This document shows, piece by piece, positions 1-64,000 of a stretch of DNA of 64,000 nucleotides. The stretch is taken from the IMG/VR virus record IMGVR_UViG_3300035670_000059, positions 32,001 through 96,000 of that record. One strand, given 5' to 3'. Each line of letters starts with the position of its first letter. The stretch's first letter is position 1. The DNA comes from a virus. The notes beneath the pieces are model-generated. The model did not search any database, was not told the DNA's origin, and saw only the letters and a list, made by a program, of their open reading frames with translations. The position numbers and the translations under genes are program-made.

Positions 1-61
1 ATAAAATAAGACATGTCTCTGAACGAAAACTAATTTTAATATTTATAAATAAAATATAACC

Positions 62-676
62 ATGAGCGATTTTAACTATATTGAGTATCTAAAAAATAAC
101 CCATTACTTAAGGGTGAAAAAACTCAATCCACAAAATTAATTACTGAAGCACAAGAAGACACAATCGATAGCTTACAAAAAGCAGCTGATGACACTTCTA
201 AAATGCCAGCAGATAGAGATGAAGCAAGGAATAAAATGTATGCTATGAAAAAAGCTAAGATGAAAGTATCTGAGCTTAAAGCTAAAATCCGTGAAGAAAT
301 TCTCTCTACTTTAAGCGAAGAAGAGGATTACGAGAAAATGGGACGCGAAGTAGAATATGGTATTTTCCCTGGATCTGAAGAAGATGAATTATCACCTGAA
401 GAAATGATGGGTGATATGGAAGATATGGAAGATATGCCAATTGATGAAGCTAAAGGAGACGAAGAAGAAGCACCAGCAGAAGAAGAAATGGATGCTGAAG
501 TAAACGTTGACGTTGAAGCAGCTCCTGCTCAAGGCTTATCAGCTGAAGAACAAGAAATCCAAAATAGCTTAAAAATCGCTTACGACAATGCTGCTGCTAT
601 TGGCGATCAAAAACTAGCTGATCAAATTGGTAACTCTATTACTTTCTTTACTAGAACACACATAGTAGAAAGATAA
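62..676 (+). CDS. Acidic hypothetical protein, putative prohead/internal head protein
   Basis: 204 aa, E/D-rich; MKVSELKAKIREEI motif; ITE/LSE/IDE sites; ATATTTATAA motif at 39-48 upstream. Confidence 0.6.
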   Translation: MSDFNYIEYLKNNPLLKGEKTQSTKLITEAQEDTIDSLQKAADDTSKMPADRDEARNKMYAMKKAKMKVSELKAKIREEILSTLSEEEDYEKMGREVEYGIFPGSEEDELSPEEMMGDMEDMEDMPIDEAKGDEEEAPAEEEMDAEVNVDVEAAPAQGLSAEEQEIQNSLKIAYDNAAAIGDQKLADQIGNSITFFTRTHIVER

Positions 677-677
677 T

Positions 678-1907
678 ATGCTTAACGAGCGTAAACTTAC
701 CAAAAATGAACTAGGCCAAAGAGATATTGCTCTTAAGGGTCTAGTTAAAAACAAACGCTCATTGGTTAAAAAATATGGTAAGGACGCAGAAAAAGTTATG
801 TACGGAATAGCAACAAAACAAGCAAAACAGAAACAAGAAGCCATGAATCTAGAAAATCTCAAAAGCATGATAGAAGCTGCTCTTAAGAACCCAGATAAAG
901 CCGATCTTAACAAAGACGGTAAATTATCTGATTATGAAGAGAAAAGAGGAGCAGCCATAGAAAAAGCTATGGTTAAAGAAGAAGAACAACCCGATGCAAT
1001 CGATACTGTAACATTAGATGTTCCTTTATTTATCCGTATGCTAGAATATGCTAAAGAGGAAGCAGCCGATGACATGGACTTACATGAATTAGCTACCAAA
1101 ACTATTGCTTTAAGTAAACAAAGAGGTATCTTATCTATGGAAGATTACGATACTTTAATCCCACCTGCAGATCAAATAGATGAAAATGTAGATGATATGG
1201 CTAAGGTATATTGGATGCAACAACTTAAACAAGGTAAAATAGACAAACTTCCAGATGATCCTAAAGAAGCATTTCTACAACAGATGATGAAAGATCAAAT
1301 GGATCATGATAAAGAAACTTTACGTAGAGAACGTGGTTTGGAAGAAGATTTAGATGTAGGACATCAAGATGATGAGCCAAACATGTTAAAATCTGATTTA
1401 TACCGTATAGTAAAGTATGGTATGGAACTATACCAAATGATGGATAAGTATGATGATATGCCTGGTGAAGTTGATTTTCCACATTGGTGGCAGTCTAAAG
1501 TAACTAAAGCTAAAGATATGATTGCTTCTGCTCACCACTATTTACAAGGTGAAGAGCAAGTAGCTCAAATCGATGCTATGATGATGGAAGAAAAATCTGA
1601 TGAGCTAAAAAAAGGTGATAAAGTATCACACAACAATATAGAAAAAGTAATTAAAAAAATAGTAGGTTCACACGCACTAGTACAAAAAGCTGAAAAAGAA
1701 AAAGGTGAATTTACAGACCCCACAGTTGAAAAAGTAGCAACCCACAAGTTAAAGAAACTTGAAGAATTAATTAGAGAAAAACTTACCGCAAAAACACCAA
1801 TGAAAAAATACATTGAAGATTTTGCTAAAAGTGATGCCCCACAATTCAAAGGCAAATCTAAAGAAAAAAAACGTGAAATGGCAATAGCTGCTAAATTATC
1901 CAAATAA
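678..1907 (+). CDS. Modular putative internal head protein with an EF-hand-like loop and an SH3/KOW-like module
   Basis: 409 aa; DLNKDGKLSDYE EF-hand-like loop; LKKGDKV SH3/KOW-like segment; modules separated by VKE/IDE/LEE/IRE. Confidence 0.5.
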   Translation: MLNERKLTKNELGQRDIALKGLVKNKRSLVKKYGKDAEKVMYGIATKQAKQKQEAMNLENLKSMIEAALKNPDKADLNKDGKLSDYEEKRGAAIEKAMVKEEEQPDAIDTVTLDVPLFIRMLEYAKEEAADDMDLHELATKTIALSKQRGILSMEDYDTLIPPADQIDENVDDMAKVYWMQQLKQGKIDKLPDDPKEAFLQQMMKDQMDHDKETLRRERGLEEDLDVGHQDDEPNMLKSDLYRIVKYGMELYQMMDKYDDMPGEVDFPHWWQSKVTKAKDMIASAHHYLQGEEQVAQIDAMMMEEKSDELKKGDKVSHNNIEKVIKKIVGSHALVQKAEKEKGEFTDPTVEKVATHKLKKLEELIREKLTAKTPMKKYIEDFAKSDAPQFKGKSKEKKREMAIAAKLSK

Positions 1908-2362
1908 TGACAGCATCAGAATTACGAGATAGAATAAAATTGCTTGTAAAACAAGTATACAAGGAAAAAACTAAATCTGATGATGCTGCCTTAGCATACG
2001 ATGAATTGGTTAAATTTCCTGAACTTAAAGCTGTTATCGTATCTTTGCTTACCCCTGATTTTGATAAATTCCTAGAATCTGTAGATTGGGTAGCACCTCG
2101 TCCTTCAACATTTAGAGTAAATCTTTTAAACGGTGAAAATTTTGTACTATTCTATGATCCAAGAAGTTGGATAGCTCAAGTGGAAGGTAAAAAATACTAC
2201 CTGTTAAATCTCGATGAAGAAGAAATGGCTGCCAAATCTGTATCCCGTATCTTAACTTACGGAGGTAAAACCGCAACAGGAGCAGGAGCAGATGTAGATG
2301 GAGCAGAAGAAATACCACCTGCAGAAGAAACAACACCTGAAGAAACCCCAGCTGGAGTATAA
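1907..2362 (+). CDS. Hypothetical protein
   Basis: 151 aa, coupled by TAATG overlaps at both ends; N-terminal MTASELRDRIK motif; acidic Pro-rich tail. Confidence 0.65.
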   Translation: MTASELRDRIKLLVKQVYKEKTKSDDAALAYDELVKFPELKAVIVSLLTPDFDKFLESVDWVAPRPSTFRVNLLNGENFVLFYDPRSWIAQVEGKKYYLLNLDEEEMAAKSVSRILTYGGKTATGAGADVDGAEEIPPAEETTPEETPAGV

Positions 2363-3516
2363 TGGATATATTTGATAAATTTTTTAAGAAATTTGCATAC
2401 AAATTCGATAAAGGATATCCTGACATGAACAATAGTCAGGATGTTTTGTTATTGGAATTGTTGTTTGAAAATTTAGGTGTTGAAATTTCATTAAACGAGG
2501 AAGTACCTAACAAACCCCAAACTATAAAGGCAGTACAAAAAATTGTGGATACTGTAGGAGACAAGTACAATTTGTTTGCTATGAAAAGTAAACCAAACCG
2601 AATTGGTTCTATTGGTAAACAACCTGAAAGTGTGTTTGTGCAGGCATTTAAAGATACATTTGGTGAAGATATAGACATAAAAGTATTCCCTCCAAGACAA
2701 GGAAAAAACCCAAGTGGTACTTTTAATATGTACCAATTTAAAGCCGGTGATTTAGGTGAAGTAAATATACTTGTAAGCCGAAGTGAACCGGGTGGAGCTG
2801 GTAAATCTAATGAAGCAATATTCATTGATACACTAAATAAACTTATTAAACAAGCAGAAGGATCCGCTACAATTGTAATTAAATCCCCTGAATATACTGA
2901 AACGTTTAACAATATTGATAAAGTTGAAGATTCATCTAAAATGGGAGCAAGTAAAGGTGCTAAATCTGATGCTCAATTTTTATCTAATGGTGAAGTTAAA
3001 GCTAATATTTCACTAAAACAAGATGGAGGATTTAGATGGGCTTCGGTTGCTAAAGATGAAAAAGAATTTATTGACCGATTCCAAGCTAAAGCACTAGATG
3101 GGCAAATACCAGGTCTAAGATTAATTGATAACCCTGATGTTCCCGGTAAATACTTAATGGCAAAATCAGAAACAGGTGAGAGAATATCTAAGATAGTAAT
3201 ACCAGATTTTATTGATGCTGATGAAGATAAATCTAATAAATTAATATTTGGAGAAGAAAATCCAAAAGTAATTGTAGTAAGTAGAACATGGAAAGAAAGT
3301 GATTTTTCCTTAAGCGGAGATACCATTACAGTTCAAGCTACTCATATCTATAAAACATTAGACGATGTTATAAAAGCAGGTCTAGCTCCAGTATTTACAA
3401 TTGCTCAACATCAAAATAAACCAATTGGTTTAGATTATAGAATATATCCCGCTAATATGGCTAAAATTGGTCCTAGAGCTAGTGGATTAGAATTATCAGT
3501 TAAAGACGTAATATAA
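2362..3516 (+). CDS. Putative PD-(D/E)xK nuclease-fold protein behind an N-terminal leader
   Basis: GKSNE...KSDAQF...NISLKQ spacing matches the restriction-endonuclease-like E...D...xK pattern; ~46-aa leader ends in LNEE. Confidence 0.5.
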   Translation: MDIFDKFFKKFAYKFDKGYPDMNNSQDVLLLELLFENLGVEISLNEEVPNKPQTIKAVQKIVDTVGDKYNLFAMKSKPNRIGSIGKQPESVFVQAFKDTFGEDIDIKVFPPRQGKNPSGTFNMYQFKAGDLGEVNILVSRSEPGGAGKSNEAIFIDTLNKLIKQAEGSATIVIKSPEYTETFNNIDKVEDSSKMGASKGAKSDAQFLSNGEVKANISLKQDGGFRWASVAKDEKEFIDRFQAKALDGQIPGLRLIDNPDVPGKYLMAKSETGERISKIVIPDFIDADEDKSNKLIFGEENPKVIVVSRTWKESDFSLSGDTITVQATHIYKTLDDVIKAGLAPVFTIAQHQNKPIGLDYRIYPANMAKIGPRASGLELSVKDVI

Positions 3517-3520
3517 AAAT

Positions 3521-4297
3521 ATGTGTAGCTGCGGATGTAATACTTGCGAAACTAAAATAACAGGGCCTTTACTTACAGAAGGTAAAGTAAAATCTTTACT
3601 ATCCGAAGGCCTACAATACCATATAGATAAACAAATACCTTTATTTGAAACAGTATATCGTATAGGTTCAGAAAAACATTTATCGTTAATCAAAGAAGCC
3701 CGCAAGATGTATTCTCGCGGCATTATTGATTTGTGTGAAGATGATGAACATTTAATCAAAACTCATTTAGGAGAATTTGGTTTATTCTATGAAATCGAAA
3801 TAGGAGATAAAGTAAAAGCAAGTAAAGAATATGGTGGTCTATCAGGTGAGGTAGTGAACATTAAAGGTTCATTTGTGGTAGTTAAAACTAAAGAAGGCAA
3901 CCAATCCTACCACGAATCTGACTTAATTGCTTTGAATAAAGAGGGAGAAAGCGTACCTTTAGATCTACCGATGCTAGAAGAAGATGAAGTAACTGAAGCT
4001 GAGTTTAGGGGTAAAGATGTTCCACTAAACAAACCAAAGCGTGGTGGAAGTAAAAAATTCTATGTTTACGTAAAAAATCCTAAAACTAAACGCGTAAAAA
4101 AAGTATCTTTTGGTGCTGCGGGTGGTGGGCAAAGTTTAAAAGTTAAAATACGAGACTCTAAAGCACGTAAAGCATTTGCTGCTCGTCATAGATGTTCAAG
4201 TAAAAAAGATAGAACAAGTTCTGGATATTGGAGCTGTAATCTACCAAGATATGCTCAAGCTTTAGGATTAGGTGCAAACATGAATACTTTCTGGTAA
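3521..4297 (+). CDS. Modular protein: Cys-rich N-terminus, SH3/KOW-like insert, very basic C-terminal domain
   Basis: MCSCGCNTC; IEIGDKVK...GEVV; basic KKFYVYVKNPKTKRVKKVSFG...FAARHRC...GYWSC after VTE. Confidence 0.55.
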   Translation: MCSCGCNTCETKITGPLLTEGKVKSLLSEGLQYHIDKQIPLFETVYRIGSEKHLSLIKEARKMYSRGIIDLCEDDEHLIKTHLGEFGLFYEIEIGDKVKASKEYGGLSGEVVNIKGSFVVVKTKEGNQSYHESDLIALNKEGESVPLDLPMLEEDEVTEAEFRGKDVPLNKPKRGGSKKFYVYVKNPKTKRVKKVSFGAAGGGQSLKVKIRDSKARKAFAARHRCSSKKDRTSSGYWSCNLPRYAQALGLGANMNTFW

Positions 4298-4298
4298 G

Positions 4299-5015
4299 AT
4301 GTCATACAATAGAACATATCAAATAAGCGGAGAAGCAGGTTTAGACACTACAATCACTCCTCAAGCAGATCTCATCTCAGATATTCGCTCAATTGAGGGA
4401 ATAACGATTGTAACATTCACCCCTAAAAACGAGGCAGATAGTGCAGCGAGCAATCCAAACCACGTTGGTATATTAAGTATAAAATTTGATACTTTTCCAT
4501 TCACCGAATTTGATAAAGATACTCAAATAAAAATTTTAGTTGATACAATTCGTAAAATGCCAGGTGTAAATTTCTTTAGAGCAAGCCAAGTAAATATACT
4601 AGAAACTCGATTAAAGTCGTTAGTTAAAGAAATGCTTTTGGAAAAAAAAACCAAAAGAGATAGATGCTTGCGTATAGCAGACCGCAAATTTGATAAACCT
4701 TCTGCTTACAAATCTGGAGCCGTAGTACGATGCCGTCAAGGTAAAATATGGAAAGGCGTTAAAGAAGAAATTGAATTTTTAAGCGAAGCAGAAAAAGAAA
4801 CACTACGTACATGGTTCAAACGCCAAGGTGCTCCAGGTAAAACAGGTGGTTGGGTAGATTGCAATTCTCCTATTCGCAAAGATGGAGAAATAGTAGGGTA
4901 CAAACCTTGTGGACGCCAAAAAGGTGAAGAACGAGCAAAGTATCCATCTTGTAGACCAACAGCTTCTAGATGTAAAGATAAAGGTAAAGGTAAAACATGG
5001 GGAAAAACAAAATAA
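4299..5015 (+). CDS. Modular protein with two basic Cys-containing modules
   Basis: LKSLVKEMLLE linker, then basic module RDRC...SAYKSGAVVRCR; LSE linker, then LRTWFK...GGWVDC...KPCGR...YPSCRP. Confidence 0.55.
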   Translation: MSYNRTYQISGEAGLDTTITPQADLISDIRSIEGITIVTFTPKNEADSAASNPNHVGILSIKFDTFPFTEFDKDTQIKILVDTIRKMPGVNFFRASQVNILETRLKSLVKEMLLEKKTKRDRCLRIADRKFDKPSAYKSGAVVRCRQGKIWKGVKEEIEFLSEAEKETLRTWFKRQGAPGKTGGWVDCNSPIRKDGEIVGYKPCGRQKGEERAKYPSCRPTASRCKDKGKGKTWGKTK

Positions 5016-5428
5016 TGAAACTACTTGACATATTAAACGAGGTAGAGCTAAACGAATGTCCTGCTCCAACCCAAAACATAGCACTTAACCTTGAGAATAG
5101 ACAGAAAGCTATTAACGAATATGGATACGGACCTCTAAATCCAAACGAACCAAACGAAAAGTTTTGGCAAGCCAAAGTGGATATGTGGAAGTTGGATTCG
5201 GCCGAAGAAGCTAAAAAATCACTATGCGGCAACTGTGCTGCTTTCGACATTACAACTAAAACACTAGATTGCATTGCTAAAGGAATAGGTAGTGATGGTG
5301 GAACAGAAGATCCATTTGATGTAATCGATGCCGGAAAATTAGGGTATTGTCGATTTTTGAAATTCAAATGCGCTGCGGCCCGAACATGCGATGCTTGGGT
5401 TGTTGGTGGTCCTTTAACAGATGACTAA
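5015..5428 (+). CDS. Cys-rich hypothetical protein with MKLLDILNE leader
   Basis: ATG 5015 overlaps upstream TAA (preferred over track start 4997); CPAPTQ, CGNCAAF, GYC...KC...TCDAW suggest metal binding. Confidence 0.6.
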   Translation: MKLLDILNEVELNECPAPTQNIALNLENRQKAINEYGYGPLNPNEPNEKFWQAKVDMWKLDSAEEAKKSLCGNCAAFDITTKTLDCIAKGIGSDGGTEDPFDVIDAGKLGYCRFLKFKCAAARTCDAWVVGGPLTDD

Positions 5429-5699
5429 CCCATATACAAACACACCAATTACCCAAACTTCAGTTATACGAGAATTTAGTTCTGAAGTAGATCCAATGGA
5501 GCTAGTTTGGCACCAAGATGAAGAAGATCGTACTATTGAAATATTAGAGGGAGAAGGTTGGCAATTACAAAGAGATAATGAGTTGCCCTTGGTGCTTCAA
5601 AAAGGAGATATTATATTTATACCGGAATATCAAATACACAGAGTAATTAAAGGCAATACAAATTTAAAAATACAAATAACAAAACAATGGCGCAATTGA
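5421..5699 (+). CDS. Small cupin-fold protein
   Basis: WHQDEEDR...LEGEGW...GDIIFIP...HRVIKG matches the two cupin motifs. Confidence 0.6.
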   Translation: MTNPYTNTPITQTSVIREFSSEVDPMELVWHQDEEDRTIEILEGEGWQLQRDNELPLVLQKGDIIFIPEYQIHRVIKGNTNLKIQITKQWRN

Positions 5700-5914
5700 A
5701 TAAACAGCTTAACAGAATGCAAGAACTTGCAGGAATTAATGTTAGTAACCCCGTAACTAAATTAATTGAAATTTTACAACAAGCTATAAAATTAGCGGAT
5801 GAAAATATTGATAAAGCTGATAATTTTGACTTAGTAGATTTTTCTCAAACTCTTGAAAAATATGTTAGTGAATTGAACGAAATAGGAAGTTTTGAAACTT
5901 CCATGCAAGAATAG
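5687..5914 (+). CDS. Small protein with RMQELAGI motif
   Basis: 75 aa; LNRMQELAGI near N-terminus. Confidence 0.55.
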   Translation: MAQLNKQLNRMQELAGINVSNPVTKLIEILQQAIKLADENIDKADNFDLVDFSQTLEKYVSELNEIGSFETSMQE

Positions 5915-5925
5915 TAATACCTAAT

Positions 5926-5970
5926 AACATACAGACCGATTCATAGCCGGTCGCTCGAAAGAGACAAAAA
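5926..5970 (+). repeat. 45-nt perfect direct repeat copy 1 (two-hairpin element)
   Basis: AACATACAGACCGATTCATAGCCGGTCGCTCGAAAGAGACAAAAA, identical to 6565-6609. Confidence 0.95.
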
Positions 5971-5980
5971 TAACAAAACA

Positions 5981-6556
5981 ATGGCAAAACAAACTTTAAG
6001 CGAAGAATTTCGCAGAATGCAAAAACTAGCAGGTATCATTACCGAAGAGCAATATTTAAATGAAAATATTGAACAATTTGAAGATTATATATCTGGTATG
6101 TGGGATGCTAGTGTAAGCGATGAAATGGAAGAAGGAGAATATTTTGAAGGTGTATGGGAGAAAGAAGAATATGGAGATGAAGAAGCATACCCTAATGCTG
6201 ATGAATTTAATGCTCTATCAAAATATCTAGCTTCTGTAGGTGGTAAAGATACTTTAGAAGGTAATCCTGACATTAACGTAGAATTACTCCCTAATGGAGA
6301 TATTAAGTTTGGAGCTACTGTAACTTTTGATGAATCATCAGATGAAGGATATAAATTTGACCCCGCATCTTTCTTTTCAGCTATGGGTAGTAATGACCCA
6401 ACGGCTAAAGCTTTTATTCAAAATGTAAGAAATGCAGCTAAAGCTGATGTAGTAGATAGATATTTTATTGTAGATAAGCTAAAAAAGTACGCTCAAACCA
6501 ACCCAGAAGCTAAAGATAAACTTGAAGCTGCTATTGAATTTATATATAAAGGATAA
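5981..6556 (+). CDS. Acidic protein with RMQKLAGI motif, flanked by direct repeats
   Basis: 191 aa; LSEEFRRMQKLAGIITE leader. Confidence 0.7.
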   Translation: MAKQTLSEEFRRMQKLAGIITEEQYLNENIEQFEDYISGMWDASVSDEMEEGEYFEGVWEKEEYGDEEAYPNADEFNALSKYLASVGGKDTLEGNPDINVELLPNGDIKFGATVTFDESSDEGYKFDPASFFSAMGSNDPTAKAFIQNVRNAAKADVVDRYFIVDKLKKYAQTNPEAKDKLEAAIEFIYKG

Positions 6557-6564
6557 CTAAAATA

Positions 6565-6609
6565 AACATACAGACCGATTCATAGCCGGTCGCTCGAAAG
6601 AGACAAAAA
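6565..6609 (+). repeat. 45-nt perfect direct repeat copy 2
   Basis: Identical to 5926-5970; GACCG/CGGTC stem plus CTC-GAAA-GAG hairpin. Confidence 0.95.
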
Positions 6610-6634
6610 CTATGCAGCTGTGGCGCAATTCAAC

Positions 6635-6666
6635 TTGGATTGCGTCACTTCTTTTCGTATATTTAC
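6635..6666 (+). promoter_or_regulatory. Bacteroidota-type -33/-7 promoter overlapping a hairpin
   Basis: TTGG-N19-TATATTTA; overlaps GTGGCGCAAT...ATTGCGTCAC hairpin. Confidence 0.6.
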
Positions 6667-6685
6667 AAATAATTTATAATGCAAC

Positions 6686-6760
6686 ATGAAACAAGATAAA
6701 ATCGTAATTGTAGGAGCTGGAGTAGCAGGAATTAATGCCGCAACTAAATATTTATTATAA
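6686..6760 (+). pseudogene. Orphan 5' stub of the FAD oxidoreductase gene
   Basis: Encodes MKQDKIVIVGAGVAGINAATKYLL*; 31 nt (6719-6749) identical to 7232-7262. Confidence 0.8.
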
Positions 6761-6769
6761 ACTACCGCC

Positions 6770-7165
6770 ATGATAAAATTAACAAATTTACTAAAAGAGA
6801 CTCAATTAGAACAGTATAGGAAAGGTACGGGATATAAATTAACTAAAGCTCCCGATCCTGATGAAATACTAAAAGATATAAAGGATATTAATGGATACCT
6901 AGATCTATCTAGAAGTAACATAACTACTCTCCCAGATCAATTAGAAGTTGATGGTTATTTGAGTTTGTCTAATACTAAAATTCAATCTCTTCCAAAAGGA
7001 TTAGTAGTAAGAGGAGATTTAGATTTGCTCAATTGTAAAAATATTAAATCATTCCCATCTGATTTAATTGTTAACGGAAATCTTGTTTTAAACTCCAAAA
7101 ATTTTAATAAAGAAGAATTAAAAAAACAACTTCCTAATGTTAATAATGTTATAATAATGTCTTAA
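6770..7165 (+). CDS. Leucine-rich-repeat-like protein with MIKLTNLLKE leader
   Basis: Repeats GYLDLSRSNITTLPDQLEVD / GYLSLSNTKIQSLPKGLVVR / GDLDLLNCKNIKSFPSDLIVN. Confidence 0.7.
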   Translation: MIKLTNLLKETQLEQYRKGTGYKLTKAPDPDEILKDIKDINGYLDLSRSNITTLPDQLEVDGYLSLSNTKIQSLPKGLVVRGDLDLLNCKNIKSFPSDLIVNGNLVLNSKNFNKEELKKQLPNVNNVIIMS

Positions 7166-7198
7166 CAGCATTTGGGTATAAATGGAAATATAAATAAT

Positions 7199-8497
7199 AT
7201 GAAAGAACAGAAAATTTTAGTAATTGGAGCAGGAGTAGCAGGAATTAATGCCGCAACTAAATTAGTAGACAACGGATATCCTGGAGAATTAATTAATATA
7301 ATCGATAAAGGTAGTGACCCATATAATCGCCAACCTGAAGAAGTAATGTGTGGTTTTGCAGGTGCGGGCGCGTGGAGTGACGGCAAACTAACCTATCATA
7401 CCGCTATTGGAGGACAATTATCCAAATATTGTGGAGAGGATAAAGCAATGGAATTGATGGATCAAGTAATCGCTAACTTTAGACGTTTCCACCCTAAACC
7501 CGAAGAAATTTTTTGTTCGGATCCACAAGAGGAACCCGAGTTTATTAAACCATATTTTGGCTTAAGAATGTTCCCTGTATGGCACATTGGCTCTAATTTC
7601 CTACATGAAATCGCTAAAGCGTGGTATCAATATTTAGTTGGTAAAGGCGTTAGATTTGAATGGGAAACTCAAGTTGAAGATATTGACTTTAACAATAACA
7701 GAGTTTATACCCACAATGCTGATCTAAAGTATGATACACTTATATTTGCGGTAGGTAAATCTGGTATTGATTTTGCTCAAGAATTAGCCCAACAATATAA
7801 TCTACCAGATGAGCCTAAACCAGTACAAATTGGTGTTCGATTTGAAGCACCACAGAAACACTTTCAAAAGCTAATTGATGTATCTTACGATTTTAAATTG
7901 TATCGTAAGTTTGAGGACACAGGTATTTCGCTTCGCTCATTCTGCACAAATAATAACGCTGCTTACGTAGCAGTAGAGGAAACATACGGAAATGTGAGCT
8001 ACAATGGCCACGCTAAGAAGGGCGAGGAATTCCGCAACGACATGACCAATTTTGGTATCTTGATGGAAATTCCAGGTATTGAAGATCCATTTGAATGGTC
8101 TAGAAATTTAGTATCTAATGTAAACACTAGTGGAACTGGTTTATACTATTCTCCTTCTAGACGTCCATCTTTAACCTCTGAAGGCGAAACAGTATCTGCA
8201 GTTGCCTTTAGTTCTAGAGAATTAGAAAATATTATTAAACCAGCATTTAAAGGATATTTTAAATATATTGAAGATTTTATTGAAGATATGAAGAAAGTGT
8301 TCCCAACACTTGAAAACGACTATGGAATATATGTACCGGAAGTCAAATATCTTAGTCCAGAAGTAAAAGTAGACTATTCAAATTTATCTCTTATAAATTA
8401 CCCTAACGTCCATTTTGCTGGAGATGCTCTATCTGCAAGAGGTATAACTGTAGCGGGAAGTCAAGGTATTTATATAGCTGAAAGTCTTTTAAAATAA
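7199..8497 (+). CDS. FAD-dependent oxidoreductase
   Basis: Rossmann VIGAGVAG; GFAGAGAWSDGKL; C-terminal FAGD...RGITVAG; ATG 7199 preferred over TTG 7172. Confidence 0.85.
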   Translation: MKEQKILVIGAGVAGINAATKLVDNGYPGELINIIDKGSDPYNRQPEEVMCGFAGAGAWSDGKLTYHTAIGGQLSKYCGEDKAMELMDQVIANFRRFHPKPEEIFCSDPQEEPEFIKPYFGLRMFPVWHIGSNFLHEIAKAWYQYLVGKGVRFEWETQVEDIDFNNNRVYTHNADLKYDTLIFAVGKSGIDFAQELAQQYNLPDEPKPVQIGVRFEAPQKHFQKLIDVSYDFKLYRKFEDTGISLRSFCTNNNAAYVAVEETYGNVSYNGHAKKGEEFRNDMTNFGILMEIPGIEDPFEWSRNLVSNVNTSGTGLYYSPSRRPSLTSEGETVSAVAFSSRELENIIKPAFKGYFKYIEDFIEDMKKVFPTLENDYGIYVPEVKYLSPEVKVDYSNLSLINYPNVHFAGDALSARGITVAGSQGIYIAESLLK

Positions 8498-8542
8498 ATC
8501 GACTTTAATGTCTGGGACGCATATTTATAATAAAATAATAAT

Positions 8543-9190
8543 ATGCGTCCTTACATTTATTTGGTTAAAAATCAACAAAATAAAATAGTTTATATTGGTC
8601 AACAAATTGGAACTAAATCCTTAAATGAATACAAAGGTTCTGGTTTACTGTTAAATAGAGCCTACAACAAATATGGTGAAAATTATTTCAAACGAGAAAT
8701 CATTGAATATTGTAATGTGGATGAATTAAATGATAAAGAAAAATTATACATAAAACAATATAATACAAAATTTCCACATGGATATAATTTAACCGAGGGT
8801 GGTGATGGAATGAAGGGATACACATATAACAATAATCAAAAACAAAATATATCTAATGCTAAAAATGGGCAAAAATATCCTAAAGAACATGGCGAAAAAA
8901 TAAGACAAGCTAAATTAGGTAAAAAACGAGATCTCGAAACTATAAATAAAATAATTCAAACTAAAGCATCCAAACATAATATTAAAATAGATTTAACTTT
9001 AAAAAACCAATCTAGAAGCAATTCTCAAAAAACAATACTGCAATATGATCTCCAAAATAATCTATTAAACGAATACCAATCCGCTCAAGAAGCAGGTAGA
9101 TGCTTAGGAAAATCAGGAAATAGTATAGCAGATTGTGCCTCCGGAAGACAATCCACAGCTTATGGTTTTGTTTGGAAATACAGAGAATAG
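8543..9190 (+). CDS. GIY-YIG homing endonuclease with NUMOD-type DNA-binding motifs
   Basis: YIYLVKN...VYIGQ...YKGSG...GYNLTEGGDG; C-terminal ILQYDL...SAQEA...TAYGFVWKY. Confidence 0.85.
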   Translation: MRPYIYLVKNQQNKIVYIGQQIGTKSLNEYKGSGLLLNRAYNKYGENYFKREIIEYCNVDELNDKEKLYIKQYNTKFPHGYNLTEGGDGMKGYTYNNNQKQNISNAKNGQKYPKEHGEKIRQAKLGKKRDLETINKIIQTKASKHNIKIDLTLKNQSRSNSQKTILQYDLQNNLLNEYQSAQEAGRCLGKSGNSIADCASGRQSTAYGFVWKYRE

Positions 9191-9203
9191 ATCGTATATT
9201 TAA
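9172..9203 (+). promoter_or_regulatory. Bacteroidota-type -33/-7 promoter
   Basis: TTGG-N19-TATATTTA upstream of ORF 9225. Confidence 0.6.
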
Positions 9204-9224
9204 CATTGATAAAAATATTGAATT

Positions 9225-9488
9225 ATGAGCAATACTAAAAAACCAATCGTAGTTAAAAGACTAAAGAAAGCTGATGGTACCATCGCTCACATTAAAGATG
9301 GTAAATTGCATAACTGGGACGGCCCTGCTTTAATCCCACAAGGTGATAAAAAATTAGCCGAATACTACATTCATGGAATCCAGTACACCAAAGACCAATT
9401 TGAACAAGCTCATAGAGATCAAGAAGGTTTGCCGTGGTACAAAAACCCATCAATGAAATCTCAATTGGAAGACGGTTACCGTAACTAA
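9225..9488 (+). CDS. Small hypothetical protein
   Basis: 87 aa; GKLHNWDGPALI...EYYIHG motif common in phage proteins. Confidence 0.6.
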   Translation: MSNTKKPIVVKRLKKADGTIAHIKDGKLHNWDGPALIPQGDKKLAEYYIHGIQYTKDQFEQAHRDQEGLPWYKNPSMKSQLEDGYRN

Positions 9489-9492
9489 ACGT

Positions 9493-9912
9493 ATGAAAAA
9501 AATGGTTATAGTGAGCGGGTATTTTAACCCACTCCATAAAGGTCATCTTGAACTGTTCCATAGAGCAAAAGATTATGGTCACAAGTTATTTGTAATAGTT
9601 AACTCTGATCATCAACGTTTACTTAAGGGATCAAAGGAGTTTCAATCTGAGTTGGAGCGTCTAATAATTATACGTAACTTAAGAGTTGTAGATAATAGTA
9701 TGATTTCTATTGATAGAGACAAAACACAATGTGCTACTCTTAAATATCTTTCAGATGTTTTGGGGGGAGAATATAAACTTGCATTTGCAAACGGTGGTGA
9801 TCAAAGTAATGATACTATTCCAGAAACACAGGTTTGCGTTGATAATGAAATAGAATTGATTGATGGATTGGGAGCTAAAGTTCAATCATCAAGTTGGCTA
9901 TTAAACAAATAA
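9493..9912 (+). CDS. Cytidylyltransferase-family nucleotidyltransferase
   Basis: SGYFNPLHKGH (HxGH), VNSD, FANGGD, KVQSSS. Confidence 0.85.
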   Translation: MKKMVIVSGYFNPLHKGHLELFHRAKDYGHKLFVIVNSDHQRLLKGSKEFQSELERLIIIRNLRVVDNSMISIDRDKTQCATLKYLSDVLGGEYKLAFANGGDQSNDTIPETQVCVDNEIELIDGLGAKVQSSSWLLNK

Positions 9913-9916
9913 GAAT

Positions 9917-10447
9917 ATGAAGATAGGATTGACAGGAACAATGAGTGTAGGAAAAACTACATTAGTTAAGGCATTAAAAAAATTACCACAATTTAAGAAT
10001 TATAAATTTGCTACTGAACGTTCAAAATATTTAAGAGATTTAGGTATCCCATTAAATACTGATTCTACATTAAAAGGTCAAACCGTGTTTTTGGCTGAAC
10101 GTTGTGCTGAACTAATGCATGATAATCTAATTACAGATCGAACTATTATTGATGTTATAGCATTTACTAAAAGTGCTAAATCAATTAATGTGTTAGATAA
10201 AGATGAATTTGAACAATATGCTTCTCTGTTTGTGGGAGAATATGATTATATATTCTATATTTCACCTGAAGGATTACCTATAGAAGATAATTCAGTTAGA
10301 GAAACTAATGCTGAATATAGGGATTTAATTGACTTTAACATACAACATTTATTGCAATCACATTCTCATAGATTTAAATCTATGTATGCTATCAGTGGTT
10401 CAACCCCGGAACGAATACAGCAGATTCTGAATGTTATCAATCTCTGA
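9917..10447 (+). CDS. P-loop kinase/ATPase (NadR/Ttd14-type)
   Basis: GTMSVGKTT Walker A; ITDRTIID; YDYIFYI...EDNSVR. Confidence 0.75.
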   Translation: MKIGLTGTMSVGKTTLVKALKKLPQFKNYKFATERSKYLRDLGIPLNTDSTLKGQTVFLAERCAELMHDNLITDRTIIDVIAFTKSAKSINVLDKDEFEQYASLFVGEYDYIFYISPEGLPIEDNSVRETNAEYRDLIDFNIQHLLQSHSHRFKSMYAISGSTPERIQQILNVINL

Positions 10448-10482
10448 TATATTTATAACAAAATATAAATATTTATCCGACC

Positions 10483-10959
10483 ATGAAAAAATCAGAATTA
10501 AAGAAATACATTAAAGAACAAATTGTTAATGCTCTATCTGAGGTAACTGTAGTAGATAAACTTACATCCACAGATGAAATTCCTCAAATCGCTAAAGACG
10601 AGAAAAAAGAAGTATCTACAGTAAAAAAAGCAGTTGATGCTGCTAAGACATCTGGTAAATCTGTAACTATAGCTGAAAAAGATGAGGATGATGTAGAAGT
10701 AGAAGACAACTGGTATAAATCTAAGGATGAAGATGGGGATAAAGATAAAGAACCATCTAAAGCAGATTTGAAAAAAGATGCTAAAGCCACTAAAGGTATA
10801 GCTAAGGCAAAAGATGAATTAGCTGTCTTAGCTAGAGAAATGAAATCTTTAGCTAAAAAATACAAAGAAGCTGAAGGTGCTGCTAAAGAAAAAATCGTAG
10901 CTGATTTGAAAGAAAAAACTAAACTTAAAAAAGAACTAGAGGCAATTCTAGACAAATAA
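10483..10959 (+). CDS. Charged coiled-coil protein with MKKSELKKYIKE leader (putative head protein)
   Basis: 158 aa; ATATTTATAA at 10449-10458 upstream; LSE site after leader. Confidence 0.6.
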   Translation: MKKSELKKYIKEQIVNALSEVTVVDKLTSTDEIPQIAKDEKKEVSTVKKAVDAAKTSGKSVTIAEKDEDDVEVEDNWYKSKDEDGDKDKEPSKADLKKDAKATKGIAKAKDELAVLAREMKSLAKKYKEAEGAAKEKIVADLKEKTKLKKELEAILDK

Positions 10960-10960
10960 A

Positions 10961-11329
10961 GTGAAATATTTCAATATATTAGTTGTAATAGGGGTTTGCA
11001 TTTTTATTTTATTTTTCTTTAACAAAAAAGAAGATTACGTTGAAGAATATAATCTAAAAATTGAAAAACTAGATGAAAAGGTCGATTCGCTACAAGATGT
11101 GAACGATGATTTGTCTTTAAAAATTGATACCTTAAACATACAAATATCTAAATTGGATCAAGAACTTGATTTAAAAGATAACAGTATAAATACCTTAAGA
11201 AATGAAGTTAATGAAAAAGTTAGTAGTGTTGATAGCTATACTGATGATGAGCTCAAAGAGTTTTTCACAAACCGCTATCGATTCTACTTTGATTCGCTTA
11301 GAAAAACCAATAGCTCGTCTAGTAATTAA
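10961..11329 (+). CDS. Putative i-spanin-like membrane protein
   Basis: GTG start; N-terminal TM helix ILVVIGVCIFILFFF followed by a long coiled coil. Confidence 0.55.
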   Translation: MKYFNILVVIGVCIFILFFFNKKEDYVEEYNLKIEKLDEKVDSLQDVNDDLSLKIDTLNIQISKLDQELDLKDNSINTLRNEVNEKVSSVDSYTDDELKEFFTNRYRFYFDSLRKTNSSSSN

Positions 11330-11615
11330 AGATCTTATAGTAGGGGATGGTACAAAACAAGAACTATCCCTTACACAAGATAAAGTTAAATTGCTAGAAC
11401 AGAAAATTGTATTTAAGGATAGTATCATTACAAACCTAAACACTCAGATATTTAACTATAAATCTATTATAGACACCCGATCTGAACAGTTAGCTTTATC
11501 TCAAGAGCTATCACGTAAATTGCAAAACGATTTAAAAAAATCACAAATTAAAAATAAAATGGTTGCAGGTACTGGAATCTTAGGTATATTGGCGGTACTA
11601 TTTATTTTAAAATAA
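11202..11615 (+). CDS. Secreted coiled-coil protein overlapping the i-spanin-like gene (o-spanin position)
   Basis: Signal peptide MKKLVVLIAILMMSSKSFS|Q (start may be 11211); C-terminal hydrophobic tail; 128-nt out-of-frame overlap with 10961-11329. Confidence 0.5.
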   Translation: MKLMKKLVVLIAILMMSSKSFSQTAIDSTLIRLEKPIARLVIKDLIVGDGTKQELSLTQDKVKLLEQKIVFKDSIITNLNTQIFNYKSIIDTRSEQLALSQELSRKLQNDLKKSQIKNKMVAGTGILGILAVLFILK

Positions 11616-11621
11616 AATAAT

Positions 11622-13196
11622 ATGTCCAATCCCAATATAAAGGAGATAATAAAACAAGAATATATAAAGTGTTCCCAAGATCCGGTTCACTTTATGCGCA
11701 AATATTGTTATATCCAACATCCACAAAGGGGTAGAATACAATTTAACCTATACCCATTCCAGGAAAAGGTACTTACCCTATTTAAAAAACACGACTACAC
11801 TATTCTACTAAAATCCCGTCAGCTAGGTATTTCTACTTTAGCTGCAGGATATGCTACGTGGTTAATGCTTTTTCATAAAGATAAAAACGTACTAGCTCTA
11901 GCAACTACTCAAGCAACTGCTCGTAACATAGTATCTAAGGTAAAATTCATGTGGGAAAATTTACCCTCGTGGTTAAAAGTAGATGCAGTAGAAAACAATA
12001 AACTGTCACTACAACTAGTCAACGGATCTAAAATACAAGCTAAATCTTCAAATTCCGATTCCGCACGATCAGAAGCAGTATCTTTGCTAATAATAGATGA
12101 GGCAGCCTTCATCGAAAATATTGGTGAAACATGGGCTTCCGCTCAACAAACCCTAGCAACTGGTGGTGGTGCTATTGTATTATCTACCCCTTATGGTACT
12201 GGAAACTGGTTCCACCAAACATGGGTTAAAGCAGAATCTGCAGAAAACGATTTTGTTCCTATCAAATTACCATGGATGGTCCACCCAGAACGAGATCAAA
12301 CATGGAGAGATAGACAGGATGAACTATTAGGTGATCCTAGATTAGCAGCACAAGAATGTGACTGTGATTTTTCTACCTCTGGAGATATTGTGTTCTACAA
12401 TGAATATTTAGAGTATTACGAAAAAACATTTATTAAAGACCCACTAGAGAGACGAGGTGTAGACCAAAACCTATGGGTATGGGAATCACCATATTACACT
12501 CGAAGCTATATAGTAGTAGCTGACGTAGCCCGTGGTGATGGTAAAGATTATTCTACATTCCACGTTATAGATGTAGAATCAAATGTGCAAGTAGCAGAAT
12601 ATAAAGGTCAAATTGGCACTAAAGAATTTGGACATTTATTAGTAGGCATAGCTACAGAATATAACGAAGCATTACTAGTAATAGAAAATGCTAATATTGG
12701 ATGGGCAACTATACAAGTAGCAATAGATAGAAATTATTCCAATCTCTATTATTCTCCCCGTGCCGAGGCAAATGCTGATTCGTATTTTGACAAATATATG
12801 GATACCTCAAAAGCAGTAGCAGGATTTACAATGTCGGCTCGTACCCGCCCTATGGTGGTAGGTAAGTTCCAAGAATATATCTCCGAAAAATCTGTAACTA
12901 TCCAATCAAAAAGATTGATAGAAGAAATGAAAGTATTTATCTGGAAAAATGGTAGAGCAGAAGCACAACAAGGTTATAACGATGACTTGGTAATGGCTTT
13001 TGGAATAGCAATGTATATTCGAGATACAGCTTTGAAATACAGACAAAGGGGATTAGATTTAACACGCAGTGCACTAAACAATATATCAGTTAATAGAACT
13101 TCATATCAAGGAGCGTATTACGCTAGTAAAGATGACAATCCTTACCAAATTGAAAATCCATATGGTGGGAAAGAAGATATAAGCTGGCTACTTTAA
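11622..13196 (+). CDS. terL: Terminase large subunit (T4 gp17-like)
   Basis: LYPFQ; LKSRQLGIST Walker A; LLIIDEAAF Walker B; STPYG; nuclease ADVARGDGKDYS and NDDLVMA. Confidence 0.95.
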   Translation: MSNPNIKEIIKQEYIKCSQDPVHFMRKYCYIQHPQRGRIQFNLYPFQEKVLTLFKKHDYTILLKSRQLGISTLAAGYATWLMLFHKDKNVLALATTQATARNIVSKVKFMWENLPSWLKVDAVENNKLSLQLVNGSKIQAKSSNSDSARSEAVSLLIIDEAAFIENIGETWASAQQTLATGGGAIVLSTPYGTGNWFHQTWVKAESAENDFVPIKLPWMVHPERDQTWRDRQDELLGDPRLAAQECDCDFSTSGDIVFYNEYLEYYEKTFIKDPLERRGVDQNLWVWESPYYTRSYIVVADVARGDGKDYSTFHVIDVESNVQVAEYKGQIGTKEFGHLLVGIATEYNEALLVIENANIGWATIQVAIDRNYSNLYYSPRAEANADSYFDKYMDTSKAVAGFTMSARTRPMVVGKFQEYISEKSVTIQSKRLIEEMKVFIWKNGRAEAQQGYNDDLVMAFGIAMYIRDTALKYRQRGLDLTRSALNNISVNRTSYQGAYYASKDDNPYQIENPYGGKEDISWLL

Positions 13197-13222
13197 CAAT
13201 ATTTATAACAATAATTAACAAT

Positions 13223-15124
13223 ATGGCAAACACAGGCTTATTTAGTAGACTACAACGATTATTTTCAACAGATGTAATCATCCGAAATGTTGGGGGTAAT
13301 CAAATTAGTGTAATGGATACTAATCAAATCCAAACCAACGGGGAAATTCAAACTAACTCCCTTATGGACAGGTACAATAGAATCTATTCTACTAATCCAA
13401 GCTCACTGTACGGTTCTCAATTCAACTTCAACTACAAGTACTTAAGACCCCAATTATATTCAGAATATGATGTAATGGATCAAGACGCTATTATAGCTTC
13501 TGCTTTGGACATTATAGCTGATGAATGTACTTTGAAAAACGATATGGGCGAAGTATTATCTATTCGCTCTTCTAACGAAAATATTCAAAAAATTCTATAC
13601 AACTTATTCTATGATGTTTTAAACATCGAATTTAACTTATGGGCATGGGTTAGACAAATGTCTAAATATGGTGACTTTTTCCTTAAGCTAGAAATAGCAG
13701 AAAAATATGGTGTGTATAATGTAATTCCCTACACTGCATTCCACATTGAAAGATTAGAAGGATTTAATCGCAACAATCCATCTGAAATTAAATTTAGATA
13801 TTCACCTGATGGGCTAGTAAATGCCAATTCTGGACTATATGCTGTTACAGGACAAGGTACAGACCAAACCGGTGGTGTAACATTTGATAACTACGAGATG
13901 GCCCACTTTAGACTAATTGGAGATACCAATTACCTTCCATATGGTCGTTCATATATTGAACCAGCTCGTAAACTATTCAAGCAATATACTTTGATGGAAG
14001 ATGCGATGTTGATCCATAGAATCGCTCGTGCCCCAGAAAAACGTATATTCTATGTAAACGTAGGTTCTATTCCACCAAATGAAGTAGATGCATTCATGCA
14101 GAAAACTATTTCAAACATGAAACGTACTCCATATGTTGATAAGCAAACTGGAGACTACAATTTGAAATACAATATGCAAAACATGATGGAGGATTTTTAT
14201 ATCCCAATTCGTGGAAATGATACAACAACTAAAATTGAAACCACCAAAGGTTTAGATTACGATGGTATCCAAGATGTTGAATATCTAAGAAATAAACTAT
14301 TTGCTGCCCTTAAAGTACCTAAAGCATTTTTAGGGTATGACGAAAATATAGAAGGCAAAGCAACATTAGCAGCCGAAGATATTAGATTTGCTCGTACAAT
14401 TGATCGTATTCAACGTATTCTAGTATCAGAACTTAACAAAATTGCTCTAGTACACTTATATTCTCAGGGGTATAGAGATGAGGCGTTGACAAACTTTGAA
14501 TTGTCTATGCAAACTCCTTCTATTATATTTGAACAAGAGAAAATTGAGTTGATGAAATCTAAAGCTGAACTAGCTCAATCATTACTAGAACAAAAACTAT
14601 TACCTACAGATTGGATTTACGACAATATATTCCACTTATCTGAAGACCAGTACGATGAATATAGAGATCTAATTAGAGAAGATGCTAAACGAGCATTCCG
14701 AGTTACCCAAATTGAAAACGAAGGTAATGACCCAGTTGAAAGTGGCAAATCTTATGGTACCCCACACGATTTAGCTTCTTTATATGGTAAAGGTAGAATG
14801 GATTCTGATCCTAAGAATGTTCCAAGTGGATATGATGAAGATGAAACATTAGGTAGACCAAAAGATTCCATTTCCAAAATTGGAAAACAAGATAGTAATT
14901 TTGGTAAAGATCGTTTGGGTGTTAAGAGAATGAAAGATACTGATAAAAACGATTCACTAGATAGCCGTACAGATACTAACAAAAGTGGTATGGCCCTTGA
15001 AAATGCTCAAGTTGCTTACTTGAAAAATAAAGACATTTTTTCTAAAATGGACAAGAAAAAACTAATATTTGAGCAAGACAAAGACGATACTTCGTTACTA
15101 GATGAAAACCAGTTGAGGGGATAA
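13223..15124 (+). CDS. Portal protein (T4 gp20-like)
   Basis: EDAMLIHRIARAPEKRIFYVNVG; MMEDFYIP; LFAALKVPKAFL; follows TerL. Confidence 0.92.
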   Translation: MANTGLFSRLQRLFSTDVIIRNVGGNQISVMDTNQIQTNGEIQTNSLMDRYNRIYSTNPSSLYGSQFNFNYKYLRPQLYSEYDVMDQDAIIASALDIIADECTLKNDMGEVLSIRSSNENIQKILYNLFYDVLNIEFNLWAWVRQMSKYGDFFLKLEIAEKYGVYNVIPYTAFHIERLEGFNRNNPSEIKFRYSPDGLVNANSGLYAVTGQGTDQTGGVTFDNYEMAHFRLIGDTNYLPYGRSYIEPARKLFKQYTLMEDAMLIHRIARAPEKRIFYVNVGSIPPNEVDAFMQKTISNMKRTPYVDKQTGDYNLKYNMQNMMEDFYIPIRGNDTTTKIETTKGLDYDGIQDVEYLRNKLFAALKVPKAFLGYDENIEGKATLAAEDIRFARTIDRIQRILVSELNKIALVHLYSQGYRDEALTNFELSMQTPSIIFEQEKIELMKSKAELAQSLLEQKLLPTDWIYDNIFHLSEDQYDEYRDLIREDAKRAFRVTQIENEGNDPVESGKSYGTPHDLASLYGKGRMDSDPKNVPSGYDEDETLGRPKDSISKIGKQDSNFGKDRLGVKRMKDTDKNDSLDSRTDTNKSGMALENAQVAYLKNKDIFSKMDKKKLIFEQDKDDTSLLDENQLRG

Positions 15125-15161
15125 GATTTCTTTAATATTTATAAACAAATATATTTCTTTG

Positions 15162-16028
15162 ATGAAAATCAAACATAGCAAATACAAAAACACGGGTATA
15201 TTATTTGAGTTACTTGTTAGACAGGTAACTATAGATACCTTAAAAGGAGTAGATTCACCCGCTATTGACATTATGAAAAAATATTTTGTCAAAAGTGAAC
15301 TAGGGCGAGAGTATAAATTATACGAGTCTATTCTAAAATCTAAAGTATTAAACGAAAGCAGAGCAAATACTGTCGTTAGCACTATTTTAGAATCTTCTGT
15401 TAACTTAAACAAAAGTACTTTAAAGAGACAGAAATATAATCTAATCAAAGAAATTAAATCACACTACGATTTAGATACATTTTTTAACATCAAAATCAAA
15501 AACTATAAAGAACTAGCTTCTTTGTATATGTTGATTGAAGGTGCAAATGGTACTTCTTACGTTGCTCCTTCCCAAATGGTTGATTGCAAAATCACACTAT
15601 TAGAATTTTTAACTAAGCAAGAAATTAAATCACAGGATTCAAGAGAAAACGTAATAGAAGAATTCCAAGCATACGATAAAGATTTAAGAATTCTCACATA
15701 CAAAATTCTTTTAGAGAAATTCAACGAGAAATACGATTCTATTTCTATTGAACAAAAACAAATCCTAAAAGAATTCATCAACTCTGTAGACTCTGCCCCA
15801 CATTTAAGAGAATTCTACAACACTAAAATTACTGAACTAAAAGAACACTTAAGTAAAAGCACTAAAACAATCCAAGATCCAGCTACTAAAGTTAAGGTTG
15901 AAGAAATAGCTAAACACTTAGTTGAGCTTGACAAAACTGCTAAAGTTAATGATGATCATTTAGTGGATTTAATGCAATATTATGAACTAGTTCAAGAAAT
16001 TAGAAAAGCAAATGGGGTACAAATATAA
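15162..16028 (+). CDS. Conserved head-module hypothetical protein
   Basis: MKIKHSKYKNTGILFELLVRQ; helical; downstream of portal behind ATATTTATAA at 15135. Confidence 0.7.
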   Translation: MKIKHSKYKNTGILFELLVRQVTIDTLKGVDSPAIDIMKKYFVKSELGREYKLYESILKSKVLNESRANTVVSTILESSVNLNKSTLKRQKYNLIKEIKSHYDLDTFFNIKIKNYKELASLYMLIEGANGTSYVAPSQMVDCKITLLEFLTKQEIKSQDSRENVIEEFQAYDKDLRILTYKILLEKFNEKYDSISIEQKQILKEFINSVDSAPHLREFYNTKITELKEHLSKSTKTIQDPATKVKVEEIAKHLVELDKTAKVNDDHLVDLMQYYELVQEIRKANGVQI

Positions 16029-16317
16029 ATTATCCGATAAGTTAAAAGAAATGTCCACCTCTGGTGGAGCAGGTGGTTATTTAACTAAATACGCGTTTGC
16101 TAAAAAAGTTAGAGCACCTAAAGAACTAGAAAAACTAGGATATACTCCCGTTGAAGAAAATATAGGTGCAACTTTAGGACCAGGTCCAAAAGCAGGACCC
16201 GAAGGTGTTAAAGATAACTACTACGTTAAGAAATTCCAATACAAGCTGGTTCCTAAAGATAAAAACGGAAACTACGTGCAGAAAGGCTCTAGTCTAGAAG
16301 TTAAAAATTTATTTTAA
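16012..16317 (+). CDS. Hypothetical head-module protein
   Basis: 101 aa; leader ends in LKE, then MSTSGGAGGY. Confidence 0.55.
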   Translation: MGYKYKLSDKLKEMSTSGGAGGYLTKYAFAKKVRAPKELEKLGYTPVEENIGATLGPGPKAGPEGVKDNYYVKKFQYKLVPKDKNGNYVQKGSSLEVKNLF

Positions 16318-16318
16318 T

Positions 16319-16564
16319 ATGTATAAGTATAGAATTAAAGAACAAGGGGATGAAACTCTAAACCAATTCCATGATCAACGCATCATGGCATTTGATTCTA
16401 TAGAAGCTAGACTTGAAGACATAAAAAAACTACTGCGTCAAGGTAAAATTGAAACTATAGCATACTATAGAGAAAACCCAACCAGTTATACAGTAGTAAA
16501 AGGAACAGATTTGATTAACGATTACATAAACGATATAGAAATTTTACTAAAAGGAGAAGAATAA
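16319..16564 (+). CDS. Hypothetical head-module protein
   Basis: 81 aa; MYKYRIKE leader; coupled to next gene. Confidence 0.6.
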   Translation: MYKYRIKEQGDETLNQFHDQRIMAFDSIEARLEDIKKLLRQGKIETIAYYRENPTSYTVVKGTDLINDYINDIEILLKGEE

Positions 16565-18237
16565 TGACTCTACAAGAACAATACAATTTGATTAAAGCAG
16601 GAAAAGGTCACAAAGGTATATTCCTTACTGAGGCTAAAAAGCAATTCCCTGACATGTTGACAAATCCGATGGGATTTGAAGAAGCATCTAAAATGTTGAA
16701 AACACGTGGTGTGATTTCCGAAAATTATGTTGATTTAAAACCAATCAATACAATTGAGGCTTCTCCAAAAGCTGCTTGGGAAAATAAATTTGCTCAATTC
16801 TTAGCTGAAGAAGCTAAAGCAGAAGAAAAAAAACCAACTAAAGAAGTAGAAGATATTCAAGCCCACAACTACGACTACAAAGACAAAACTAACCTTGACA
16901 ACCAAATTGGACAAGAAGTATTGAATGGTCTATATTTTGAAGGCAGAGAAAACCCAGACAAAACATTAGACGAGCTTCGTAAAATTGTAGAAAAAAACTT
17001 AGCTAAAGACGGACAGTACTACATGAAAAATGCTGCATTTGGTGTTAAAGGATTAGGATACAAAGAAACAGAAGTAGAAGAAGTAGCTGGAAAGCATGCT
17101 TCATCTGGCTATTCTGATAAATTAAAGAAAATGGTTAAAGAATCTTTGGTTAAAGAATCTTCTGATAATCTTGATCCCTTAAGAAAAATGGGATATTCTG
17201 ATTCGGATATTGAAGATTTTATGGATGAATTTAAGCAAGGAGGTAGTAAATTACCTAAAAAGGTAAGTGATTATCTAGATGGTTTGTATCAAACTAAATT
17301 AGGTGCTCTAAAAACAAAATCTTGGTGGTTAAAAGAAGAAGATAAAGATTACACTAAGCTTCCATTCGTGGGTGTTGAAACTTTAAAGAAAGTACTTCAA
17401 CAAGTTGATAAAATTAACATTCAGGTAGGCCCAATGTCTTCAACTGAAGTAAAAACTGAAGCTGATCTAGTAAGAGTACTTATGGGCGAACTTATGTTTA
17501 AGCAAGTAAGACCAGGTGTATATAAGCTAGTAGGACCAAATGATAGTAAAGTTACTATGGGTAAAGGAAGTTTAGATGAAGCTTCTGACTTTGAAGAGAA
17601 AATGGCTCAACTTAGAATGCTTCAAATGCAGAAAAAAGCAGGTGTTGCTCCTGATCAAAAAGTGATTAATAAAAAGCAAACATTAACACAGAAGTTAAAC
17701 ATGCTTAAAAAAGCATATTTTGATTTAATTTCTGCTATGGAGAAAGAATCAGACCTAGAATTTGCTGTATCTGGTGATTGGTACCAAGAACAATTAGATG
17801 ATCTAGAAAACTCAATTGGTGATTTAGAAAACAAAATTCAATCTATTAACGAAAATGCAATTGGTGAAGAAGTAGAAATAACAGCTGAAGTTGAAAATGT
17901 TGAAGAAGCTGAACCAAAAGCTGAAAAGAAAGTAGTTAAAAAAGAATCTTTAGATAGTGAACTAGCCGAAATCGATACTCAAGCTGGAATCGTTGCTATG
18001 GAAGCTAAATTGGACAAAATCAGCGAAATGATTTCTACTAAAATGGAACGTTTAAGCATGATTGAAGAAGATGCTAATCTAGCGGATCTAGTAGATAAAG
18101 TTAAAGTAAAAGAAATGCAAAAAGAAATCAAAATCTTAGAAAAAGCTAAAGCTAAGATGGAGAAAATGTACGAAAAAATGAATGGTAAAGCATATACCAA
18201 AGAAATGGTAGACGAATCCTCATTTGACAATGAATAA
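16564..18237 (+). CDS. Putative prohead core/internal polyprotein
   Basis: 557 aa; many ISE/LAE/VKE/LKE/LDE/INE sites separate modules; directly upstream of the prohead protease. Confidence 0.6.
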   Translation: MTLQEQYNLIKAGKGHKGIFLTEAKKQFPDMLTNPMGFEEASKMLKTRGVISENYVDLKPINTIEASPKAAWENKFAQFLAEEAKAEEKKPTKEVEDIQAHNYDYKDKTNLDNQIGQEVLNGLYFEGRENPDKTLDELRKIVEKNLAKDGQYYMKNAAFGVKGLGYKETEVEEVAGKHASSGYSDKLKKMVKESLVKESSDNLDPLRKMGYSDSDIEDFMDEFKQGGSKLPKKVSDYLDGLYQTKLGALKTKSWWLKEEDKDYTKLPFVGVETLKKVLQQVDKINIQVGPMSSTEVKTEADLVRVLMGELMFKQVRPGVYKLVGPNDSKVTMGKGSLDEASDFEEKMAQLRMLQMQKKAGVAPDQKVINKKQTLTQKLNMLKKAYFDLISAMEKESDLEFAVSGDWYQEQLDDLENSIGDLENKIQSINENAIGEEVEITAEVENVEEAEPKAEKKVVKKESLDSELAEIDTQAGIVAMEAKLDKISEMISTKMERLSMIEEDANLADLVDKVKVKEMQKEIKILEKAKAKMEKMYEKMNGKAYTKEMVDESSFDNE

Positions 18238-18835
18238 GCAATTACTTATAGAAACCCACCCTATTAAAATTTCTGCATCCCCACTAACTGAAAATGTTGG
18301 TGGGGTAAAGAAACCTCTAATAGTAGAAGGTATACTAGCTACAGCCGAAGTTAAAAACGGTAACGGTAGATATTATGCCCGTGATTTGTGGGATCGTGAA
18401 ATGAAAAAGTACTCTGAGCTAATCAAGCAAAGACGTGCTATGGGTGAATTAGATCACCCTGAATCCCAAGTTATTAACTTAAAAAATGTATCTCATATCA
18501 TCTCCGATTACTGGTGGGATGGAGATAATGTAATGGGTAAAATTGAAGTACTTAATACTCCATCTGGTCAAATTTTAGAAGCACTAATCCGTAACAACGT
18601 TACCGTAGGTGTATCTTCCCGAGGAATGGGCTCATTAGAACAAAATGGTAACGTAATGGAAGTACAAGATGATTTCGAATTATTATGTTGGGATTTTGTT
18701 TCCACTCCATCCAATCCAGGCTCATATATGTCTGTATTGCGAGAAGGTAAAGAATATCCTACCACAAACTATAGTAAAGTAAATAGTATTATACACGAAA
18801 TACTCTGCTCTAAAGGCAGTTGCCCAATATTTTAA
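18230..18835 (+). CDS. Prohead protease (T4 gp21-like)
   Basis: KNGNGRYY; GELDHP; VSHII; GVSSRGMGS; WDFVSTPS. Confidence 0.92.
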   Translation: MNKQLLIETHPIKISASPLTENVGGVKKPLIVEGILATAEVKNGNGRYYARDLWDREMKKYSELIKQRRAMGELDHPESQVINLKNVSHIISDYWWDGDNVMGKIEVLNTPSGQILEALIRNNVTVGVSSRGMGSLEQNGNVMEVQDDFELLCWDFVSTPSNPGSYMSVLREGKEYPTTNYSKVNSIIHEILCSKGSCPIF

Positions 18836-18894
18836 TACTCCCCAACGGACGCTACCGAAGGATGTGCCCCTCCTAGAATAGTCTTCTAGGACCG

Positions 18895-18916
18895 AAGCCC
18901 TCTCTGGAGGGCTTTT
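18895..18916 (+). terminator. Putative intrinsic terminator
   Basis: AAGCCCTC-TCTG-GAGGGCTT followed by TT; preceded by a second hairpin at 18871-18891. Confidence 0.6.
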
Positions 18917-19047
18917 CGCGTTTTGAAAAATCCCAATATACGTATAATCGTAAATGTGCTATCCCCGCTATATAGCACCATATTTTTAATTTATATTATT
19001 ACGTTACTATCTAATAAACGTATTTCACTAAAAAAATTTTAGGACAA

Positions 19048-20454
19048 ATGACAAACAGAGACTTGCTTAAAGAAGCAATCGCTGATGCAAAAGCTGTTAA
19101 AGAAACTGCTATTGCAAATGCAAAAGCTGCTTTAGAAGAGGCATTTACTCCACATTTGAAGTCTATGTTGGCCGCTAAATTAGAAGAAATGGATAAAGAC
19201 GATGACGTTGAAGAAGCCATGAAAGCTAAGAAAGAGAAAGACATGATGGAAGAATTTGAAGTAAATGAAGTAAAGGATGAAATCGAAGAAGAATTTGATT
19301 TAAACGAAATCCTTGCGGAACTTGAAGAAGGTGAAGACAAAGACGAAATGTACGAAGCTGAAGAAGAAGAAATGGAAGCCGGAGAAGAAGGCGAAATGGA
19401 AGCTGGCGAAATGGAAGATGTAGAAATCGACCTAGAAGACATGACCGAAGATGATCTCAAATCCTTTATCGAGGATGTAATTGCCGACATGGTAGCTGCA
19501 GGTGAATTGGAAGCTGGAGAAGAAATGGAAGCCGAGATGGGCGACATGGAAGCTGAAGAGGAAATGGGCGACATGGAGGAATTAGACGAAATGGATGAAG
19601 TAAGTTGGAACGAGAAAAACAATCCTGCAAGAGGTGCTACTTTAGATAAGTTAGCCCCAACAAAAGTAGGACAATCTACTTCCGCTTATGCTGTTAACGA
19701 AGTTGAAGAATCTTTAGCAGATCCACAATTATTAGATGTTGCAGCAGGTGTTGCAGGATTAATTGGTGGTGGTGCTGGATTAGCTTATGTAATTGATGCT
19801 TTAAAATCAGGTAAAGCTGGTAAAGCTGGAGCAGCATTAGCTAATGCGCTTGAAAAAGCAGCAGGTTCCGCCGGAGTTAACAAACCTACAGGTACAAAAA
19901 TGATGGAAGAGAAAGAAGAAGTGGAAGAAGTAACAGGAGCAAGTGGTGGATATGATCCATCTAGTGCTGCAGGTGCTGGTTTAGAAAACCTTATTGATGG
20001 TGTTAAAGCCCTTATTAAAAAAGGTGGACCAGCTGCTAAAAAGGCTTACGCTGTGTTACAACAGTTAGGTGCTGGAGCTGCTGCTGGTATGAAAGAAGGT
20101 GAAGACGAAATGAGCGAAATGGAAGAACTTAAGAAAGAACTTCAAGAAGTTAATTTGTTGAACGCTAAACTTTTATACACCAACAAAATCTTCAATTCCA
20201 AAACCCTTAACGAAAGCCAAAAACTTAGAGTATTGAAGGCATTTGATAAGGCTACATCCGTAAAAGAAGCAAAAGTTATCTATGAAACATTAAACGAAGG
20301 AATGACATCTAAAAATGTTAAAACTTCTATGGCAAATGAAATCAAAGGTAGTGCTTCAAAAGCTACAGGGTTTATTAGCGAAAGCAAACACCCAATTGTA
20401 GAGGTTGATCCAATGGTAGCCAGATGGCAAAAACTAGCTGGTATCAATAAATAA
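19048..20454 (+). CDS. Prohead scaffolding protein (T4 gp22 position)
   Basis: LLKEAIADAKAVKETA; highly acidic middle; EVNLLNAKLLY; C-terminal RWQKLAGINK; lies between protease and capsid genes. Confidence 0.8.
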   Translation: MTNRDLLKEAIADAKAVKETAIANAKAALEEAFTPHLKSMLAAKLEEMDKDDDVEEAMKAKKEKDMMEEFEVNEVKDEIEEEFDLNEILAELEEGEDKDEMYEAEEEEMEAGEEGEMEAGEMEDVEIDLEDMTEDDLKSFIEDVIADMVAAGELEAGEEMEAEMGDMEAEEEMGDMEELDEMDEVSWNEKNNPARGATLDKLAPTKVGQSTSAYAVNEVEESLADPQLLDVAAGVAGLIGGGAGLAYVIDALKSGKAGKAGAALANALEKAAGSAGVNKPTGTKMMEEKEEVEEVTGASGGYDPSSAAGAGLENLIDGVKALIKKGGPAAKKAYAVLQQLGAGAAAGMKEGEDEMSEMEELKKELQEVNLLNAKLLYTNKIFNSKTLNESQKLRVLKAFDKATSVKEAKVIYETLNEGMTSKNVKTSMANEIKGSASKATGFISESKHPIVEVDPMVARWQKLAGINK

Positions 20455-20490
20455 TTTAAATAATAACTTAAAACAAACAATCGAAAAACA

Positions 20491-22110
20491 ATGAGCTTAC
20501 AATCTCTTTTAGAAAGCGCAAACCCATACCACTCTGTACAGAGTGATGCTGCTAGATTATCTAGCAAGTGGGAAAAAACAGGATTGCTAGAAGGTTTGGC
20601 TGGTACACATAAGAATAACATGAGTATCATCCTTGAAAACCAAGCTAAGCAATTAGTAACTGAAACATCTCAAACTGGTGGTGGTACTGCTTCAACAGGT
20701 ACATTCACTGCAGGTGTAGGTGAGCAGTGGGCAGGAGTTGCTCTTCCATTGGTAAGAAAAGTATTTGGTCAAATTGCAGCGAAAGAATTCGTTTCTGTTC
20801 AACCAATGAACTTACCTTCTGGTTTAGTATTCTACCTTGATTTCCAGTACGGAACTACAAAAGCTCCATTTGCTGCTGGTGATTCTTTATATGGTGCAAC
20901 TGGTGGAAACGATCCATTTGGTAACACTAACTCTGGTGGTTTCTACGGTGCTGGTAGATTCGGATATTCTATCAACAACACTGCTTCTGCAGTAACTGCT
21001 ACTACTGCTTCTGCAGTATGGTCTGATATGGACTTTGATTCTGATTATTCTGCTTCTGCAGTTGCTGGTGAATATAAGACAGTTAGTGTAGCTGTATCTG
21101 GATTACCTAATTACGATGCTGAAGGTATTAGAGCATTTGCTTTAGCTTCTGGATCTCTTTCTAATATCAATTTACCACAATTTACTAAAATTGTTGGATC
21201 TAACTTGGTATTCATCGTTTCTGGTTCTCAAGCTCCAGTTCAGTCTTCTACTGTAACTGTAACTTACCAATTACAACCACTTGATAAATTCAGAGGTGAT
21301 TTTGAAGATGGAAACAATGCCTTGAACGGTAACAACACTCCAATTTCAATCCCTGAAATCAACGTACAGATGAAATCTTCTGCTATCGTTGCTAAAACTC
21401 GTAAATTGAAGGCTGTATGGACTCCTGAATTTGCTCAGGATCTTAACGCTTACCATGCTCTTGATGCTGAAGCTGAATTGACTTCTATCCTTTCTGAGTA
21501 CATTTCTTTGGAAATTGACCTTGAAATCTTGGATATGTTGATGGATTCTGCTGCTGCTGGAACTGAAGTATGGTCTGCAGTTAACAACCAAGCTATCGTT
21601 GACAACGGAGCTAACGGAACTATCTCTAACTTAGGCTTCTATAACAGCCAAGGTCAGTGGTTCCAAACTCTTGGAACTAAAATCCAGAAGTTAAGCAACA
21701 TTATTCACCAGAAAACTCTTCGTGGTGGTGCAAACTTCATGGTATTGTCTCCAGCTGTTTCTACAATCATCGAATCTATCCCTGGATTTGCAGGTGATGT
21801 TGATGGTGATGTTGAAAAGTCAACTTACGCATTCGGAGTACAGAAAATTGGTGCTTTAGGCGGTGGTAAGATTAAGGTTTACAAAAACCCTTACATGCTT
21901 GAAAACCAAATCTTGTTAGGATTTAGAGGAACTCAATTCCTTGAGTCTGGTGCCGTATTTGCTCCTTATATTCCATTGATCATGACTCCACTTGTGTACG
22001 ATCCAGATACCTTTACTCCAAGAAAAGGTCTATTGACTCGTTACGCTAAGAAGATGGTACGTCCTGAATTCTATGCGACTATTAAGGTTAATGGTTTGAA
22101 TACTCTTTAA
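20491..22110 (+). CDS. Major capsid protein (T4 gp23-like)
   Basis: ILENQ; LPLVRKVF; VQPMNLPSGLVFYL; AKTRKLKAVWTPEFAQDLNAYH; FAPYIPL; PRKGLLTRY. Confidence 0.95.
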   Translation: MSLQSLLESANPYHSVQSDAARLSSKWEKTGLLEGLAGTHKNNMSIILENQAKQLVTETSQTGGGTASTGTFTAGVGEQWAGVALPLVRKVFGQIAAKEFVSVQPMNLPSGLVFYLDFQYGTTKAPFAAGDSLYGATGGNDPFGNTNSGGFYGAGRFGYSINNTASAVTATTASAVWSDMDFDSDYSASAVAGEYKTVSVAVSGLPNYDAEGIRAFALASGSLSNINLPQFTKIVGSNLVFIVSGSQAPVQSSTVTVTYQLQPLDKFRGDFEDGNNALNGNNTPISIPEINVQMKSSAIVAKTRKLKAVWTPEFAQDLNAYHALDAEAELTSILSEYISLEIDLEILDMLMDSAAAGTEVWSAVNNQAIVDNGANGTISNLGFYNSQGQWFQTLGTKIQKLSNIIHQKTLRGGANFMVLSPAVSTIIESIPGFAGDVDGDVEKSTYAFGVQKIGALGGGKIKVYKNPYMLENQILLGFRGTQFLESGAVFAPYIPLIMTPLVYDPDTFTPRKGLLTRYAKKMVRPEFYATIKVNGLNTL

Positions 22111-22134
22111 TCCTAGATTAAATATTCTTTAAAG

Positions 22135-22160
22135 GAGGCGCATTTTGCGCCTCTTTTTTT
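22135..22160 (+). terminator. Intrinsic terminator after major capsid gene
   Basis: GAGGCGCA-TTT-TGCGCCTC followed by T7. Confidence 0.85.
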
Positions 22161-22192
22161 ATATGTATAACCGACACGAATTATTCTGGGCT

Positions 22193-22780
22193 ATGAAAAT
22201 ATGTAAAAGATGTAATATTGAAAAACCATTAAACGAATTTTTTTCTCGAAAAGGTGAAAAAGACGGCAAACATAGATATTGTAAACTATGTTTAAAACAT
22301 GAAAATGACAATTGGTACCAAAACACTAAACATCAAAGAATAAACTACTATAAAACCTACCGTGAACAAAATAAAGAGTATTTTAACCAATATTCAAATA
22401 TACATTATCACACCAAAAAGGAATTATACAGAGAGTGGGAAAAAAACAAATATGCCACCGATTTTGAATTTCGCATAAAACATTTAACAGCAGGACGTAT
22501 CCATGCCGCTTTATCCACTTATCAATCCCTAAAAAAAGACAGAACAATAGAATACCTAGGGTGTACTATATCCGAATACTGTGATTATCTAGAATCTAAA
22601 TTTGATTCTAATATGACATGGGAAAATCAGGGAGTATATTGGCATATTGACCACATCAGACCTATTGCTTCATTTGATTTAACAGATGAAGAGCAATTAT
22701 ACCAATGTTTCCACTACACTAATACCCAGCCAATGGAAAAAACGGAAAATAGATTAAAAAGCGACAAATATTTAAAGTAA
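22193..22780 (+). CDS. HNH-type homing endonuclease with N-terminal CxxC zinc finger
   Basis: MKICKRC...YCKLC; YLGCT...WENQG.YWHIDHIRP...CFHYTNTQPM...N..K; ATG 22193 preferred. Confidence 0.8.
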   Translation: MKICKRCNIEKPLNEFFSRKGEKDGKHRYCKLCLKHENDNWYQNTKHQRINYYKTYREQNKEYFNQYSNIHYHTKKELYREWEKNKYATDFEFRIKHLTAGRIHAALSTYQSLKKDRTIEYLGCTISEYCDYLESKFDSNMTWENQGVYWHIDHIRPIASFDLTDEEQLYQCFHYTNTQPMEKTENRLKSDKYLK

Positions 22781-22783
22781 ATT

Positions 22784-22812
22784 AAGCCCAATCCTTTGGA
22801 TTGGGCTTTTTT
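22784..22812 (+). terminator. Intrinsic terminator after HNH gene
   Basis: AAGCCCAATCC-TTT-GGATTGGGCTT followed by TTTT. Confidence 0.8.
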
Positions 22813-22849
22813 ATTGTTATATTTATAACTGAATTTTAAAGTTATCTAT

Positions 22850-23536
22850 ATGACATCAAATCATCATTCGGACGACGTGTTCGTCCAAAAGCGTAAACCA
22901 AAGAATCCAATTAAGTTTAATGTAGTTTTAAATGCCGAACAAAAACAAGCCAAATCACTTATTTTAGAAAATCCCATTACTGTAATAAAAGGTATGGCTG
23001 GCTCTGGTAAAACGCTAGTTGCTGTCCAATGTGCTCTTGACATGTTTTTCAATAAACAGGTGGAAAAAATAGTCATATCACGGCCCACTGTATCCAAAGA
23101 AGATATCGGGTTTTTACCGGGCGATATACGTGAAAAAATGGATCCTTGGTTGGCCCCAATATACCACAATCTATATATGTTATACTCTAAAGAAAAAGTA
23201 GATAAACATTTAGAAAATGGAGATATTGAAATTGTACCATTTGCTTTTATGCGAGGTAGAACATTTGTAAACTCGTTCGTAATTGTAGATGAGGCCCAAA
23301 ACGTAACACATCCTCAAATGGAAACTGTTATAGGACGTTTAGGAAAAAATTCTAAAATGGTAATATGTGGCGATATAGCCCAAATAGATTTAAAGAATAA
23401 AAAAGAATCTGGATTTACCTTCCTATATAGATTGGAAGAAAATGTTAAAGGATTTAAAACAATTTCTCTAGAAACAAACCACAGACACGAAATAGTTGCC
23501 CCTATATTAGAGGTATACAAGCTTTTTAGGGACTAA
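22850..23536 (+). CDS. phoH: PhoH-family ATPase
   Basis: GMAGSGKT; IGFLPGD; FMRGRTF; VDEAQN; RLG..SKMVICGD..QIDL; RHEIV. Confidence 0.92.
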   Translation: MTSNHHSDDVFVQKRKPKNPIKFNVVLNAEQKQAKSLILENPITVIKGMAGSGKTLVAVQCALDMFFNKQVEKIVISRPTVSKEDIGFLPGDIREKMDPWLAPIYHNLYMLYSKEKVDKHLENGDIEIVPFAFMRGRTFVNSFVIVDEAQNVTHPQMETVIGRLGKNSKMVICGDIAQIDLKNKKESGFTFLYRLEENVKGFKTISLETNHRHEIVAPILEVYKLFRD

Positions 23537-23563
23537 CATTTCTTCAATATTTATAATAAAAAG

Positions 23564-23992
23564 ATGGCAACCTTAAAACTTTTTATAAACGAACAAATTA
23601 GCTTAGACGGAGATGATAGAAGCACTCTTCAATCTATTGACATATCAGATATAAACTATCTAGATCATAGAACTATGCTTCTTCCTGCTGGTGTTAAAAC
23701 CACTATATTTAACTTTGATACCGAAGTAACATCCGGTACTTTTAAGGAAGATAAGCTAAAATATGCTCGTGTAACAAACCATTCTACTAGCATTCCAGTT
23801 AATATAGAGGTATCTTCCTCTACACAAGCATTTAACTTTAGGATGGAACCACAACAATCTTTCTATCTTCCAAGTTCACAGGTAACAGGAAGCTTAGTAG
23901 GTTTTTCATACGATTATATTTCTTCTATAAACTTAAGACCATCTGGAAGTGGTAATACTGCTAAAGTAGAATTTTTTGTAGCAACATCTTAA
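23564..23992 (+). CDS. Hypothetical virion protein
   Basis: 142 aa, beta-rich; ATATTTATAA at 23547; start of neck operon. Confidence 0.6.
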   Translation: MATLKLFINEQISLDGDDRSTLQSIDISDINYLDHRTMLLPAGVKTTIFNFDTEVTSGTFKEDKLKYARVTNHSTSIPVNIEVSSSTQAFNFRMEPQQSFYLPSSQVTGSLVGFSYDYISSINLRPSGSGNTAKVEFFVATS

Positions 23993-24002
23993 TTAAAATA
24001 AT

Positions 24003-25148
24003 ATGAATATTCCTATATGGTCAGGTACTAGTACTTTCTCTCCAGGTGAAACCCCATTCGGGTTTTATGACTATGATGCGGATTTCCAAAGAGATGCAGA
24101 TAAAGTAGCAAATTTTTGTGCTAGACGATTAGGCTATCCTTTAGTAGATGTTGAATTACAAGATATTAGCTTTTATGCCGCATTCGAAGAAGCAATTACT
24201 ACATACGGAAATGAACTATATTCTTATCAGATTAGAGACAATCAATTAGATCTAATTGGTATAAATACTTCTACTCCATTAAACAATTCTATAGTTACCC
24301 CTAACTTTAGTTCCATAATTCGTTTATCACAACAGTACGGATCTGAAGCAGGTACAGGTGGTAACATTACCTATTATAAAGGATCTATTCCTTTAACTGC
24401 TTCTATACAGGATTACGATCTAAAACAGTGGGCAGAAGACCAAGGTATAACTGGTGGTATTGAAATTAAACGAGTATTTTATGAGGCTCCACCTGCGGTA
24501 GTAAGATATTTTGACCCATACGCTGGTACAGGATATGGATATCAAGCATTATTTGATAGTTTTGGATTTGGATCGTTTTCTCCTGCCATCAACTTTTTGA
24601 TGATGCCCCTAAACTATGATCTGCAAACATTACAAGCCATTGAGTTAAATGATATGGTTCGTAGATCTAATTATAGTTTTGAGATGAAAAACAATGTGTT
24701 AAGAATATTTCCTATCCCCAATAACTCGGATGCTAAAATGTTCTTTGAATACATTAAAGATAGTGAGCGAATAAGCGATTCGGTTGCTGCCCCTAATACT
24801 GAAGCAGCTAATAATGTATCTAATATACCTTATGCTAACCCCACCTATGCCTTAATTAATAGTGTAGGCCGCCAGTGGATATTTGAGTATACTTTAGCTC
24901 TTGCTAAAGAAATATTAGGTTTAGTTAGAGGAAAATACACTAATATACCTATCCCTGGCTCTGAGGTAACATTAAATCAACAAGATTTATTAACACAAGC
25001 CGCAACCGATAAACTAAGATTAATTGAAAAATTAAGAGAATATTTTGATCAAACTTCTCGTCAAGCTTCTTTGGAACGCAGAGCAGCCGAAGCAGGATTT
25101 AGAAAAAATGAATTAGCCGAAGTGCCATTTACCATTTATATAGGATAA
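24003..25148 (+). CDS. Neck/head-tail adaptor protein (T4 gp13-like)
   Basis: RRLGYPLVDVEL; WIFEYTLALAKEILGLVRGKY..IPIPG.EVTLN; terminal IYIG. Confidence 0.8.
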   Translation: MNIPIWSGTSTFSPGETPFGFYDYDADFQRDADKVANFCARRLGYPLVDVELQDISFYAAFEEAITTYGNELYSYQIRDNQLDLIGINTSTPLNNSIVTPNFSSIIRLSQQYGSEAGTGGNITYYKGSIPLTASIQDYDLKQWAEDQGITGGIEIKRVFYEAPPAVVRYFDPYAGTGYGYQALFDSFGFGSFSPAINFLMMPLNYDLQTLQAIELNDMVRRSNYSFEMKNNVLRIFPIPNNSDAKMFFEYIKDSERISDSVAAPNTEAANNVSNIPYANPTYALINSVGRQWIFEYTLALAKEILGLVRGKYTNIPIPGSEVTLNQQDLLTQAATDKLRLIEKLREYFDQTSRQASLERRAAEAGFRKNELAEVPFTIYIG

Positions 25149-25149
25149 T

Positions 25150-25668
25150 ATGTGTGCAATGTTTGGAGGCTTACGAGATGTAAGCTTAATTAGAAAGATG
25201 AATCGTGAGCTGTTAGGTAATATAATTACCCAACAAGCTGCTTTCTACAAATACAAATTGCAGGAAACTAAAGTAAATTTATATGGTGAGGCAGCAGGTG
25301 TAAAATATTACGATGGTCCATTTCTATTTAACTGTTTAATAACTAGAGTAGACCAGCAATACCCAGTAAGTGATATGGGTGTAGAATACCAACAAGGTAT
25401 GTCATTTGCTTTTTTTAGAGATGATTTAGTAGATGCTAATGTAGTACCTGAAGTAGGAGATATTATATTATATCAAGATAGCTACCATGGAGTACAATCT
25501 ACAATAATTAACCAATACTTTGTAGGCAAAAACCCAGATTATCCAAATAATCAAAACCCATTAAACCCCGGATTAGAAGAATTTGGCTCAAGTATATCTA
25601 TAATATGCGATACTTTCTATATTCCAGCAGATAAGGTTGCAATTTCTCCATATAAAGAACGCATGTAA
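25150..25668 (+). CDS. Neck/head-closure protein (T4 gp14-like)
   Basis: NLYGEA and PEVGDII motifs; synteny after the gp13-like gene. Confidence 0.65.
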   Translation: MCAMFGGLRDVSLIRKMNRELLGNIITQQAAFYKYKLQETKVNLYGEAAGVKYYDGPFLFNCLITRVDQQYPVSDMGVEYQQGMSFAFFRDDLVDANVVPEVGDIILYQDSYHGVQSTIINQYFVGKNPDYPNNQNPLNPGLEEFGSSISIICDTFYIPADKVAISPYKERM

Positions 25669-26681
25669 TGGCTCGACCAAGAAAACCTGTACCCAAATCG
25701 CAACGAGAGATTAGTGAAAATCTCCAAAAAGCAACCGATCCGGTTAGAGGTAATCCTAATGCTAAAGTCAATCCAAACGAAAATGAAACCGGTATAGAGT
25801 TTAATCGTTCTACAAAACTAAGTTTTAAAGACGATACTACAAAGCCATTTTCTATTGGTATACAAGATTTAGATGAAGCGGTATTTTACTATTTTAAAAA
25901 TGTAATAAAACCATTTGTATATCAAAATGGTGAAAGAATTGAAGTACCAGTTATATATGGTTCTCCCGAAAGTTGGAAATCATTCCAAAAGGATGGATAC
26001 TATAGAGATAAAAATGGGGCAATAATGCTCCCATTAATAGCAGTAAAACGAGATTCTATATCTAAAGATAGGACTGTAGCAAACAAATTAGATTCAAACC
26101 AACCTAATCTATACGCTACATTCCAGAAGTCATTCAACCCTAAAAACTTCTATAGCAATTTTGCTGCTTTAAACAATAGAATTCCGGTTAAAACATTTCA
26201 TGCCGTAACTGTTCCCGATTACGTTACCTTAGAATACAGCTGCATTGTGCAAACATATTACATGGAACAATTAAATAAAGTAATTGAAGCCATTGAATAT
26301 GCTTCGGATGCATATTGGGGTGATCCTGAACGCTTTAAATTTAGAGCATTTATAGACCAATTTACTACAGCTACTGAGCTATCAGCAGGTCAAGATAGAC
26401 TAGTAAAAGGAACATTTACTATTCGTTTACGTGGCTATATTATACCTGACACATTGCAAAAGGATTTGAATTCTATCAAGAAGGTAAACTCCAAATCCAA
26501 AATTATTATACAAGTAGAAACAGTAACTAACTCCGATATATTTGATCCAAACATCAGAAAACTAAGTGATGGTAGAACTAGAAAAGATAGAGATACCGAT
26601 GGTAGAATCAACAGTGTTGGAGACGTAACACCAGGAAGAGAAACACAATCACCCGATCCCGGATCAGAATTAAGATCATAA
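25668..26681 (+). CDS. Tail terminator / sheath stabilizer (T4 gp15-like)
   Basis: VPVIYGSPE.W; LPLIAVKR; PDYVTLEY...QLNKVIE; synteny. Confidence 0.65.
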   Translation: MARPRKPVPKSQREISENLQKATDPVRGNPNAKVNPNENETGIEFNRSTKLSFKDDTTKPFSIGIQDLDEAVFYYFKNVIKPFVYQNGERIEVPVIYGSPESWKSFQKDGYYRDKNGAIMLPLIAVKRDSISKDRTVANKLDSNQPNLYATFQKSFNPKNFYSNFAALNNRIPVKTFHAVTVPDYVTLEYSCIVQTYYMEQLNKVIEAIEYASDAYWGDPERFKFRAFIDQFTTATELSAGQDRLVKGTFTIRLRGYIIPDTLQKDLNSIKKVNSKSKIIIQVETVTNSDIFDPNIRKLSDGRTRKDRDTDGRINSVGDVTPGRETQSPDPGSELRS

Positions 26682-26682
26682 G

Positions 26683-27066
26683 ATGTCAGATATTAGATTT
26701 ATAGATTCGTTAAATGTAGGAGCATATACCATTGAACCTGTCAGTGGTAGTATTAATATATTAGAAAATGTTAACAATTATGTAATTACGGCTACAGGTT
26801 ATCCTGACATTATACAAGGTGAACCTAATTTACAGTTCGATGGCTTAAATTTAACTATAGGCGGTAATTCCAGTGGTACATCTCGTTTAGAGGTATACCA
26901 CACGGGAAGTGTTGATAATTTAATGTTAATACGAAATGCGAGCACAAATACCGGTATTAAAGTAGATGGTGATGGTAGATTTCAATTACTAGAATTTGCT
27001 TCTTTACCCTCACCTATTGAAGGGGGGATTGTGTACGCGAGCAATGAATTTTATATAGGAATATAA
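26683..27066 (+). CDS. Hypothetical virion protein
   Basis: 127 aa; NNYVITATG...GEPNLQFDG fibre-like segment. Confidence 0.55.
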   Translation: MSDIRFIDSLNVGAYTIEPVSGSINILENVNNYVITATGYPDIIQGEPNLQFDGLNLTIGGNSSGTSRLEVYHTGSVDNLMLIRNASTNTGIKVDGDGRFQLLEFASLPSPIEGGIVYASNEFYIGI

Positions 27067-27107
27067 AAATAATAATATTTATAACAAATATACTTTTATA
27101 ATATAAC

Positions 27108-28133
27108 ATGGCAACCTGGAAGAAAATAATTGTTAGCGGCTCGAATGCTCATCTAGCTCAAATCACCTCCTCTGTTTTAACAGATGGTAATCTAATAATG
27201 GCGGGCACAGGTGGTGCTTTAAAAAATAGTAACATATCTTTATCTGGCGGAAATTTTAATATTGGGTCTAACTCCATTATTTCCACGGGTGCTAACTCAG
27301 TATTAACCGGTTCATTTAGTGGTTCCTTTGTTGGTACTACCAACTTACCAGATTTAACCCAAGGCGCGGGTATTGTTCCGTTTACTTATGATGGTGGAGG
27401 AACTGCTACTGTTGCTGTTTCTGGTGCTGCTGCTTTAAATAGTGATGCAGTAACAAAATGGAATGGTGCCGCATTCGTTAACTCTTCCTTAACAGATAAT
27501 GGCACAGTAGTATCAGGTGCTTCTTCTATTCAATTATCAGGTGCTAACTCTTCTTTAACAGGTTCATTTACCGGTTCTTTTACAGGTGATGGTTCAGGTT
27601 TAACAGGATTAGCTACTACTTTAGATGTATCTGGTTCAAATGGCTCTGGCATTTCAATTAATATCTTAACCCAAGATCTTACAATTGGTGGTACTGTAAA
27701 CGAAATTGAAACTTCTGCAGCTGGTACTACAATTACAATTGGTTTACCAAATGATGTAACAATTGGTCAAGATTTAGTAGTTAATAGAAACTTAACAGTA
27801 TTTGGTACTGCTTCTTTCCAACACACTGAAGATCTTGATGTAGCCGATAGATTTATCCGTTTAGCTTCTGGCTCAAACGCAGCTGGAGACGGTGGTATTG
27901 CAATACAACAAAGTAATGCATTAGATGCTGAAGTATTTGGATTTGATTCTGGTGCTACACGTTGGGGAGTAAGCAGCTCATTTGATGCTTCCCAAAATGC
28001 ATTTGTTCCTGATGCTTACATGGCTTTAACTTTAGAAGGAGCAGGTACAGATCCAACAGTAGTAGCAGCTAGATATCAAGTAAAAGGTAATATTTTTATA
28101 GGTTCAGATGAAGGTATTTGGATCTACTCTTAA
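27108..28133 (+). CDS. Fibre-like structural protein
   Basis: MATWKKIIVSGS; TGSFSGSF and GDGSGLTG repeats; G/S/T-rich. Confidence 0.65.
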   Translation: MATWKKIIVSGSNAHLAQITSSVLTDGNLIMAGTGGALKNSNISLSGGNFNIGSNSIISTGANSVLTGSFSGSFVGTTNLPDLTQGAGIVPFTYDGGGTATVAVSGAAALNSDAVTKWNGAAFVNSSLTDNGTVVSGASSIQLSGANSSLTGSFTGSFTGDGSGLTGLATTLDVSGSNGSGISINILTQDLTIGGTVNEIETSAAGTTITIGLPNDVTIGQDLVVNRNLTVFGTASFQHTEDLDVADRFIRLASGSNAAGDGGIAIQQSNALDAEVFGFDSGATRWGVSSSFDASQNAFVPDAYMALTLEGAGTDPTVVAARYQVKGNIFIGSDEGIWIYS

Positions 28134-28152
28134 TACATTAAAAAATTGGTTT

Positions 28153-28392
28153 ATGTCATTTACAGCAGCAAACATTATAGTAGGGGGTTCCAAAATTGAA
28201 GTGGAAACCCCCACTACTTCCTCCACCAACAATTCTACTACTCTTGAGCTAACAGACAAAGAACTTGAGCTGTTACTATTAACCATTAAAAATGGTTTGT
28301 TTAGAGGAGAATACGTTGAAACCGTATACAATCTAACTCTTAAGCTACAAAAACAGCTAGTAGATTTGAAATACAAAAACAACAAGCTATAA
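28153..28392 (+). CDS. Small hypothetical protein (possible fibre chaperone)
   Basis: ATG 28153 follows the upstream stop; LTDKELELLL...FRGEYVE...KLQ. Confidence 0.55.
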   Translation: MSFTAANIIVGGSKIEVETPTTSSTNNSTTLELTDKELELLLLTIKNGLFRGEYVETVYNLTLKLQKQLVDLKYKNNKL

Positions 28393-28423
28393 CTAGAAGC
28401 AGAGTATCCAATATTTATAACTA

Positions 28424-28480
28424 TATTATAGGCCCGTAAGGGAAGTGGACAGCACACATTTGCTGTAGCCAACCGTAATA
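28424..28480 (+). ncRNA. Candidate structured leader (three-way junction)
   Basis: CCC-GTAA-GGG hairpin, ACAGCA/TGCTGT stem and closing TATTATAGG/CCGTAATA, lying between ATATTTATAA (28411) and GTG start (28493). Confidence 0.4.
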
Positions 28481-28492
28481 AACAGATATAAA

Positions 28493-30055
28493 GTGCCAAA
28501 TTGGAAAAAAGTTATAGTATCGGGCTCCGATGCTAGTTTAAACTCGCTAGAAGTAACCTCTGCTTTTACAGCATCTGGTTTAATATACCCCACAACAGAC
28601 GGATTAGTCAATCAATCTATAGTAACAGATGGAGCAGGGAATTTATCATTTGGTAATCCCTATTCTGATAATACAATTGTTTACGGAAAAAATATTTCCG
28701 GAACTACTATACTAAAAGGCACCCCTTTATATTTTACAGGTAGTGGAACAGCGGGCAACGTAGTAGGTGTATTTCCTGCAGATGCCGGTAATCCTGCTAG
28801 AATGCCTGCAGGAGGCATTGCGGGAGAGCAATTATTGGATGAGGCTGAAGGTGTTATTTTATTAGATGGCTTTATTAACGGGGTAAATACATCAGCTTTT
28901 AACTCTGGAGACCCAGTATATGTAGCAGTAGGAGGTGGGTATACAAACATTAAACCTACCGGCTCAACTATTTTAATCCAAGCATTAGGATATGTAGAAA
29001 AATCCGCAATAAACGGTTCGGGAGTAATACAAGGTTCTGGTAGGGCAAATGACGTGCCCAACATTCAACAAGGATATACTTGGGTAGGAAATGCAGATGG
29101 TGTAGCAACACCTACTGCCACTTCTTCTTTTAGTGTAGCAAATGCAGTATCTGCCTCGTTTGCTACTAACGCATCAAGCTCTTTAATCGCTATTACAGCC
29201 TCTTACGCTCTATTTGCCGCAAACGGTGGTGGTGGAGGTGGAGGTGGCTCTACAGTAGTACATACCCAGTTAACAGCCTCAACTACGTGGAGTTTTTCCC
29301 ACAATCTAAACACACAAACTCCACTACTACAAGTATACAATATAGGATACGAGCAAATTATACCAAACGAAATCGTTAGTATAAACGCGTTTACCTCCGA
29401 AATACGATTTGACTATACACAAGCAGGTTACGCTGTTGCCTCTACAGGTGGTAGTTTAGCAGTTACGGGTTCAACACCTCGTTTAGTACAAACAGTAGCA
29501 GCTACAACGTGGTCTTTTGCTCACAATCTAGGAACCAAATACCCAGGATTTGAAGTATTCGATTCGAACGATGATGTTGTAATACCAGCAGGCATTCACG
29601 TAGTGGACGAAAATAATGCAGAAATATATTTTGCACTTCCTTCTACAGGTGTAGCAATAGCAAACTTTAGTGGTATAGAGGGTGTATTCCCATCTTCATC
29701 TTTTGCGTTTACCGCTTCATACTCAGACCAATTTAACATAGGTCAAACCCAAACTCAATACGCTACTGTTACCTCTTCTATAAACGGATCAAACACTGTC
29801 TTTACACAAGCAACAGGTTCGTACACCTCTGCTTTCTTCAAATACACAGTAACAAGTGGGTCTAATGCTCGTTCCGGAGAAATAATGTCGGTATGGAATG
29901 GAACAACTACAGCTTTTACAGACAACTCCACAACAGATATAGGCACAACAACAGATGTAACATCTTCTGTTGCTATATCAGGTACAAACGTACAGTTAAA
30001 CATGCAAACCAATACCGAGGGTTGGAGAATAAAATCAATAGCAACATTTATGTAA
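28493..30055 (+). CDS. Fibre/baseplate-associated structural protein
   Basis: GTG start; MPNWKKVIVSGS paralogous to 27108; poly-Gly hinge; two TTWSF(S/A)HNL repeats. Confidence 0.65.
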   Translation: MPNWKKVIVSGSDASLNSLEVTSAFTASGLIYPTTDGLVNQSIVTDGAGNLSFGNPYSDNTIVYGKNISGTTILKGTPLYFTGSGTAGNVVGVFPADAGNPARMPAGGIAGEQLLDEAEGVILLDGFINGVNTSAFNSGDPVYVAVGGGYTNIKPTGSTILIQALGYVEKSAINGSGVIQGSGRANDVPNIQQGYTWVGNADGVATPTATSSFSVANAVSASFATNASSSLIAITASYALFAANGGGGGGGGSTVVHTQLTASTTWSFSHNLNTQTPLLQVYNIGYEQIIPNEIVSINAFTSEIRFDYTQAGYAVASTGGSLAVTGSTPRLVQTVAATTWSFAHNLGTKYPGFEVFDSNDDVVIPAGIHVVDENNAEIYFALPSTGVAIANFSGIEGVFPSSSFAFTASYSDQFNIGQTQTQYATVTSSINGSNTVFTQATGSYTSAFFKYTVTSGSNARSGEIMSVWNGTTTAFTDNSTTDIGTTTDVTSSVAISGTNVQLNMQTNTEGWRIKSIATFM

Positions 30056-30064
30056 ATATAAAAT

Positions 30065-32263
30065 ATGTTAATAAATTCACCAAATATATCAGGTTCGTTA
30101 ACGGTAACAGGCAATACTGTTATAACGGGATCTTTAACTGTACTAGGCGGTATAAACGCAACCATTACAGGATCTGCTACAAGTGCCTCATACGTTGAGT
30201 ATAGCAATGTAGCTAATAAACCTGCGTTAGTATCAAGTTCGGCTCAAATTGTAGGATACAATATATTTGCTACTACTGGTTCAAACCAATTTAATGGGAG
30301 CCAAGCCATAACTGGTTCTTTGACTGTAACAGGACAAGTAGTTGCTCAAACCTTGAATGTACAACAGGTAACTTCTAGTATAGTATATTCTAGTGGAAGT
30401 AATATATTTGGAAATAGTTTAAGCAATACACAACAGTTTACTGGAAGTGTGTCTGTAACTGGGAGTTTAACAGTGAATGGAACGTCTGCTGTAACAGGAA
30501 CTGGAACAACTAACTACTTGCCAAAGTTTACAGGTGCAAGTACGATTGGAAATAGTACAATAACCGATAATGGAACGACTGTTAGTGTTTTAAATAGTGC
30601 TTATACTGACGTTTTAAGAGTTGGCTCTACATCAAACTCGATTTATTTCTATCCAGATGGAGGCTCAGTTAACATAATGACTGGTACAGGATTTTCAGGT
30701 ACTGGAATAACGTTTGCTAGTGGTTCTAATTACTTAGACTTTAATACTAACTCGCTAACAAGAATGCGCATCACCTCAGGTGGTAATATTGGTATAGGTA
30801 CAACTAGCCCAATAGGGCCTTTAGATATAGCTGTTCCCGCAACTGGTTCCGCAATTGCTGCAACAACTTCTCAACAAGCATATAATTTTTCAAGATTTAG
30901 AATAAAACATTATACAGATTCAAATCTTGGATTATCTATAGGATATGCAGGTGCTAACTTTACATACATCCAAGCTTGCTATAATGAAGGTAGTGTAGCA
31001 CCCCTATTAATAAATCCTTTTGGAGGTAATGTAAGCATAGGCACGGCTAGTCCTTCAGCAACTCTTCATGTAGTTAGAGCAAATGATGGAGGCTCAGGAA
31101 CACCTGGAGTGATTTTATCTACAGCTAATGGAGCAAATGATATTGTAAGATTCCAAGATGGAACTACTACTGTTGCTGTAGTAAAAAATAGTGGTAATAT
31201 TGGTGTAGGAGTTGCTAGTCCAACTGGGAGCTTACAAGTAAGCAATGGAACACTTGGTCTTAATTTACAAGCTCATGTTGTAAATATTACTGGTAATAAT
31301 TATTCAAGTGCAACTATTGGTATATATGATGCAGCCTCATTAGCTGCAAATACTGGTGGTGGAATTAATTTTGGTGCATTTTATACTTCTACACAATTCA
31401 CAGAATTTGCATATATAAGAACAAATAAAGATACTGCTACATCTGGGGAATATGGGGGTTCATTAATATTTGCAACAAGACCAAATGGTGGGAGTGTAAC
31501 TGAACGCATGCGCATCACCTCAGTCGGCAACGTGCTGATTGGGACAACAACAGATAATGGGGTAGGTAAATTACAAGTAAGTGGTAGAACATTTTTAGAT
31601 AATGGTACTGGCAACGCTTTATCTATTGATACAACTGTAGCAGATACTACTACAAGAGATGCTATTTATTTAGTTGAAAATGACGGTCAAGCAACAGGAC
31701 GTCAAGCTATTTCTTGGTATAATGAAAACCAAACCTACTATAAAGCAAGACTGTGGACTCAAGTAGGATCTAGTTATAACGCTACAGTATTTGGGATTGA
31801 TGCAGCTGATGATACTAGGAGTGTAGATACTAGATTGGCAATTAGAAACGGTTATGTTTTTATGCCATCTTTAACTACAGGGACAGGTATTGATGATTTA
31901 GGATGGTGGTCGAGTTCAGGTACTACTTGGGGTTTTAATGGAATGTTGATGCGCATATCTTCATCAGCACGATACAAAAAGAATATTAGAGATTTAGAAC
32001 TAGATACTTCAAAAATATTTGATTTAAGAACTATCTCCTTTGAAAATAATGAACTTACTGCAACAGACGGTATTACAAGTTTTGGACTACTTGCTGAAGA
32101 CGTAGCCGAAAAAATACCAATGCTAGCTACATATAATGAAGCTGGGCAGCCTGAAGGAGTTCAATACAAAATGTTAGCAGTTCTTTTGCTTGAAGAAATG
32201 AAAAAAATAAAAGCAGAAAACGACAACCTAAAATCCAGACTAGAGATTTTAGAACAATCTTAA
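30065..32263 (+). CDS. Tail fibre A with C-terminal intramolecular chaperone (peptidase S74-like)
   Basis: Shared core 30182-30481; RMRITS.GN.GIG repeats; SSARYKKNI...GLLAEDV...coiled coil. Confidence 0.8.
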   Translation: MLINSPNISGSLTVTGNTVITGSLTVLGGINATITGSATSASYVEYSNVANKPALVSSSAQIVGYNIFATTGSNQFNGSQAITGSLTVTGQVVAQTLNVQQVTSSIVYSSGSNIFGNSLSNTQQFTGSVSVTGSLTVNGTSAVTGTGTTNYLPKFTGASTIGNSTITDNGTTVSVLNSAYTDVLRVGSTSNSIYFYPDGGSVNIMTGTGFSGTGITFASGSNYLDFNTNSLTRMRITSGGNIGIGTTSPIGPLDIAVPATGSAIAATTSQQAYNFSRFRIKHYTDSNLGLSIGYAGANFTYIQACYNEGSVAPLLINPFGGNVSIGTASPSATLHVVRANDGGSGTPGVILSTANGANDIVRFQDGTTTVAVVKNSGNIGVGVASPTGSLQVSNGTLGLNLQAHVVNITGNNYSSATIGIYDAASLAANTGGGINFGAFYTSTQFTEFAYIRTNKDTATSGEYGGSLIFATRPNGGSVTERMRITSVGNVLIGTTTDNGVGKLQVSGRTFLDNGTGNALSIDTTVADTTTRDAIYLVENDGQATGRQAISWYNENQTYYKARLWTQVGSSYNATVFGIDAADDTRSVDTRLAIRNGYVFMPSLTTGTGIDDLGWWSSSGTTWGFNGMLMRISSSARYKKNIRDLELDTSKIFDLRTISFENNELTATDGITSFGLLAEDVAEKIPMLATYNEAGQPEGVQYKMLAVLLLEEMKKIKAENDNLKSRLEILEQS

Positions 32264-32300
32264 AAATATTTATAAACATAAAACACAAACACACAACACT

Positions 32301-32645
32301 ATGGCACTAACTTACAATTGGGTAGTATCTTCAATGGAAGAATATCCCACCACAGGCAGCTTAACCGATGTAGTATTTAACGTACATTGGAGAAGAAATG
32401 CAACAGAAACAGTAGATGATAAGCAATACTATGCGGACATATACGGTTCACTTTCCGTACCTGCTCCATCTCCAGAAGACTTTACCCCGTACGAAGATCT
32501 CACATTCGAGCAAGTATGTGGATGGTTGGAAGCAGGAATGGATGTTGAGGCTTTAAACACAAATCTAGCTGCTCAAATTGAAAGACAAATCAACCCACCA
32601 GTAGTATCTTTACCATTGCCTTGGGTTTCTGGAAGCGTTATCTAA
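32301..32645 (+). CDS. Small fibre-associated (assembly/chaperone-like) protein
   Basis: YNWVVSSME...VVFNVHW...FTPYEDLTFEQVCGWL...LPLPW; paralog of 39301-39612. Confidence 0.6.
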   Translation: MALTYNWVVSSMEEYPTTGSLTDVVFNVHWRRNATETVDDKQYYADIYGSLSVPAPSPEDFTPYEDLTFEQVCGWLEAGMDVEALNTNLAAQIERQINPPVVSLPLPWVSGSVI

Positions 32646-32656
32646 ACTATTAAAAC

Positions 32657-32830
32657 ATGCAATACTACGTTTTAAAGCAATTCCTACCCGGTACACAGAT
32701 ATGGGTATGGAAATTGAACGAGGAAGATACAGGATATGTCTTTGACACCGAACAAGAAGCCGAAGATATGTGTATTACTTTAAAGGAGCAAGACCCGTCT
32801 CGCGACTATAAGGTATCTACATCCATCTAA
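32657..32830 (+). CDS. Small hypothetical protein (57 aa; not in the ORF track)
   Basis: MQYYVLKQFLPGTQIWVWKLNEEDTGYVFDTEQEAEDMCITLKEQDPSRDYKVSTSI*; fills the intergenic gap; A-rich upstream. Confidence 0.6.
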   Translation: MQYYVLKQFLPGTQIWVWKLNEEDTGYVFDTEQEAEDMCITLKEQDPSRDYKVSTSI

Positions 32831-32892
32831 ACACTATATATTTATCACAAATAGGTTGTGTTCCTTTTGGACAGTGAAAAAAGGCATATAAT

Positions 32893-35640
32893 ATGGCAAA
32901 CGAATTTATAGCAAGAAAGGGTATTATATCCCTTGATGGTGCTCAAGTAACCGGCTCTTTATCCGTAACCGGCAACATTTCAGCCTCAATCTTTACAGGC
33001 TCATTTGTAGGAGATGGTTCCCAATTAAGTGGAATAGAAGGATTTCCGTTCACAGGCTCTGCAGGCATAACAGGCTCACTAACAGTAGTGGGCCCCGTTA
33101 ATGCTACCACATTTACAGGAGACGGTTCCCAACTTACAGGTATAGAAGGATTTCCATTTACAGGCTCCGCAGACATAACAGGCTCGCTTACAGTAGTAGG
33201 ACCAGTTAACGCTACTTCTTTTACAGGTTCGCTACAAGGAACAGCAACATCTGCTTCCTATATCCAACTTGCAAATATAGATGGATTTACCGCATATTCC
33301 TCTTCGGTCAACACTGCTATTGACAGCGTGTTGGATGCAACAACTCCGCTAACTGCCACGGTAAATACCGGAAGTTCTCCATTTACCTTAACGAGCCAAA
33401 GCATTGTAGTAGCCGATAGTACAAATGGAAACTTAACTATCAACCTACCAGACTTAAACACTATAGTTGGAACGCCAAACCAAAAACCAATTGTAGTATA
33501 TAAAAACGACTATTCGCAAAACGTAATATACGTTAATCCTAGTGGTTCCCAACTAGTAAATGGGGCAAGCCAAGATATAATCGTAAGTATACAACTTGCG
33601 GTAATTTACAATCCAACAAGTGCGGGATGGGTAACGGAAGGTACTTCGGCCCAAAGTTTAGCGGAACTAGAACTATTTTTTCTTCCGTTAACAGAAACGG
33701 GTTCGCTTGCAACAACGGGTTCAAATGTATTTATTGGAAACCAAACCATAACCGGTTCTTTAACAGTAACCGGAGGTATAAACGCAACCATAACAGGTTC
33801 AGCTGCTTCAGCTTCCTATGTAGAATATGCTAACGTGGCAAATAAGCCTACGTTGGTATCAGGATCTGCTCAAATATCGTTTAACGGTATAACAGACAAA
33901 CCAACACTTGTATCTGGTTCTTCTCAAGTAAGCTATACAGGATTATCCGATATACCCGCTAGTATAGTGTCTAGCTCAACTCAAATCACAGGATACAATA
34001 TATTTGCTACTACGGGTTCTAACCAGTTCAATGGTAGCCAAGCTATAACTGGCTCACTTACTGTAACTGGTCAAGTTGTAGCTCAAACTTTAAACGTACA
34101 ACAGGTAACTTCTAGTATTGTGTATTCAAGCGGGTCCAATGTGTTTGGAAACAGTTTATCTAACACTCAACAATTTACTGGTTCTTTACAGGTAAGTGGT
34201 TCATCACATAATATATTAGGAAATGTTGGTATAGGTCCTACTGGAACCCCAGTATCCGAACTACAAGTTGGTAAATCAAGTGATGTAACCATTGCAATGT
34301 CCAATTCAAGTTCTGTTACAAGCGGTAATAGAGGGAGCTTAGCATGGTACAATTCAAGCAACTCAACTGTTGCTAATATTAAAGCAACTGCAGTTACCGA
34401 CAACGTAGGCACACAATTAGAGTTTTACACAAGACCGGCTGCTGGTTCTCTTACTCAAGTGTTAACCATATCCTCCACAGGTGCAGCTACCTTTAATACA
34501 ACTACCGATACCACATCAATTTCAATGTTAAGCACTGGGACTGCAAGTGGATTAAGACTACAAAATACAGGTGGCACTGCATCAGATTGGATAATTCAAA
34601 GTGATGGGGGTGCAGTAGCTGGGCAAGCAGCATTAAGATTTTATTCAATTACAGCAACTGCTTATAGAATGTCTATTGATGGATCTGGTAATGTTGGTAT
34701 AGGCACTACTAGTCCAGGATATGATGGTGCCGGATATGGAGCAGTAAGATATGTAACTATAAACAATGCTTCAGGTACAGGTAGTAACTTAGAACTAGCA
34801 ACAGGCACTACTGCCAATGATGGCTATATAGGTGCAATTGATTTTATTAACACTTCTAATACAGGTGCACCAGGTGCAGGCAGATATGGAATTGCTTCAA
34901 TTAGAGCATATACAACTAATGCAAGTGCAACAAATACAGGAGGAGGATATTTAACATTCAACACTAAAGCAGATGGTGGAAGCGGAGCAGAAAGAATGCG
35001 CATCACCTCAGGAGGGGAAGTATCAATCACTGGAATTAATTTAACAGTTGGTACTGGCGGAGGTGCAGGTACACTTAATTTAGACCAATCTACAGTTAGA
35101 AGATGGAAACTAAGTTCAGGTGGAATTACTTCGGGGGTTTTTAGTATAATTAATGGGAGTGACGATTCTCCTGCATTAAATATTAGTAGCTCAAATATAG
35201 TATCTTTCTATATTGGGGGTGGTTTTGCAAACCAAACAACTTTAGATGCTAATACTCGTTTTCAAGGTCCAAATATTTCTGTAGCAGCAGCTAAAGCATA
35301 TGCTTGGAATACCTATTCAGACCAAAGAATTAAGGAAAATATAAATCCTTTACCTTATGGCTTAAACGAAATACTACAATTAAATCCTGTTTCATATAAT
35401 CAGCACGATTCAGAAGTAATTGATAGTGAAATAGTATTAAAAGAAACATATAAATCAACAATTGGATTAATTGCACAGGAAGTTAATGATTTTATACCTG
35501 AAGCTGTAGGTATTGGAAATGATACTGAACTTTGGGGATTAGATTATAACAAAATAGTCCCAGTCCTTGTCAAAGCCATCCAAGAACAACAAGCCCAAAT
35601 CGAATCCCTTAAAGCCGAAATACAAACACTAAAACAATGA
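32893..35640 (+). CDS. Tail fibre B with C-terminal S74-like chaperone
   Basis: MANEFIARKG; shared core ~33808-34200; YSDQRIKENI...GLIAQEV...LVKAIQEQQ. Confidence 0.8.
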   Translation: MANEFIARKGIISLDGAQVTGSLSVTGNISASIFTGSFVGDGSQLSGIEGFPFTGSAGITGSLTVVGPVNATTFTGDGSQLTGIEGFPFTGSADITGSLTVVGPVNATSFTGSLQGTATSASYIQLANIDGFTAYSSSVNTAIDSVLDATTPLTATVNTGSSPFTLTSQSIVVADSTNGNLTINLPDLNTIVGTPNQKPIVVYKNDYSQNVIYVNPSGSQLVNGASQDIIVSIQLAVIYNPTSAGWVTEGTSAQSLAELELFFLPLTETGSLATTGSNVFIGNQTITGSLTVTGGINATITGSAASASYVEYANVANKPTLVSGSAQISFNGITDKPTLVSGSSQVSYTGLSDIPASIVSSSTQITGYNIFATTGSNQFNGSQAITGSLTVTGQVVAQTLNVQQVTSSIVYSSGSNVFGNSLSNTQQFTGSLQVSGSSHNILGNVGIGPTGTPVSELQVGKSSDVTIAMSNSSSVTSGNRGSLAWYNSSNSTVANIKATAVTDNVGTQLEFYTRPAAGSLTQVLTISSTGAATFNTTTDTTSISMLSTGTASGLRLQNTGGTASDWIIQSDGGAVAGQAALRFYSITATAYRMSIDGSGNVGIGTTSPGYDGAGYGAVRYVTINNASGTGSNLELATGTTANDGYIGAIDFINTSNTGAPGAGRYGIASIRAYTTNASATNTGGGYLTFNTKADGGSGAERMRITSGGEVSITGINLTVGTGGGAGTLNLDQSTVRRWKLSSGGITSGVFSIINGSDDSPALNISSSNIVSFYIGGGFANQTTLDANTRFQGPNISVAAAKAYAWNTYSDQRIKENINPLPYGLNEILQLNPVSYNQHDSEVIDSEIVLKETYKSTIGLIAQEVNDFIPEAVGIGNDTELWGLDYNKIVPVLVKAIQEQQAQIESLKAEIQTLKQ
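33010..33225 (+). repeat. In-frame tandem duplication, 2 x 108 nt
   Basis: GDGSQL(S/T)GIEGFPFTGSA(G/D)ITGSLTVVGPVNAT(T/S)FT occurs twice. Confidence 0.9.
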
Positions 35641-37346
35641 GCTATTTAAAAGACAGAGAAATATGGTTAAGTAGTGTACCAACCGGTAATCCACCAGCAG
35701 GGTACGTTTGGGTATTTATCCAAAACGGTGTTTTCGTTGTACGAGACAGCAGTGGTGTAGATAAAATCATGGCTACTACCACGGGCACTGTTACGAACGC
35801 AACAAGTGCATCCTACGTTGAATATAGTAACGTAGCAAATAAACCCGCGTTGATTTCCAGTTCAGCTCAAATTGTAGGATACAATGTGTTTGCAACTACG
35901 GGTTCAAATCAATTTAATGGGAGCCAAGCTGTTACCGGGTCTTTGACTGTGACGGGACAGGTAGTTGCACAGACTTTAAACGTGCAACAAGTAACTTCTA
36001 GTATAGTATATTCAAGTGGGTCCAATGTGTTTGGAAACAGTTTATCCAATACACAACAGTTTACAGGTAGTATGTCTGTAACTGGAAGTATGACAGTGAA
36101 TGGAGCAGGTACATTTGCAAGTAGTATAACGGCTGGAAACAATTTATTAATAAATAATCTTGCAGCATCCAAAAAAGGATACACATACCAAAGCCCAGCA
36201 TCTAACTGGGGTCCACAAGTTTCGGGCTTATATTTTACTCCAAATAATGCTGTTGATGCACAAACAACATTTACACTTGAGTTGTGGAATGGTGTCGGTT
36301 CAATAATAACACCTTTAACAATAACAGATACAGGCACATCTACCTTTACAGGTACAAGTGCTTCTCCTGTTTTAACATTATCAAATAGTACCGGGGGTAC
36401 TAAAGCAGATTTTACAATTACAGAAAATACAGGCTTAATTGTTAATTCATACGAAAGCACATCAGCAAGAAGTATTGATTTTAGAGTTGCTGGAACATCT
36501 GCTTTATTAATAGCATCCTCAGGCGCAGCTACCTTTTCGAGTAGTGTAACGGCTACAAGTTTAATTACGGGAACAGCTGGTGGTTCTTCTATTAACATTA
36601 CAACAAATGGTAATAACGGAACATCTGGAAGTCCATTACAAACTAATCTTAATTTTTACGGATTCAACTCAAATTTAAATGGTCAAATACGAGTAGATGA
36701 TATTGCGGGTACTGCACAAATTGGTACAATGAAATTTTACACTTGGAACTCAGGCCAAGTATTAGCACTAACATTAACTCAAACAGGTGCAGCTGCATTT
36801 TCAAGCACTATTGACTTAAGTGGTGCTATTACTAATTTTGGAACAGGTACTGGAACATATACTAGATCTGTTTGGTATAATGATCCTACTAATCAAATCC
36901 TATTTGAAAATGCTAGACAAACTGATGATGCCAGCGGTACTGGTAGAACAGTATACTTTACTTGGAGAGGAGGACCTAGTGTAGGTGGAGGTGTTCAACT
37001 ACAACATGGAACAAACGCTTGGGCAGCATACACTTCAGATGCTCGACTTAAAACCAAAGTAGCTGATGTTGAAAATGGTATAGAGGTTGTAATGAGATTA
37101 AACCCAATTAAATTTAAATGGAGTAGAGAACTAGAAAATAGTAGAACAGTAACAGGATTTACAGCTCAAAACGTTGAAGAAGCAATACCTGATGCGGTAT
37201 TTAATTCATGGCAGGATGAAGAATTAGGTGATGTAAAATCATACTACTCAGACTATTTAATTCCTTATCTAGTAAAAGCTATCCAAGAACTCAAATCCGA
37301 AAACGACAACCTAAAATCCAGACTAGAAGTTCTAGAACAATCCTAA
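35637..37346 (+). CDS. Tail fibre C with C-terminal S74-like chaperone
   Basis: Shared core 35805-36104; TSDARLKT...LNPIKFKW...GFTAQNV...LVKAIQEL. Confidence 0.8.
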   Translation: MSYLKDREIWLSSVPTGNPPAGYVWVFIQNGVFVVRDSSGVDKIMATTTGTVTNATSASYVEYSNVANKPALISSSAQIVGYNVFATTGSNQFNGSQAVTGSLTVTGQVVAQTLNVQQVTSSIVYSSGSNVFGNSLSNTQQFTGSMSVTGSMTVNGAGTFASSITAGNNLLINNLAASKKGYTYQSPASNWGPQVSGLYFTPNNAVDAQTTFTLELWNGVGSIITPLTITDTGTSTFTGTSASPVLTLSNSTGGTKADFTITENTGLIVNSYESTSARSIDFRVAGTSALLIASSGAATFSSSVTATSLITGTAGGSSINITTNGNNGTSGSPLQTNLNFYGFNSNLNGQIRVDDIAGTAQIGTMKFYTWNSGQVLALTLTQTGAAAFSSTIDLSGAITNFGTGTGTYTRSVWYNDPTNQILFENARQTDDASGTGRTVYFTWRGGPSVGGGVQLQHGTNAWAAYTSDARLKTKVADVENGIEVVMRLNPIKFKWSRELENSRTVTGFTAQNVEEAIPDAVFNSWQDEELGDVKSYYSDYLIPYLVKAIQELKSENDNLKSRLEVLEQS

Positions 37347-37382
37347 AAATATTTATACGAAGAATACAGTAAACAAGACCTA

Positions 37383-39299
37383 ATGATACAAGATAAAATA
37401 TTCTTTGACGAAAAAGACCCAACCGGTGTTTCCTACAACACCCCATTCACCGTTTACGGAAGCTACGAGGGTAGATTGTGGAGTAAAACCCCAAGTGGTA
37501 CTATAAAATACTACACACAAAACAGTGATTTATCTGTTTATGCTACAACAGGTTCAAATTCCTTTAACGGAAACCAAACCGTAACTGGTTCTTTAACAGT
37601 AACAGGAGGAATAACGGGATCCGCTACAACTGCTTCTTACGTTGAATATACTAGTGTAGCAAATAAACCTTCACTTGTATCAAGTTCGGCTCAAATTGTT
37701 GGGTATAACGTATTTGCTACTACCGGTTCCAATCAATTTAACGGAAGTCAAGCTGTAACAGGGTCTTTAACGGTAACAGGGCAGGTAGTTGCTCAAACAT
37801 TGAATGTACAACAGGTAACCTCTAGCATTGTGTATTCTAGTGGAAGCAATATATTTGGAAATAGTGTATCCAACACACAACAGTTTACTGGTAGTGTGTC
37901 TGTGACTGGGAGTTTGACAGTGAATGGAGCAGGTACATTTTCTAGCGCAGTTACATCTAATTCCTTTATCTCTGATGGAACTGCAAATGAAGGCGTAATA
38001 CGAATTGAACGTGACACTGTAAGTACTAACACAGTTATTGGAGCTTTAAACTTTACAAACAATAATGGCTCTACAGTTTATGGTAGAGTTCGTGGGGGTA
38101 GAAATTCTGCTGGAGACGGATATGCAAGTTTAGGTACAGGTGTTGGGGATAATTTATATGCAATAGAAGGTGGTAGTGTGGGTATAGGCACGGCTAGTCC
38201 TGAAACATTAAGCAACAATACTACTTTGCAAATTGATGGGACAAACCATTCATTTGTAAGAACTGGAAATTCAAGTTATGGGGGATATTTTGCTACAATC
38301 CCAACTGCTGAAGTTTTATGCATCGCCAATGTTCGAAACCCAGTTACAGGTACTTACAACAATACTGGAAAAGCCGCTAGCGGGATAAATTTATTTTCTG
38401 AAAGTTCAAATGGTTATATTACTTTTCTTACTACTGCAACAAATAATAGTGGTCCAAGCGAACGCATGCGCATCACCTCAGGTGGCAATGTTGGTATAGG
38501 AATTACAAACCCAACAGCACAACTATCATTAAAAAACCAAATTTCAAATGGTTCAACCCCTGTTTCATCTTATGCTGCAACAAATGGGGTTGATGGGCAA
38601 AATTTCTTTAATGGATATTATGCTGTAAATAGTGATGGTTTAGGACCATATCCAAGATATTTTGATATTGTTTCAACTGGCTCTCCTGATGGTTCAAACG
38701 GTGGTAGTAACATTAGATTCTTTACAAATCCAATTACAAATAATTCACCAGCAGTAGAACGCATGCGTATCACCTCAGGTGGTGTTGTTAGAATAACCAG
38801 CTTTACAACTAATGGTTTAGTTGGCACAGATTCATCAGGAAATTTAGGTGTTGTAATTTCAGAATACACTGAAATTGCCACAGGAACAATAACTTACTCA
38901 ATGAACTCTGGTTCTCCTTGGGCAATTAATAATTCATTCCCTGCTACTATCAGAAACTATGAGGATGATGGGATGGCAGGTTCAGGAGGTGTAGATACTA
39001 ACCTTAACTTAGGTAGAGGAGTAACATTTGATTTAGGTTCAGCAAAAACAGTGAGAAAAATAGTTGAAAGAGGGTATCCTACAAAAAATCTAAACCAAAT
39101 TATTGTTCAATATTCAACAGATAATTCAAATTGGACTGACATATACGTTTATAATCATGTTTATGGTAATACACAGAAGGATATGGAATTTAATCCAACA
39201 GGAGCAATTTCTGCTAGATATTGGAGATGGTTTATACATAGCTGGTCAGAAAGAGAAGTACAAAACTACTATACATACGAATCAATAATTTATACATAA
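37383..39299 (+). CDS. Tail fibre D with C-terminal discoidin (F5/8 type C)-like domain
   Basis: Shared core 37629-37928; VTFDLGSAKTVRKI...VQYSTDNSNWTD...ARYWRW; no S74 motif. Confidence 0.75.
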   Translation: MIQDKIFFDEKDPTGVSYNTPFTVYGSYEGRLWSKTPSGTIKYYTQNSDLSVYATTGSNSFNGNQTVTGSLTVTGGITGSATTASYVEYTSVANKPSLVSSSAQIVGYNVFATTGSNQFNGSQAVTGSLTVTGQVVAQTLNVQQVTSSIVYSSGSNIFGNSVSNTQQFTGSVSVTGSLTVNGAGTFSSAVTSNSFISDGTANEGVIRIERDTVSTNTVIGALNFTNNNGSTVYGRVRGGRNSAGDGYASLGTGVGDNLYAIEGGSVGIGTASPETLSNNTTLQIDGTNHSFVRTGNSSYGGYFATIPTAEVLCIANVRNPVTGTYNNTGKAASGINLFSESSNGYITFLTTATNNSGPSERMRITSGGNVGIGITNPTAQLSLKNQISNGSTPVSSYAATNGVDGQNFFNGYYAVNSDGLGPYPRYFDIVSTGSPDGSNGGSNIRFFTNPITNNSPAVERMRITSGGVVRITSFTTNGLVGTDSSGNLGVVISEYTEIATGTITYSMNSGSPWAINNSFPATIRNYEDDGMAGSGGVDTNLNLGRGVTFDLGSAKTVRKIVERGYPTKNLNQIIVQYSTDNSNWTDIYVYNHVYGNTQKDMEFNPTGAISARYWRWFIHSWSEREVQNYYTYESIIYT

Positions 39300-39300
39300 T

Positions 39301-39612
39301 ATGAGAACTACTTATTGGAAAATAAACAAACTTGAAGTAATACCCGAAGAAGGTAGCTTAACAGAAGTAATACAATATGCATATTATCAAAGAATTGTTG
39401 AAGAAGGACAGTATTCTACTTTTATAGAAGGTAAGATGTTGTTCCCTACTCCCGAAAGTTCAAATTTTATACCTTATGCAGATATTACTGAAGCTGATAT
39501 TATATCTTGGATTTTACCTAATATGAATTTAGAAGAAGTTGATTTATTTTTAAATCAAAAATTAGATAGCATTATATCAGAAAGTGCTTATTTTCCCCCT
39601 TTACCATTTTAA
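39301..39612 (+). CDS. Small fibre-associated protein, paralog of 32301-32645
   Basis: YWKINKLE...GSLTEVI...FIPYADITEADIISWI...PPLPF. Confidence 0.6.
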   Translation: MRTTYWKINKLEVIPEEGSLTEVIQYAYYQRIVEEGQYSTFIEGKMLFPTPESSNFIPYADITEADIISWILPNMNLEEVDLFLNQKLDSIISESAYFPPLPF

Positions 39613-39661
39613 AATTTTTATATTTATAACACGAATACCCACCTACCCAATACATTAACAA

Positions 39662-41815
39662 ATGCTAATACATAACGCAGAAGTAACCGGATCGTTAAAC
39701 ATAAACAATGTTCCATTTAATAGCGGCTCTTTTAGCGGCTCGTTTCAAGGAGATGGTTCTCAATTATCCGGTGTAACAGGGGCAACAACTGCCTCGTACG
39801 TTGAATATAGCAATGTTGGAAATAAGCCCGCGTTAGTATCGGGCTCCTCTCAAATTATATATAGTGGATTATCTGGTATCCCGAGTGGGATAGTATCAAG
39901 TTCCGCTCAAATTGAAGGGTATGGTATATTTGCCACTACGGGTTCAAATTCATTTAACGGTTCTCAAACTGTAACTGGTTCTTTGACCGTGACCGGTCAA
40001 GTTGTTGCACAAACTTTGAATGTACAACAGGTAACTTCTAGTATAGTATATTCAAGTGGAAGTAACGTGTTTGGAAATAGTTTAGCGAATACACAACAGT
40101 TTACTGGAAGTGTATCTGTGACAGGGAGTTTAGCGGTAAATGGAGCTGGTACATTTGCAAGTAGTGTTGGGATTAATGGAAGTCCTGGAACTTCTTTTCC
40201 ATTAGAAGCATACATAAACAATTCAACTGCTTACTCTTCAACATCAAGAGGAAACGTATTTCGTGTTTACAATAGCAATACGGGCGCAAATATTTTTGCA
40301 GGAATTGAATTAGGGGGTGCAGGAAGTGCTAATGATGGATTAGCAGGATTGAATGCAATAGTAACTGGAAATGGCAGTGCTGCCTTAACTTTTTACACAA
40401 GAGATTCCAATACATTTGCCGAACGCATACGTCTCACTTCCGGAGGTAATGTCGGTATAGGTACTAATAGTCCTGTTGGAGGAGGTGGTGCCTCGGATAG
40501 AACATTGGGTATAAATGCCGCAACAGGTGCTGCTACATTTGTAACAGGAATGATAAACGGTACACGATATAGTACCTTATTTACTGCTGCCGATAGTGTT
40601 GTTTTAGAAACTAATGCAGCTATACCTTTAGCATTTAATACCAACTCAACCGAACGCATGCGTATCACCTCAGGTGGGGATGTTTTTATAAACAATTCAT
40701 CTGGAGTAACATTAAATAGTTTAACAAATAAACTAAGCGTTTCATCTACTACTTATAATTTATTTGATATTTCAAGATTTTCCGATAATGCTTTTGGTCC
40801 AAACTTTTACCTTGTTAAATCAAGAAATGGTAGTATTGGTGGAAATACAATTGTTGCAAATGGAGATAATTTAGGTAATATAAATTGGGTAGGAGCAAAC
40901 GGAACAGGATTTACTGATGCTGCAAGTATTAAAGCAGAGGTTGATGGTGGCCCTGGAGCAAGTGATATGCCAGGTAGATTAGTATTTTCTACTACAGCTG
41001 ATGGTGCTACTAGTGTTACCGAACGCATGCGCATCACCTCAGGTGGTAATATTGGTATAAGTACAAATTCTCCTTTGGGCAGTTCTGTTGAAAGAACAAT
41101 TCATTTAAGTGATGGAGGTGGAGGTTATGCTACGGTATATGTTACTAATAGCGCAAATACTGTTAGGTCTATTTTTGGCATGCAAAGTGCTCAAAATTTA
41201 GTAGTAGTAGGGAGTCAAACAAATACTCCTGTTGCTATATACACTAACGATACCGAACGAATGCGCATCACCTCAGGTGGTAATGTTGGTATAGGCACTA
41301 ATAACCCAGGGAAAAGACTAGATGTTAGGGCTAGTGCTGCAGGAGAAGTCGCAATAATTTCAAATGAAAGAAATAGCACCGGAGATTATGCCCTTGTTAC
41401 TTCTTTAGGGTCAAATTGCAATAATACTTCTGCATATCATTACATAGCCGCTACAGGTGGAGCAGATCGATTATATATTTATGGAAATGGAAATGTAGTA
41501 AATATAAATGGTTCTTATGGTACTCTATCAGATATTTCATTAAAGGAAAATATTGTAGATGCTACACCAAAACTTGCTGATTTGCTACAATTAAAAGTTA
41601 GAAACTTTAATTTAATTGGTAGTGAGGAAAAACAAATTGGTTTTATAGCCCAAGAATTTGAGAAAATATTTCCTAAAATGGTAGATATTGATGGTAAAAA
41701 TGGGATGAAAACTATTAAAACATCTGTTTTAGTACCTATGTTAGTTAAAGCCATCCAAGAACTCTCAGCAAAAGTAGAAACATTAGAAGCTGAAATACAA
41801 ACACTAAAACAATAA
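39662..41815 (+). CDS. Tail fibre E with C-terminal S74-like chaperone
   Basis: Shared core 39788-40144; four ERMRITSGG-type repeats; LSDISLKENI...GFIAQE...LVKAIQEL. Confidence 0.8.
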   Translation: MLIHNAEVTGSLNINNVPFNSGSFSGSFQGDGSQLSGVTGATTASYVEYSNVGNKPALVSGSSQIIYSGLSGIPSGIVSSSAQIEGYGIFATTGSNSFNGSQTVTGSLTVTGQVVAQTLNVQQVTSSIVYSSGSNVFGNSLANTQQFTGSVSVTGSLAVNGAGTFASSVGINGSPGTSFPLEAYINNSTAYSSTSRGNVFRVYNSNTGANIFAGIELGGAGSANDGLAGLNAIVTGNGSAALTFYTRDSNTFAERIRLTSGGNVGIGTNSPVGGGGASDRTLGINAATGAATFVTGMINGTRYSTLFTAADSVVLETNAAIPLAFNTNSTERMRITSGGDVFINNSSGVTLNSLTNKLSVSSTTYNLFDISRFSDNAFGPNFYLVKSRNGSIGGNTIVANGDNLGNINWVGANGTGFTDAASIKAEVDGGPGASDMPGRLVFSTTADGATSVTERMRITSGGNIGISTNSPLGSSVERTIHLSDGGGGYATVYVTNSANTVRSIFGMQSAQNLVVVGSQTNTPVAIYTNDTERMRITSGGNVGIGTNNPGKRLDVRASAAGEVAIISNERNSTGDYALVTSLGSNCNNTSAYHYIAATGGADRLYIYGNGNVVNINGSYGTLSDISLKENIVDATPKLADLLQLKVRNFNLIGSEEKQIGFIAQEFEKIFPKMVDIDGKNGMKTIKTSVLVPMLVKAIQELSAKVETLEAEIQTLKQ

Positions 41816-41849
41816 CCCAATATTTATAACCATACAAGTTTAAAATTAT

Positions 41850-41880
41850 TTGGAAATCCAAACTATATTTCATATATTAA
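41850..41880 (+). promoter_or_regulatory. Bacteroidota-type -33/-7 promoter
   Basis: TTGG-N19-TATATTAA; ATATTTATAA also present at 41820. Confidence 0.55.
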
Positions 41881-41907
41881 CCAACAAAACTAAATTTTAA
41901 ATCGTTT

Positions 41908-42366
41908 ATGCAAAACACAACGTTACAATTAGGACAAATTTTACAATTAGAAACCGAAGTAAATGGAGTAGTAAACACTCAAACTGGCGAAGTTGTTTCT
42001 AAAGGCCTCATGAAGGAAGTCCTCAAATTCAAAACCAAATACTGGCTAATGCAATTGTCCGATGATTTGGTAGAAGAAAAAAAGAAAATCGAAGCTGTTC
42101 GAGACCAACTGGTTAAAGAATTAGGTCAAGAAGATGAAACGGGAGCAATTTCCCTACCCGTGTTCATCAATGAAGTACAGGATGAAGAAGGTAAACTAGT
42201 TTCTAGAGAAGTTAACCCAAAGTTCCTCGACTTTCAAGAAAAATTCAATGAGCTATTAGCCGAAACTAAAGAACTTTCCCACGGTAAATTTTTACTAGAG
42301 GATTTCGAACTTGTAGAATCTGCTGAAGTATATCCTGTATTTTTCAAGCTAATTTCTGCTGAATAA
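41908..42366 (+). CDS. Hypothetical protein
   Basis: 152 aa, acidic and helical. Confidence 0.65.
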   Translation: MQNTTLQLGQILQLETEVNGVVNTQTGEVVSKGLMKEVLKFKTKYWLMQLSDDLVEEKKKIEAVRDQLVKELGQEDETGAISLPVFINEVQDEEGKLVSREVNPKFLDFQEKFNELLAETKELSHGKFLLEDFELVESAEVYPVFFKLISAE

Positions 42367-42367
42367 C

Positions 42368-42619
42368 ATGGAAAAAATCCAATTAGCTCCTGAGGAGCTA
42401 TCTAAGTTGCAAGATTTAAACAATAAAGTAGCAGATATTGTAGCATCTCTAGGTCAAATAGAAATACAAACATCTCTTCTGCAAGAAAACAAAAAATCTC
42501 TATTGGCTAGTTTTTCCCAAATCCAACAGGATCAAGATCAACTAGCCCAAGAGCTAACCCAAAAATATGGGGATGGTACAATAGACATGACTTCCGGAGA
42601 ATTTACTAAGGCAGGATAG
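42368..42619 (+). CDS. Small coiled-coil protein
   Basis: LGQIEIQ...LTQKYGDGTIDMTSGEF. Confidence 0.65.
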   Translation: MEKIQLAPEELSKLQDLNNKVADIVASLGQIEIQTSLLQENKKSLLASFSQIQQDQDQLAQELTQKYGDGTIDMTSGEFTKAG

Positions 42620-42675
42620 TTTTTTGAAAGGGTTTCTCATATTTATAACAAAACAATATAAAATAACTTAATAAA

Positions 42676-44400
42676 ATGGCCGAAACCTTACTTTCCCCCG
42701 GAGTACTAGCAAGAGAGAACGATCAATCTTTTATACAAGGTCAGCCACTTGAAAGAGGAGCAGCTATAATTGGACCCGCAGCAAAAGGACCAGTTGAAAT
42801 CCCAACACTAGTAGGTTCGTTCAGCGAATATACTGCTATTTTTGGTGGTGCTATTGAAAGTGGATCTAACGTATATTCTTACCTTACCTCAATTGCCGCT
42901 AACAACTATTTCCAAAATGGTGGTACTTCTTTACTAGTAACTAGAGTAGTCTCTGGTTCTTTTACCTCCGCAACTAGCTCATTGATACCAACAGGATCAG
43001 GTGGTCCTGATACTGGTGTATCCCCATTTGTACTTGAAACAATTTCTGAAGGTATTATTATGAATAATACTGGTACTGAAATTTCAGGTTCATTACCTTC
43101 AGGTTCAAGCGATAACGTTAGATGGGAAATCCCAACTGTTAACACTGCTTCTGGAACATTTAGCTTATTAATCCGAAGAGGAGATGACAATAACGTACAA
43201 AAAATAGTATTAGAATCTTACAACAACTTATCACTAGATCCATACGCTTCTAATTATATTTCTAAAGTAATAGGTGATGTGAATTTTAACTTAACTAGTG
43301 ATAGTGGTGATTATTTTATCCAACAAACTGGCTCTTACAGTAACCTTTCTCGATACGTAAGAGTAAAACAAGTAAACTTCAATACTCCAAAATATTTTGA
43401 CAACAACGGTAATGCAAAACCTGCTTTCACAGGATCTTTACCAGCTGTAAGTTCAGGTTCATTTGGTTCTGCTGTTGGATCTAACATCCCAGTAGGCAGA
43501 ACAGCTAATTTCTATAACAATGTTAATGCAACTGATAGCCAAGGATTAATAGGTAGTAACTACAATAATGCAATTGCATTGTTATCAAATGTAGATGAAT
43601 ACAAATACAATGTAATATCTATTCCTGGCCTATTAGCTTCTGCCCACGCTACTCAAACCACAGCTTTAGTAAATAATACAATTGGAAGAGGTGATTCTAT
43701 TGCAATTATAGACTTAGTACCATATGCTTCACAAGTAAATACAGTAATAAACCAAGCATCTGGATTTGATTCTAGCTATGCTGCTACATACTGGCCTTGG
43801 TTACAAACTATTGATCCTAACACAGGTGAGGCAGTTTGGGTACCAGCTTCAACAATGATCCCGGGTGTATACGCGTTTACAGATGCTTCAAGTGATCCAT
43901 GGTTTGCTCCTGCAGGTATTACTCGCGGCGCATTAGGTCAAGTAATCAGAGCTGAAAGAAAATTAACAGCTGGAAATAGAGACGAAATATACGAAGCAAA
44001 TGTTAACCCAATTGCTACATTCCCTGGAAGTGGAGTAACAGTATTTGGTCAGAAAACACTTCAGAAACGTGCTTCTGCACTTGATAGAGTAAACGTAAGA
44101 AGATTGTTAATTGCTCTTAAGAGCTTTATCGGTCAAGTAGCAGAAGGATTGGTATTCGAACAAAATACGGCCGCTACTAGAAACAACTTCTTAAGCCAAG
44201 TAAATCCATACTTAGAATCTGTACAACAAAGACAAGGTTTGTATGCGTTTAAAGTAGTAATGGATGAAACCAACAACACACCTGATGTAGTAGATAGAAA
44301 CGAGCTAGTAGGTCAAATATTCTTACAACCAACTCGTACTGCTGAATTCATTGTGTTGGATTTCAACGTGTTGCCAACTGGTGCAGTTTTCCCTGCATAA
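42676..44400 (+). CDS. Tail sheath protein
   Basis: LLSPGVLAREND; GPAAKGP; YWPW; PWFAPAG..RG; VFGQKTL; RVNVRRLL; FEQN; PTRTAEFI. Confidence 0.93.
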   Translation: MAETLLSPGVLARENDQSFIQGQPLERGAAIIGPAAKGPVEIPTLVGSFSEYTAIFGGAIESGSNVYSYLTSIAANNYFQNGGTSLLVTRVVSGSFTSATSSLIPTGSGGPDTGVSPFVLETISEGIIMNNTGTEISGSLPSGSSDNVRWEIPTVNTASGTFSLLIRRGDDNNVQKIVLESYNNLSLDPYASNYISKVIGDVNFNLTSDSGDYFIQQTGSYSNLSRYVRVKQVNFNTPKYFDNNGNAKPAFTGSLPAVSSGSFGSAVGSNIPVGRTANFYNNVNATDSQGLIGSNYNNAIALLSNVDEYKYNVISIPGLLASAHATQTTALVNNTIGRGDSIAIIDLVPYASQVNTVINQASGFDSSYAATYWPWLQTIDPNTGEAVWVPASTMIPGVYAFTDASSDPWFAPAGITRGALGQVIRAERKLTAGNRDEIYEANVNPIATFPGSGVTVFGQKTLQKRASALDRVNVRRLLIALKSFIGQVAEGLVFEQNTAATRNNFLSQVNPYLESVQQRQGLYAFKVVMDETNNTPDVVDRNELVGQIFLQPTRTAEFIVLDFNVLPTGAVFPA

Positions 44401-44444
44401 GGAGTTAAAATTAGATATTTATAATAAAATAAAGCACATATAAA

Positions 44445-44933
44445 ATGGCAGTATTAGATCCAAACGAAATATTCTTCACAGCTTTTGAACCAAAGCAGGC
44501 GAATAGATTTATAATGTATATAGATGGCATCCCCTCCTATACCGTAAAAGGTATGGGAGCGGTAACATTATCTCAAGGAACAGTAGCTCTTAACCACATT
44601 AACGTTCAACGTTTTGTTAAGGGTAAATCTACTTGGGGTCCAATTCAATTCACCCTATTTGATCCAATCACTCCTTCTGGAGCACAAGCTGTAATGGAGT
44701 GGGTTAGATTACACCACGAATCTGTAACTGGTAGAGATGGATACTCTGATTTCTACAAGAAAGATCTAACATTCAACGTGTTAGGCCCAGTAGGGGATGT
44801 AGTATCTGAGTGGATTATCAAGGGTGCTTTAATTACTGAAGCTAACTTTGGTGAATATGGTTGGGATACAGAAAATACAGCTATCAACTTAACAATGACT
44901 GTTCAACCAGATTACTGTGTATTGAACTTTTAA
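44445..44933 (+). CDS. Tail tube protein (T4 gp19-like)
   Basis: FEPKQANRF; LFDPITPSGAQAVMEW; YKKDL...LGPVGDVVSEW; follows sheath. Confidence 0.85.
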   Translation: MAVLDPNEIFFTAFEPKQANRFIMYIDGIPSYTVKGMGAVTLSQGTVALNHINVQRFVKGKSTWGPIQFTLFDPITPSGAQAVMEWVRLHHESVTGRDGYSDFYKKDLTFNVLGPVGDVVSEWIIKGALITEANFGEYGWDTENTAINLTMTVQPDYCVLNF

Positions 44934-44957
44934 TTCAATTTTTTATATAAATTTTTT

Positions 44958-44988
44958 AACCTACCCTATTACTAGGGTAGGTTTTTTT
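44958..44988 (+). terminator. Intrinsic terminator after tail tube gene
   Basis: AACCTACCCTA-TTAC-TAGGGTAGGTT followed by T5. Confidence 0.85.
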
Positions 44989-45012
44989 ATATATTTATAA
45001 CAAAATAATAAC

Positions 45013-45258
45013 ATGAGTCTGGAGCAAAAGCCACCTGTAAGAATTAGTGTAGATGATGAGGATGGGCTAGTTAAACAAGCTACTTTTTCAGCATTTAGTC
45101 CTAAATCTCGAGTAAAGTATCTTAATACCATGCTCCCCTTTCCAACAAGAATACCTTCTTCAATATTTTCTCCTGTTGCTAATTCTGGAGCCAACCCACC
45201 ACTCCCAGACTTACTTTATGTAGCAGCAGGATATGTTGAAGATGGATACGTACAATAA
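45013..45258 (+). CDS. Small hypothetical protein
   Basis: 81 aa behind ATATTTATAA at 44991; ends YVAAGYVEDGYVQ. Confidence 0.55.
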   Translation: MSLEQKPPVRISVDDEDGLVKQATFSAFSPKSRVKYLNTMLPFPTRIPSSIFSPVANSGANPPLPDLLYVAAGYVEDGYVQ

Positions 45259-45278
45259 AAAACTATAACTAAAATAAT

Positions 45279-47258
45279 ATGCCATTAGTATTAAGAAGTG
45301 AAAAAGGCTCGCAACTGACCTTTAACGAAATGGATGGAAACTTTACCTATTTGGAAGGTTTAGATCAAGATAAATTAACAACTAGCTCCTTTAATGCCAC
45401 TACTGGTTCATTTGTAACCACTAGTTCATTTAATGCTACTACTGGCTCATTCACAACAACCAGCTCATTTAACACTTTTTCCTCTAGCTATACTACTGGA
45501 TCTTTTACTGGTTCTTTTATAGGAGACGGTAGTGGATTAACTGGTATACCAGGAGTAACTCCAATAGCTACTGGTTCATTTGCTACAACTGGTTCAAATA
45601 TATTTGTTGGTAATCAAACAATAACAGGTTCATTAATACTTTCTTCTTCTGTTGCTATAGAATTAACAGTAATAGGCAATTCTGTATTATCAGGTTCATT
45701 AACTATAAGCGGTTCAACTATTCAAAGTGGAAGCATAGATGTTAGTGGAAGTATTAATGCGGATGGATTTGAATTAGATGCAACTTCTACTTCAACTGTT
45801 CTCGCACTTAATAGTGAATTTAACCTAGATTTATCTGGTTCCCAAACTCCAATAATTTACAAAACATTAGTATTAAATGATGGAAAGGTATTAGTTGCGG
45901 GAAGATTTGAGAGTATTAATGGACATACTACTAATGATATAGCAAGATTAAATTCAAATGGTTCAATAGATACTTCATTTACAGCAACAAATGTTGGTGG
46001 TGGATTTAGTGCAACATCACAATATATAAATACCCTTGTAACCCAATCAGATGATAAAATAATTATAGTAGGAAGCTTTAGTTCAGTAGAGAGCAATTCA
46101 AGAACAGGAGTTGCTAGACTAAATACTAATGGTACAATAGATACTGGATTCTCAAACCCAGGATTTACTACTTTTTCCGAAGTTAGAGATGTTGCAATAC
46201 AAAATGACGATAAAATAGTTGTTGTAGGTAGGTTTGATGGTGGTATAAAGAGATTAAACACTGATGGTACTATAGATGCTTCATTAAATGTACCGGATTC
46301 AACTGGATTTACTGATAACGCATTTTATTCAGTAGCACTACTACCTAGTGGTTCTGAAGAAGCTATATTGGTTGGTGGAGATTTTAATCAATGGAATACA
46401 TCTGCGAATTATGATAAATTAGTTAAACTTAGTATAAGTGGATCGTTAGATACTGAATTTGCTGGGATTAATTTAGACCTATCAGGAAGTCTGGATGTTA
46501 TTAAAAGAATAAAAATAGGTAGTGATAGTAATATCTATATTGCTGGTAAATTTAGAGATACTGGAGCAGATAGAAGTGCGGGGTTTGCAAGAGTACTTCT
46601 TACTGATGATTATGGAGATGGTATTGGTGCGCTTGATAGATTTTTTAGAACATATATAACAGGTTCATTTGTAAATGATTTTGATTTCTATGGCGAGGAT
46701 AAAATATTATTAGGTGGTAGTTTTACTACTATTGGAAATCCATCATTAAGTGTTACATCCGCTAATAGATTTGCAATAGTAAATCAAAGTAATGGTAATA
46801 TTATAAGTGGATGGTTTGATTCGGGTAGTGCTTCTACCTATAATTTAAATGATGGTAGTGTTAACGCCGTTACACTTCTACCGAACGATAATGTATTGGT
46901 TGGGGGTACATTTACTAGTGCAAGTTTCCCTCTTACTGCAAGAGAAGGTTTAGCAAGTTTAAAATTAACCGGATATGGTGATGTAACAACCACATCTGAT
47001 TATTCAATTACTGCAGATACGAATCAACTATTAATTAGTTCATCCAATACATACTTTAGTGGAAATGTTAATATTTCTGGAAGTATAACTGGAAGTTCAC
47101 TTTTAGTAACCGGAAGCGCAAACATTAATGGCTTTACAGTATTGCCACAAGTATCTGCTTCTCTAAACTTTGCAGATGATACAGCAGCAGCATCTGGCGG
47201 AGTACCATTAGGTGGTTTATATAGAAGTGGAAGCTTTATACAAATTAGATTAGTGTAA
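45279..47258 (+). CDS. Virion appendage protein with delta-60-type beta-propeller repeats
   Basis: LVLRSEKGSQLTFNEMDGNF N-terminus; TTSSFNATTGSF tandem repeats; repeated Q.D.KI...G.F...ARLN.DGT.D..F. Confidence 0.7.
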   Translation: MPLVLRSEKGSQLTFNEMDGNFTYLEGLDQDKLTTSSFNATTGSFVTTSSFNATTGSFTTTSSFNTFSSSYTTGSFTGSFIGDGSGLTGIPGVTPIATGSFATTGSNIFVGNQTITGSLILSSSVAIELTVIGNSVLSGSLTISGSTIQSGSIDVSGSINADGFELDATSTSTVLALNSEFNLDLSGSQTPIIYKTLVLNDGKVLVAGRFESINGHTTNDIARLNSNGSIDTSFTATNVGGGFSATSQYINTLVTQSDDKIIIVGSFSSVESNSRTGVARLNTNGTIDTGFSNPGFTTFSEVRDVAIQNDDKIVVVGRFDGGIKRLNTDGTIDASLNVPDSTGFTDNAFYSVALLPSGSEEAILVGGDFNQWNTSANYDKLVKLSISGSLDTEFAGINLDLSGSLDVIKRIKIGSDSNIYIAGKFRDTGADRSAGFARVLLTDDYGDGIGALDRFFRTYITGSFVNDFDFYGEDKILLGGSFTTIGNPSLSVTSANRFAIVNQSNGNIISGWFDSGSASTYNLNDGSVNAVTLLPNDNVLVGGTFTSASFPLTAREGLASLKLTGYGDVTTTSDYSITADTNQLLISSSNTYFSGNVNISGSITGSSLLVTGSANINGFTVLPQVSASLNFADDTAAASGGVPLGGLYRSGSFIQIRLV

Positions 47259-47292
47259 TACACAAATTTATACATAAATTAAGAAAAATAGC

Positions 47293-47332
47293 TTGGCTTT
47301 TGTCAAGCTTTTTCTTATCTTCATATTTATCA
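47293..47332 (+). promoter_or_regulatory. Overlapping hairpin, -33/-7 promoter and late-type motif
   Basis: AGCTTGGC-TTTT-GTCAAGCT hairpin; TTGG-N19-TATCTTCA; ATATTTATCA at 47323. Confidence 0.5.
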
Positions 47333-47362
47333 TCGAACAAAAGTTATATTTAAAACAAGTAT

Positions 47363-48091
47363 ATGTCTGAATTTAAGTTACCTACCGAAACAATCGAATT
47401 ACCCTCAAAAGGCTTATTGTATCCTTCCGACAGTCCACTTGCTAGTGGTATCATAAGCATGAAATATATGACCGCGAGAGAAGAAGATATTTTAACCAAC
47501 CAATCCTACATTCAAAACGGAACTGTAATAGATAAACTATTACAATCACTAATTGTATCTAAAATCAATTACAGTGATTTATTAATTGGTGATAAAAATG
47601 CACTATTAATTGCTTCCCGTATCTTAGGATATGGTAAAGACTATACTTTTATGTATGGTGGCAGAGAAGAAACAGTTGATTTAACTCAACTTTCCAATAA
47701 AAAATTAGACGAGTCTTTATACACTAAAGGTGTAAATAAATTTAATTTTGAACTACCCTACACTGGTACTCATATTACATTTAAACTTCTAACTCACGGT
47801 GATGAAATAAAGATTCAAAATGAAATTAAAGGTCTACAAAAAATCACCCCAAACACTTCTCCCGAAGCTACAACTAGATTAAAACATATGATTTTAGCTA
47901 TAGATGGAGATGAAGAACAGAAAAATATCCGAAATTTTGTAGATAATTATCTTTTAGCTCGGGATGCCCGAGCATTTAGAGAATATGTTTCGCAAATCCA
48001 ACCTGATGTAGATTTGACTTTTTTTCCCGGAAGTGGGGGAGAATCAATTAACATTCCAATTGGACTTAACTTTTTTTGGCCTGACCTCTAA
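47363..48091 (+). CDS. Tail/baseplate-hub assembly chaperone (T4 gp26-like)
   Basis: IELPSKGLLY; MTAREEDIL; GDKNALLIASRILGYG; ends FFWPDL; upstream of tape measure. Confidence 0.7.
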   Translation: MSEFKLPTETIELPSKGLLYPSDSPLASGIISMKYMTAREEDILTNQSYIQNGTVIDKLLQSLIVSKINYSDLLIGDKNALLIASRILGYGKDYTFMYGGREETVDLTQLSNKKLDESLYTKGVNKFNFELPYTGTHITFKLLTHGDEIKIQNEIKGLQKITPNTSPEATTRLKHMILAIDGDEEQKNIRNFVDNYLLARDARAFREYVSQIQPDVDLTFFPGSGGESINIPIGLNFFWPDL

Positions 48092-48353
48092 AATAGCCCA
48101 AGAATTTAGAAAATCTGTCTTTGATCAAATTCACCAAATTGTTTTTCATGGCAAAGGTGGATATGATTGGGGAACTGTTTATAACATGCCAATTTGGCTT
48201 CGTAAATATACTTTTAAGCTTATAAAAGACCATTACGATGAAGAAGCAAAACAAATTGAATCTTCTAAAACCAAATCCAATCAACAAACAGTTATAGACT
48301 CCTCTGGAAAGATCACTGCTCCCCAATTCTTAAAACAAACAAGTTATAAATAA
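48075..48353 (+). CDS. Second chaperone segment, probably reached by frameshift
   Basis: +1 frame FGLTSKIAQEFRKSVFDQIHQIVFHGKGGYDWGTVYNMPIWLRKY; no ATG near its 5' end; T7 run at 48071-48077. Confidence 0.55.
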   Translation, partial: FGLTSKIAQEFRKSVFDQIHQIVFHGKGGYDWGTVYNMPIWLRKYTFKLIKDHYDEEAKQIESSKTKSNQQTVIDSSGKITAPQFLKQTSYK

Positions 48354-48389
48354 AACTGTATATTTCAATATTTATAACAAAATATTTTT

Positions 48390-50387
48390 ATGGCTTTAGG
48401 AGACGGCAAAGCAAAACAAGAATCTCAAGAAATAAAAGGAGAATTATCTGCTATTTTAGATGCTGTATCATCTATTGGGGATAAATTAGTATCTTCTTTT
48501 CAAGATGCTGTTGATGAAGCTAGTAAATTTCGTAATGTATCAGAAGCTACCTCAAAAACCTTAAAACGAGGTTTACTTTCAGATATAAAGGAAACAGTAA
48601 AAAATACTGAAGATCTTATTAGAGCTCAAGTAAAGGCAGAAAAAGGATTATTAAGGCAATCTGAAATTCAAAAACTGCAAAATAAACTAGCTGAAAATAG
48701 AGCATTATTTGAGGCTAGGCAAGCTATAGCTTTAGCAAATAAAGTTCCATTAACTAAAGCTCAAACTAAAAAATTTGAAGAGCAACTTGTATTACAAGAA
48801 GCATCCCTTAAAGCCACAATAAAAGCTAATAAAGAAAATGAAAAAGCTTTTGGTTTAATAGGTTTAGCTAAATCCGCAGCTAGTGGGTTAGCCGATAAAA
48901 TTGATAAAAGTGGAAAATTATCTAAAGTATTTAGTGGAGAACTAAATAAAGCTCAAAAACTTACTTTGCTTGCAGATAGTGCTTTTGCATTATTGGTAAA
49001 TGGTGTACTTCAAGCTAGTGATAATATAGCAGCAATTGCTAAAAATACTGGAGTATCAGCTAATGAAGCCCAAAGATTACAAGCTAGTTTTGCTACTGCT
49101 GCTTCTGAATCTGGAAAATTATTTATAAACAGTAAGGATTTAAACAAAGCATTTGGTGAACTTTCTAGCCAAACTGGATTAATAGCAGATTTTGGTGGAA
49201 AAACTTTAGTTACCCAAGCTACTTTAACTAAACAATTAGGATTATCATCTCAATCCGCTGGTAAATTATCATTACTCTCCAGAATTCAAAGTCAAAACAC
49301 TGAAGGGGTTTTATCCAATACAGTAAAGACTGTAGGGGCAATTTCAAGACAAAATGGAGTTGCACTTAACGCTAAGAGTATTTTAGAAGAAATTAGTAAT
49401 ACAAGTGCAGCTATAACAGTTTCACTAGGTAAAAATCCAATAGCTTTAGCTGAAGCTGCTTCTCAAGCTAAATTATTTGGTGCTAATTTATCTACTGTAG
49501 ATACTATTGCCTCTAGTTTATTGAATTTTGAAGAATCTATTTCTAATGAATTACAAGCTGAATTATTAACGGGTCAAAATATTAATCTAGAAAGAGCAAG
49601 ATTATTAGCTTTAAATAACGACCTATCAGGTTTATCTAAGGAATTAGCTGATAACGAAGAAATTATAACAGCATTCGCTACAGGAAATAGAATACAACAA
49701 GAAGCAGCAGCAGCCGCTATTGGATTAAGCCGAGAGCAATTAGCAGAAATAGCATTACAACAAGAATTTAATAATTTATCAGCAGAACAATTTAGAGATA
49801 CTTACGGAGAAGTAACATACCAACAATTACAGTCTCAATCTGCTAGTGAAAAATTTGCCTCAACTTTAGAAGCAATACAAGGAATTATAGGAGATATAGG
49901 TATAGCTTTTGCTCCATTTTTAGATGGATTAGCAACAGCTGTTGGATTTCTCGCTAAAAATAAGGCAGCAGCTATAGGATTAGCGGCTGTATTAACTACA
50001 TTAGCTAGTATCTCTCTTGCTAATGCCATAGCTAATATATTTGCTTCTTCTGTATTAACTGGTCCAATTGCTGGTCCAATACTTGCAGCTGCTACAGTTG
50101 CAGGAATGATTGCAGCAATTGCATCCTCTAAATCATTAACTACAGCAGATGATATGATAGCTCCTTCAGGTTATGGAGACAGAATTTTATCTACACCTAA
50201 AGGATCTATAGCATTAAACAATAACGATACAGTTGTAGCAGGTACAAACTTAGGTGGAGGAGGAAACCAAGAAACTAAACGTACCAACCAACTGCTAGAA
50301 AGATTATTAAATCAACCCGCAGTATTTAAAATAGGAACAGATGAATTCTATACTGCTACCTCAAAATATAGCTATCAAATTCAATAA
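48390..50387 (+). CDS. Tape measure protein
   Basis: 665 aa, Ala/Leu/Ser-rich helical; LLNFEESISNELQAELLTG; hydrophobic C-terminal segments; follows chaperones. Confidence 0.75.
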   Translation: MALGDGKAKQESQEIKGELSAILDAVSSIGDKLVSSFQDAVDEASKFRNVSEATSKTLKRGLLSDIKETVKNTEDLIRAQVKAEKGLLRQSEIQKLQNKLAENRALFEARQAIALANKVPLTKAQTKKFEEQLVLQEASLKATIKANKENEKAFGLIGLAKSAASGLADKIDKSGKLSKVFSGELNKAQKLTLLADSAFALLVNGVLQASDNIAAIAKNTGVSANEAQRLQASFATAASESGKLFINSKDLNKAFGELSSQTGLIADFGGKTLVTQATLTKQLGLSSQSAGKLSLLSRIQSQNTEGVLSNTVKTVGAISRQNGVALNAKSILEEISNTSAAITVSLGKNPIALAEAASQAKLFGANLSTVDTIASSLLNFEESISNELQAELLTGQNINLERARLLALNNDLSGLSKELADNEEIITAFATGNRIQQEAAAAAIGLSREQLAEIALQQEFNNLSAEQFRDTYGEVTYQQLQSQSASEKFASTLEAIQGIIGDIGIAFAPFLDGLATAVGFLAKNKAAAIGLAAVLTTLASISLANAIANIFASSVLTGPIAGPILAAATVAGMIAAIASSKSLTTADDMIAPSGYGDRILSTPKGSIALNNNDTVVAGTNLGGGGNQETKRTNQLLERLLNQPAVFKIGTDEFYTATSKYSYQIQ

Positions 50388-50423
50388 CATTTAATATTTA
50401 TAATAAATTAAACCTTATACACA

Positions 50424-50603
50424 ATGGCATTATTAGATAAATTGCAAAAAGATGGTACAGTATTAACTCCTTTAAGAGGTACTAGACCAACTGCTACATT
50501 AGTAAAAGATGTAATCCAAGTAAACAATACCTTCTCTAAAGGGCAGTATCAAAATTACGTTGTTAATACCCCTAGAGCTCAGGATCTTACAGGTAACAAG
50601 TAA
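50424..50603 (+). CDS. Small hypothetical protein (59 aa; not in the ORF track)
   Basis: MALLDKLQKDGTVLTPLRG...DLTGNK*; behind ATATTTATAA at 50394. Confidence 0.6.
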   Translation: MALLDKLQKDGTVLTPLRGTRPTATLVKDVIQVNNTFSKGQYQNYVVNTPRAQDLTGNK

Positions 50604-50609
50604 TATTAA

Positions 50610-52532
50610 ATGTCATTAGTAAATCTAAAAACTAACCTAAAATCTCTACGATACGGACAGGATAGAGTAGGTGGGGGGAACAGTAATCAACCATATATTA
50701 AAAGCCCAATCCCCGACAATGCTTCTAGCTTAGATCGTAGTGGGGGAGTTGACTTTCTCTTACGTGGTGGAATATTAACCCCTTCTAGAGCTGCCAAAGA
50801 TGTATCTAGATTAACTAAGATGTTTTTTGATTTTAAATCCCCAAACGGGGTACTTTTTACTGCTAAACAAAATTTACTTTCTAGAACAGGTGTAAAAACA
50901 CAAGCAGGTGGATTTATAAATGAAGGTGCATATTTACCTACCTCTACAATACTACAAGCTGGTGGAAATGCTTTTGGTACCCACTTACTAAAACAAGGAA
51001 TAAACCCATTCCGAAACACATCCCCAGATGCTGGAGCAATTAATAATCCACTTTTAAATCTATTAGGTGTAGGTGGTGCTGTTCAAAGTCTTATCAACAA
51101 CGCCGGAGGATTACCTGTATATTCACAAACAGTAAGATCTGATCAATCCCCCGATAATAACCGTTTAGTTCAACTAAAAGATTCTAAAATAGGATCTAAT
51201 ATTAACCGCAAACAAGAAGGAATATTTGGTGACCAAACATTTAGACAAATTTTAGGCCAAATCAATCCATTTAAAAATAAATTAAGTAGTATAGCTAAAA
51301 CTATCTTCACTAATAAAACCCAAAAACTAGGAATATCTAGTGATAACAGAGAAATTTTAAGATATGGTGGAGGCCCGGGTTCTATATTAGGGGTAGGACA
51401 AACTGCTATAAGAAGATACTATTTTTCTACTACCGAAGGATTTAGCTATGATGTATCTAAAGGATTTTTTAATGTTTTAGGAGCAGGACAAGGAATAGAA
51501 GACAGACGTTTAGGTAATAATGGTGGCAGTACCGTATCTGATTTTAGAAGTTTATTAGATATTAATAAAAATGCTACTCGACAAACTATCCTCTCCAAAT
51601 CCCCAGATTATAAAACTAAAAATATTGAAAATAGAGTTAATCTAGGAGACCCAGGAAGAAAAAATAAAAATGTTTCTAGTTATACTGCGGGATTAGGTAA
51701 ATTAGATAAAATTACTTCTATGCCCCTATATCAATCTGATAAAGGAAATCATAGTGGTCACCGAAATGATTTAGTTAAATTTAGTATTGGAATAATAGAC
51801 AATAAACTCCCTGATCAAAGAGTTTATATTCACTTCCGTGCATTTTTGGATTCAATGGAAGATAACTATAATGCACAGTGGGATAGTTTTAAATACATGG
51901 GTAGAGGTGAAAACTTCTATAGATACAACGGATTTACTCGTAATATAAATTTAAGCTGGACGGTAGCAGCTCAATCCAAAGAAGAATTAATACCAATGTA
52001 TCAAAAATTAAACTTTTTAGCTTCATCTCTATCACCAGATTTCTCTGATGCCGGTTATATGAGAGGCAATTTAGCAGTACTTACCGTTGGGGGATATATA
52101 TTTGAACAACCCGGTATAATAACAAGCATAAACTATTCAGTTCCACAAGAATCCCCATGGGAAATTGGAATAAGTGATACTGCGGGATTTGATGATACTG
52201 TTAAAGAACTCCCTCACATAATTAAAGTAACAGGATTTAGCTTTATACCTATTCATGAATTTGTACCTAAAATCCAGAAAAATACTTATGATGGTCTTTA
52301 CAATGAAGACGGAACTAATTTAAGAAACGTAATTAGCAAATTTGGAAGAGGGGATGAAATTGGAAAAGAAAGATACATAGCCCTATCAAAAGACACCACC
52401 CCCTCTGCTGCTACTACTAATTATAATCCCCCCAATGATTATACTTATGATGTTAAACAAGCTAGAGCTAATCTTAACCAAAATATCCCTACTTCTCCTA
52501 CTAGAATTTTACCTGCCTTTTCCTCTACCTAA
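50610..52532 (+). CDS. Baseplate/tube-initiator-like protein
   Basis: FRAFLDSMEDNYNAQW...YMGRGENFYRYNGFTR; LTVGGY...PGII...PWEI tube-fold-like C-terminal half. Confidence 0.55.
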   Translation: MSLVNLKTNLKSLRYGQDRVGGGNSNQPYIKSPIPDNASSLDRSGGVDFLLRGGILTPSRAAKDVSRLTKMFFDFKSPNGVLFTAKQNLLSRTGVKTQAGGFINEGAYLPTSTILQAGGNAFGTHLLKQGINPFRNTSPDAGAINNPLLNLLGVGGAVQSLINNAGGLPVYSQTVRSDQSPDNNRLVQLKDSKIGSNINRKQEGIFGDQTFRQILGQINPFKNKLSSIAKTIFTNKTQKLGISSDNREILRYGGGPGSILGVGQTAIRRYYFSTTEGFSYDVSKGFFNVLGAGQGIEDRRLGNNGGSTVSDFRSLLDINKNATRQTILSKSPDYKTKNIENRVNLGDPGRKNKNVSSYTAGLGKLDKITSMPLYQSDKGNHSGHRNDLVKFSIGIIDNKLPDQRVYIHFRAFLDSMEDNYNAQWDSFKYMGRGENFYRYNGFTRNINLSWTVAAQSKEELIPMYQKLNFLASSLSPDFSDAGYMRGNLAVLTVGGYIFEQPGIITSINYSVPQESPWEIGISDTAGFDDTVKELPHIIKVTGFSFIPIHEFVPKIQKNTYDGLYNEDGTNLRNVISKFGRGDEIGKERYIALSKDTTPSAATTNYNPPNDYTYDVKQARANLNQNIPTSPTRILPAFSST

Positions 52533-52540
52533 AAAATAGT

Positions 52541-52843
52541 ATGAACCGTTACAAAAATACACCTGTATTTAAAAACCAACCCGGAAAACGATATTATGGT
52601 ACTACCAAATATCCTGATCTTCCTTTGGATTTCAACGATATTTACGTATATTCAACCGTAGGTGATAGATTTGATATATTAGCATTACAATATTATAGTG
52701 ATTCTACTTTATGGTGGGTAATTTCAATTGCAAACACTAATTTAACACAAGGCTCATATTACATACCCGAAGGATCTCAAATTAGAATACCTGCTAATAT
52801 AAGCAGAATTATGGCTCAATACAATGCGTTAAACTCAATTTAA
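52541..52843 (+). CDS. LysM/tail-X-like baseplate protein
   Basis: GDRFDILALQYYSDSTLWWVISIAN...GSQIRIP. Confidence 0.75.
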   Translation: MNRYKNTPVFKNQPGKRYYGTTKYPDLPLDFNDIYVYSTVGDRFDILALQYYSDSTLWWVISIANTNLTQGSYYIPEGSQIRIPANISRIMAQYNALNSI

Positions 52844-52847
52844 AGTT

Positions 52848-55800
52848 ATGACTGGAAATGTAGTAGGAGAACCGATTGAAGACTTTGTAGATAAACAAAT
52901 TGGTATAAGACAGCAAAATCAATTTGGAGGTTATGGAACTACTCTTAGAACTGATGATCAACTCCAATATCTCAATAATAGAAATGCTTGGGTAAAATTA
53001 GCTTCTTCGGTTAGTGTATTACCGGATGCTACCATTCCTTCTACTCCTGAGGAATCTGTAGCACAAAGATATGGGTTAGAGTTTACGGGTACAACAATAC
53101 CTTTAGGAGAATCTAAACTTAAAAATATAGGTATACAAGATACTTCAAATTATTTAGGCACTAAACTTGCAGAAAAAGCAATACTTTTTAATACTATCTC
53201 CCAATATACCTCTGGTGGCACTTTAAGTAATAATAGAGCGGGTGTTGCTAATACTAACAATTTATGGAATGATGGTTTTATTTATGGAATAGGTGGGACA
53301 GAATTTGGCATCCAACCCCCTCCCGGTATTATAGGAGTTACTATTGATTCTTTAAACCGAGGTTCTATTCGAAAAGCAAATATAACACTTAAAGCCCACA
53401 ACAAATTTCAATTCGATCTTATTGAATTACTCTATTTGAGATTAGGTTTTACAATGATGTTAGAATGGGGGTGGGACAAATACCTTGATAGTAAAGGAGT
53501 TCTCCAACAAACAGGCAATACTATAATTGAAGATGAATGGTTCAAAACTAATGGAACTACTCAACTTCAAATGCTCAACTCTATCCAGAAAAAAAGAAGA
53601 GACTACCAAGGGAATTATGATGGATTTTTTGGTAAAGTATCTAATTTTACTTGGAATTTTAATCCTGATGGCTCATATGACATTTCAATAGATTTAATTA
53701 CACTTGGGGATGTTATTGAATCTTTAAAAGTTAACACCTCAGTTAAAGAAAAATTTTATCCCGATGGGGGTCTTTTTGAAGACATCAAATTTCCAGAAGA
53801 TAAAAGTAATACTAATATAGCTAAAGTTGCTACTTTAAATACTTTAGGTTATTTTCTTTTTAGTAAAATAAAAGAAATTACAAATAACTTTACTTATACA
53901 CGTAGTGAAAATATAAATACTAACTACCCCAATTATATATCATTTTTTACCACAAATACAACTTCATATCAAAGTCCTCAATATTATGTAAGACTGGGTG
54001 AGTTTTTAACTCAATTAGAGGGTTTAATAGTACCTAAAGTACAAAATAATAATTCTGATAAATTTTCTCAAATTACTTTTGAAAAAACAGGATGTTTAAT
54101 TTCATATTTTCCTAATCAGATACCTTTAGATCCTAGAGTTTGTATTTTTAAACCTTCTTTAAATTCTTATGGTGATATAAAGGGCATAATTAGTCCTACT
54201 TATTTTAACCTTATTCCTATCCCTTATCTAGTTTCTATTGATGGGAGCATATATGGGTCACTTATGGACTTATACATAAATTTTGAATTTATTGCAGGAT
54301 TACTAGTAGCAAACGGAGGCCCAGATCAAGAATTATTCTTATTTAAATTTTTACAGGATTTATGTAATGGAATAAATACGGCTTTAGGTGGAGTTAATAA
54401 ACTAGAACCCATTATAAAAGATGATTATTTTATTACAATAATAGATCAAACTCTTTCATCACCCGAGGTTAAAGACACAGTTAATTTAGAAGTATATGGA
54501 TACAACCCTTCAGATCTCAATAATCCAGTTTCTAACTTTGTAAAAGATGTAAAATTTATATCTAAAATTACACCTCAATTAGCCTCTACAATTAGTATTG
54601 GGGCTACAGCCGCAGGGAGCTCAACTTCTGAAATAGATGGGACAGCATTCTCAAAATGGAGTGAAGGATTAGTAGATAGATTTGCTGAAAAAATATCAGA
54701 ACCCGCAGGACTTGATCTTATTACAGACAATCAAGAAAAAGGAGCAAAATCTGTAGAAGAATATAAAGCAATATTTGAAAGATTTGAGTACGCAGATGAT
54801 ACTATTTCAATATTGAGGTCATTCCAATATGCTTTAGCAAGATTAGGAAATAATCTTAACCCTGGGGGCACAAGTACAGTAGTATTGCGAAATTTAGAAA
54901 AAGAAGAGGAAACTAAAAAAAGAATAGTAAAAAACAGTCCTAGATACAAAGATTTAGAAAACAGAGCTATGACCTTTTCTCAATTTTATGCCGCAGCTTC
55001 CCAAATAGATATAAATAAAAGATTACAAGGTATTAGGGGTGAAAATGAAATTAATGAATTAGCTTCTAGTAATTATATTATATACTTAATTAAAGCTTTT
55101 GGAGGTAATTCAGAGGAAATTAAAGTTGAATATGCAAATTATGATAATATTCAGAGTGGAACAGGTTTTTCATCTATTGGAAGATCTTTAAAAAATTCTA
55201 CAACTATTAAAAATTTACAAGTAGATCCTAATCAAGGTCGTTATCTAGAGTTTGATGATGTTTTTATTTCTCAAGGTAAATCTGCTTATAAAACTTATAT
55301 AAATACTTTAAATAATAGCAGATATAAGATAGATAATATTCCTTCTAGTGATGTAGGTTTTATTCCCCTATCTTTTGAATTAGTGCTAGATGGTATATCA
55401 GGTATAAAAATGTACAATAAATTAAAAATTAATAGTAAATTTTTACCCTCTAATTACCCCGAATCGTTAAGTTTTATTATAACTAAAGTTAATCACAACA
55501 TATCAAATAATAGTTGGGATACTTCTTTATCTACTATTTCTATACCTAAAACAGAGCCTTATAAATATACCACCCTCCCTTCAGAAAATACTGGAAACAC
55601 AGGTGAAAAAAATACAGGTGGTTTCGGAGGGGGAACTATTGCTGGACTTACTCCTAATGCAGATTATTTAAGAGGTGTATTAAGGCAGCTAGGCTACAAA
55701 GAAAAAGGTATAGAATTAGCAGAAAATGGAGATATAACACTAGAAGTAGCTAAAGTTGCAGAATCAGTGTTTAGAATGCTTAAAAAGAGATATCCTACTA

Positions 55801-56153
55801 GTGACATAATAGTTACTGCTGGTAATGATACAGAGCATAAACGTTCCTCAGGATCAAGTCATCCAAAAGGTAATGGTATAGATTTTGTAATTACAGGAAC
55901 AACTAAAAAAGTAAGAACAGAACAAATAGATGCAGATTTGGCCACTATGGTATTTCTAAACCCAGGCTTTCGATTTATAAATGAATATGAATACCCAAGT
56001 TCAAGAGCATCTGGTCCTCACTACCATATTTCTTGGAATCAAGCGGGTGATGGAGGTACTACATCTATGAAGATGGCGCTGCAATATGCAATAGATCAAA
56101 AACTAGAGGCAAAAAGACTTTTACTTAATCCTATATACCGAATTAAGTTTTAA
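52848..56153 (+). CDS. Large baseplate hub-like protein with C-terminal M15-type Zn peptidase domain
   Basis: PPPGI...LYLRLGFTMMLEWGW; GFIPLSFEL.LDGISG; linker then TAGND..H...SSHPKGNGIDF...GPHYHIS. Confidence 0.6.
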   Translation: MTGNVVGEPIEDFVDKQIGIRQQNQFGGYGTTLRTDDQLQYLNNRNAWVKLASSVSVLPDATIPSTPEESVAQRYGLEFTGTTIPLGESKLKNIGIQDTSNYLGTKLAEKAILFNTISQYTSGGTLSNNRAGVANTNNLWNDGFIYGIGGTEFGIQPPPGIIGVTIDSLNRGSIRKANITLKAHNKFQFDLIELLYLRLGFTMMLEWGWDKYLDSKGVLQQTGNTIIEDEWFKTNGTTQLQMLNSIQKKRRDYQGNYDGFFGKVSNFTWNFNPDGSYDISIDLITLGDVIESLKVNTSVKEKFYPDGGLFEDIKFPEDKSNTNIAKVATLNTLGYFLFSKIKEITNNFTYTRSENINTNYPNYISFFTTNTTSYQSPQYYVRLGEFLTQLEGLIVPKVQNNNSDKFSQITFEKTGCLISYFPNQIPLDPRVCIFKPSLNSYGDIKGIISPTYFNLIPIPYLVSIDGSIYGSLMDLYINFEFIAGLLVANGGPDQELFLFKFLQDLCNGINTALGGVNKLEPIIKDDYFITIIDQTLSSPEVKDTVNLEVYGYNPSDLNNPVSNFVKDVKFISKITPQLASTISIGATAAGSSTSEIDGTAFSKWSEGLVDRFAEKISEPAGLDLITDNQEKGAKSVEEYKAIFERFEYADDTISILRSFQYALARLGNNLNPGGTSTVVLRNLEKEEETKKRIVKNSPRYKDLENRAMTFSQFYAAASQIDINKRLQGIRGENEINELASSNYIIYLIKAFGGNSEEIKVEYANYDNIQSGTGFSSIGRSLKNSTTIKNLQVDPNQGRYLEFDDVFISQGKSAYKTYINTLNNSRYKIDNIPSSDVGFIPLSFELVLDGISGIKMYNKLKINSKFLPSNYPESLSFIITKVNHNISNNSWDTSLSTISIPKTEPYKYTTLPSENTGNTGEKNTGGFGGGTIAGLTPNADYLRGVLRQLGYKEKGIELAENGDITLEVAKVAESVFRMLKKRYPTSDIIVTAGNDTEHKRSSGSSHPKGNGIDFVITGTTKKVRTEQIDADLATMVFLNPGFRFINEYEYPSSRASGPHYHISWNQAGDGGTTSMKMALQYAIDQKLEAKRLLLNPIYRIKF

Positions 56154-56203
56154 AACTATATATCCATACCTAAGCATCAATACTAAGATAAATAATTCTT
56201 ATA

Positions 56204-56818
56204 ATGTATTATCCAAAATCTCAAGTTAAAATTAATTTATATACCAACGGGGGAGAATATATTGTGTTGAACACAAACACCTCATATAAAGGGTATTATT
56301 ATGAAACCTCTACTGGGGAGTATTTTAGTGGTAGAACACCAAATGAATCCCCTTCTTTTAAACTTATAAAAGATATTGCATACGAAACGAGTGGGGAGTC
56401 TTCTACTCCTTCTTCCTTTGGATTTGAAAATGATAATTTCTATCTAATAGAAAGGGGATATGCTAATTCTACTAATTTATCATTCAACCAAATCCCTCCA
56501 TCTCCACCTAAACAATCTTATCCTGTTGTAACCGATAACGACTATAAACTAGGAGAATTTCAACGATATTTTTTAAAGAAAGGCAACGAAATCAAATTCC
56601 TAGAAATATCTCTAGAAGACTATAGAAAATATATAAACCGAGATAAAGACGTAATGTTTGAGCTCTACACCCCAATCCAAATAAATTGGATATTAACAGG
56701 GGAAGAAAAACAAGTTTACCAAGTAAACCAAAGCATAGTAGCTAGAGCAGAACGCGAACAAAACCTACCAGGATTTACACAATATTTTAGAGGTAAATTC
56801 ACCCAGTTTTATAAATAA
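56204..56818 (+). CDS. Conserved hypothetical baseplate-region protein
   Basis: MYYPKSQVK.NLYTNGGE...YKGYY; DYKLGEFQRYF. Confidence 0.6.
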   Translation: MYYPKSQVKINLYTNGGEYIVLNTNTSYKGYYYETSTGEYFSGRTPNESPSFKLIKDIAYETSGESSTPSSFGFENDNFYLIERGYANSTNLSFNQIPPSPPKQSYPVVTDNDYKLGEFQRYFLKKGNEIKFLEISLEDYRKYINRDKDVMFELYTPIQINWILTGEEKQVYQVNQSIVARAEREQNLPGFTQYFRGKFTQFYK

Positions 56819-56819
56819 C

Positions 56820-56850
56820 TAGGCTCCTAAAAAGAGCCTTCTTATATTTA
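56820..56850 (+). promoter_or_regulatory. Hairpin plus -33/-7 promoter at the start of the replication block
   Basis: TAGG-N19-TATATTTA overlapping AGGCTC...GAGCCT hairpin. Confidence 0.5.
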
Positions 56851-56869
56851 CATAAATAAAGGTTACGCA

Positions 56870-58141
56870 ATGTACTGGTTAATCGAAGACATAGACCAAC
56901 TTAAAAATTTCTATAATTTAGGCTATAAGGAAGCATTCATAGAGGTAATACCCTCAAATGATAAAATCCACCCTATCCAAAACACTGTATCTTTGGTGTA
57001 TATTCGCCCGCTTTTAGCAACTAAAGGCTTCATGCTAGGAGTGTCCCACAGCGAAACGCTAAACGAAATATCGCAACACATTACCGCAATTCTACAAAAA
57101 TTTGATGTGTTGTATTGTAGGGATAAGAAGGAAATATTACATTATTTTCCAATTAAGCATTTGCTTGACATCACACCCCCTCCTCATCCGTATATACGAC
57201 CCACTACAACAACACACGATCTATTTTATAGAAACCACGGTTTAAACATAGAAGTAAACAAAATTATCCCTATTGTTAAACATTATGAGGTATGCGAGCA
57301 AATGTATAATGATTTGCTGCCAAACATGTGTGAGCCTAAAACACAATACCACAAGTTTTTTAACAATAAAGTAACAGTAGTGTTTAACGCTATTGAACAA
57401 AACGGTTTGCACATCAATAAACCCGAATTTGAAAATTATTTTACTAAAACAAATTCGGATTTTGTCTATACACAATACAATTTAAAAACAACAACAACAA
57501 GACCATCAAATACATTTGGAGGAATTAACTATGCGGCGCTCAATAAAGAAAACGGTTGTAGAAAAAGCTTTATACCACGTAACGATAAATTTGTTGAAAT
57601 TGATATTTCTGCTTACCATCCTAGCTTGGCTGCTCGTCTCATTGATTATGTTTTTTCCGTTGATGATATTCATGCTCATTTTGCTGCCTTATATAAAGTG
57701 GACTACGCAAAGGCAAAAGAACTCACATTCAAACAGTTATATGGAGGAGTTTTTGAATCTTACAAAAATATTGATTTCTTTAAGAAAAGCCAAGTATATA
57801 TTGAGAAAAACTGGGAGCAATTTGAAAACACGGGAAGTATAGAGGTACCAATCTCTGGATATAAAATTGAAAAAAATAATGTGGGAGAGATGAACCCACA
57901 AAAATTGTTTAATTATTTGCTACAAGGATACGAGACAGCTCAGAATATTTTGATATTGTGGGATATGTTGCGTATCTTAATGGGAAAGAATACGAAATTG
58001 GTTCTGTACACTTACGACAGTTTTATGCTTGATGTAGATAATAAAGAGATAGAAATTTTAGAAGATATTAGAGATATATTTAAAAAATATAAATTAAATA
58101 TTAAAGAAAAAAGTGGAGTAAATTATGGGGATTTGGTGTGA
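56870..58141 (+). CDS. Compact, divergent family-A DNA polymerase-like protein
   Basis: TTTRPS...INYAALNK...RKSFIP; motif A EIDISAYHP; motif B AKELTFKQLYG; NYLLQGYE; motif C YTYDSF. Confidence 0.7.
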   Translation: MYWLIEDIDQLKNFYNLGYKEAFIEVIPSNDKIHPIQNTVSLVYIRPLLATKGFMLGVSHSETLNEISQHITAILQKFDVLYCRDKKEILHYFPIKHLLDITPPPHPYIRPTTTTHDLFYRNHGLNIEVNKIIPIVKHYEVCEQMYNDLLPNMCEPKTQYHKFFNNKVTVVFNAIEQNGLHINKPEFENYFTKTNSDFVYTQYNLKTTTTRPSNTFGGINYAALNKENGCRKSFIPRNDKFVEIDISAYHPSLAARLIDYVFSVDDIHAHFAALYKVDYAKAKELTFKQLYGGVFESYKNIDFFKKSQVYIEKNWEQFENTGSIEVPISGYKIEKNNVGEMNPQKLFNYLLQGYETAQNILILWDMLRILMGKNTKLVLYTYDSFMLDVDNKEIEILEDIRDIFKKYKLNIKEKSGVNYGDLV

Positions 58142-58179
58142 TTCTTTTTTGTTTGACATATTTATAATAAAATAATATT

Positions 58180-58857
58180 ATGGTGTGTTCTAAATGTAAA
58201 GAAGATAAAAATCTTGAATGTTTTTCTAAAAACCAAAAACAATGTAAAGCTTGTAAAAAAGAGTTTTATATTAAAAATAAAGAAAAAATAGTAGTTAAAA
58301 GTAAAAAGACTTACGCTGATAATAAAAGTATAGTTTTAGAGAAACAAAAAGAGTATTATAAAAATAATAAAATAGAAAGAAAATTATACCAAAAAAACTA
58401 TGAAATTCTAAATAAAGATAAAATTCAAAAGTACAATGAAGAATATTATCAAAAGAATAAAGAAAAAATAAAAAAGAATAGTACAGAATGGATTAAAGAA
58501 AAATATAAAAATAACCAAGAATTTAGAATTCAAACTAAACTCCATCTCCAGATAGTAAAATATCTGCATCAACATCAAAATATAAATAAAATACCCCAAA
58601 TACTGGGTTATGAAATAAAAGATTTTATTAATAAAATAGGTTCCCCTAAAAAAGGTTATGATATTGATCATAAAATTCCTTTAAGCTGGTTTGAAAATTT
58701 TACCCCCATTAACATAATTTGGGACTTAAGAAATTTACACATAATTAAATCACAAGAAAACAAGAAAAAAGGAAATAGGTTTGCCCACCCTATCACAGAA
58801 GAATATAAAAATAGTATAAAACAATACATAAAAACTAAATACCAATCAAAGTTATGA
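58180..58857 (+). CDS. HNH homing endonuclease with N-terminal CxxC
   Basis: CSKC...CKAC; K/Y-rich helical repeats; DIDHKIPLS...NLHII...N..K.N. Confidence 0.75.
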   Translation: MVCSKCKEDKNLECFSKNQKQCKACKKEFYIKNKEKIVVKSKKTYADNKSIVLEKQKEYYKNNKIERKLYQKNYEILNKDKIQKYNEEYYQKNKEKIKKNSTEWIKEKYKNNQEFRIQTKLHLQIVKYLHQHQNINKIPQILGYEIKDFINKIGSPKKGYDIDHKIPLSWFENFTPINIIWDLRNLHIIKSQENKKKGNRFAHPITEEYKNSIKQYIKTKYQSKL

Positions 58858-59324
58858 ATTTAATTTTAGAAAATCCTACTAATATGTATAATCCGCAATA
58901 TGATGTTATCACGGATTTAAATTTATTAGAGTTGAACAGCAACAACAAATTATTCTGCACATTTACAGACCCGAAAAATCTGGATGTACTAATTGAGGAT
59001 ATAAAAGCAAAATACAGTATTATATATAATAAAATGTTTGTTTTGGAAATTATAGGTAAAGAGGAGTACGTCATTACCTACAATGTAGAACATGCAAACG
59101 TAAGCTATATACCTGAAAATACTATTTTGGTTCATAGAAAGAAGGAATCAAATACCCTATATACAATTAATGCTTTAAACGAGCTAATTAAAAAATTGAA
59201 TGGTGGTGTAGTTGATACTAAATTTGCTATTAATTGGAACCATTACAAGAATTGTATTTTGCTTACTCAGCACAATGAGTTAAACCAACTAAACACAAAA
59301 ATCTTTAAGATTATAGAAATATAA
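58854..59324 (+). CDS. Conserved hypothetical protein (start uncertain)
   Basis: NKLFCTFT...ITYNV...NTILVHRKKESNTLYTINALN. Confidence 0.65.
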   Translation: MNLILENPTNMYNPQYDVITDLNLLELNSNNKLFCTFTDPKNLDVLIEDIKAKYSIIYNKMFVLEIIGKEEYVITYNVEHANVSYIPENTILVHRKKESNTLYTINALNELIKKLNGGVVDTKFAINWNHYKNCILLTQHNELNQLNTKIFKIIEI

Positions 59325-59325
59325 T

Positions 59326-59356
59326 TTGGATTTCAGGAAAAGGGTTATTACATTTA
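59326..59356 (+). promoter_or_regulatory. Bacteroidota-type -33/-7 promoter
   Basis: TTGG-N19-TACATTTA upstream of the SSB gene. Confidence 0.6.
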
Positions 59357-59383
59357 GGGTTGTAAACATAAACAGTTATATCT

Positions 59384-60244
59384 ATGGATTTATCACTATT
59401 GAAAAAGAAGTTAGATGGTCTTCAACAGAAAACATCACCTAAGGAAAAAACCGATTACTCTAAAATTTATTGGTCCCCTAAGGTAGGAAAACAACAAATC
59501 CGTATTGTTCCTTCTGCTTTTAATAAAGCAAACCCGTTCACGGAACTTAAAATTTATTACGGTATTACAAACAAAGTTATGATTTCTCCTTTGAATTTTG
59601 GAGAAAAGGATCCGATTGCTCTATTTGCTTCAAAACTTAGAGGTGAATACAACAAGGAAAATTTCGTACTAGCTAAAAAACTTGACCCTAAAGTTCGTAT
59701 TTTTGCTCCCGTAATTGTACGTGGTGAAGAAGATATGGGTGTTAGATTGTGGCAATTTGGCAAGCAAGTGTACGAGGAATTGATCAGCCTAGCTGTTGAT
59801 GAAGAAATTGGTGATTATACCGATATTGTAAATGGTAGAGACATTACTGTTGATACTGTAGGACCGGAATCAACTGGTACCCCATACAATAAATCTTCAG
59901 TACGTGTTAAGTTGAAAACCTCCCCATTGAGTGAAAATAAAGCTCAAGTAGAAAGTTGGTTGGCCGAACAACCTAACCCAACAGATTCATTTAAGAAATA
60001 TACGTTTGATGAAATGAAATCTGCTCTGGAAAAATGGTTGTCTCCTGGAGATGAGGCTGAAGAAGGTGATATAATTGACGAGGCTAATGATGGCTTTGAA
60101 GATGAAGCTCCGGTTAGCAAGTTACCTTGGGAAGAAGAACTCGAAACACAACCTAAAAAACAAGCCAATTATAGCTTGAACACTACTAAAGTAAAACAAT
60201 CTAAAGGAGATCAATTCAACGCCTTGTTTGAGGACGAAGATTAA
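59384..60244 (+). CDS. Single-stranded DNA-binding protein (T4 gp32-like)
   Basis: YWSPKVGKQQIRIVP; LWQFGKQVY; GDYTDIVNGRD; acidic tail ending FNALFEDED. Confidence 0.8.
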   Translation: MDLSLLKKKLDGLQQKTSPKEKTDYSKIYWSPKVGKQQIRIVPSAFNKANPFTELKIYYGITNKVMISPLNFGEKDPIALFASKLRGEYNKENFVLAKKLDPKVRIFAPVIVRGEEDMGVRLWQFGKQVYEELISLAVDEEIGDYTDIVNGRDITVDTVGPESTGTPYNKSSVRVKLKTSPLSENKAQVESWLAEQPNPTDSFKKYTFDEMKSALEKWLSPGDEAEEGDIIDEANDGFEDEAPVSKLPWEEELETQPKKQANYSLNTTKVKQSKGDQFNALFEDED

Positions 60245-60249
60245 CATTT

Positions 60250-61332
60250 ATGGCTAAAAAAAGAAACACATCACTTTCCGCGGCAGTGTCCGCGGAAATT
60301 AAATCTAACTTTGATCTAAGCAAATTTAAAACCAAGAAAGGCTTAGATAAAAACGTTAAATTTAAAGACCAACAGTGGATTCCTTTATCTCCTGCTTTTC
60401 AAGAAGTTAGCTCTATCCCTGGAATCCCTATGGGTCATATTGTTATGCTCCGAGGACATTCAGATACAGGTAAAACAACTGCAATGATTGAAGCAGCGGT
60501 ATCAGCCCAAACCAATGGTATTTTACCAGTATTCATCATTACAGAAATGAAATGGAACTGGGACCATGCAGTGCAAATGGGATTAGACATTAATATTACT
60601 CGAGATCCAGAAACAAATGAAGTTATTGACTATGAAGGTAATTTTATTTATGTTGATCGAGAAACATTAAATTCCATTGAAGATGTTGCCGCATTTATCA
60701 TGGATTTGTTAGATGAGCAGAAAAAAGGTAATCTACCGTATGATCTGTTGTTTTTGTGGGACAGTATTGGTTCTATTCCTTGTGATCTATCAATTCGTTC
60801 TAACAAAAATAATAACGAATGGAATGCAGGTGCTATGTCAACTCAATTTGGCAATAACGTAAACCAAAAGATTGTAATGTCTCGTAAAGAATCATCACCT
60901 TACACTAACACACTTGTGGTAGTAAATAAGGTATGGACTTTAAAACCCGAATCACCAATGGGTCAGCCCAAACTGATGAATAAGGGTGGGTATGCAATGT
61001 GGTACGATGCAACATTTGTAATTACATTTGGAAATGTTATGTCAGCCGGTACTAACAAAATCAAAGCCATTAAAAATGGTAAGGAAGTAGAGTTTGCTAA
61101 ACGTACAAATCTTCAAATCGATAAAAACCACGTTAATGGTATTACTACCAGAGGTAAGATTATCATGACACCACATGGTTTCATTATGGATGATGAAAAA
61201 GCTATCAAAGAATATAAAAATATGTACGCCGAAGAATGGGCTCGTATTTTAGGTGGTGGCGATTTCTCTATAATTGAAGAAAGCGAAGAAGCAACAATTA
61301 CTGTATCTCAGTTCGCACACGAACCCGAATAA
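60250..61332 (+). CDS. recA: RecA/UvsX-like recombinase
   Basis: GIPMGHIVMLRGHSDTGKTT Walker A; LFLWDSIGS Walker B; KGG.AMWY; IDKNHV. Confidence 0.85.
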   Translation: MAKKRNTSLSAAVSAEIKSNFDLSKFKTKKGLDKNVKFKDQQWIPLSPAFQEVSSIPGIPMGHIVMLRGHSDTGKTTAMIEAAVSAQTNGILPVFIITEMKWNWDHAVQMGLDINITRDPETNEVIDYEGNFIYVDRETLNSIEDVAAFIMDLLDEQKKGNLPYDLLFLWDSIGSIPCDLSIRSNKNNNEWNAGAMSTQFGNNVNQKIVMSRKESSPYTNTLVVVNKVWTLKPESPMGQPKLMNKGGYAMWYDATFVITFGNVMSAGTNKIKAIKNGKEVEFAKRTNLQIDKNHVNGITTRGKIIMTPHGFIMDDEKAIKEYKNMYAEEWARILGGGDFSIIEESEEATITVSQFAHEPE

Positions 61333-61333
61333 C

Positions 61334-62377
61334 ATGAAACACAAAGAACTATTTAAACTTCTTGATGATATCAAGGAGGAGGGGAATGAATCCTTACCTA
61401 AAAGACACGATAGAGTTTTATTGATAGATGGATTAAATCTATTCTTTAGAAACTTTGCAATGTTAAACATGGTAAACCCCGATGGGATTCACGTTGGCGG
61501 ATTAGGTGGGTTCCTCCGTTCACTAGGTTCTTTAGTTAAACAAATTAATCCCACCGCTGTTTATGTTGTATTCGATGGGGCAGGGTCTTCTAGCAATAGA
61601 AAGAACCTTGTCCCCGAGTACAAATCTGAACGACACACTCAAAGGGTAACTAACTGGGAAATATTTGATAATCTGGATGACGAACACGATTCTAAAATTG
61701 ATCAAATTGTACGTTTAATCCAGTATTTAAAGCAATTACCTGTTAAAACCCTAGCCATTGATAAGGTAGAAGCAGATGATATAATTGCTGTGTTATCTAT
61801 GGATTTGGTTAAAAAATACAATTCCACAGTATTCATAGTTTCCTCAGACAAGGATTTTATTCAACTAGTAAATGATAAAGTTGTAGTATATCGTCCAATG
61901 GAAAAGGAATATTACAGCCCTAAAACAGTAGTAGAAAAATTTGATGTACTAGCTGAAAATTTTATTCTTTATAAAACACTACTTGGGGATGCTTCCGATA
62001 AAGTGCAAGGAGTTAAAGGATTGGGTGATAAAGGTATATTTAAAAAATTCCCTGAGCTAAAAACTCAACCACTTACTTTAGATGATATATTTGAAATCTC
62101 GGCTAGGAAATTTAAAGACCATGTAGTATATTCAAGAATATTACAAGATCAAAGACGATTAGAGACCAATTATAAGATTATGGATTTGTCAAAACCAATG
62201 GTAGATGAACGAGACATAGCTTATATTAACAATATGGTTGAATCTGATCTACCTGAACTTAATTCTAAGAACTTTACTATAATGTACGAGGAAGATAAGT
62301 TGGGTGGTATGATTAAAAACGTAGATTATTGGTTGAAGGATAATTTCTTACATTTTAAAGGTTACAAAAATAAATGA
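61334..62377 (+). CDS. 5'-3' exonuclease / flap endonuclease (T4 RNase H-like)
   Basis: LLIDGLNLF; VFDG; YKSER; EADDII; SSDKDFIQL; GDASDKVQGVKGLG; ATG 61334 preferred. Confidence 0.9.
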   Translation: MKHKELFKLLDDIKEEGNESLPKRHDRVLLIDGLNLFFRNFAMLNMVNPDGIHVGGLGGFLRSLGSLVKQINPTAVYVVFDGAGSSSNRKNLVPEYKSERHTQRVTNWEIFDNLDDEHDSKIDQIVRLIQYLKQLPVKTLAIDKVEADDIIAVLSMDLVKKYNSTVFIVSSDKDFIQLVNDKVVVYRPMEKEYYSPKTVVEKFDVLAENFILYKTLLGDASDKVQGVKGLGDKGIFKKFPELKTQPLTLDDIFEISARKFKDHVVYSRILQDQRRLETNYKIMDLSKPMVDERDIAYINNMVESDLPELNSKNFTIMYEEDKLGGMIKNVDYWLKDNFLHFKGYKNK

Positions 62378-63741
62378 CGCTTTCAAGCTTATCACAGTAC
62401 GGACACGATTTTCAAATTAAGGTATTATCCTCTCTATTAACACATAAAGAATTTCTAATAAACATCCATGACATTATCTCGGATGAATATTTTGACAATC
62501 AAGCAGTAAAATGGTGTGTTGGTGAGATTTTAAATTACTTTGATAAGTACCATACAGTTCCTACTCTAGAAATTCTTAAAATTGAATTACAAAAAGTAGA
62601 AAATGAGGTACTGCAGATATCGATCAAAGATCAACTTAAACAAGCTTATATTTCCTCAGATATAGATTTACAATATGTGCAGGAAGAGTTTACAAATTTC
62701 TGTAAAAACCAACAATTAAAGAAAGCGCTATTAACATCTGTTGATTTACTTAAGGCTGGAGACTTTGATGGTATTAGAAATTTAGTAGATAATGCTTTAA
62801 AAGCAGGTAATGATAAAAATTTAGGACACGAATATGTTAAAGATATTGAAGATCGCTATAGAGAAGACTCAAGAGCTACTATACCTACGCCTTGGGAACT
62901 TATTAACAATCTACTCCAGGGCGGACTGGGAAATGGAGATTTTGGCCTTATATTTGGCAATCCAGGAGGTGGAAAATCTTGGTCTCTAGTAGCCCTGGGG
63001 GGATATGCCGTAAAGTTAGGATATAATGTTTTACACTATACTCTAGAACTAGGAGAAAATTATGTTGGTAAACGATACGATGCATTTTTCTCTAAAATTT
63101 CGGTTACTAAAATTGATAGTTTTAAGCATAAAATAGAGGAATTAATTCCCCAATTACCAGGACAACTTATTATAAAAGAATTTCCTACTGGTAAAGCTAC
63201 GATTTCCACAATTGAATCCCATATTAGCAAATGTTCAGATTTAGGTGTTAAACCTGATCTTGTTATAATAGATTATGTGGATTTGTTGTCTTCCAAGAAA
63301 AAGAATCGTGAGCGTAAGGAAGAAATCGATGATATTTATCAAAGCACCAAAGGACTGGCTCGTCAATTGAACATACCAATTTGGTCTGTTTCACAAGTCA
63401 ATAGATCTGGTGCGCAAGATAAAATTATTGAAGGGGATAAAGCAGCAGGATCATATGATAAAATGATGATTACTGATTTTGCAATATCTCTTTCGAGAAA
63501 AAAAGAAGATAAAGTAAATGGCACAGGACGGTTCCATATTATGAAAAATAGATACGGGGCAGATGGTTTAACATTCATGGTAAATGCCGATACTTCAACT
63601 GGGCATTTTGAGGTAACAGAATACCACGACCAAGATGAAGAAGACAAACCATCCCCCAAATCTAAATCTAATCCTTTTGACAATGTAGATAACTACGATA
63701 AAGAATTATTAAGGAAGAAATTCTTTGAACTAAACGACTAA
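62374..63741 (+). CDS. dnaB: Replicative DnaB-family helicase (T4 gp41-like)
   Basis: GNPGGGKSW Walker A; YTLEL; IIKEFPTG; IIDYVDLL; WSVSQVNR; KNRYG. Confidence 0.9.
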   Translation: MTLSSLSQYGHDFQIKVLSSLLTHKEFLINIHDIISDEYFDNQAVKWCVGEILNYFDKYHTVPTLEILKIELQKVENEVLQISIKDQLKQAYISSDIDLQYVQEEFTNFCKNQQLKKALLTSVDLLKAGDFDGIRNLVDNALKAGNDKNLGHEYVKDIEDRYREDSRATIPTPWELINNLLQGGLGNGDFGLIFGNPGGGKSWSLVALGGYAVKLGYNVLHYTLELGENYVGKRYDAFFSKISVTKIDSFKHKIEELIPQLPGQLIIKEFPTGKATISTIESHISKCSDLGVKPDLVIIDYVDLLSSKKKNRERKEEIDDIYQSTKGLARQLNIPIWSVSQVNRSGAQDKIIEGDKAAGSYDKMMITDFAISLSRKKEDKVNGTGRFHIMKNRYGADGLTFMVNADTSTGHFEVTEYHDQDEEDKPSPKSKSNPFDNVDNYDKELLRKKFFELND

Positions 63742-63755
63742 ACAATATATTAAAT

Positions 63756-64000
63756 ATGAGCAAACTTACAGAACCCCGTCATTTTTATAAGCCATTTGAG
63801 TACCCACAAGCATTTGAATACTATAAAAACCAACATAGAGCACACTGGCTTGCAGATGAGGTACCATTAGCCTCAGATTTGAACGACTGGAGATTAAATT
63901 TAAATGAAAGTGAAAAAAACCTAATCGGAAATATTTTAAAAAGTTTTGCTCAAACTGAAGTACACGTGAACGATTACTGGTCAAGTAAAATTTCACAATG
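63756..64000 (+). CDS. nrdB: Ribonucleotide reductase class I beta subunit (runs off window end)
   Basis: MSKLTEPRHFYKPFEYPQAFEYYKNQHRAHWLADEVPLASDLNDW...ILKSFAQTEVHVNDYW. Confidence 0.88.
   Translation, partial: MSKLTEPRHFYKPFEYPQAFEYYKNQHRAHWLADEVPLASDLNDWRLNLNESEKNLIGNILKSFAQTEVHVNDYWSSKISQ

Follow-up and report, generated by a model that had tools for sequence, protein, structure and literature searches.

Tail fibres set the host range of phages, and their mosaicism is generally known, the exact joints being seldom mapped. In T-even genes for long tail fibres and adhesins, recombination has been reported at the His boxes of gp37 and at the glycine-rich motifs of gp38 (Tetart et al., 1996, 1998, as cited in Trojet et al., 2011, PMC3157838). 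The mosaic adhesive trimer (MAT) fibres of Bdellovibrio and the L-shaped fibre protein pb1 of T5 (PDB:8OML, 8OND, 8ONC, 4UW7/4UW8) are known at the level of protein architecture; the beta-helix domains of MAT fibres close with a capping loop of consensus V-G-G/N-pi-x-x-P-x-x-x-L, and the tips of these fibres have been "swapped out in evolution" (Caulton et al., 2024, PMC10769870).

The window considered here is a stretch of 64,000 nucleotides from a ~160 kb Flavobacterium-phage-like myovirus, and all coordinates refer to it; the whole virus record examined comprises 113.7 kb, about 70% of the genome. The window carries a locus of five tail-fibre genes, four of which (A, B, C, and D) contain copies of a motif coding for the peptide ERMRITSGG:

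30065..32263, + strand: fibre gene A, 732 aa; motif copies at 30758 and 31502
32893..35640, + strand: fibre gene B, 915 aa; motif copy at 34990, ordinary-codon equivalent at 34663
35637..37346, + strand: fibre gene B2, 569 aa; shares the ~300-nt N-proximal core, without an ERMRITS copy
37383..39299, + strand: fibre gene C, 638 aa; F5/8 type C (galactose-binding-like) tip; motif copies at 38460 and 38757
39662..41815, + strand: fibre gene D, 717 aa; motif copies at 40421 (degenerate), 40652, 41021, and 41255

The C-terminal Peptidase_S74 (Pfam) chaperone is found in B (42.8 bits), B2 (50.9 bits), and D (41.2 bits), all above the cut-off of 22; the C-terminus of fibre A gives a weak match just below it (20.7 bits), and fibre C ends in the F5/8 type C domain instead. 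Self-comparison of positions 28000–44500 yields only the N-proximal core, islands at the motif, and short matches at the 3' ends.

The initial annotation of this DNA described nine in-frame copies of the motif in direct orientation in the four fibre genes. All nine were recovered, eight of them good and one degenerate, each 23–24 nt long:

30758..30781 (23-mer start 30761), + strand: copy 1, TRMRITSG; 17-nt core ATGCGCATCACCTCAGG exact
31502..31525, + strand: copy 2, ERMRITSV
34990..35013, + strand: copy 3, ERMRITSG; first Arg is AGA
38460..38483, + strand: copy 4, exact 23-mer; right boundary of the cassette common to contig L225
38757..38780, + strand: copy 5, CGT version
40421..40444, + strand: copy 6, degenerate, ERIRLTSG, five mismatches; left end of the module missing from protein P0021
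40652..40675, + strand: copy 7, CGT version; left joint of a widely shared module
41021..41044, + strand: copy 8, exact 23-mer; right joint of the widely shared module
41255..41278, + strand: copy 9, first Arg is CGA

Seven copies, those at 31502, 34990, 38460, 38757, 40652, 41021, and 41255, have at most three mismatches to the 23-mer, and 100 shuffles of the sequence produced no copy at this threshold. Throughout the 113.7 kb record, no copy was found outside fibre genes A–D, and none on the reverse strand. As had been noted, these AT-rich genes otherwise favour other codons: CGC accounts for 6% of Arg codons in the genome, ATC for 14% of Ile, and ACC for 14% of Thr codons (TCA, for 23% of Ser codons), and a single copy of the peptide would have the consensus codons by chance with a probability of 7e-6. 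The rare codons are retained in eight out of nine copies, and the equivalent peptide at 34663 (YRMSIDGSGNVGIG) is indeed encoded by ordinary codons.

The segments between the copies had been regarded as unrelated, and at the DNA level they are: identity between copies is 31–35% in the flanking 90 nt, that is, at the random level, vs. 85% in the 24-nt core. This does not extend to the proteins, where modules end in a common pattern, hydrophobic-x-F-x-T ... ERMRITSGGNVGIGTxxP, with the motif peptide nearly invariant. In the AF2 model of fibre D, where the module at residues 320–470 has pLDDT 80–92, ERMRIT forms one strand, followed by a turn at SGG and another strand at NVGIG, and a Foldseek search with this model gives Bd1334 (8OML, E 1e-7), T5 pb1 (4UW7, 1e-6), and Bd2439 (8OL4, 2e-5; rmsd 2.7 Å over 106 columns) as the top matches, with Bd3182 further down (8ONC, 7e-3). 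The motif peptide aligns to SERMRITGSGLVGIGTPAP of Bd1334. According to the model, it is the beta-strand and Gly-Gly turn closing each trimeric beta-helix module of S74-type fibres, so that the segments between copies are modules of the same fold. The chaperone matches of B, B2, and D and the predicted shaft fold of D place the fibres in the S74-type trimeric beta-helix class (T5 pb1/K1F/MAT-like).

The comparison of synonymous sites proposed by the initial annotation gives a consistent picture. Codon identity among the eight good copies is 81% (147/182), compared with 57% in the 75-aa N-proximal module common to the five fibre paralogues at high protein identity, and with 51% in the GNVGIGT half next to the motif, which is equally conserved as a peptide and has ordinary codons. 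Similarly, in 17 other viral contigs, those with at least two strict ERMRITSGG copies, codon identity is 87% within vs. 40% between contigs, the highest within-contig value in 2000 permutations being 58%; the cores in these contigs are 96% identical, and the flanks, 31–33%. The genomes differ in their synonymous choice, encoding Ser as TCA, AGT, or TCG, with Ile and Gly varying likewise. Where the protein imposes no constraint, copies of one genome thus resemble each other more than those of different genomes, as in concerted evolution by gene conversion, which supports the view that something beyond protein constraint holds the synonymous sites of the motif alike. In many AT-rich lineages, moreover, motif codons depart from the background of the same ORFs, with CGY at the second Arg in 73 vs. 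18% and GGG at the first Gly in 60 vs. 7%.

These data bear on two rival accounts. The copies might be unmaintained leftovers of a recent tandem duplication of one repeat unit, given the common fold and loose sequence pattern of the modules; this is extremely improbable, as it is already contradicted by flanks at the random level next to cores of 85–96% and by the N-proximal module, the codon identity of which shows that unmaintained old copies should have scrambled synonymous sites. Alternatively, protein constraint alone could suffice if just the recombinants at domain boundaries folded and the odd codons reflected translational selection for accuracy or pausing at the strand–turn. The nearly invariant peptide and its placement at the module boundary would suit this explanation, and CGY, ATC, and ACC are often accuracy-preferred codons in bacteria. 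It leaves unexplained, however, the sameness of Ser, Ile, and Gly codons within genomes, the choice of GGG at the first Gly, and the ordinary codons of the equally conserved GNVGIGT half; no RNA structure signal is seen at the motif (z from -1.85 to +0.45). We therefore regard it as improbable.

Comparison with relatives allows one to map the breakpoints of the mosaic, for which the following features of fibres C and D are relevant:

38172..38203, + strand: degenerate joint in fibre C, GGSVGIGTASP, without the ERMRITS half
38199..38513, + strand: fibre C cassette common to L225, ~96% identity, joints at both ends
40427..40657, + strand: module 2 of fibre D, 77 aa; exactly missing from P0021
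40679..41020, + strand: interior of the widely shared fibre D module, aa 340–453, 114 aa; 85–99% identical in 21 other proteins

Contig L011 is 96% identical to fibre C up to 38203 and unrelated beyond, and the metagenome contig L225 is ~96% identical from ~38199 on and unlike it upstream, so that the two break on opposite sides of one joint. Both carry the codon version of the window, and these are the most recent-looking exchanges with the fibre locus. On the left side of the L225 cassette, identity between the two motif copies is just ~70%, so this crossover could have done without DNA identity between these partners. In L011, a GIY-YIG/NUMOD1 homing endonuclease gene adjoins the fibre locus.

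The fibre D module is found, in protein-level comparison, between 20 left-flank and 21 right-flank clusters in the 21 other proteins, always joined at the motif, the divergence beginning directly outside xRMRITSGG and TERMRITS. Contig L227 has this module at 86.5% nucleotide identity, yet with other codons in both flanking motifs, and hence illustrates homogenisation after transfer, not the crossover itself. Protein P0021 is a natural one-module variant, fibre D minus exactly the 77 aa that lie between copies 6 and 7 of the motif; 84/86 residues are identical before the missing module and 127/128 after it. In other lineages, identity between L107 and L112 begins exactly at the motif, and a cassette of 210 nt flanked by two joints is 97.6% identical in L090 and L097. 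Relatives of the modular part of fibre D number more than 5000 proteins in the collection that was searched.

In fibre ORFs with the motif, sharp breakpoints lie within 10 nt of it more often than expected (14 out of 63 vs. 5.2, P = 0.0005), about three quarters of them falling away from a recognisable motif; other joints are present, e.g., at the end of the N-proximal core near residue 155 of fibre D, and crossovers are scattered across the entire 54-nt extended motif. A filter at the protein level alone would also gather surviving breakpoints at domain boundaries. The idea of a recurrent in-frame joint at which modules are exchanged, gained, and lost is thus supported by mosaic breakpoints, motif-bounded cassettes, and the deletion variant.

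The reading that we prefer, with a probability of about 0.7 on these comparisons, is that homology guides recombination at a joint where the structure tolerates it, the copies being homogenised by gene conversion. ERMRITSGG(NVGIGTxxP) would provide the closing beta-strand, the Gly-Gly turn, and the next strand of each module, and, the peptide being nearly invariant, every module boundary has a short patch of similar DNA. Since the patches share the frame, a swap at the joint would leave both folds intact, and general homologous recombination at the patches could exchange, duplicate, or delete whole modules, the possible partners being fibre genes of one genome, co-infecting phages, and prophages. 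The same exchanges, or short-tract gene conversion, would copy the patch from joint to joint, so that the copies in a genome would drift together to one codon version, which in the studied genome is the rare-codon GAA CGC ATG CGC ATC ACC TCA GG. The comparisons establish where the joint lies, the homogeneous codons, the mosaic cassettes, and the one-module indel; guidance of the crossovers by DNA identity and the choice of enzymes we infer, the likely enzymes being a phage gp32-like protein with a UvsX-like recombinase, or RecA of the host. A search for recombinases elsewhere in the genome identified both phage functions, and thus general recombination is available to the phage:

59384..60244, + strand: gp32-like single-strand DNA-binding protein (PF08804, 36.6 bits, above the cut-off)
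60250..61332, + strand: UvsX-like/RecA-family recombinase, candidate exchange enzyme (phrog_97, E 8e-16; Pfam RecA 25.3 bits, just below the cut-off of 27)

The initial annotation had pointed out palindromes in the core, which contains ATGCGCAT, GCATGC, and CCTCAGG. Together with the endonuclease gene of L011, they could point to a recognition site of an invertase, integrase, or homing endonuclease that rejoins fibre modules. However, ATGCGCAT is created by CGC at the second Arg and is limited to CGC versions, which make up just 20 out of 96 motif versions in fibres of AT-rich phages (GC3 < 0.25); other lineages use, and homogenise, other codons, so the palindromes are incidental. The spread of crossovers over ~54 nt and the direct orientation of all copies also argue against such an enzyme, and the Phage_integrase and Resolvase/invertase families have no match in the 113.7 kb record, though at ~70% completeness this does not prove absence. 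We consider this explanation very improbable. Shufflons (Rci), Cin/Gin/Min, and diversity-generating retroelements (DGRs) likewise diversify receptor-binding proteins of phages or plasmids; the inversion systems need inverted sites and an invertase, and DGRs, a reverse transcriptase and a template repeat. The record, ~70% complete, has no match to reverse transcriptase (RVT_1), and self-comparison of 28000–44500 reveals no TR/VR pair; the locus differs from both types of system, as had been proposed.

The further proposal that the motif is kept at the DNA level as a recombination point stands as regards codon homogeneity within genomes; its preservation by selection as a site is unproven, because gene conversion among copies of a constrained peptide would look identical. 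Under such second-order selection, the motif would be a standard connector, letter-identical joints allowing faster reshuffling of receptor-binding modules, and the genome-specific codon versions would be compatibility dialects channelling exchange to phages of the same version. The retention of rare codons and the departure from ORF codon usage across AT-rich lineages speak for this possibility, as do the same-version partners in the L011 and L225 exchanges; moreover, contig pairs with shared DNA have the same version in 45 out of 81 cases vs. a 4.9% background, an association confounded by relatedness. Passive gene conversion, however, yields equal homogeneity within genomes, second-order selection is hard to maintain, and in these data being selected for and being a by-product lead to like predictions, so we hold this explanation to be possible but rather unlikely. 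Its broader form, a selected DNA-level connector operating in a vast reservoir of uncultured phages, with dialect identity deciding which modules are traded, is a similarly tentative proposition; if true, ~24 nt of synonymous sequence would channel the evolution of host range. Whether linker sequences are selected as such is reportedly an old question of Botstein's modular theory, and the CGY/GGG bias across lineages bears on it.

The joint can here be narrowed to eight or nine residues, the strand and Gly-Gly turn ending a beta-helix module, in a very large family with thousands of proteins, including those from aquatic metagenomes, T5-like fibres, and Bdellovibrio adhesins, and one module occurs in at least 20 contexts, alongside the single-module natural variant. 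The joint thus offers a rule for reading fibre modularity from sequence and a natural boundary for domain analysis, and the motif provides an example, open to test, of concerted evolution in a short coding patch.

Compared with the MAT fibres and T5 pb1, the fold is the same according to the fold search, and Bd1334 has the same peptide; the difference is that the published account concerns protein architecture, without the DNA-level joint, codon homogeneity, or mapped breakpoints (PMC10769870). The MAT capping-loop consensus may correspond to GNVGIGTxxPxxxL. As in concerted evolution by gene conversion, copies are alike within a genome, differ between genomes, and owe their identity to a short tract, but here the tract is ~24 nt long, lies in coding sequence, and coincides with a domain boundary that is the joint of a mosaic. 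The nearest precedent is recombination at the T-even fibre motifs, so the principle is already known. In both cases, as far as Trojet et al. (2011) describe the T-even work, variable segments that determine specificity are set apart by short conserved motifs, a receptor-binding protein is changed, and the work is done, in the present case probably, by general phage recombination and not by a site-specific enzyme; here, too, a motif alike in DNA adjoins variable segments and breakpoints fall at it, though most lie elsewhere. Relative to that description, the ERMRITSGG fibres have another peptide, fold, and family (stacked trimeric beta-helix modules with the S74 chaperone), several copies per gene and genome bound stackable modules of 77–250 aa rather than loops, and a 24-nt island is seen to be homogenised to codons specific to each genome, all of this by sequence comparison. 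Thus, the locus is a new and clear example of a known phage route for remodelling host-recognition proteins.

In the virus record (113.7 kb, ~70% complete, G+C 34.6%), almost all genes lie on the + strand. The protein encoded by the tail sheath gene (42676–44400) is 51% identical to its counterpart in the 160 kb Flavobacterium myophage vB_FspM_immuto, and hundreds of related sheaths are found in viral contigs. Upstream of the sheath gene lie five fibre genes, for whose region megablast found no match among named phages:

30065–32263, fibre gene A: Peptidase_S74 match just under the cut-off; tail fibre by PHROGs
32893–35640, fibre gene B: C-terminal Peptidase_S74 intramolecular chaperone; tail fibre by PHROGs
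35637–37346, fibre gene B2: C-terminal Peptidase_S74 chaperone; best PHROGs matches to baseplate wedge, tail spike and tail fibre families
37383–39299, fibre gene C: C-terminal F5/8 type C domain; tail fibre by PHROGs
39662–41815, fibre gene D: C-terminal Peptidase_S74 intramolecular chaperone; tail fibre by PHROGs

Two small paralogous ORFs follow fibre genes A and C (32301–32645 and 39301–39612; phrog_7802, the second also Pfam DUF7936) and may encode fibre accessory or assembly proteins. Fibre B contains an internal tandem duplication (33002–33119 vs. 33110–33227, 82% over 118 nt, peptide FTGDGSQLTGIEGFPFTGSA.ITGSLTVVGPVNAT).

The initial annotation had claimed a motif recurring in frame and with rare codons in the fibre genes, and the patch coding for ERMRITSGG is indeed present there: the 23-mer has seven matches with at most three mismatches, in every case on the + strand, with none expected by chance, and translation-guided search adds copies at 30758 (TRMRITS, 17-nt core exact) and 40421 (the degenerate ERIRLTS). 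No copies were found beyond the fibre genes in the whole 113.7 kb record. In the genome, 6% of Arg codons are CGC, 14% of Ile codons are ATC, and 14% of Thr codons are ACC, and the probability of the consensus codon set is 7e-6 per copy. The identity across copies forms a sharp island, with 85% in the 24-nt core, 54% in the next 30 nt, and 31–35% in the 90 nt on each side. The copy number, the rare codons, and this island thus confirm the observation; a search for RNA structure around the motif copies gave no signal.

The special role proposed for the palindromic core did not hold. The palindrome ATGCGCAT requires CGC at the second Arg, and since this codon occurs in only 20 of 96 versions from AT-rich ORFs among the matches listed, we consider the palindromes incidental. 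They are missing from the motif versions of other lineages, and a palindrome or restriction-site role was rejected; in the genome itself, they are mostly the motif copies.

In a sequence search of solved structures, the motif aligns with SERMRITGSGLVGIGTPAP in Bd1334, a fibre from Bdellovibrio (PDB:8OML). In the AlphaFold model of fibre D (a monomer, with a 45-sequence alignment as input; mean pLDDT 60, with 80–92 in the module 320–470 and 80–89 in the chaperone 640–717), a predicted β-strand (ERMRIT) leads through a turn at SGG into the following strand (NVGIG) in all four copies. Foldseek ranks Bd1334, pb1 (the L-shaped tail fibre of T5), and Bd2439 highest for this model, with weaker matches to Bd3182 and MyRF. 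Fibres of this type have intertwined trimeric β-helix domains with conserved capping loops at the ends, and their tips have been swapped in evolution (Caulton et al., 2024; PMC10769870). Given these matches and this architecture, the monomer model and the alignment to 8OML indicate that the segments between motif copies are successive modules of one fold, each closed by the motif. A position at the module end explains the conservation of the peptide and leaves that of the codons unexplained.

Synonymous codons are 81% identical among the eight good copies; in the 75-aa N-proximal module of the five fibre paralogues, the protein is highly conserved, yet codon identity is only 57%, and in the GNVGIGT half adjoining the motif it is 51%. 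A degenerate back-translation scan of IMG/VR yielded at least 140 strict ERMRITSGG copies in at least 120 loci, and, among the matches listed, the codon version is specific to each lineage. For the 17 multi-copy contigs among the listed matches, codon identity is 87% within a contig vs. 40% between contigs (the contigs being phylogenetically non-independent, as in all across-contig counts here), and within-contig identity never exceeded 58% in 2000 permutations. In the same 17 contigs, identity is 96% in the 24-nt core vs. 31–33% in the flanks, and on these grounds recent duplication as the source of the copies was rejected; taken with the codon homogeneity within contigs, this also makes protein-level constraint alone insufficient. 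A further bias crosses lineages: in very AT-rich fibre ORFs (loci L013–L132, among the matches listed), CGY is used for the second Arg in 73% (vs. 18% in the background), GGG for the first Gly in 60% (vs. 7%), and ATC for Ile in 27% (vs. 8%). Neither codon usage nor any tested model accounts for this bias.

The claimed exchange, gain, and loss of modules at the motif can be followed in the window's own fibre genes. The contig L011, whose neighbouring genes are 88–91% identical to those of the window, is 96% identical to fibre C as far as 38203, immediately behind GIGTASP; past this point the two are unrelated. Up to that joint, the metagenome contig L225 bears no resemblance to the window; it is then ~96% identical over 38199–38513, through ERMRITSGGNVGIG, and unrelated afterwards. 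A protein search with D residues 230–620 returned more than 5000 hits, 21 of which share a 114-aa module interior (aa 340–453) at 85–99% identity; when the 110-aa neighbours of this module in the 21 proteins are clustered at 60% identity, 20 clusters result on the left and 21 on the right, and divergence begins just outside xRMRITSGG and TERMRITS, respectively. The related protein P0021 is without exactly 77 residues between motif copies 6 and 7 of D, and is identical to D in 84/86 positions before copy 6 and 127/128 after copy 7. The breaks at joints, the shared module, and the absence of one module all bear the claim out. In the contig L227, the D module is shared at 86.5% nucleotide identity and the codons differ in both flanking motifs, so that the motif DNA travels with the genome, not with the module. 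A search of IMG/VR with whole fibre D for close relatives gave three distant loci.

Similar breaks occur in other lineages: the 98.6% identity of contigs L107 and L112 starts exactly at the motif, and L090 and L097 have in common a 210-nt cassette (97.6%) between GNVGIGT and ERMRI. Sharp HSP ends in motif-bearing ORFs number 63, and 14 of them are no more than 10 nt from a motif span vs. 5.2 expected (P = 0.0005, 2.7-fold); for all HSP ends the figure is 21 of 187 near the motif vs. 10.9 expected (~2-fold), and it is weaker at wider tolerance. The proposed breakpoint enrichment is therefore real but modest, the majority of breakpoints lying elsewhere, partly because degenerate joints were missed by the search pattern, and partly because of other joints, e.g., the end of the N-proximal core.

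This core (~220–320 nt, 75–85% nucleotide identity, peptide FATTGSNQFNGSQ...TGSLTVNG) is common to all five fibre genes (30164–30481, 33965–34182, 35798–36116, 37611–37940, and 39891–40156), and since the similarity of relatives to D often stops at its 3′ edge (~aa 155), it represents a second joint type, untied to ERMRITS. P0021 differs from D by two more in-frame insertions (aa 58–170 of D) beside other short repeats (PTLVSGS...; TGSL...), and thus indels bounded by repeats also occur away from the ERMRITS joint. Fibre genes resemble each other pairwise at their 3′ ends, A/B2 at 88% (32202–32274 vs. 37285–37357) and B/D at 79% (35569–35638 vs. 41744–41813), and such short homology patches could be additional exchange points.

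Judged by the tail sheath, the closest relatives are L133 (96% aa identity), L134, and L136; their fibre regions differ wholly from that of the window, which makes orthologue alignment impossible for them, and in L135 the match is limited to 68 nt at the 5′ end of fibre D. In L133 (1–9443), a giant fibre with NTA(V/I)G repeats (at least 1429 aa) takes the place of the five-gene array; by eye, the C-terminal tail of this fibre looks like the fibre chaperone domain, and about eight unrelated ORFs come after its gene. Sequence comparison of L133 with the window indicates replacement of the entire receptor-binding region between close relatives. In L011, a close relative, a GIY-YIG/NUMOD1 homing endonuclease gene (1759–2427, − strand) separates the fibre locus from the sheath gene; the window has none at this place. 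Homing endonucleases of this kind can promote exchange of adjoining DNA.

A T4-like replication and recombination cluster, with a DnaB-like helicase among its products, occupies 59384–63741 of the window and includes:

59384–60244, gp32-like SSB
60250–61332, UvsX-like RecA-family protein (recombinase)
61274–62377, 5′–3′ exonuclease

Taken together, the data point to the motif as a structurally permissive, frame-preserving joint, its place in the fold being that of the model. Modules would likely be swapped, added or deleted by general recombination, with the DNA patch as the homology used, and within a genome gene conversion would keep the patches alike; selection for the motif site as such may also act. 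We infer that DNA identity guides the crossover, and the UvsX-like protein would perform the exchange. The contrast drawn initially with shufflons and DGRs stands, as searches for a reverse transcriptase, a tyrosine integrase or a serine resolvase/invertase gave no match in the ~70% complete record, although, the record being incomplete, this is no proof of absence. A literature search by peptide strings found no paper treating the ERMRITSGG motif under its own name. The principle of motif-guided fibre recombination is already established for T-even fibres, according to Trojet et al. (2011; PMC3157838). By sequence comparison, the window would share with T-even fibres this principle of recombination at conserved fibre motifs.
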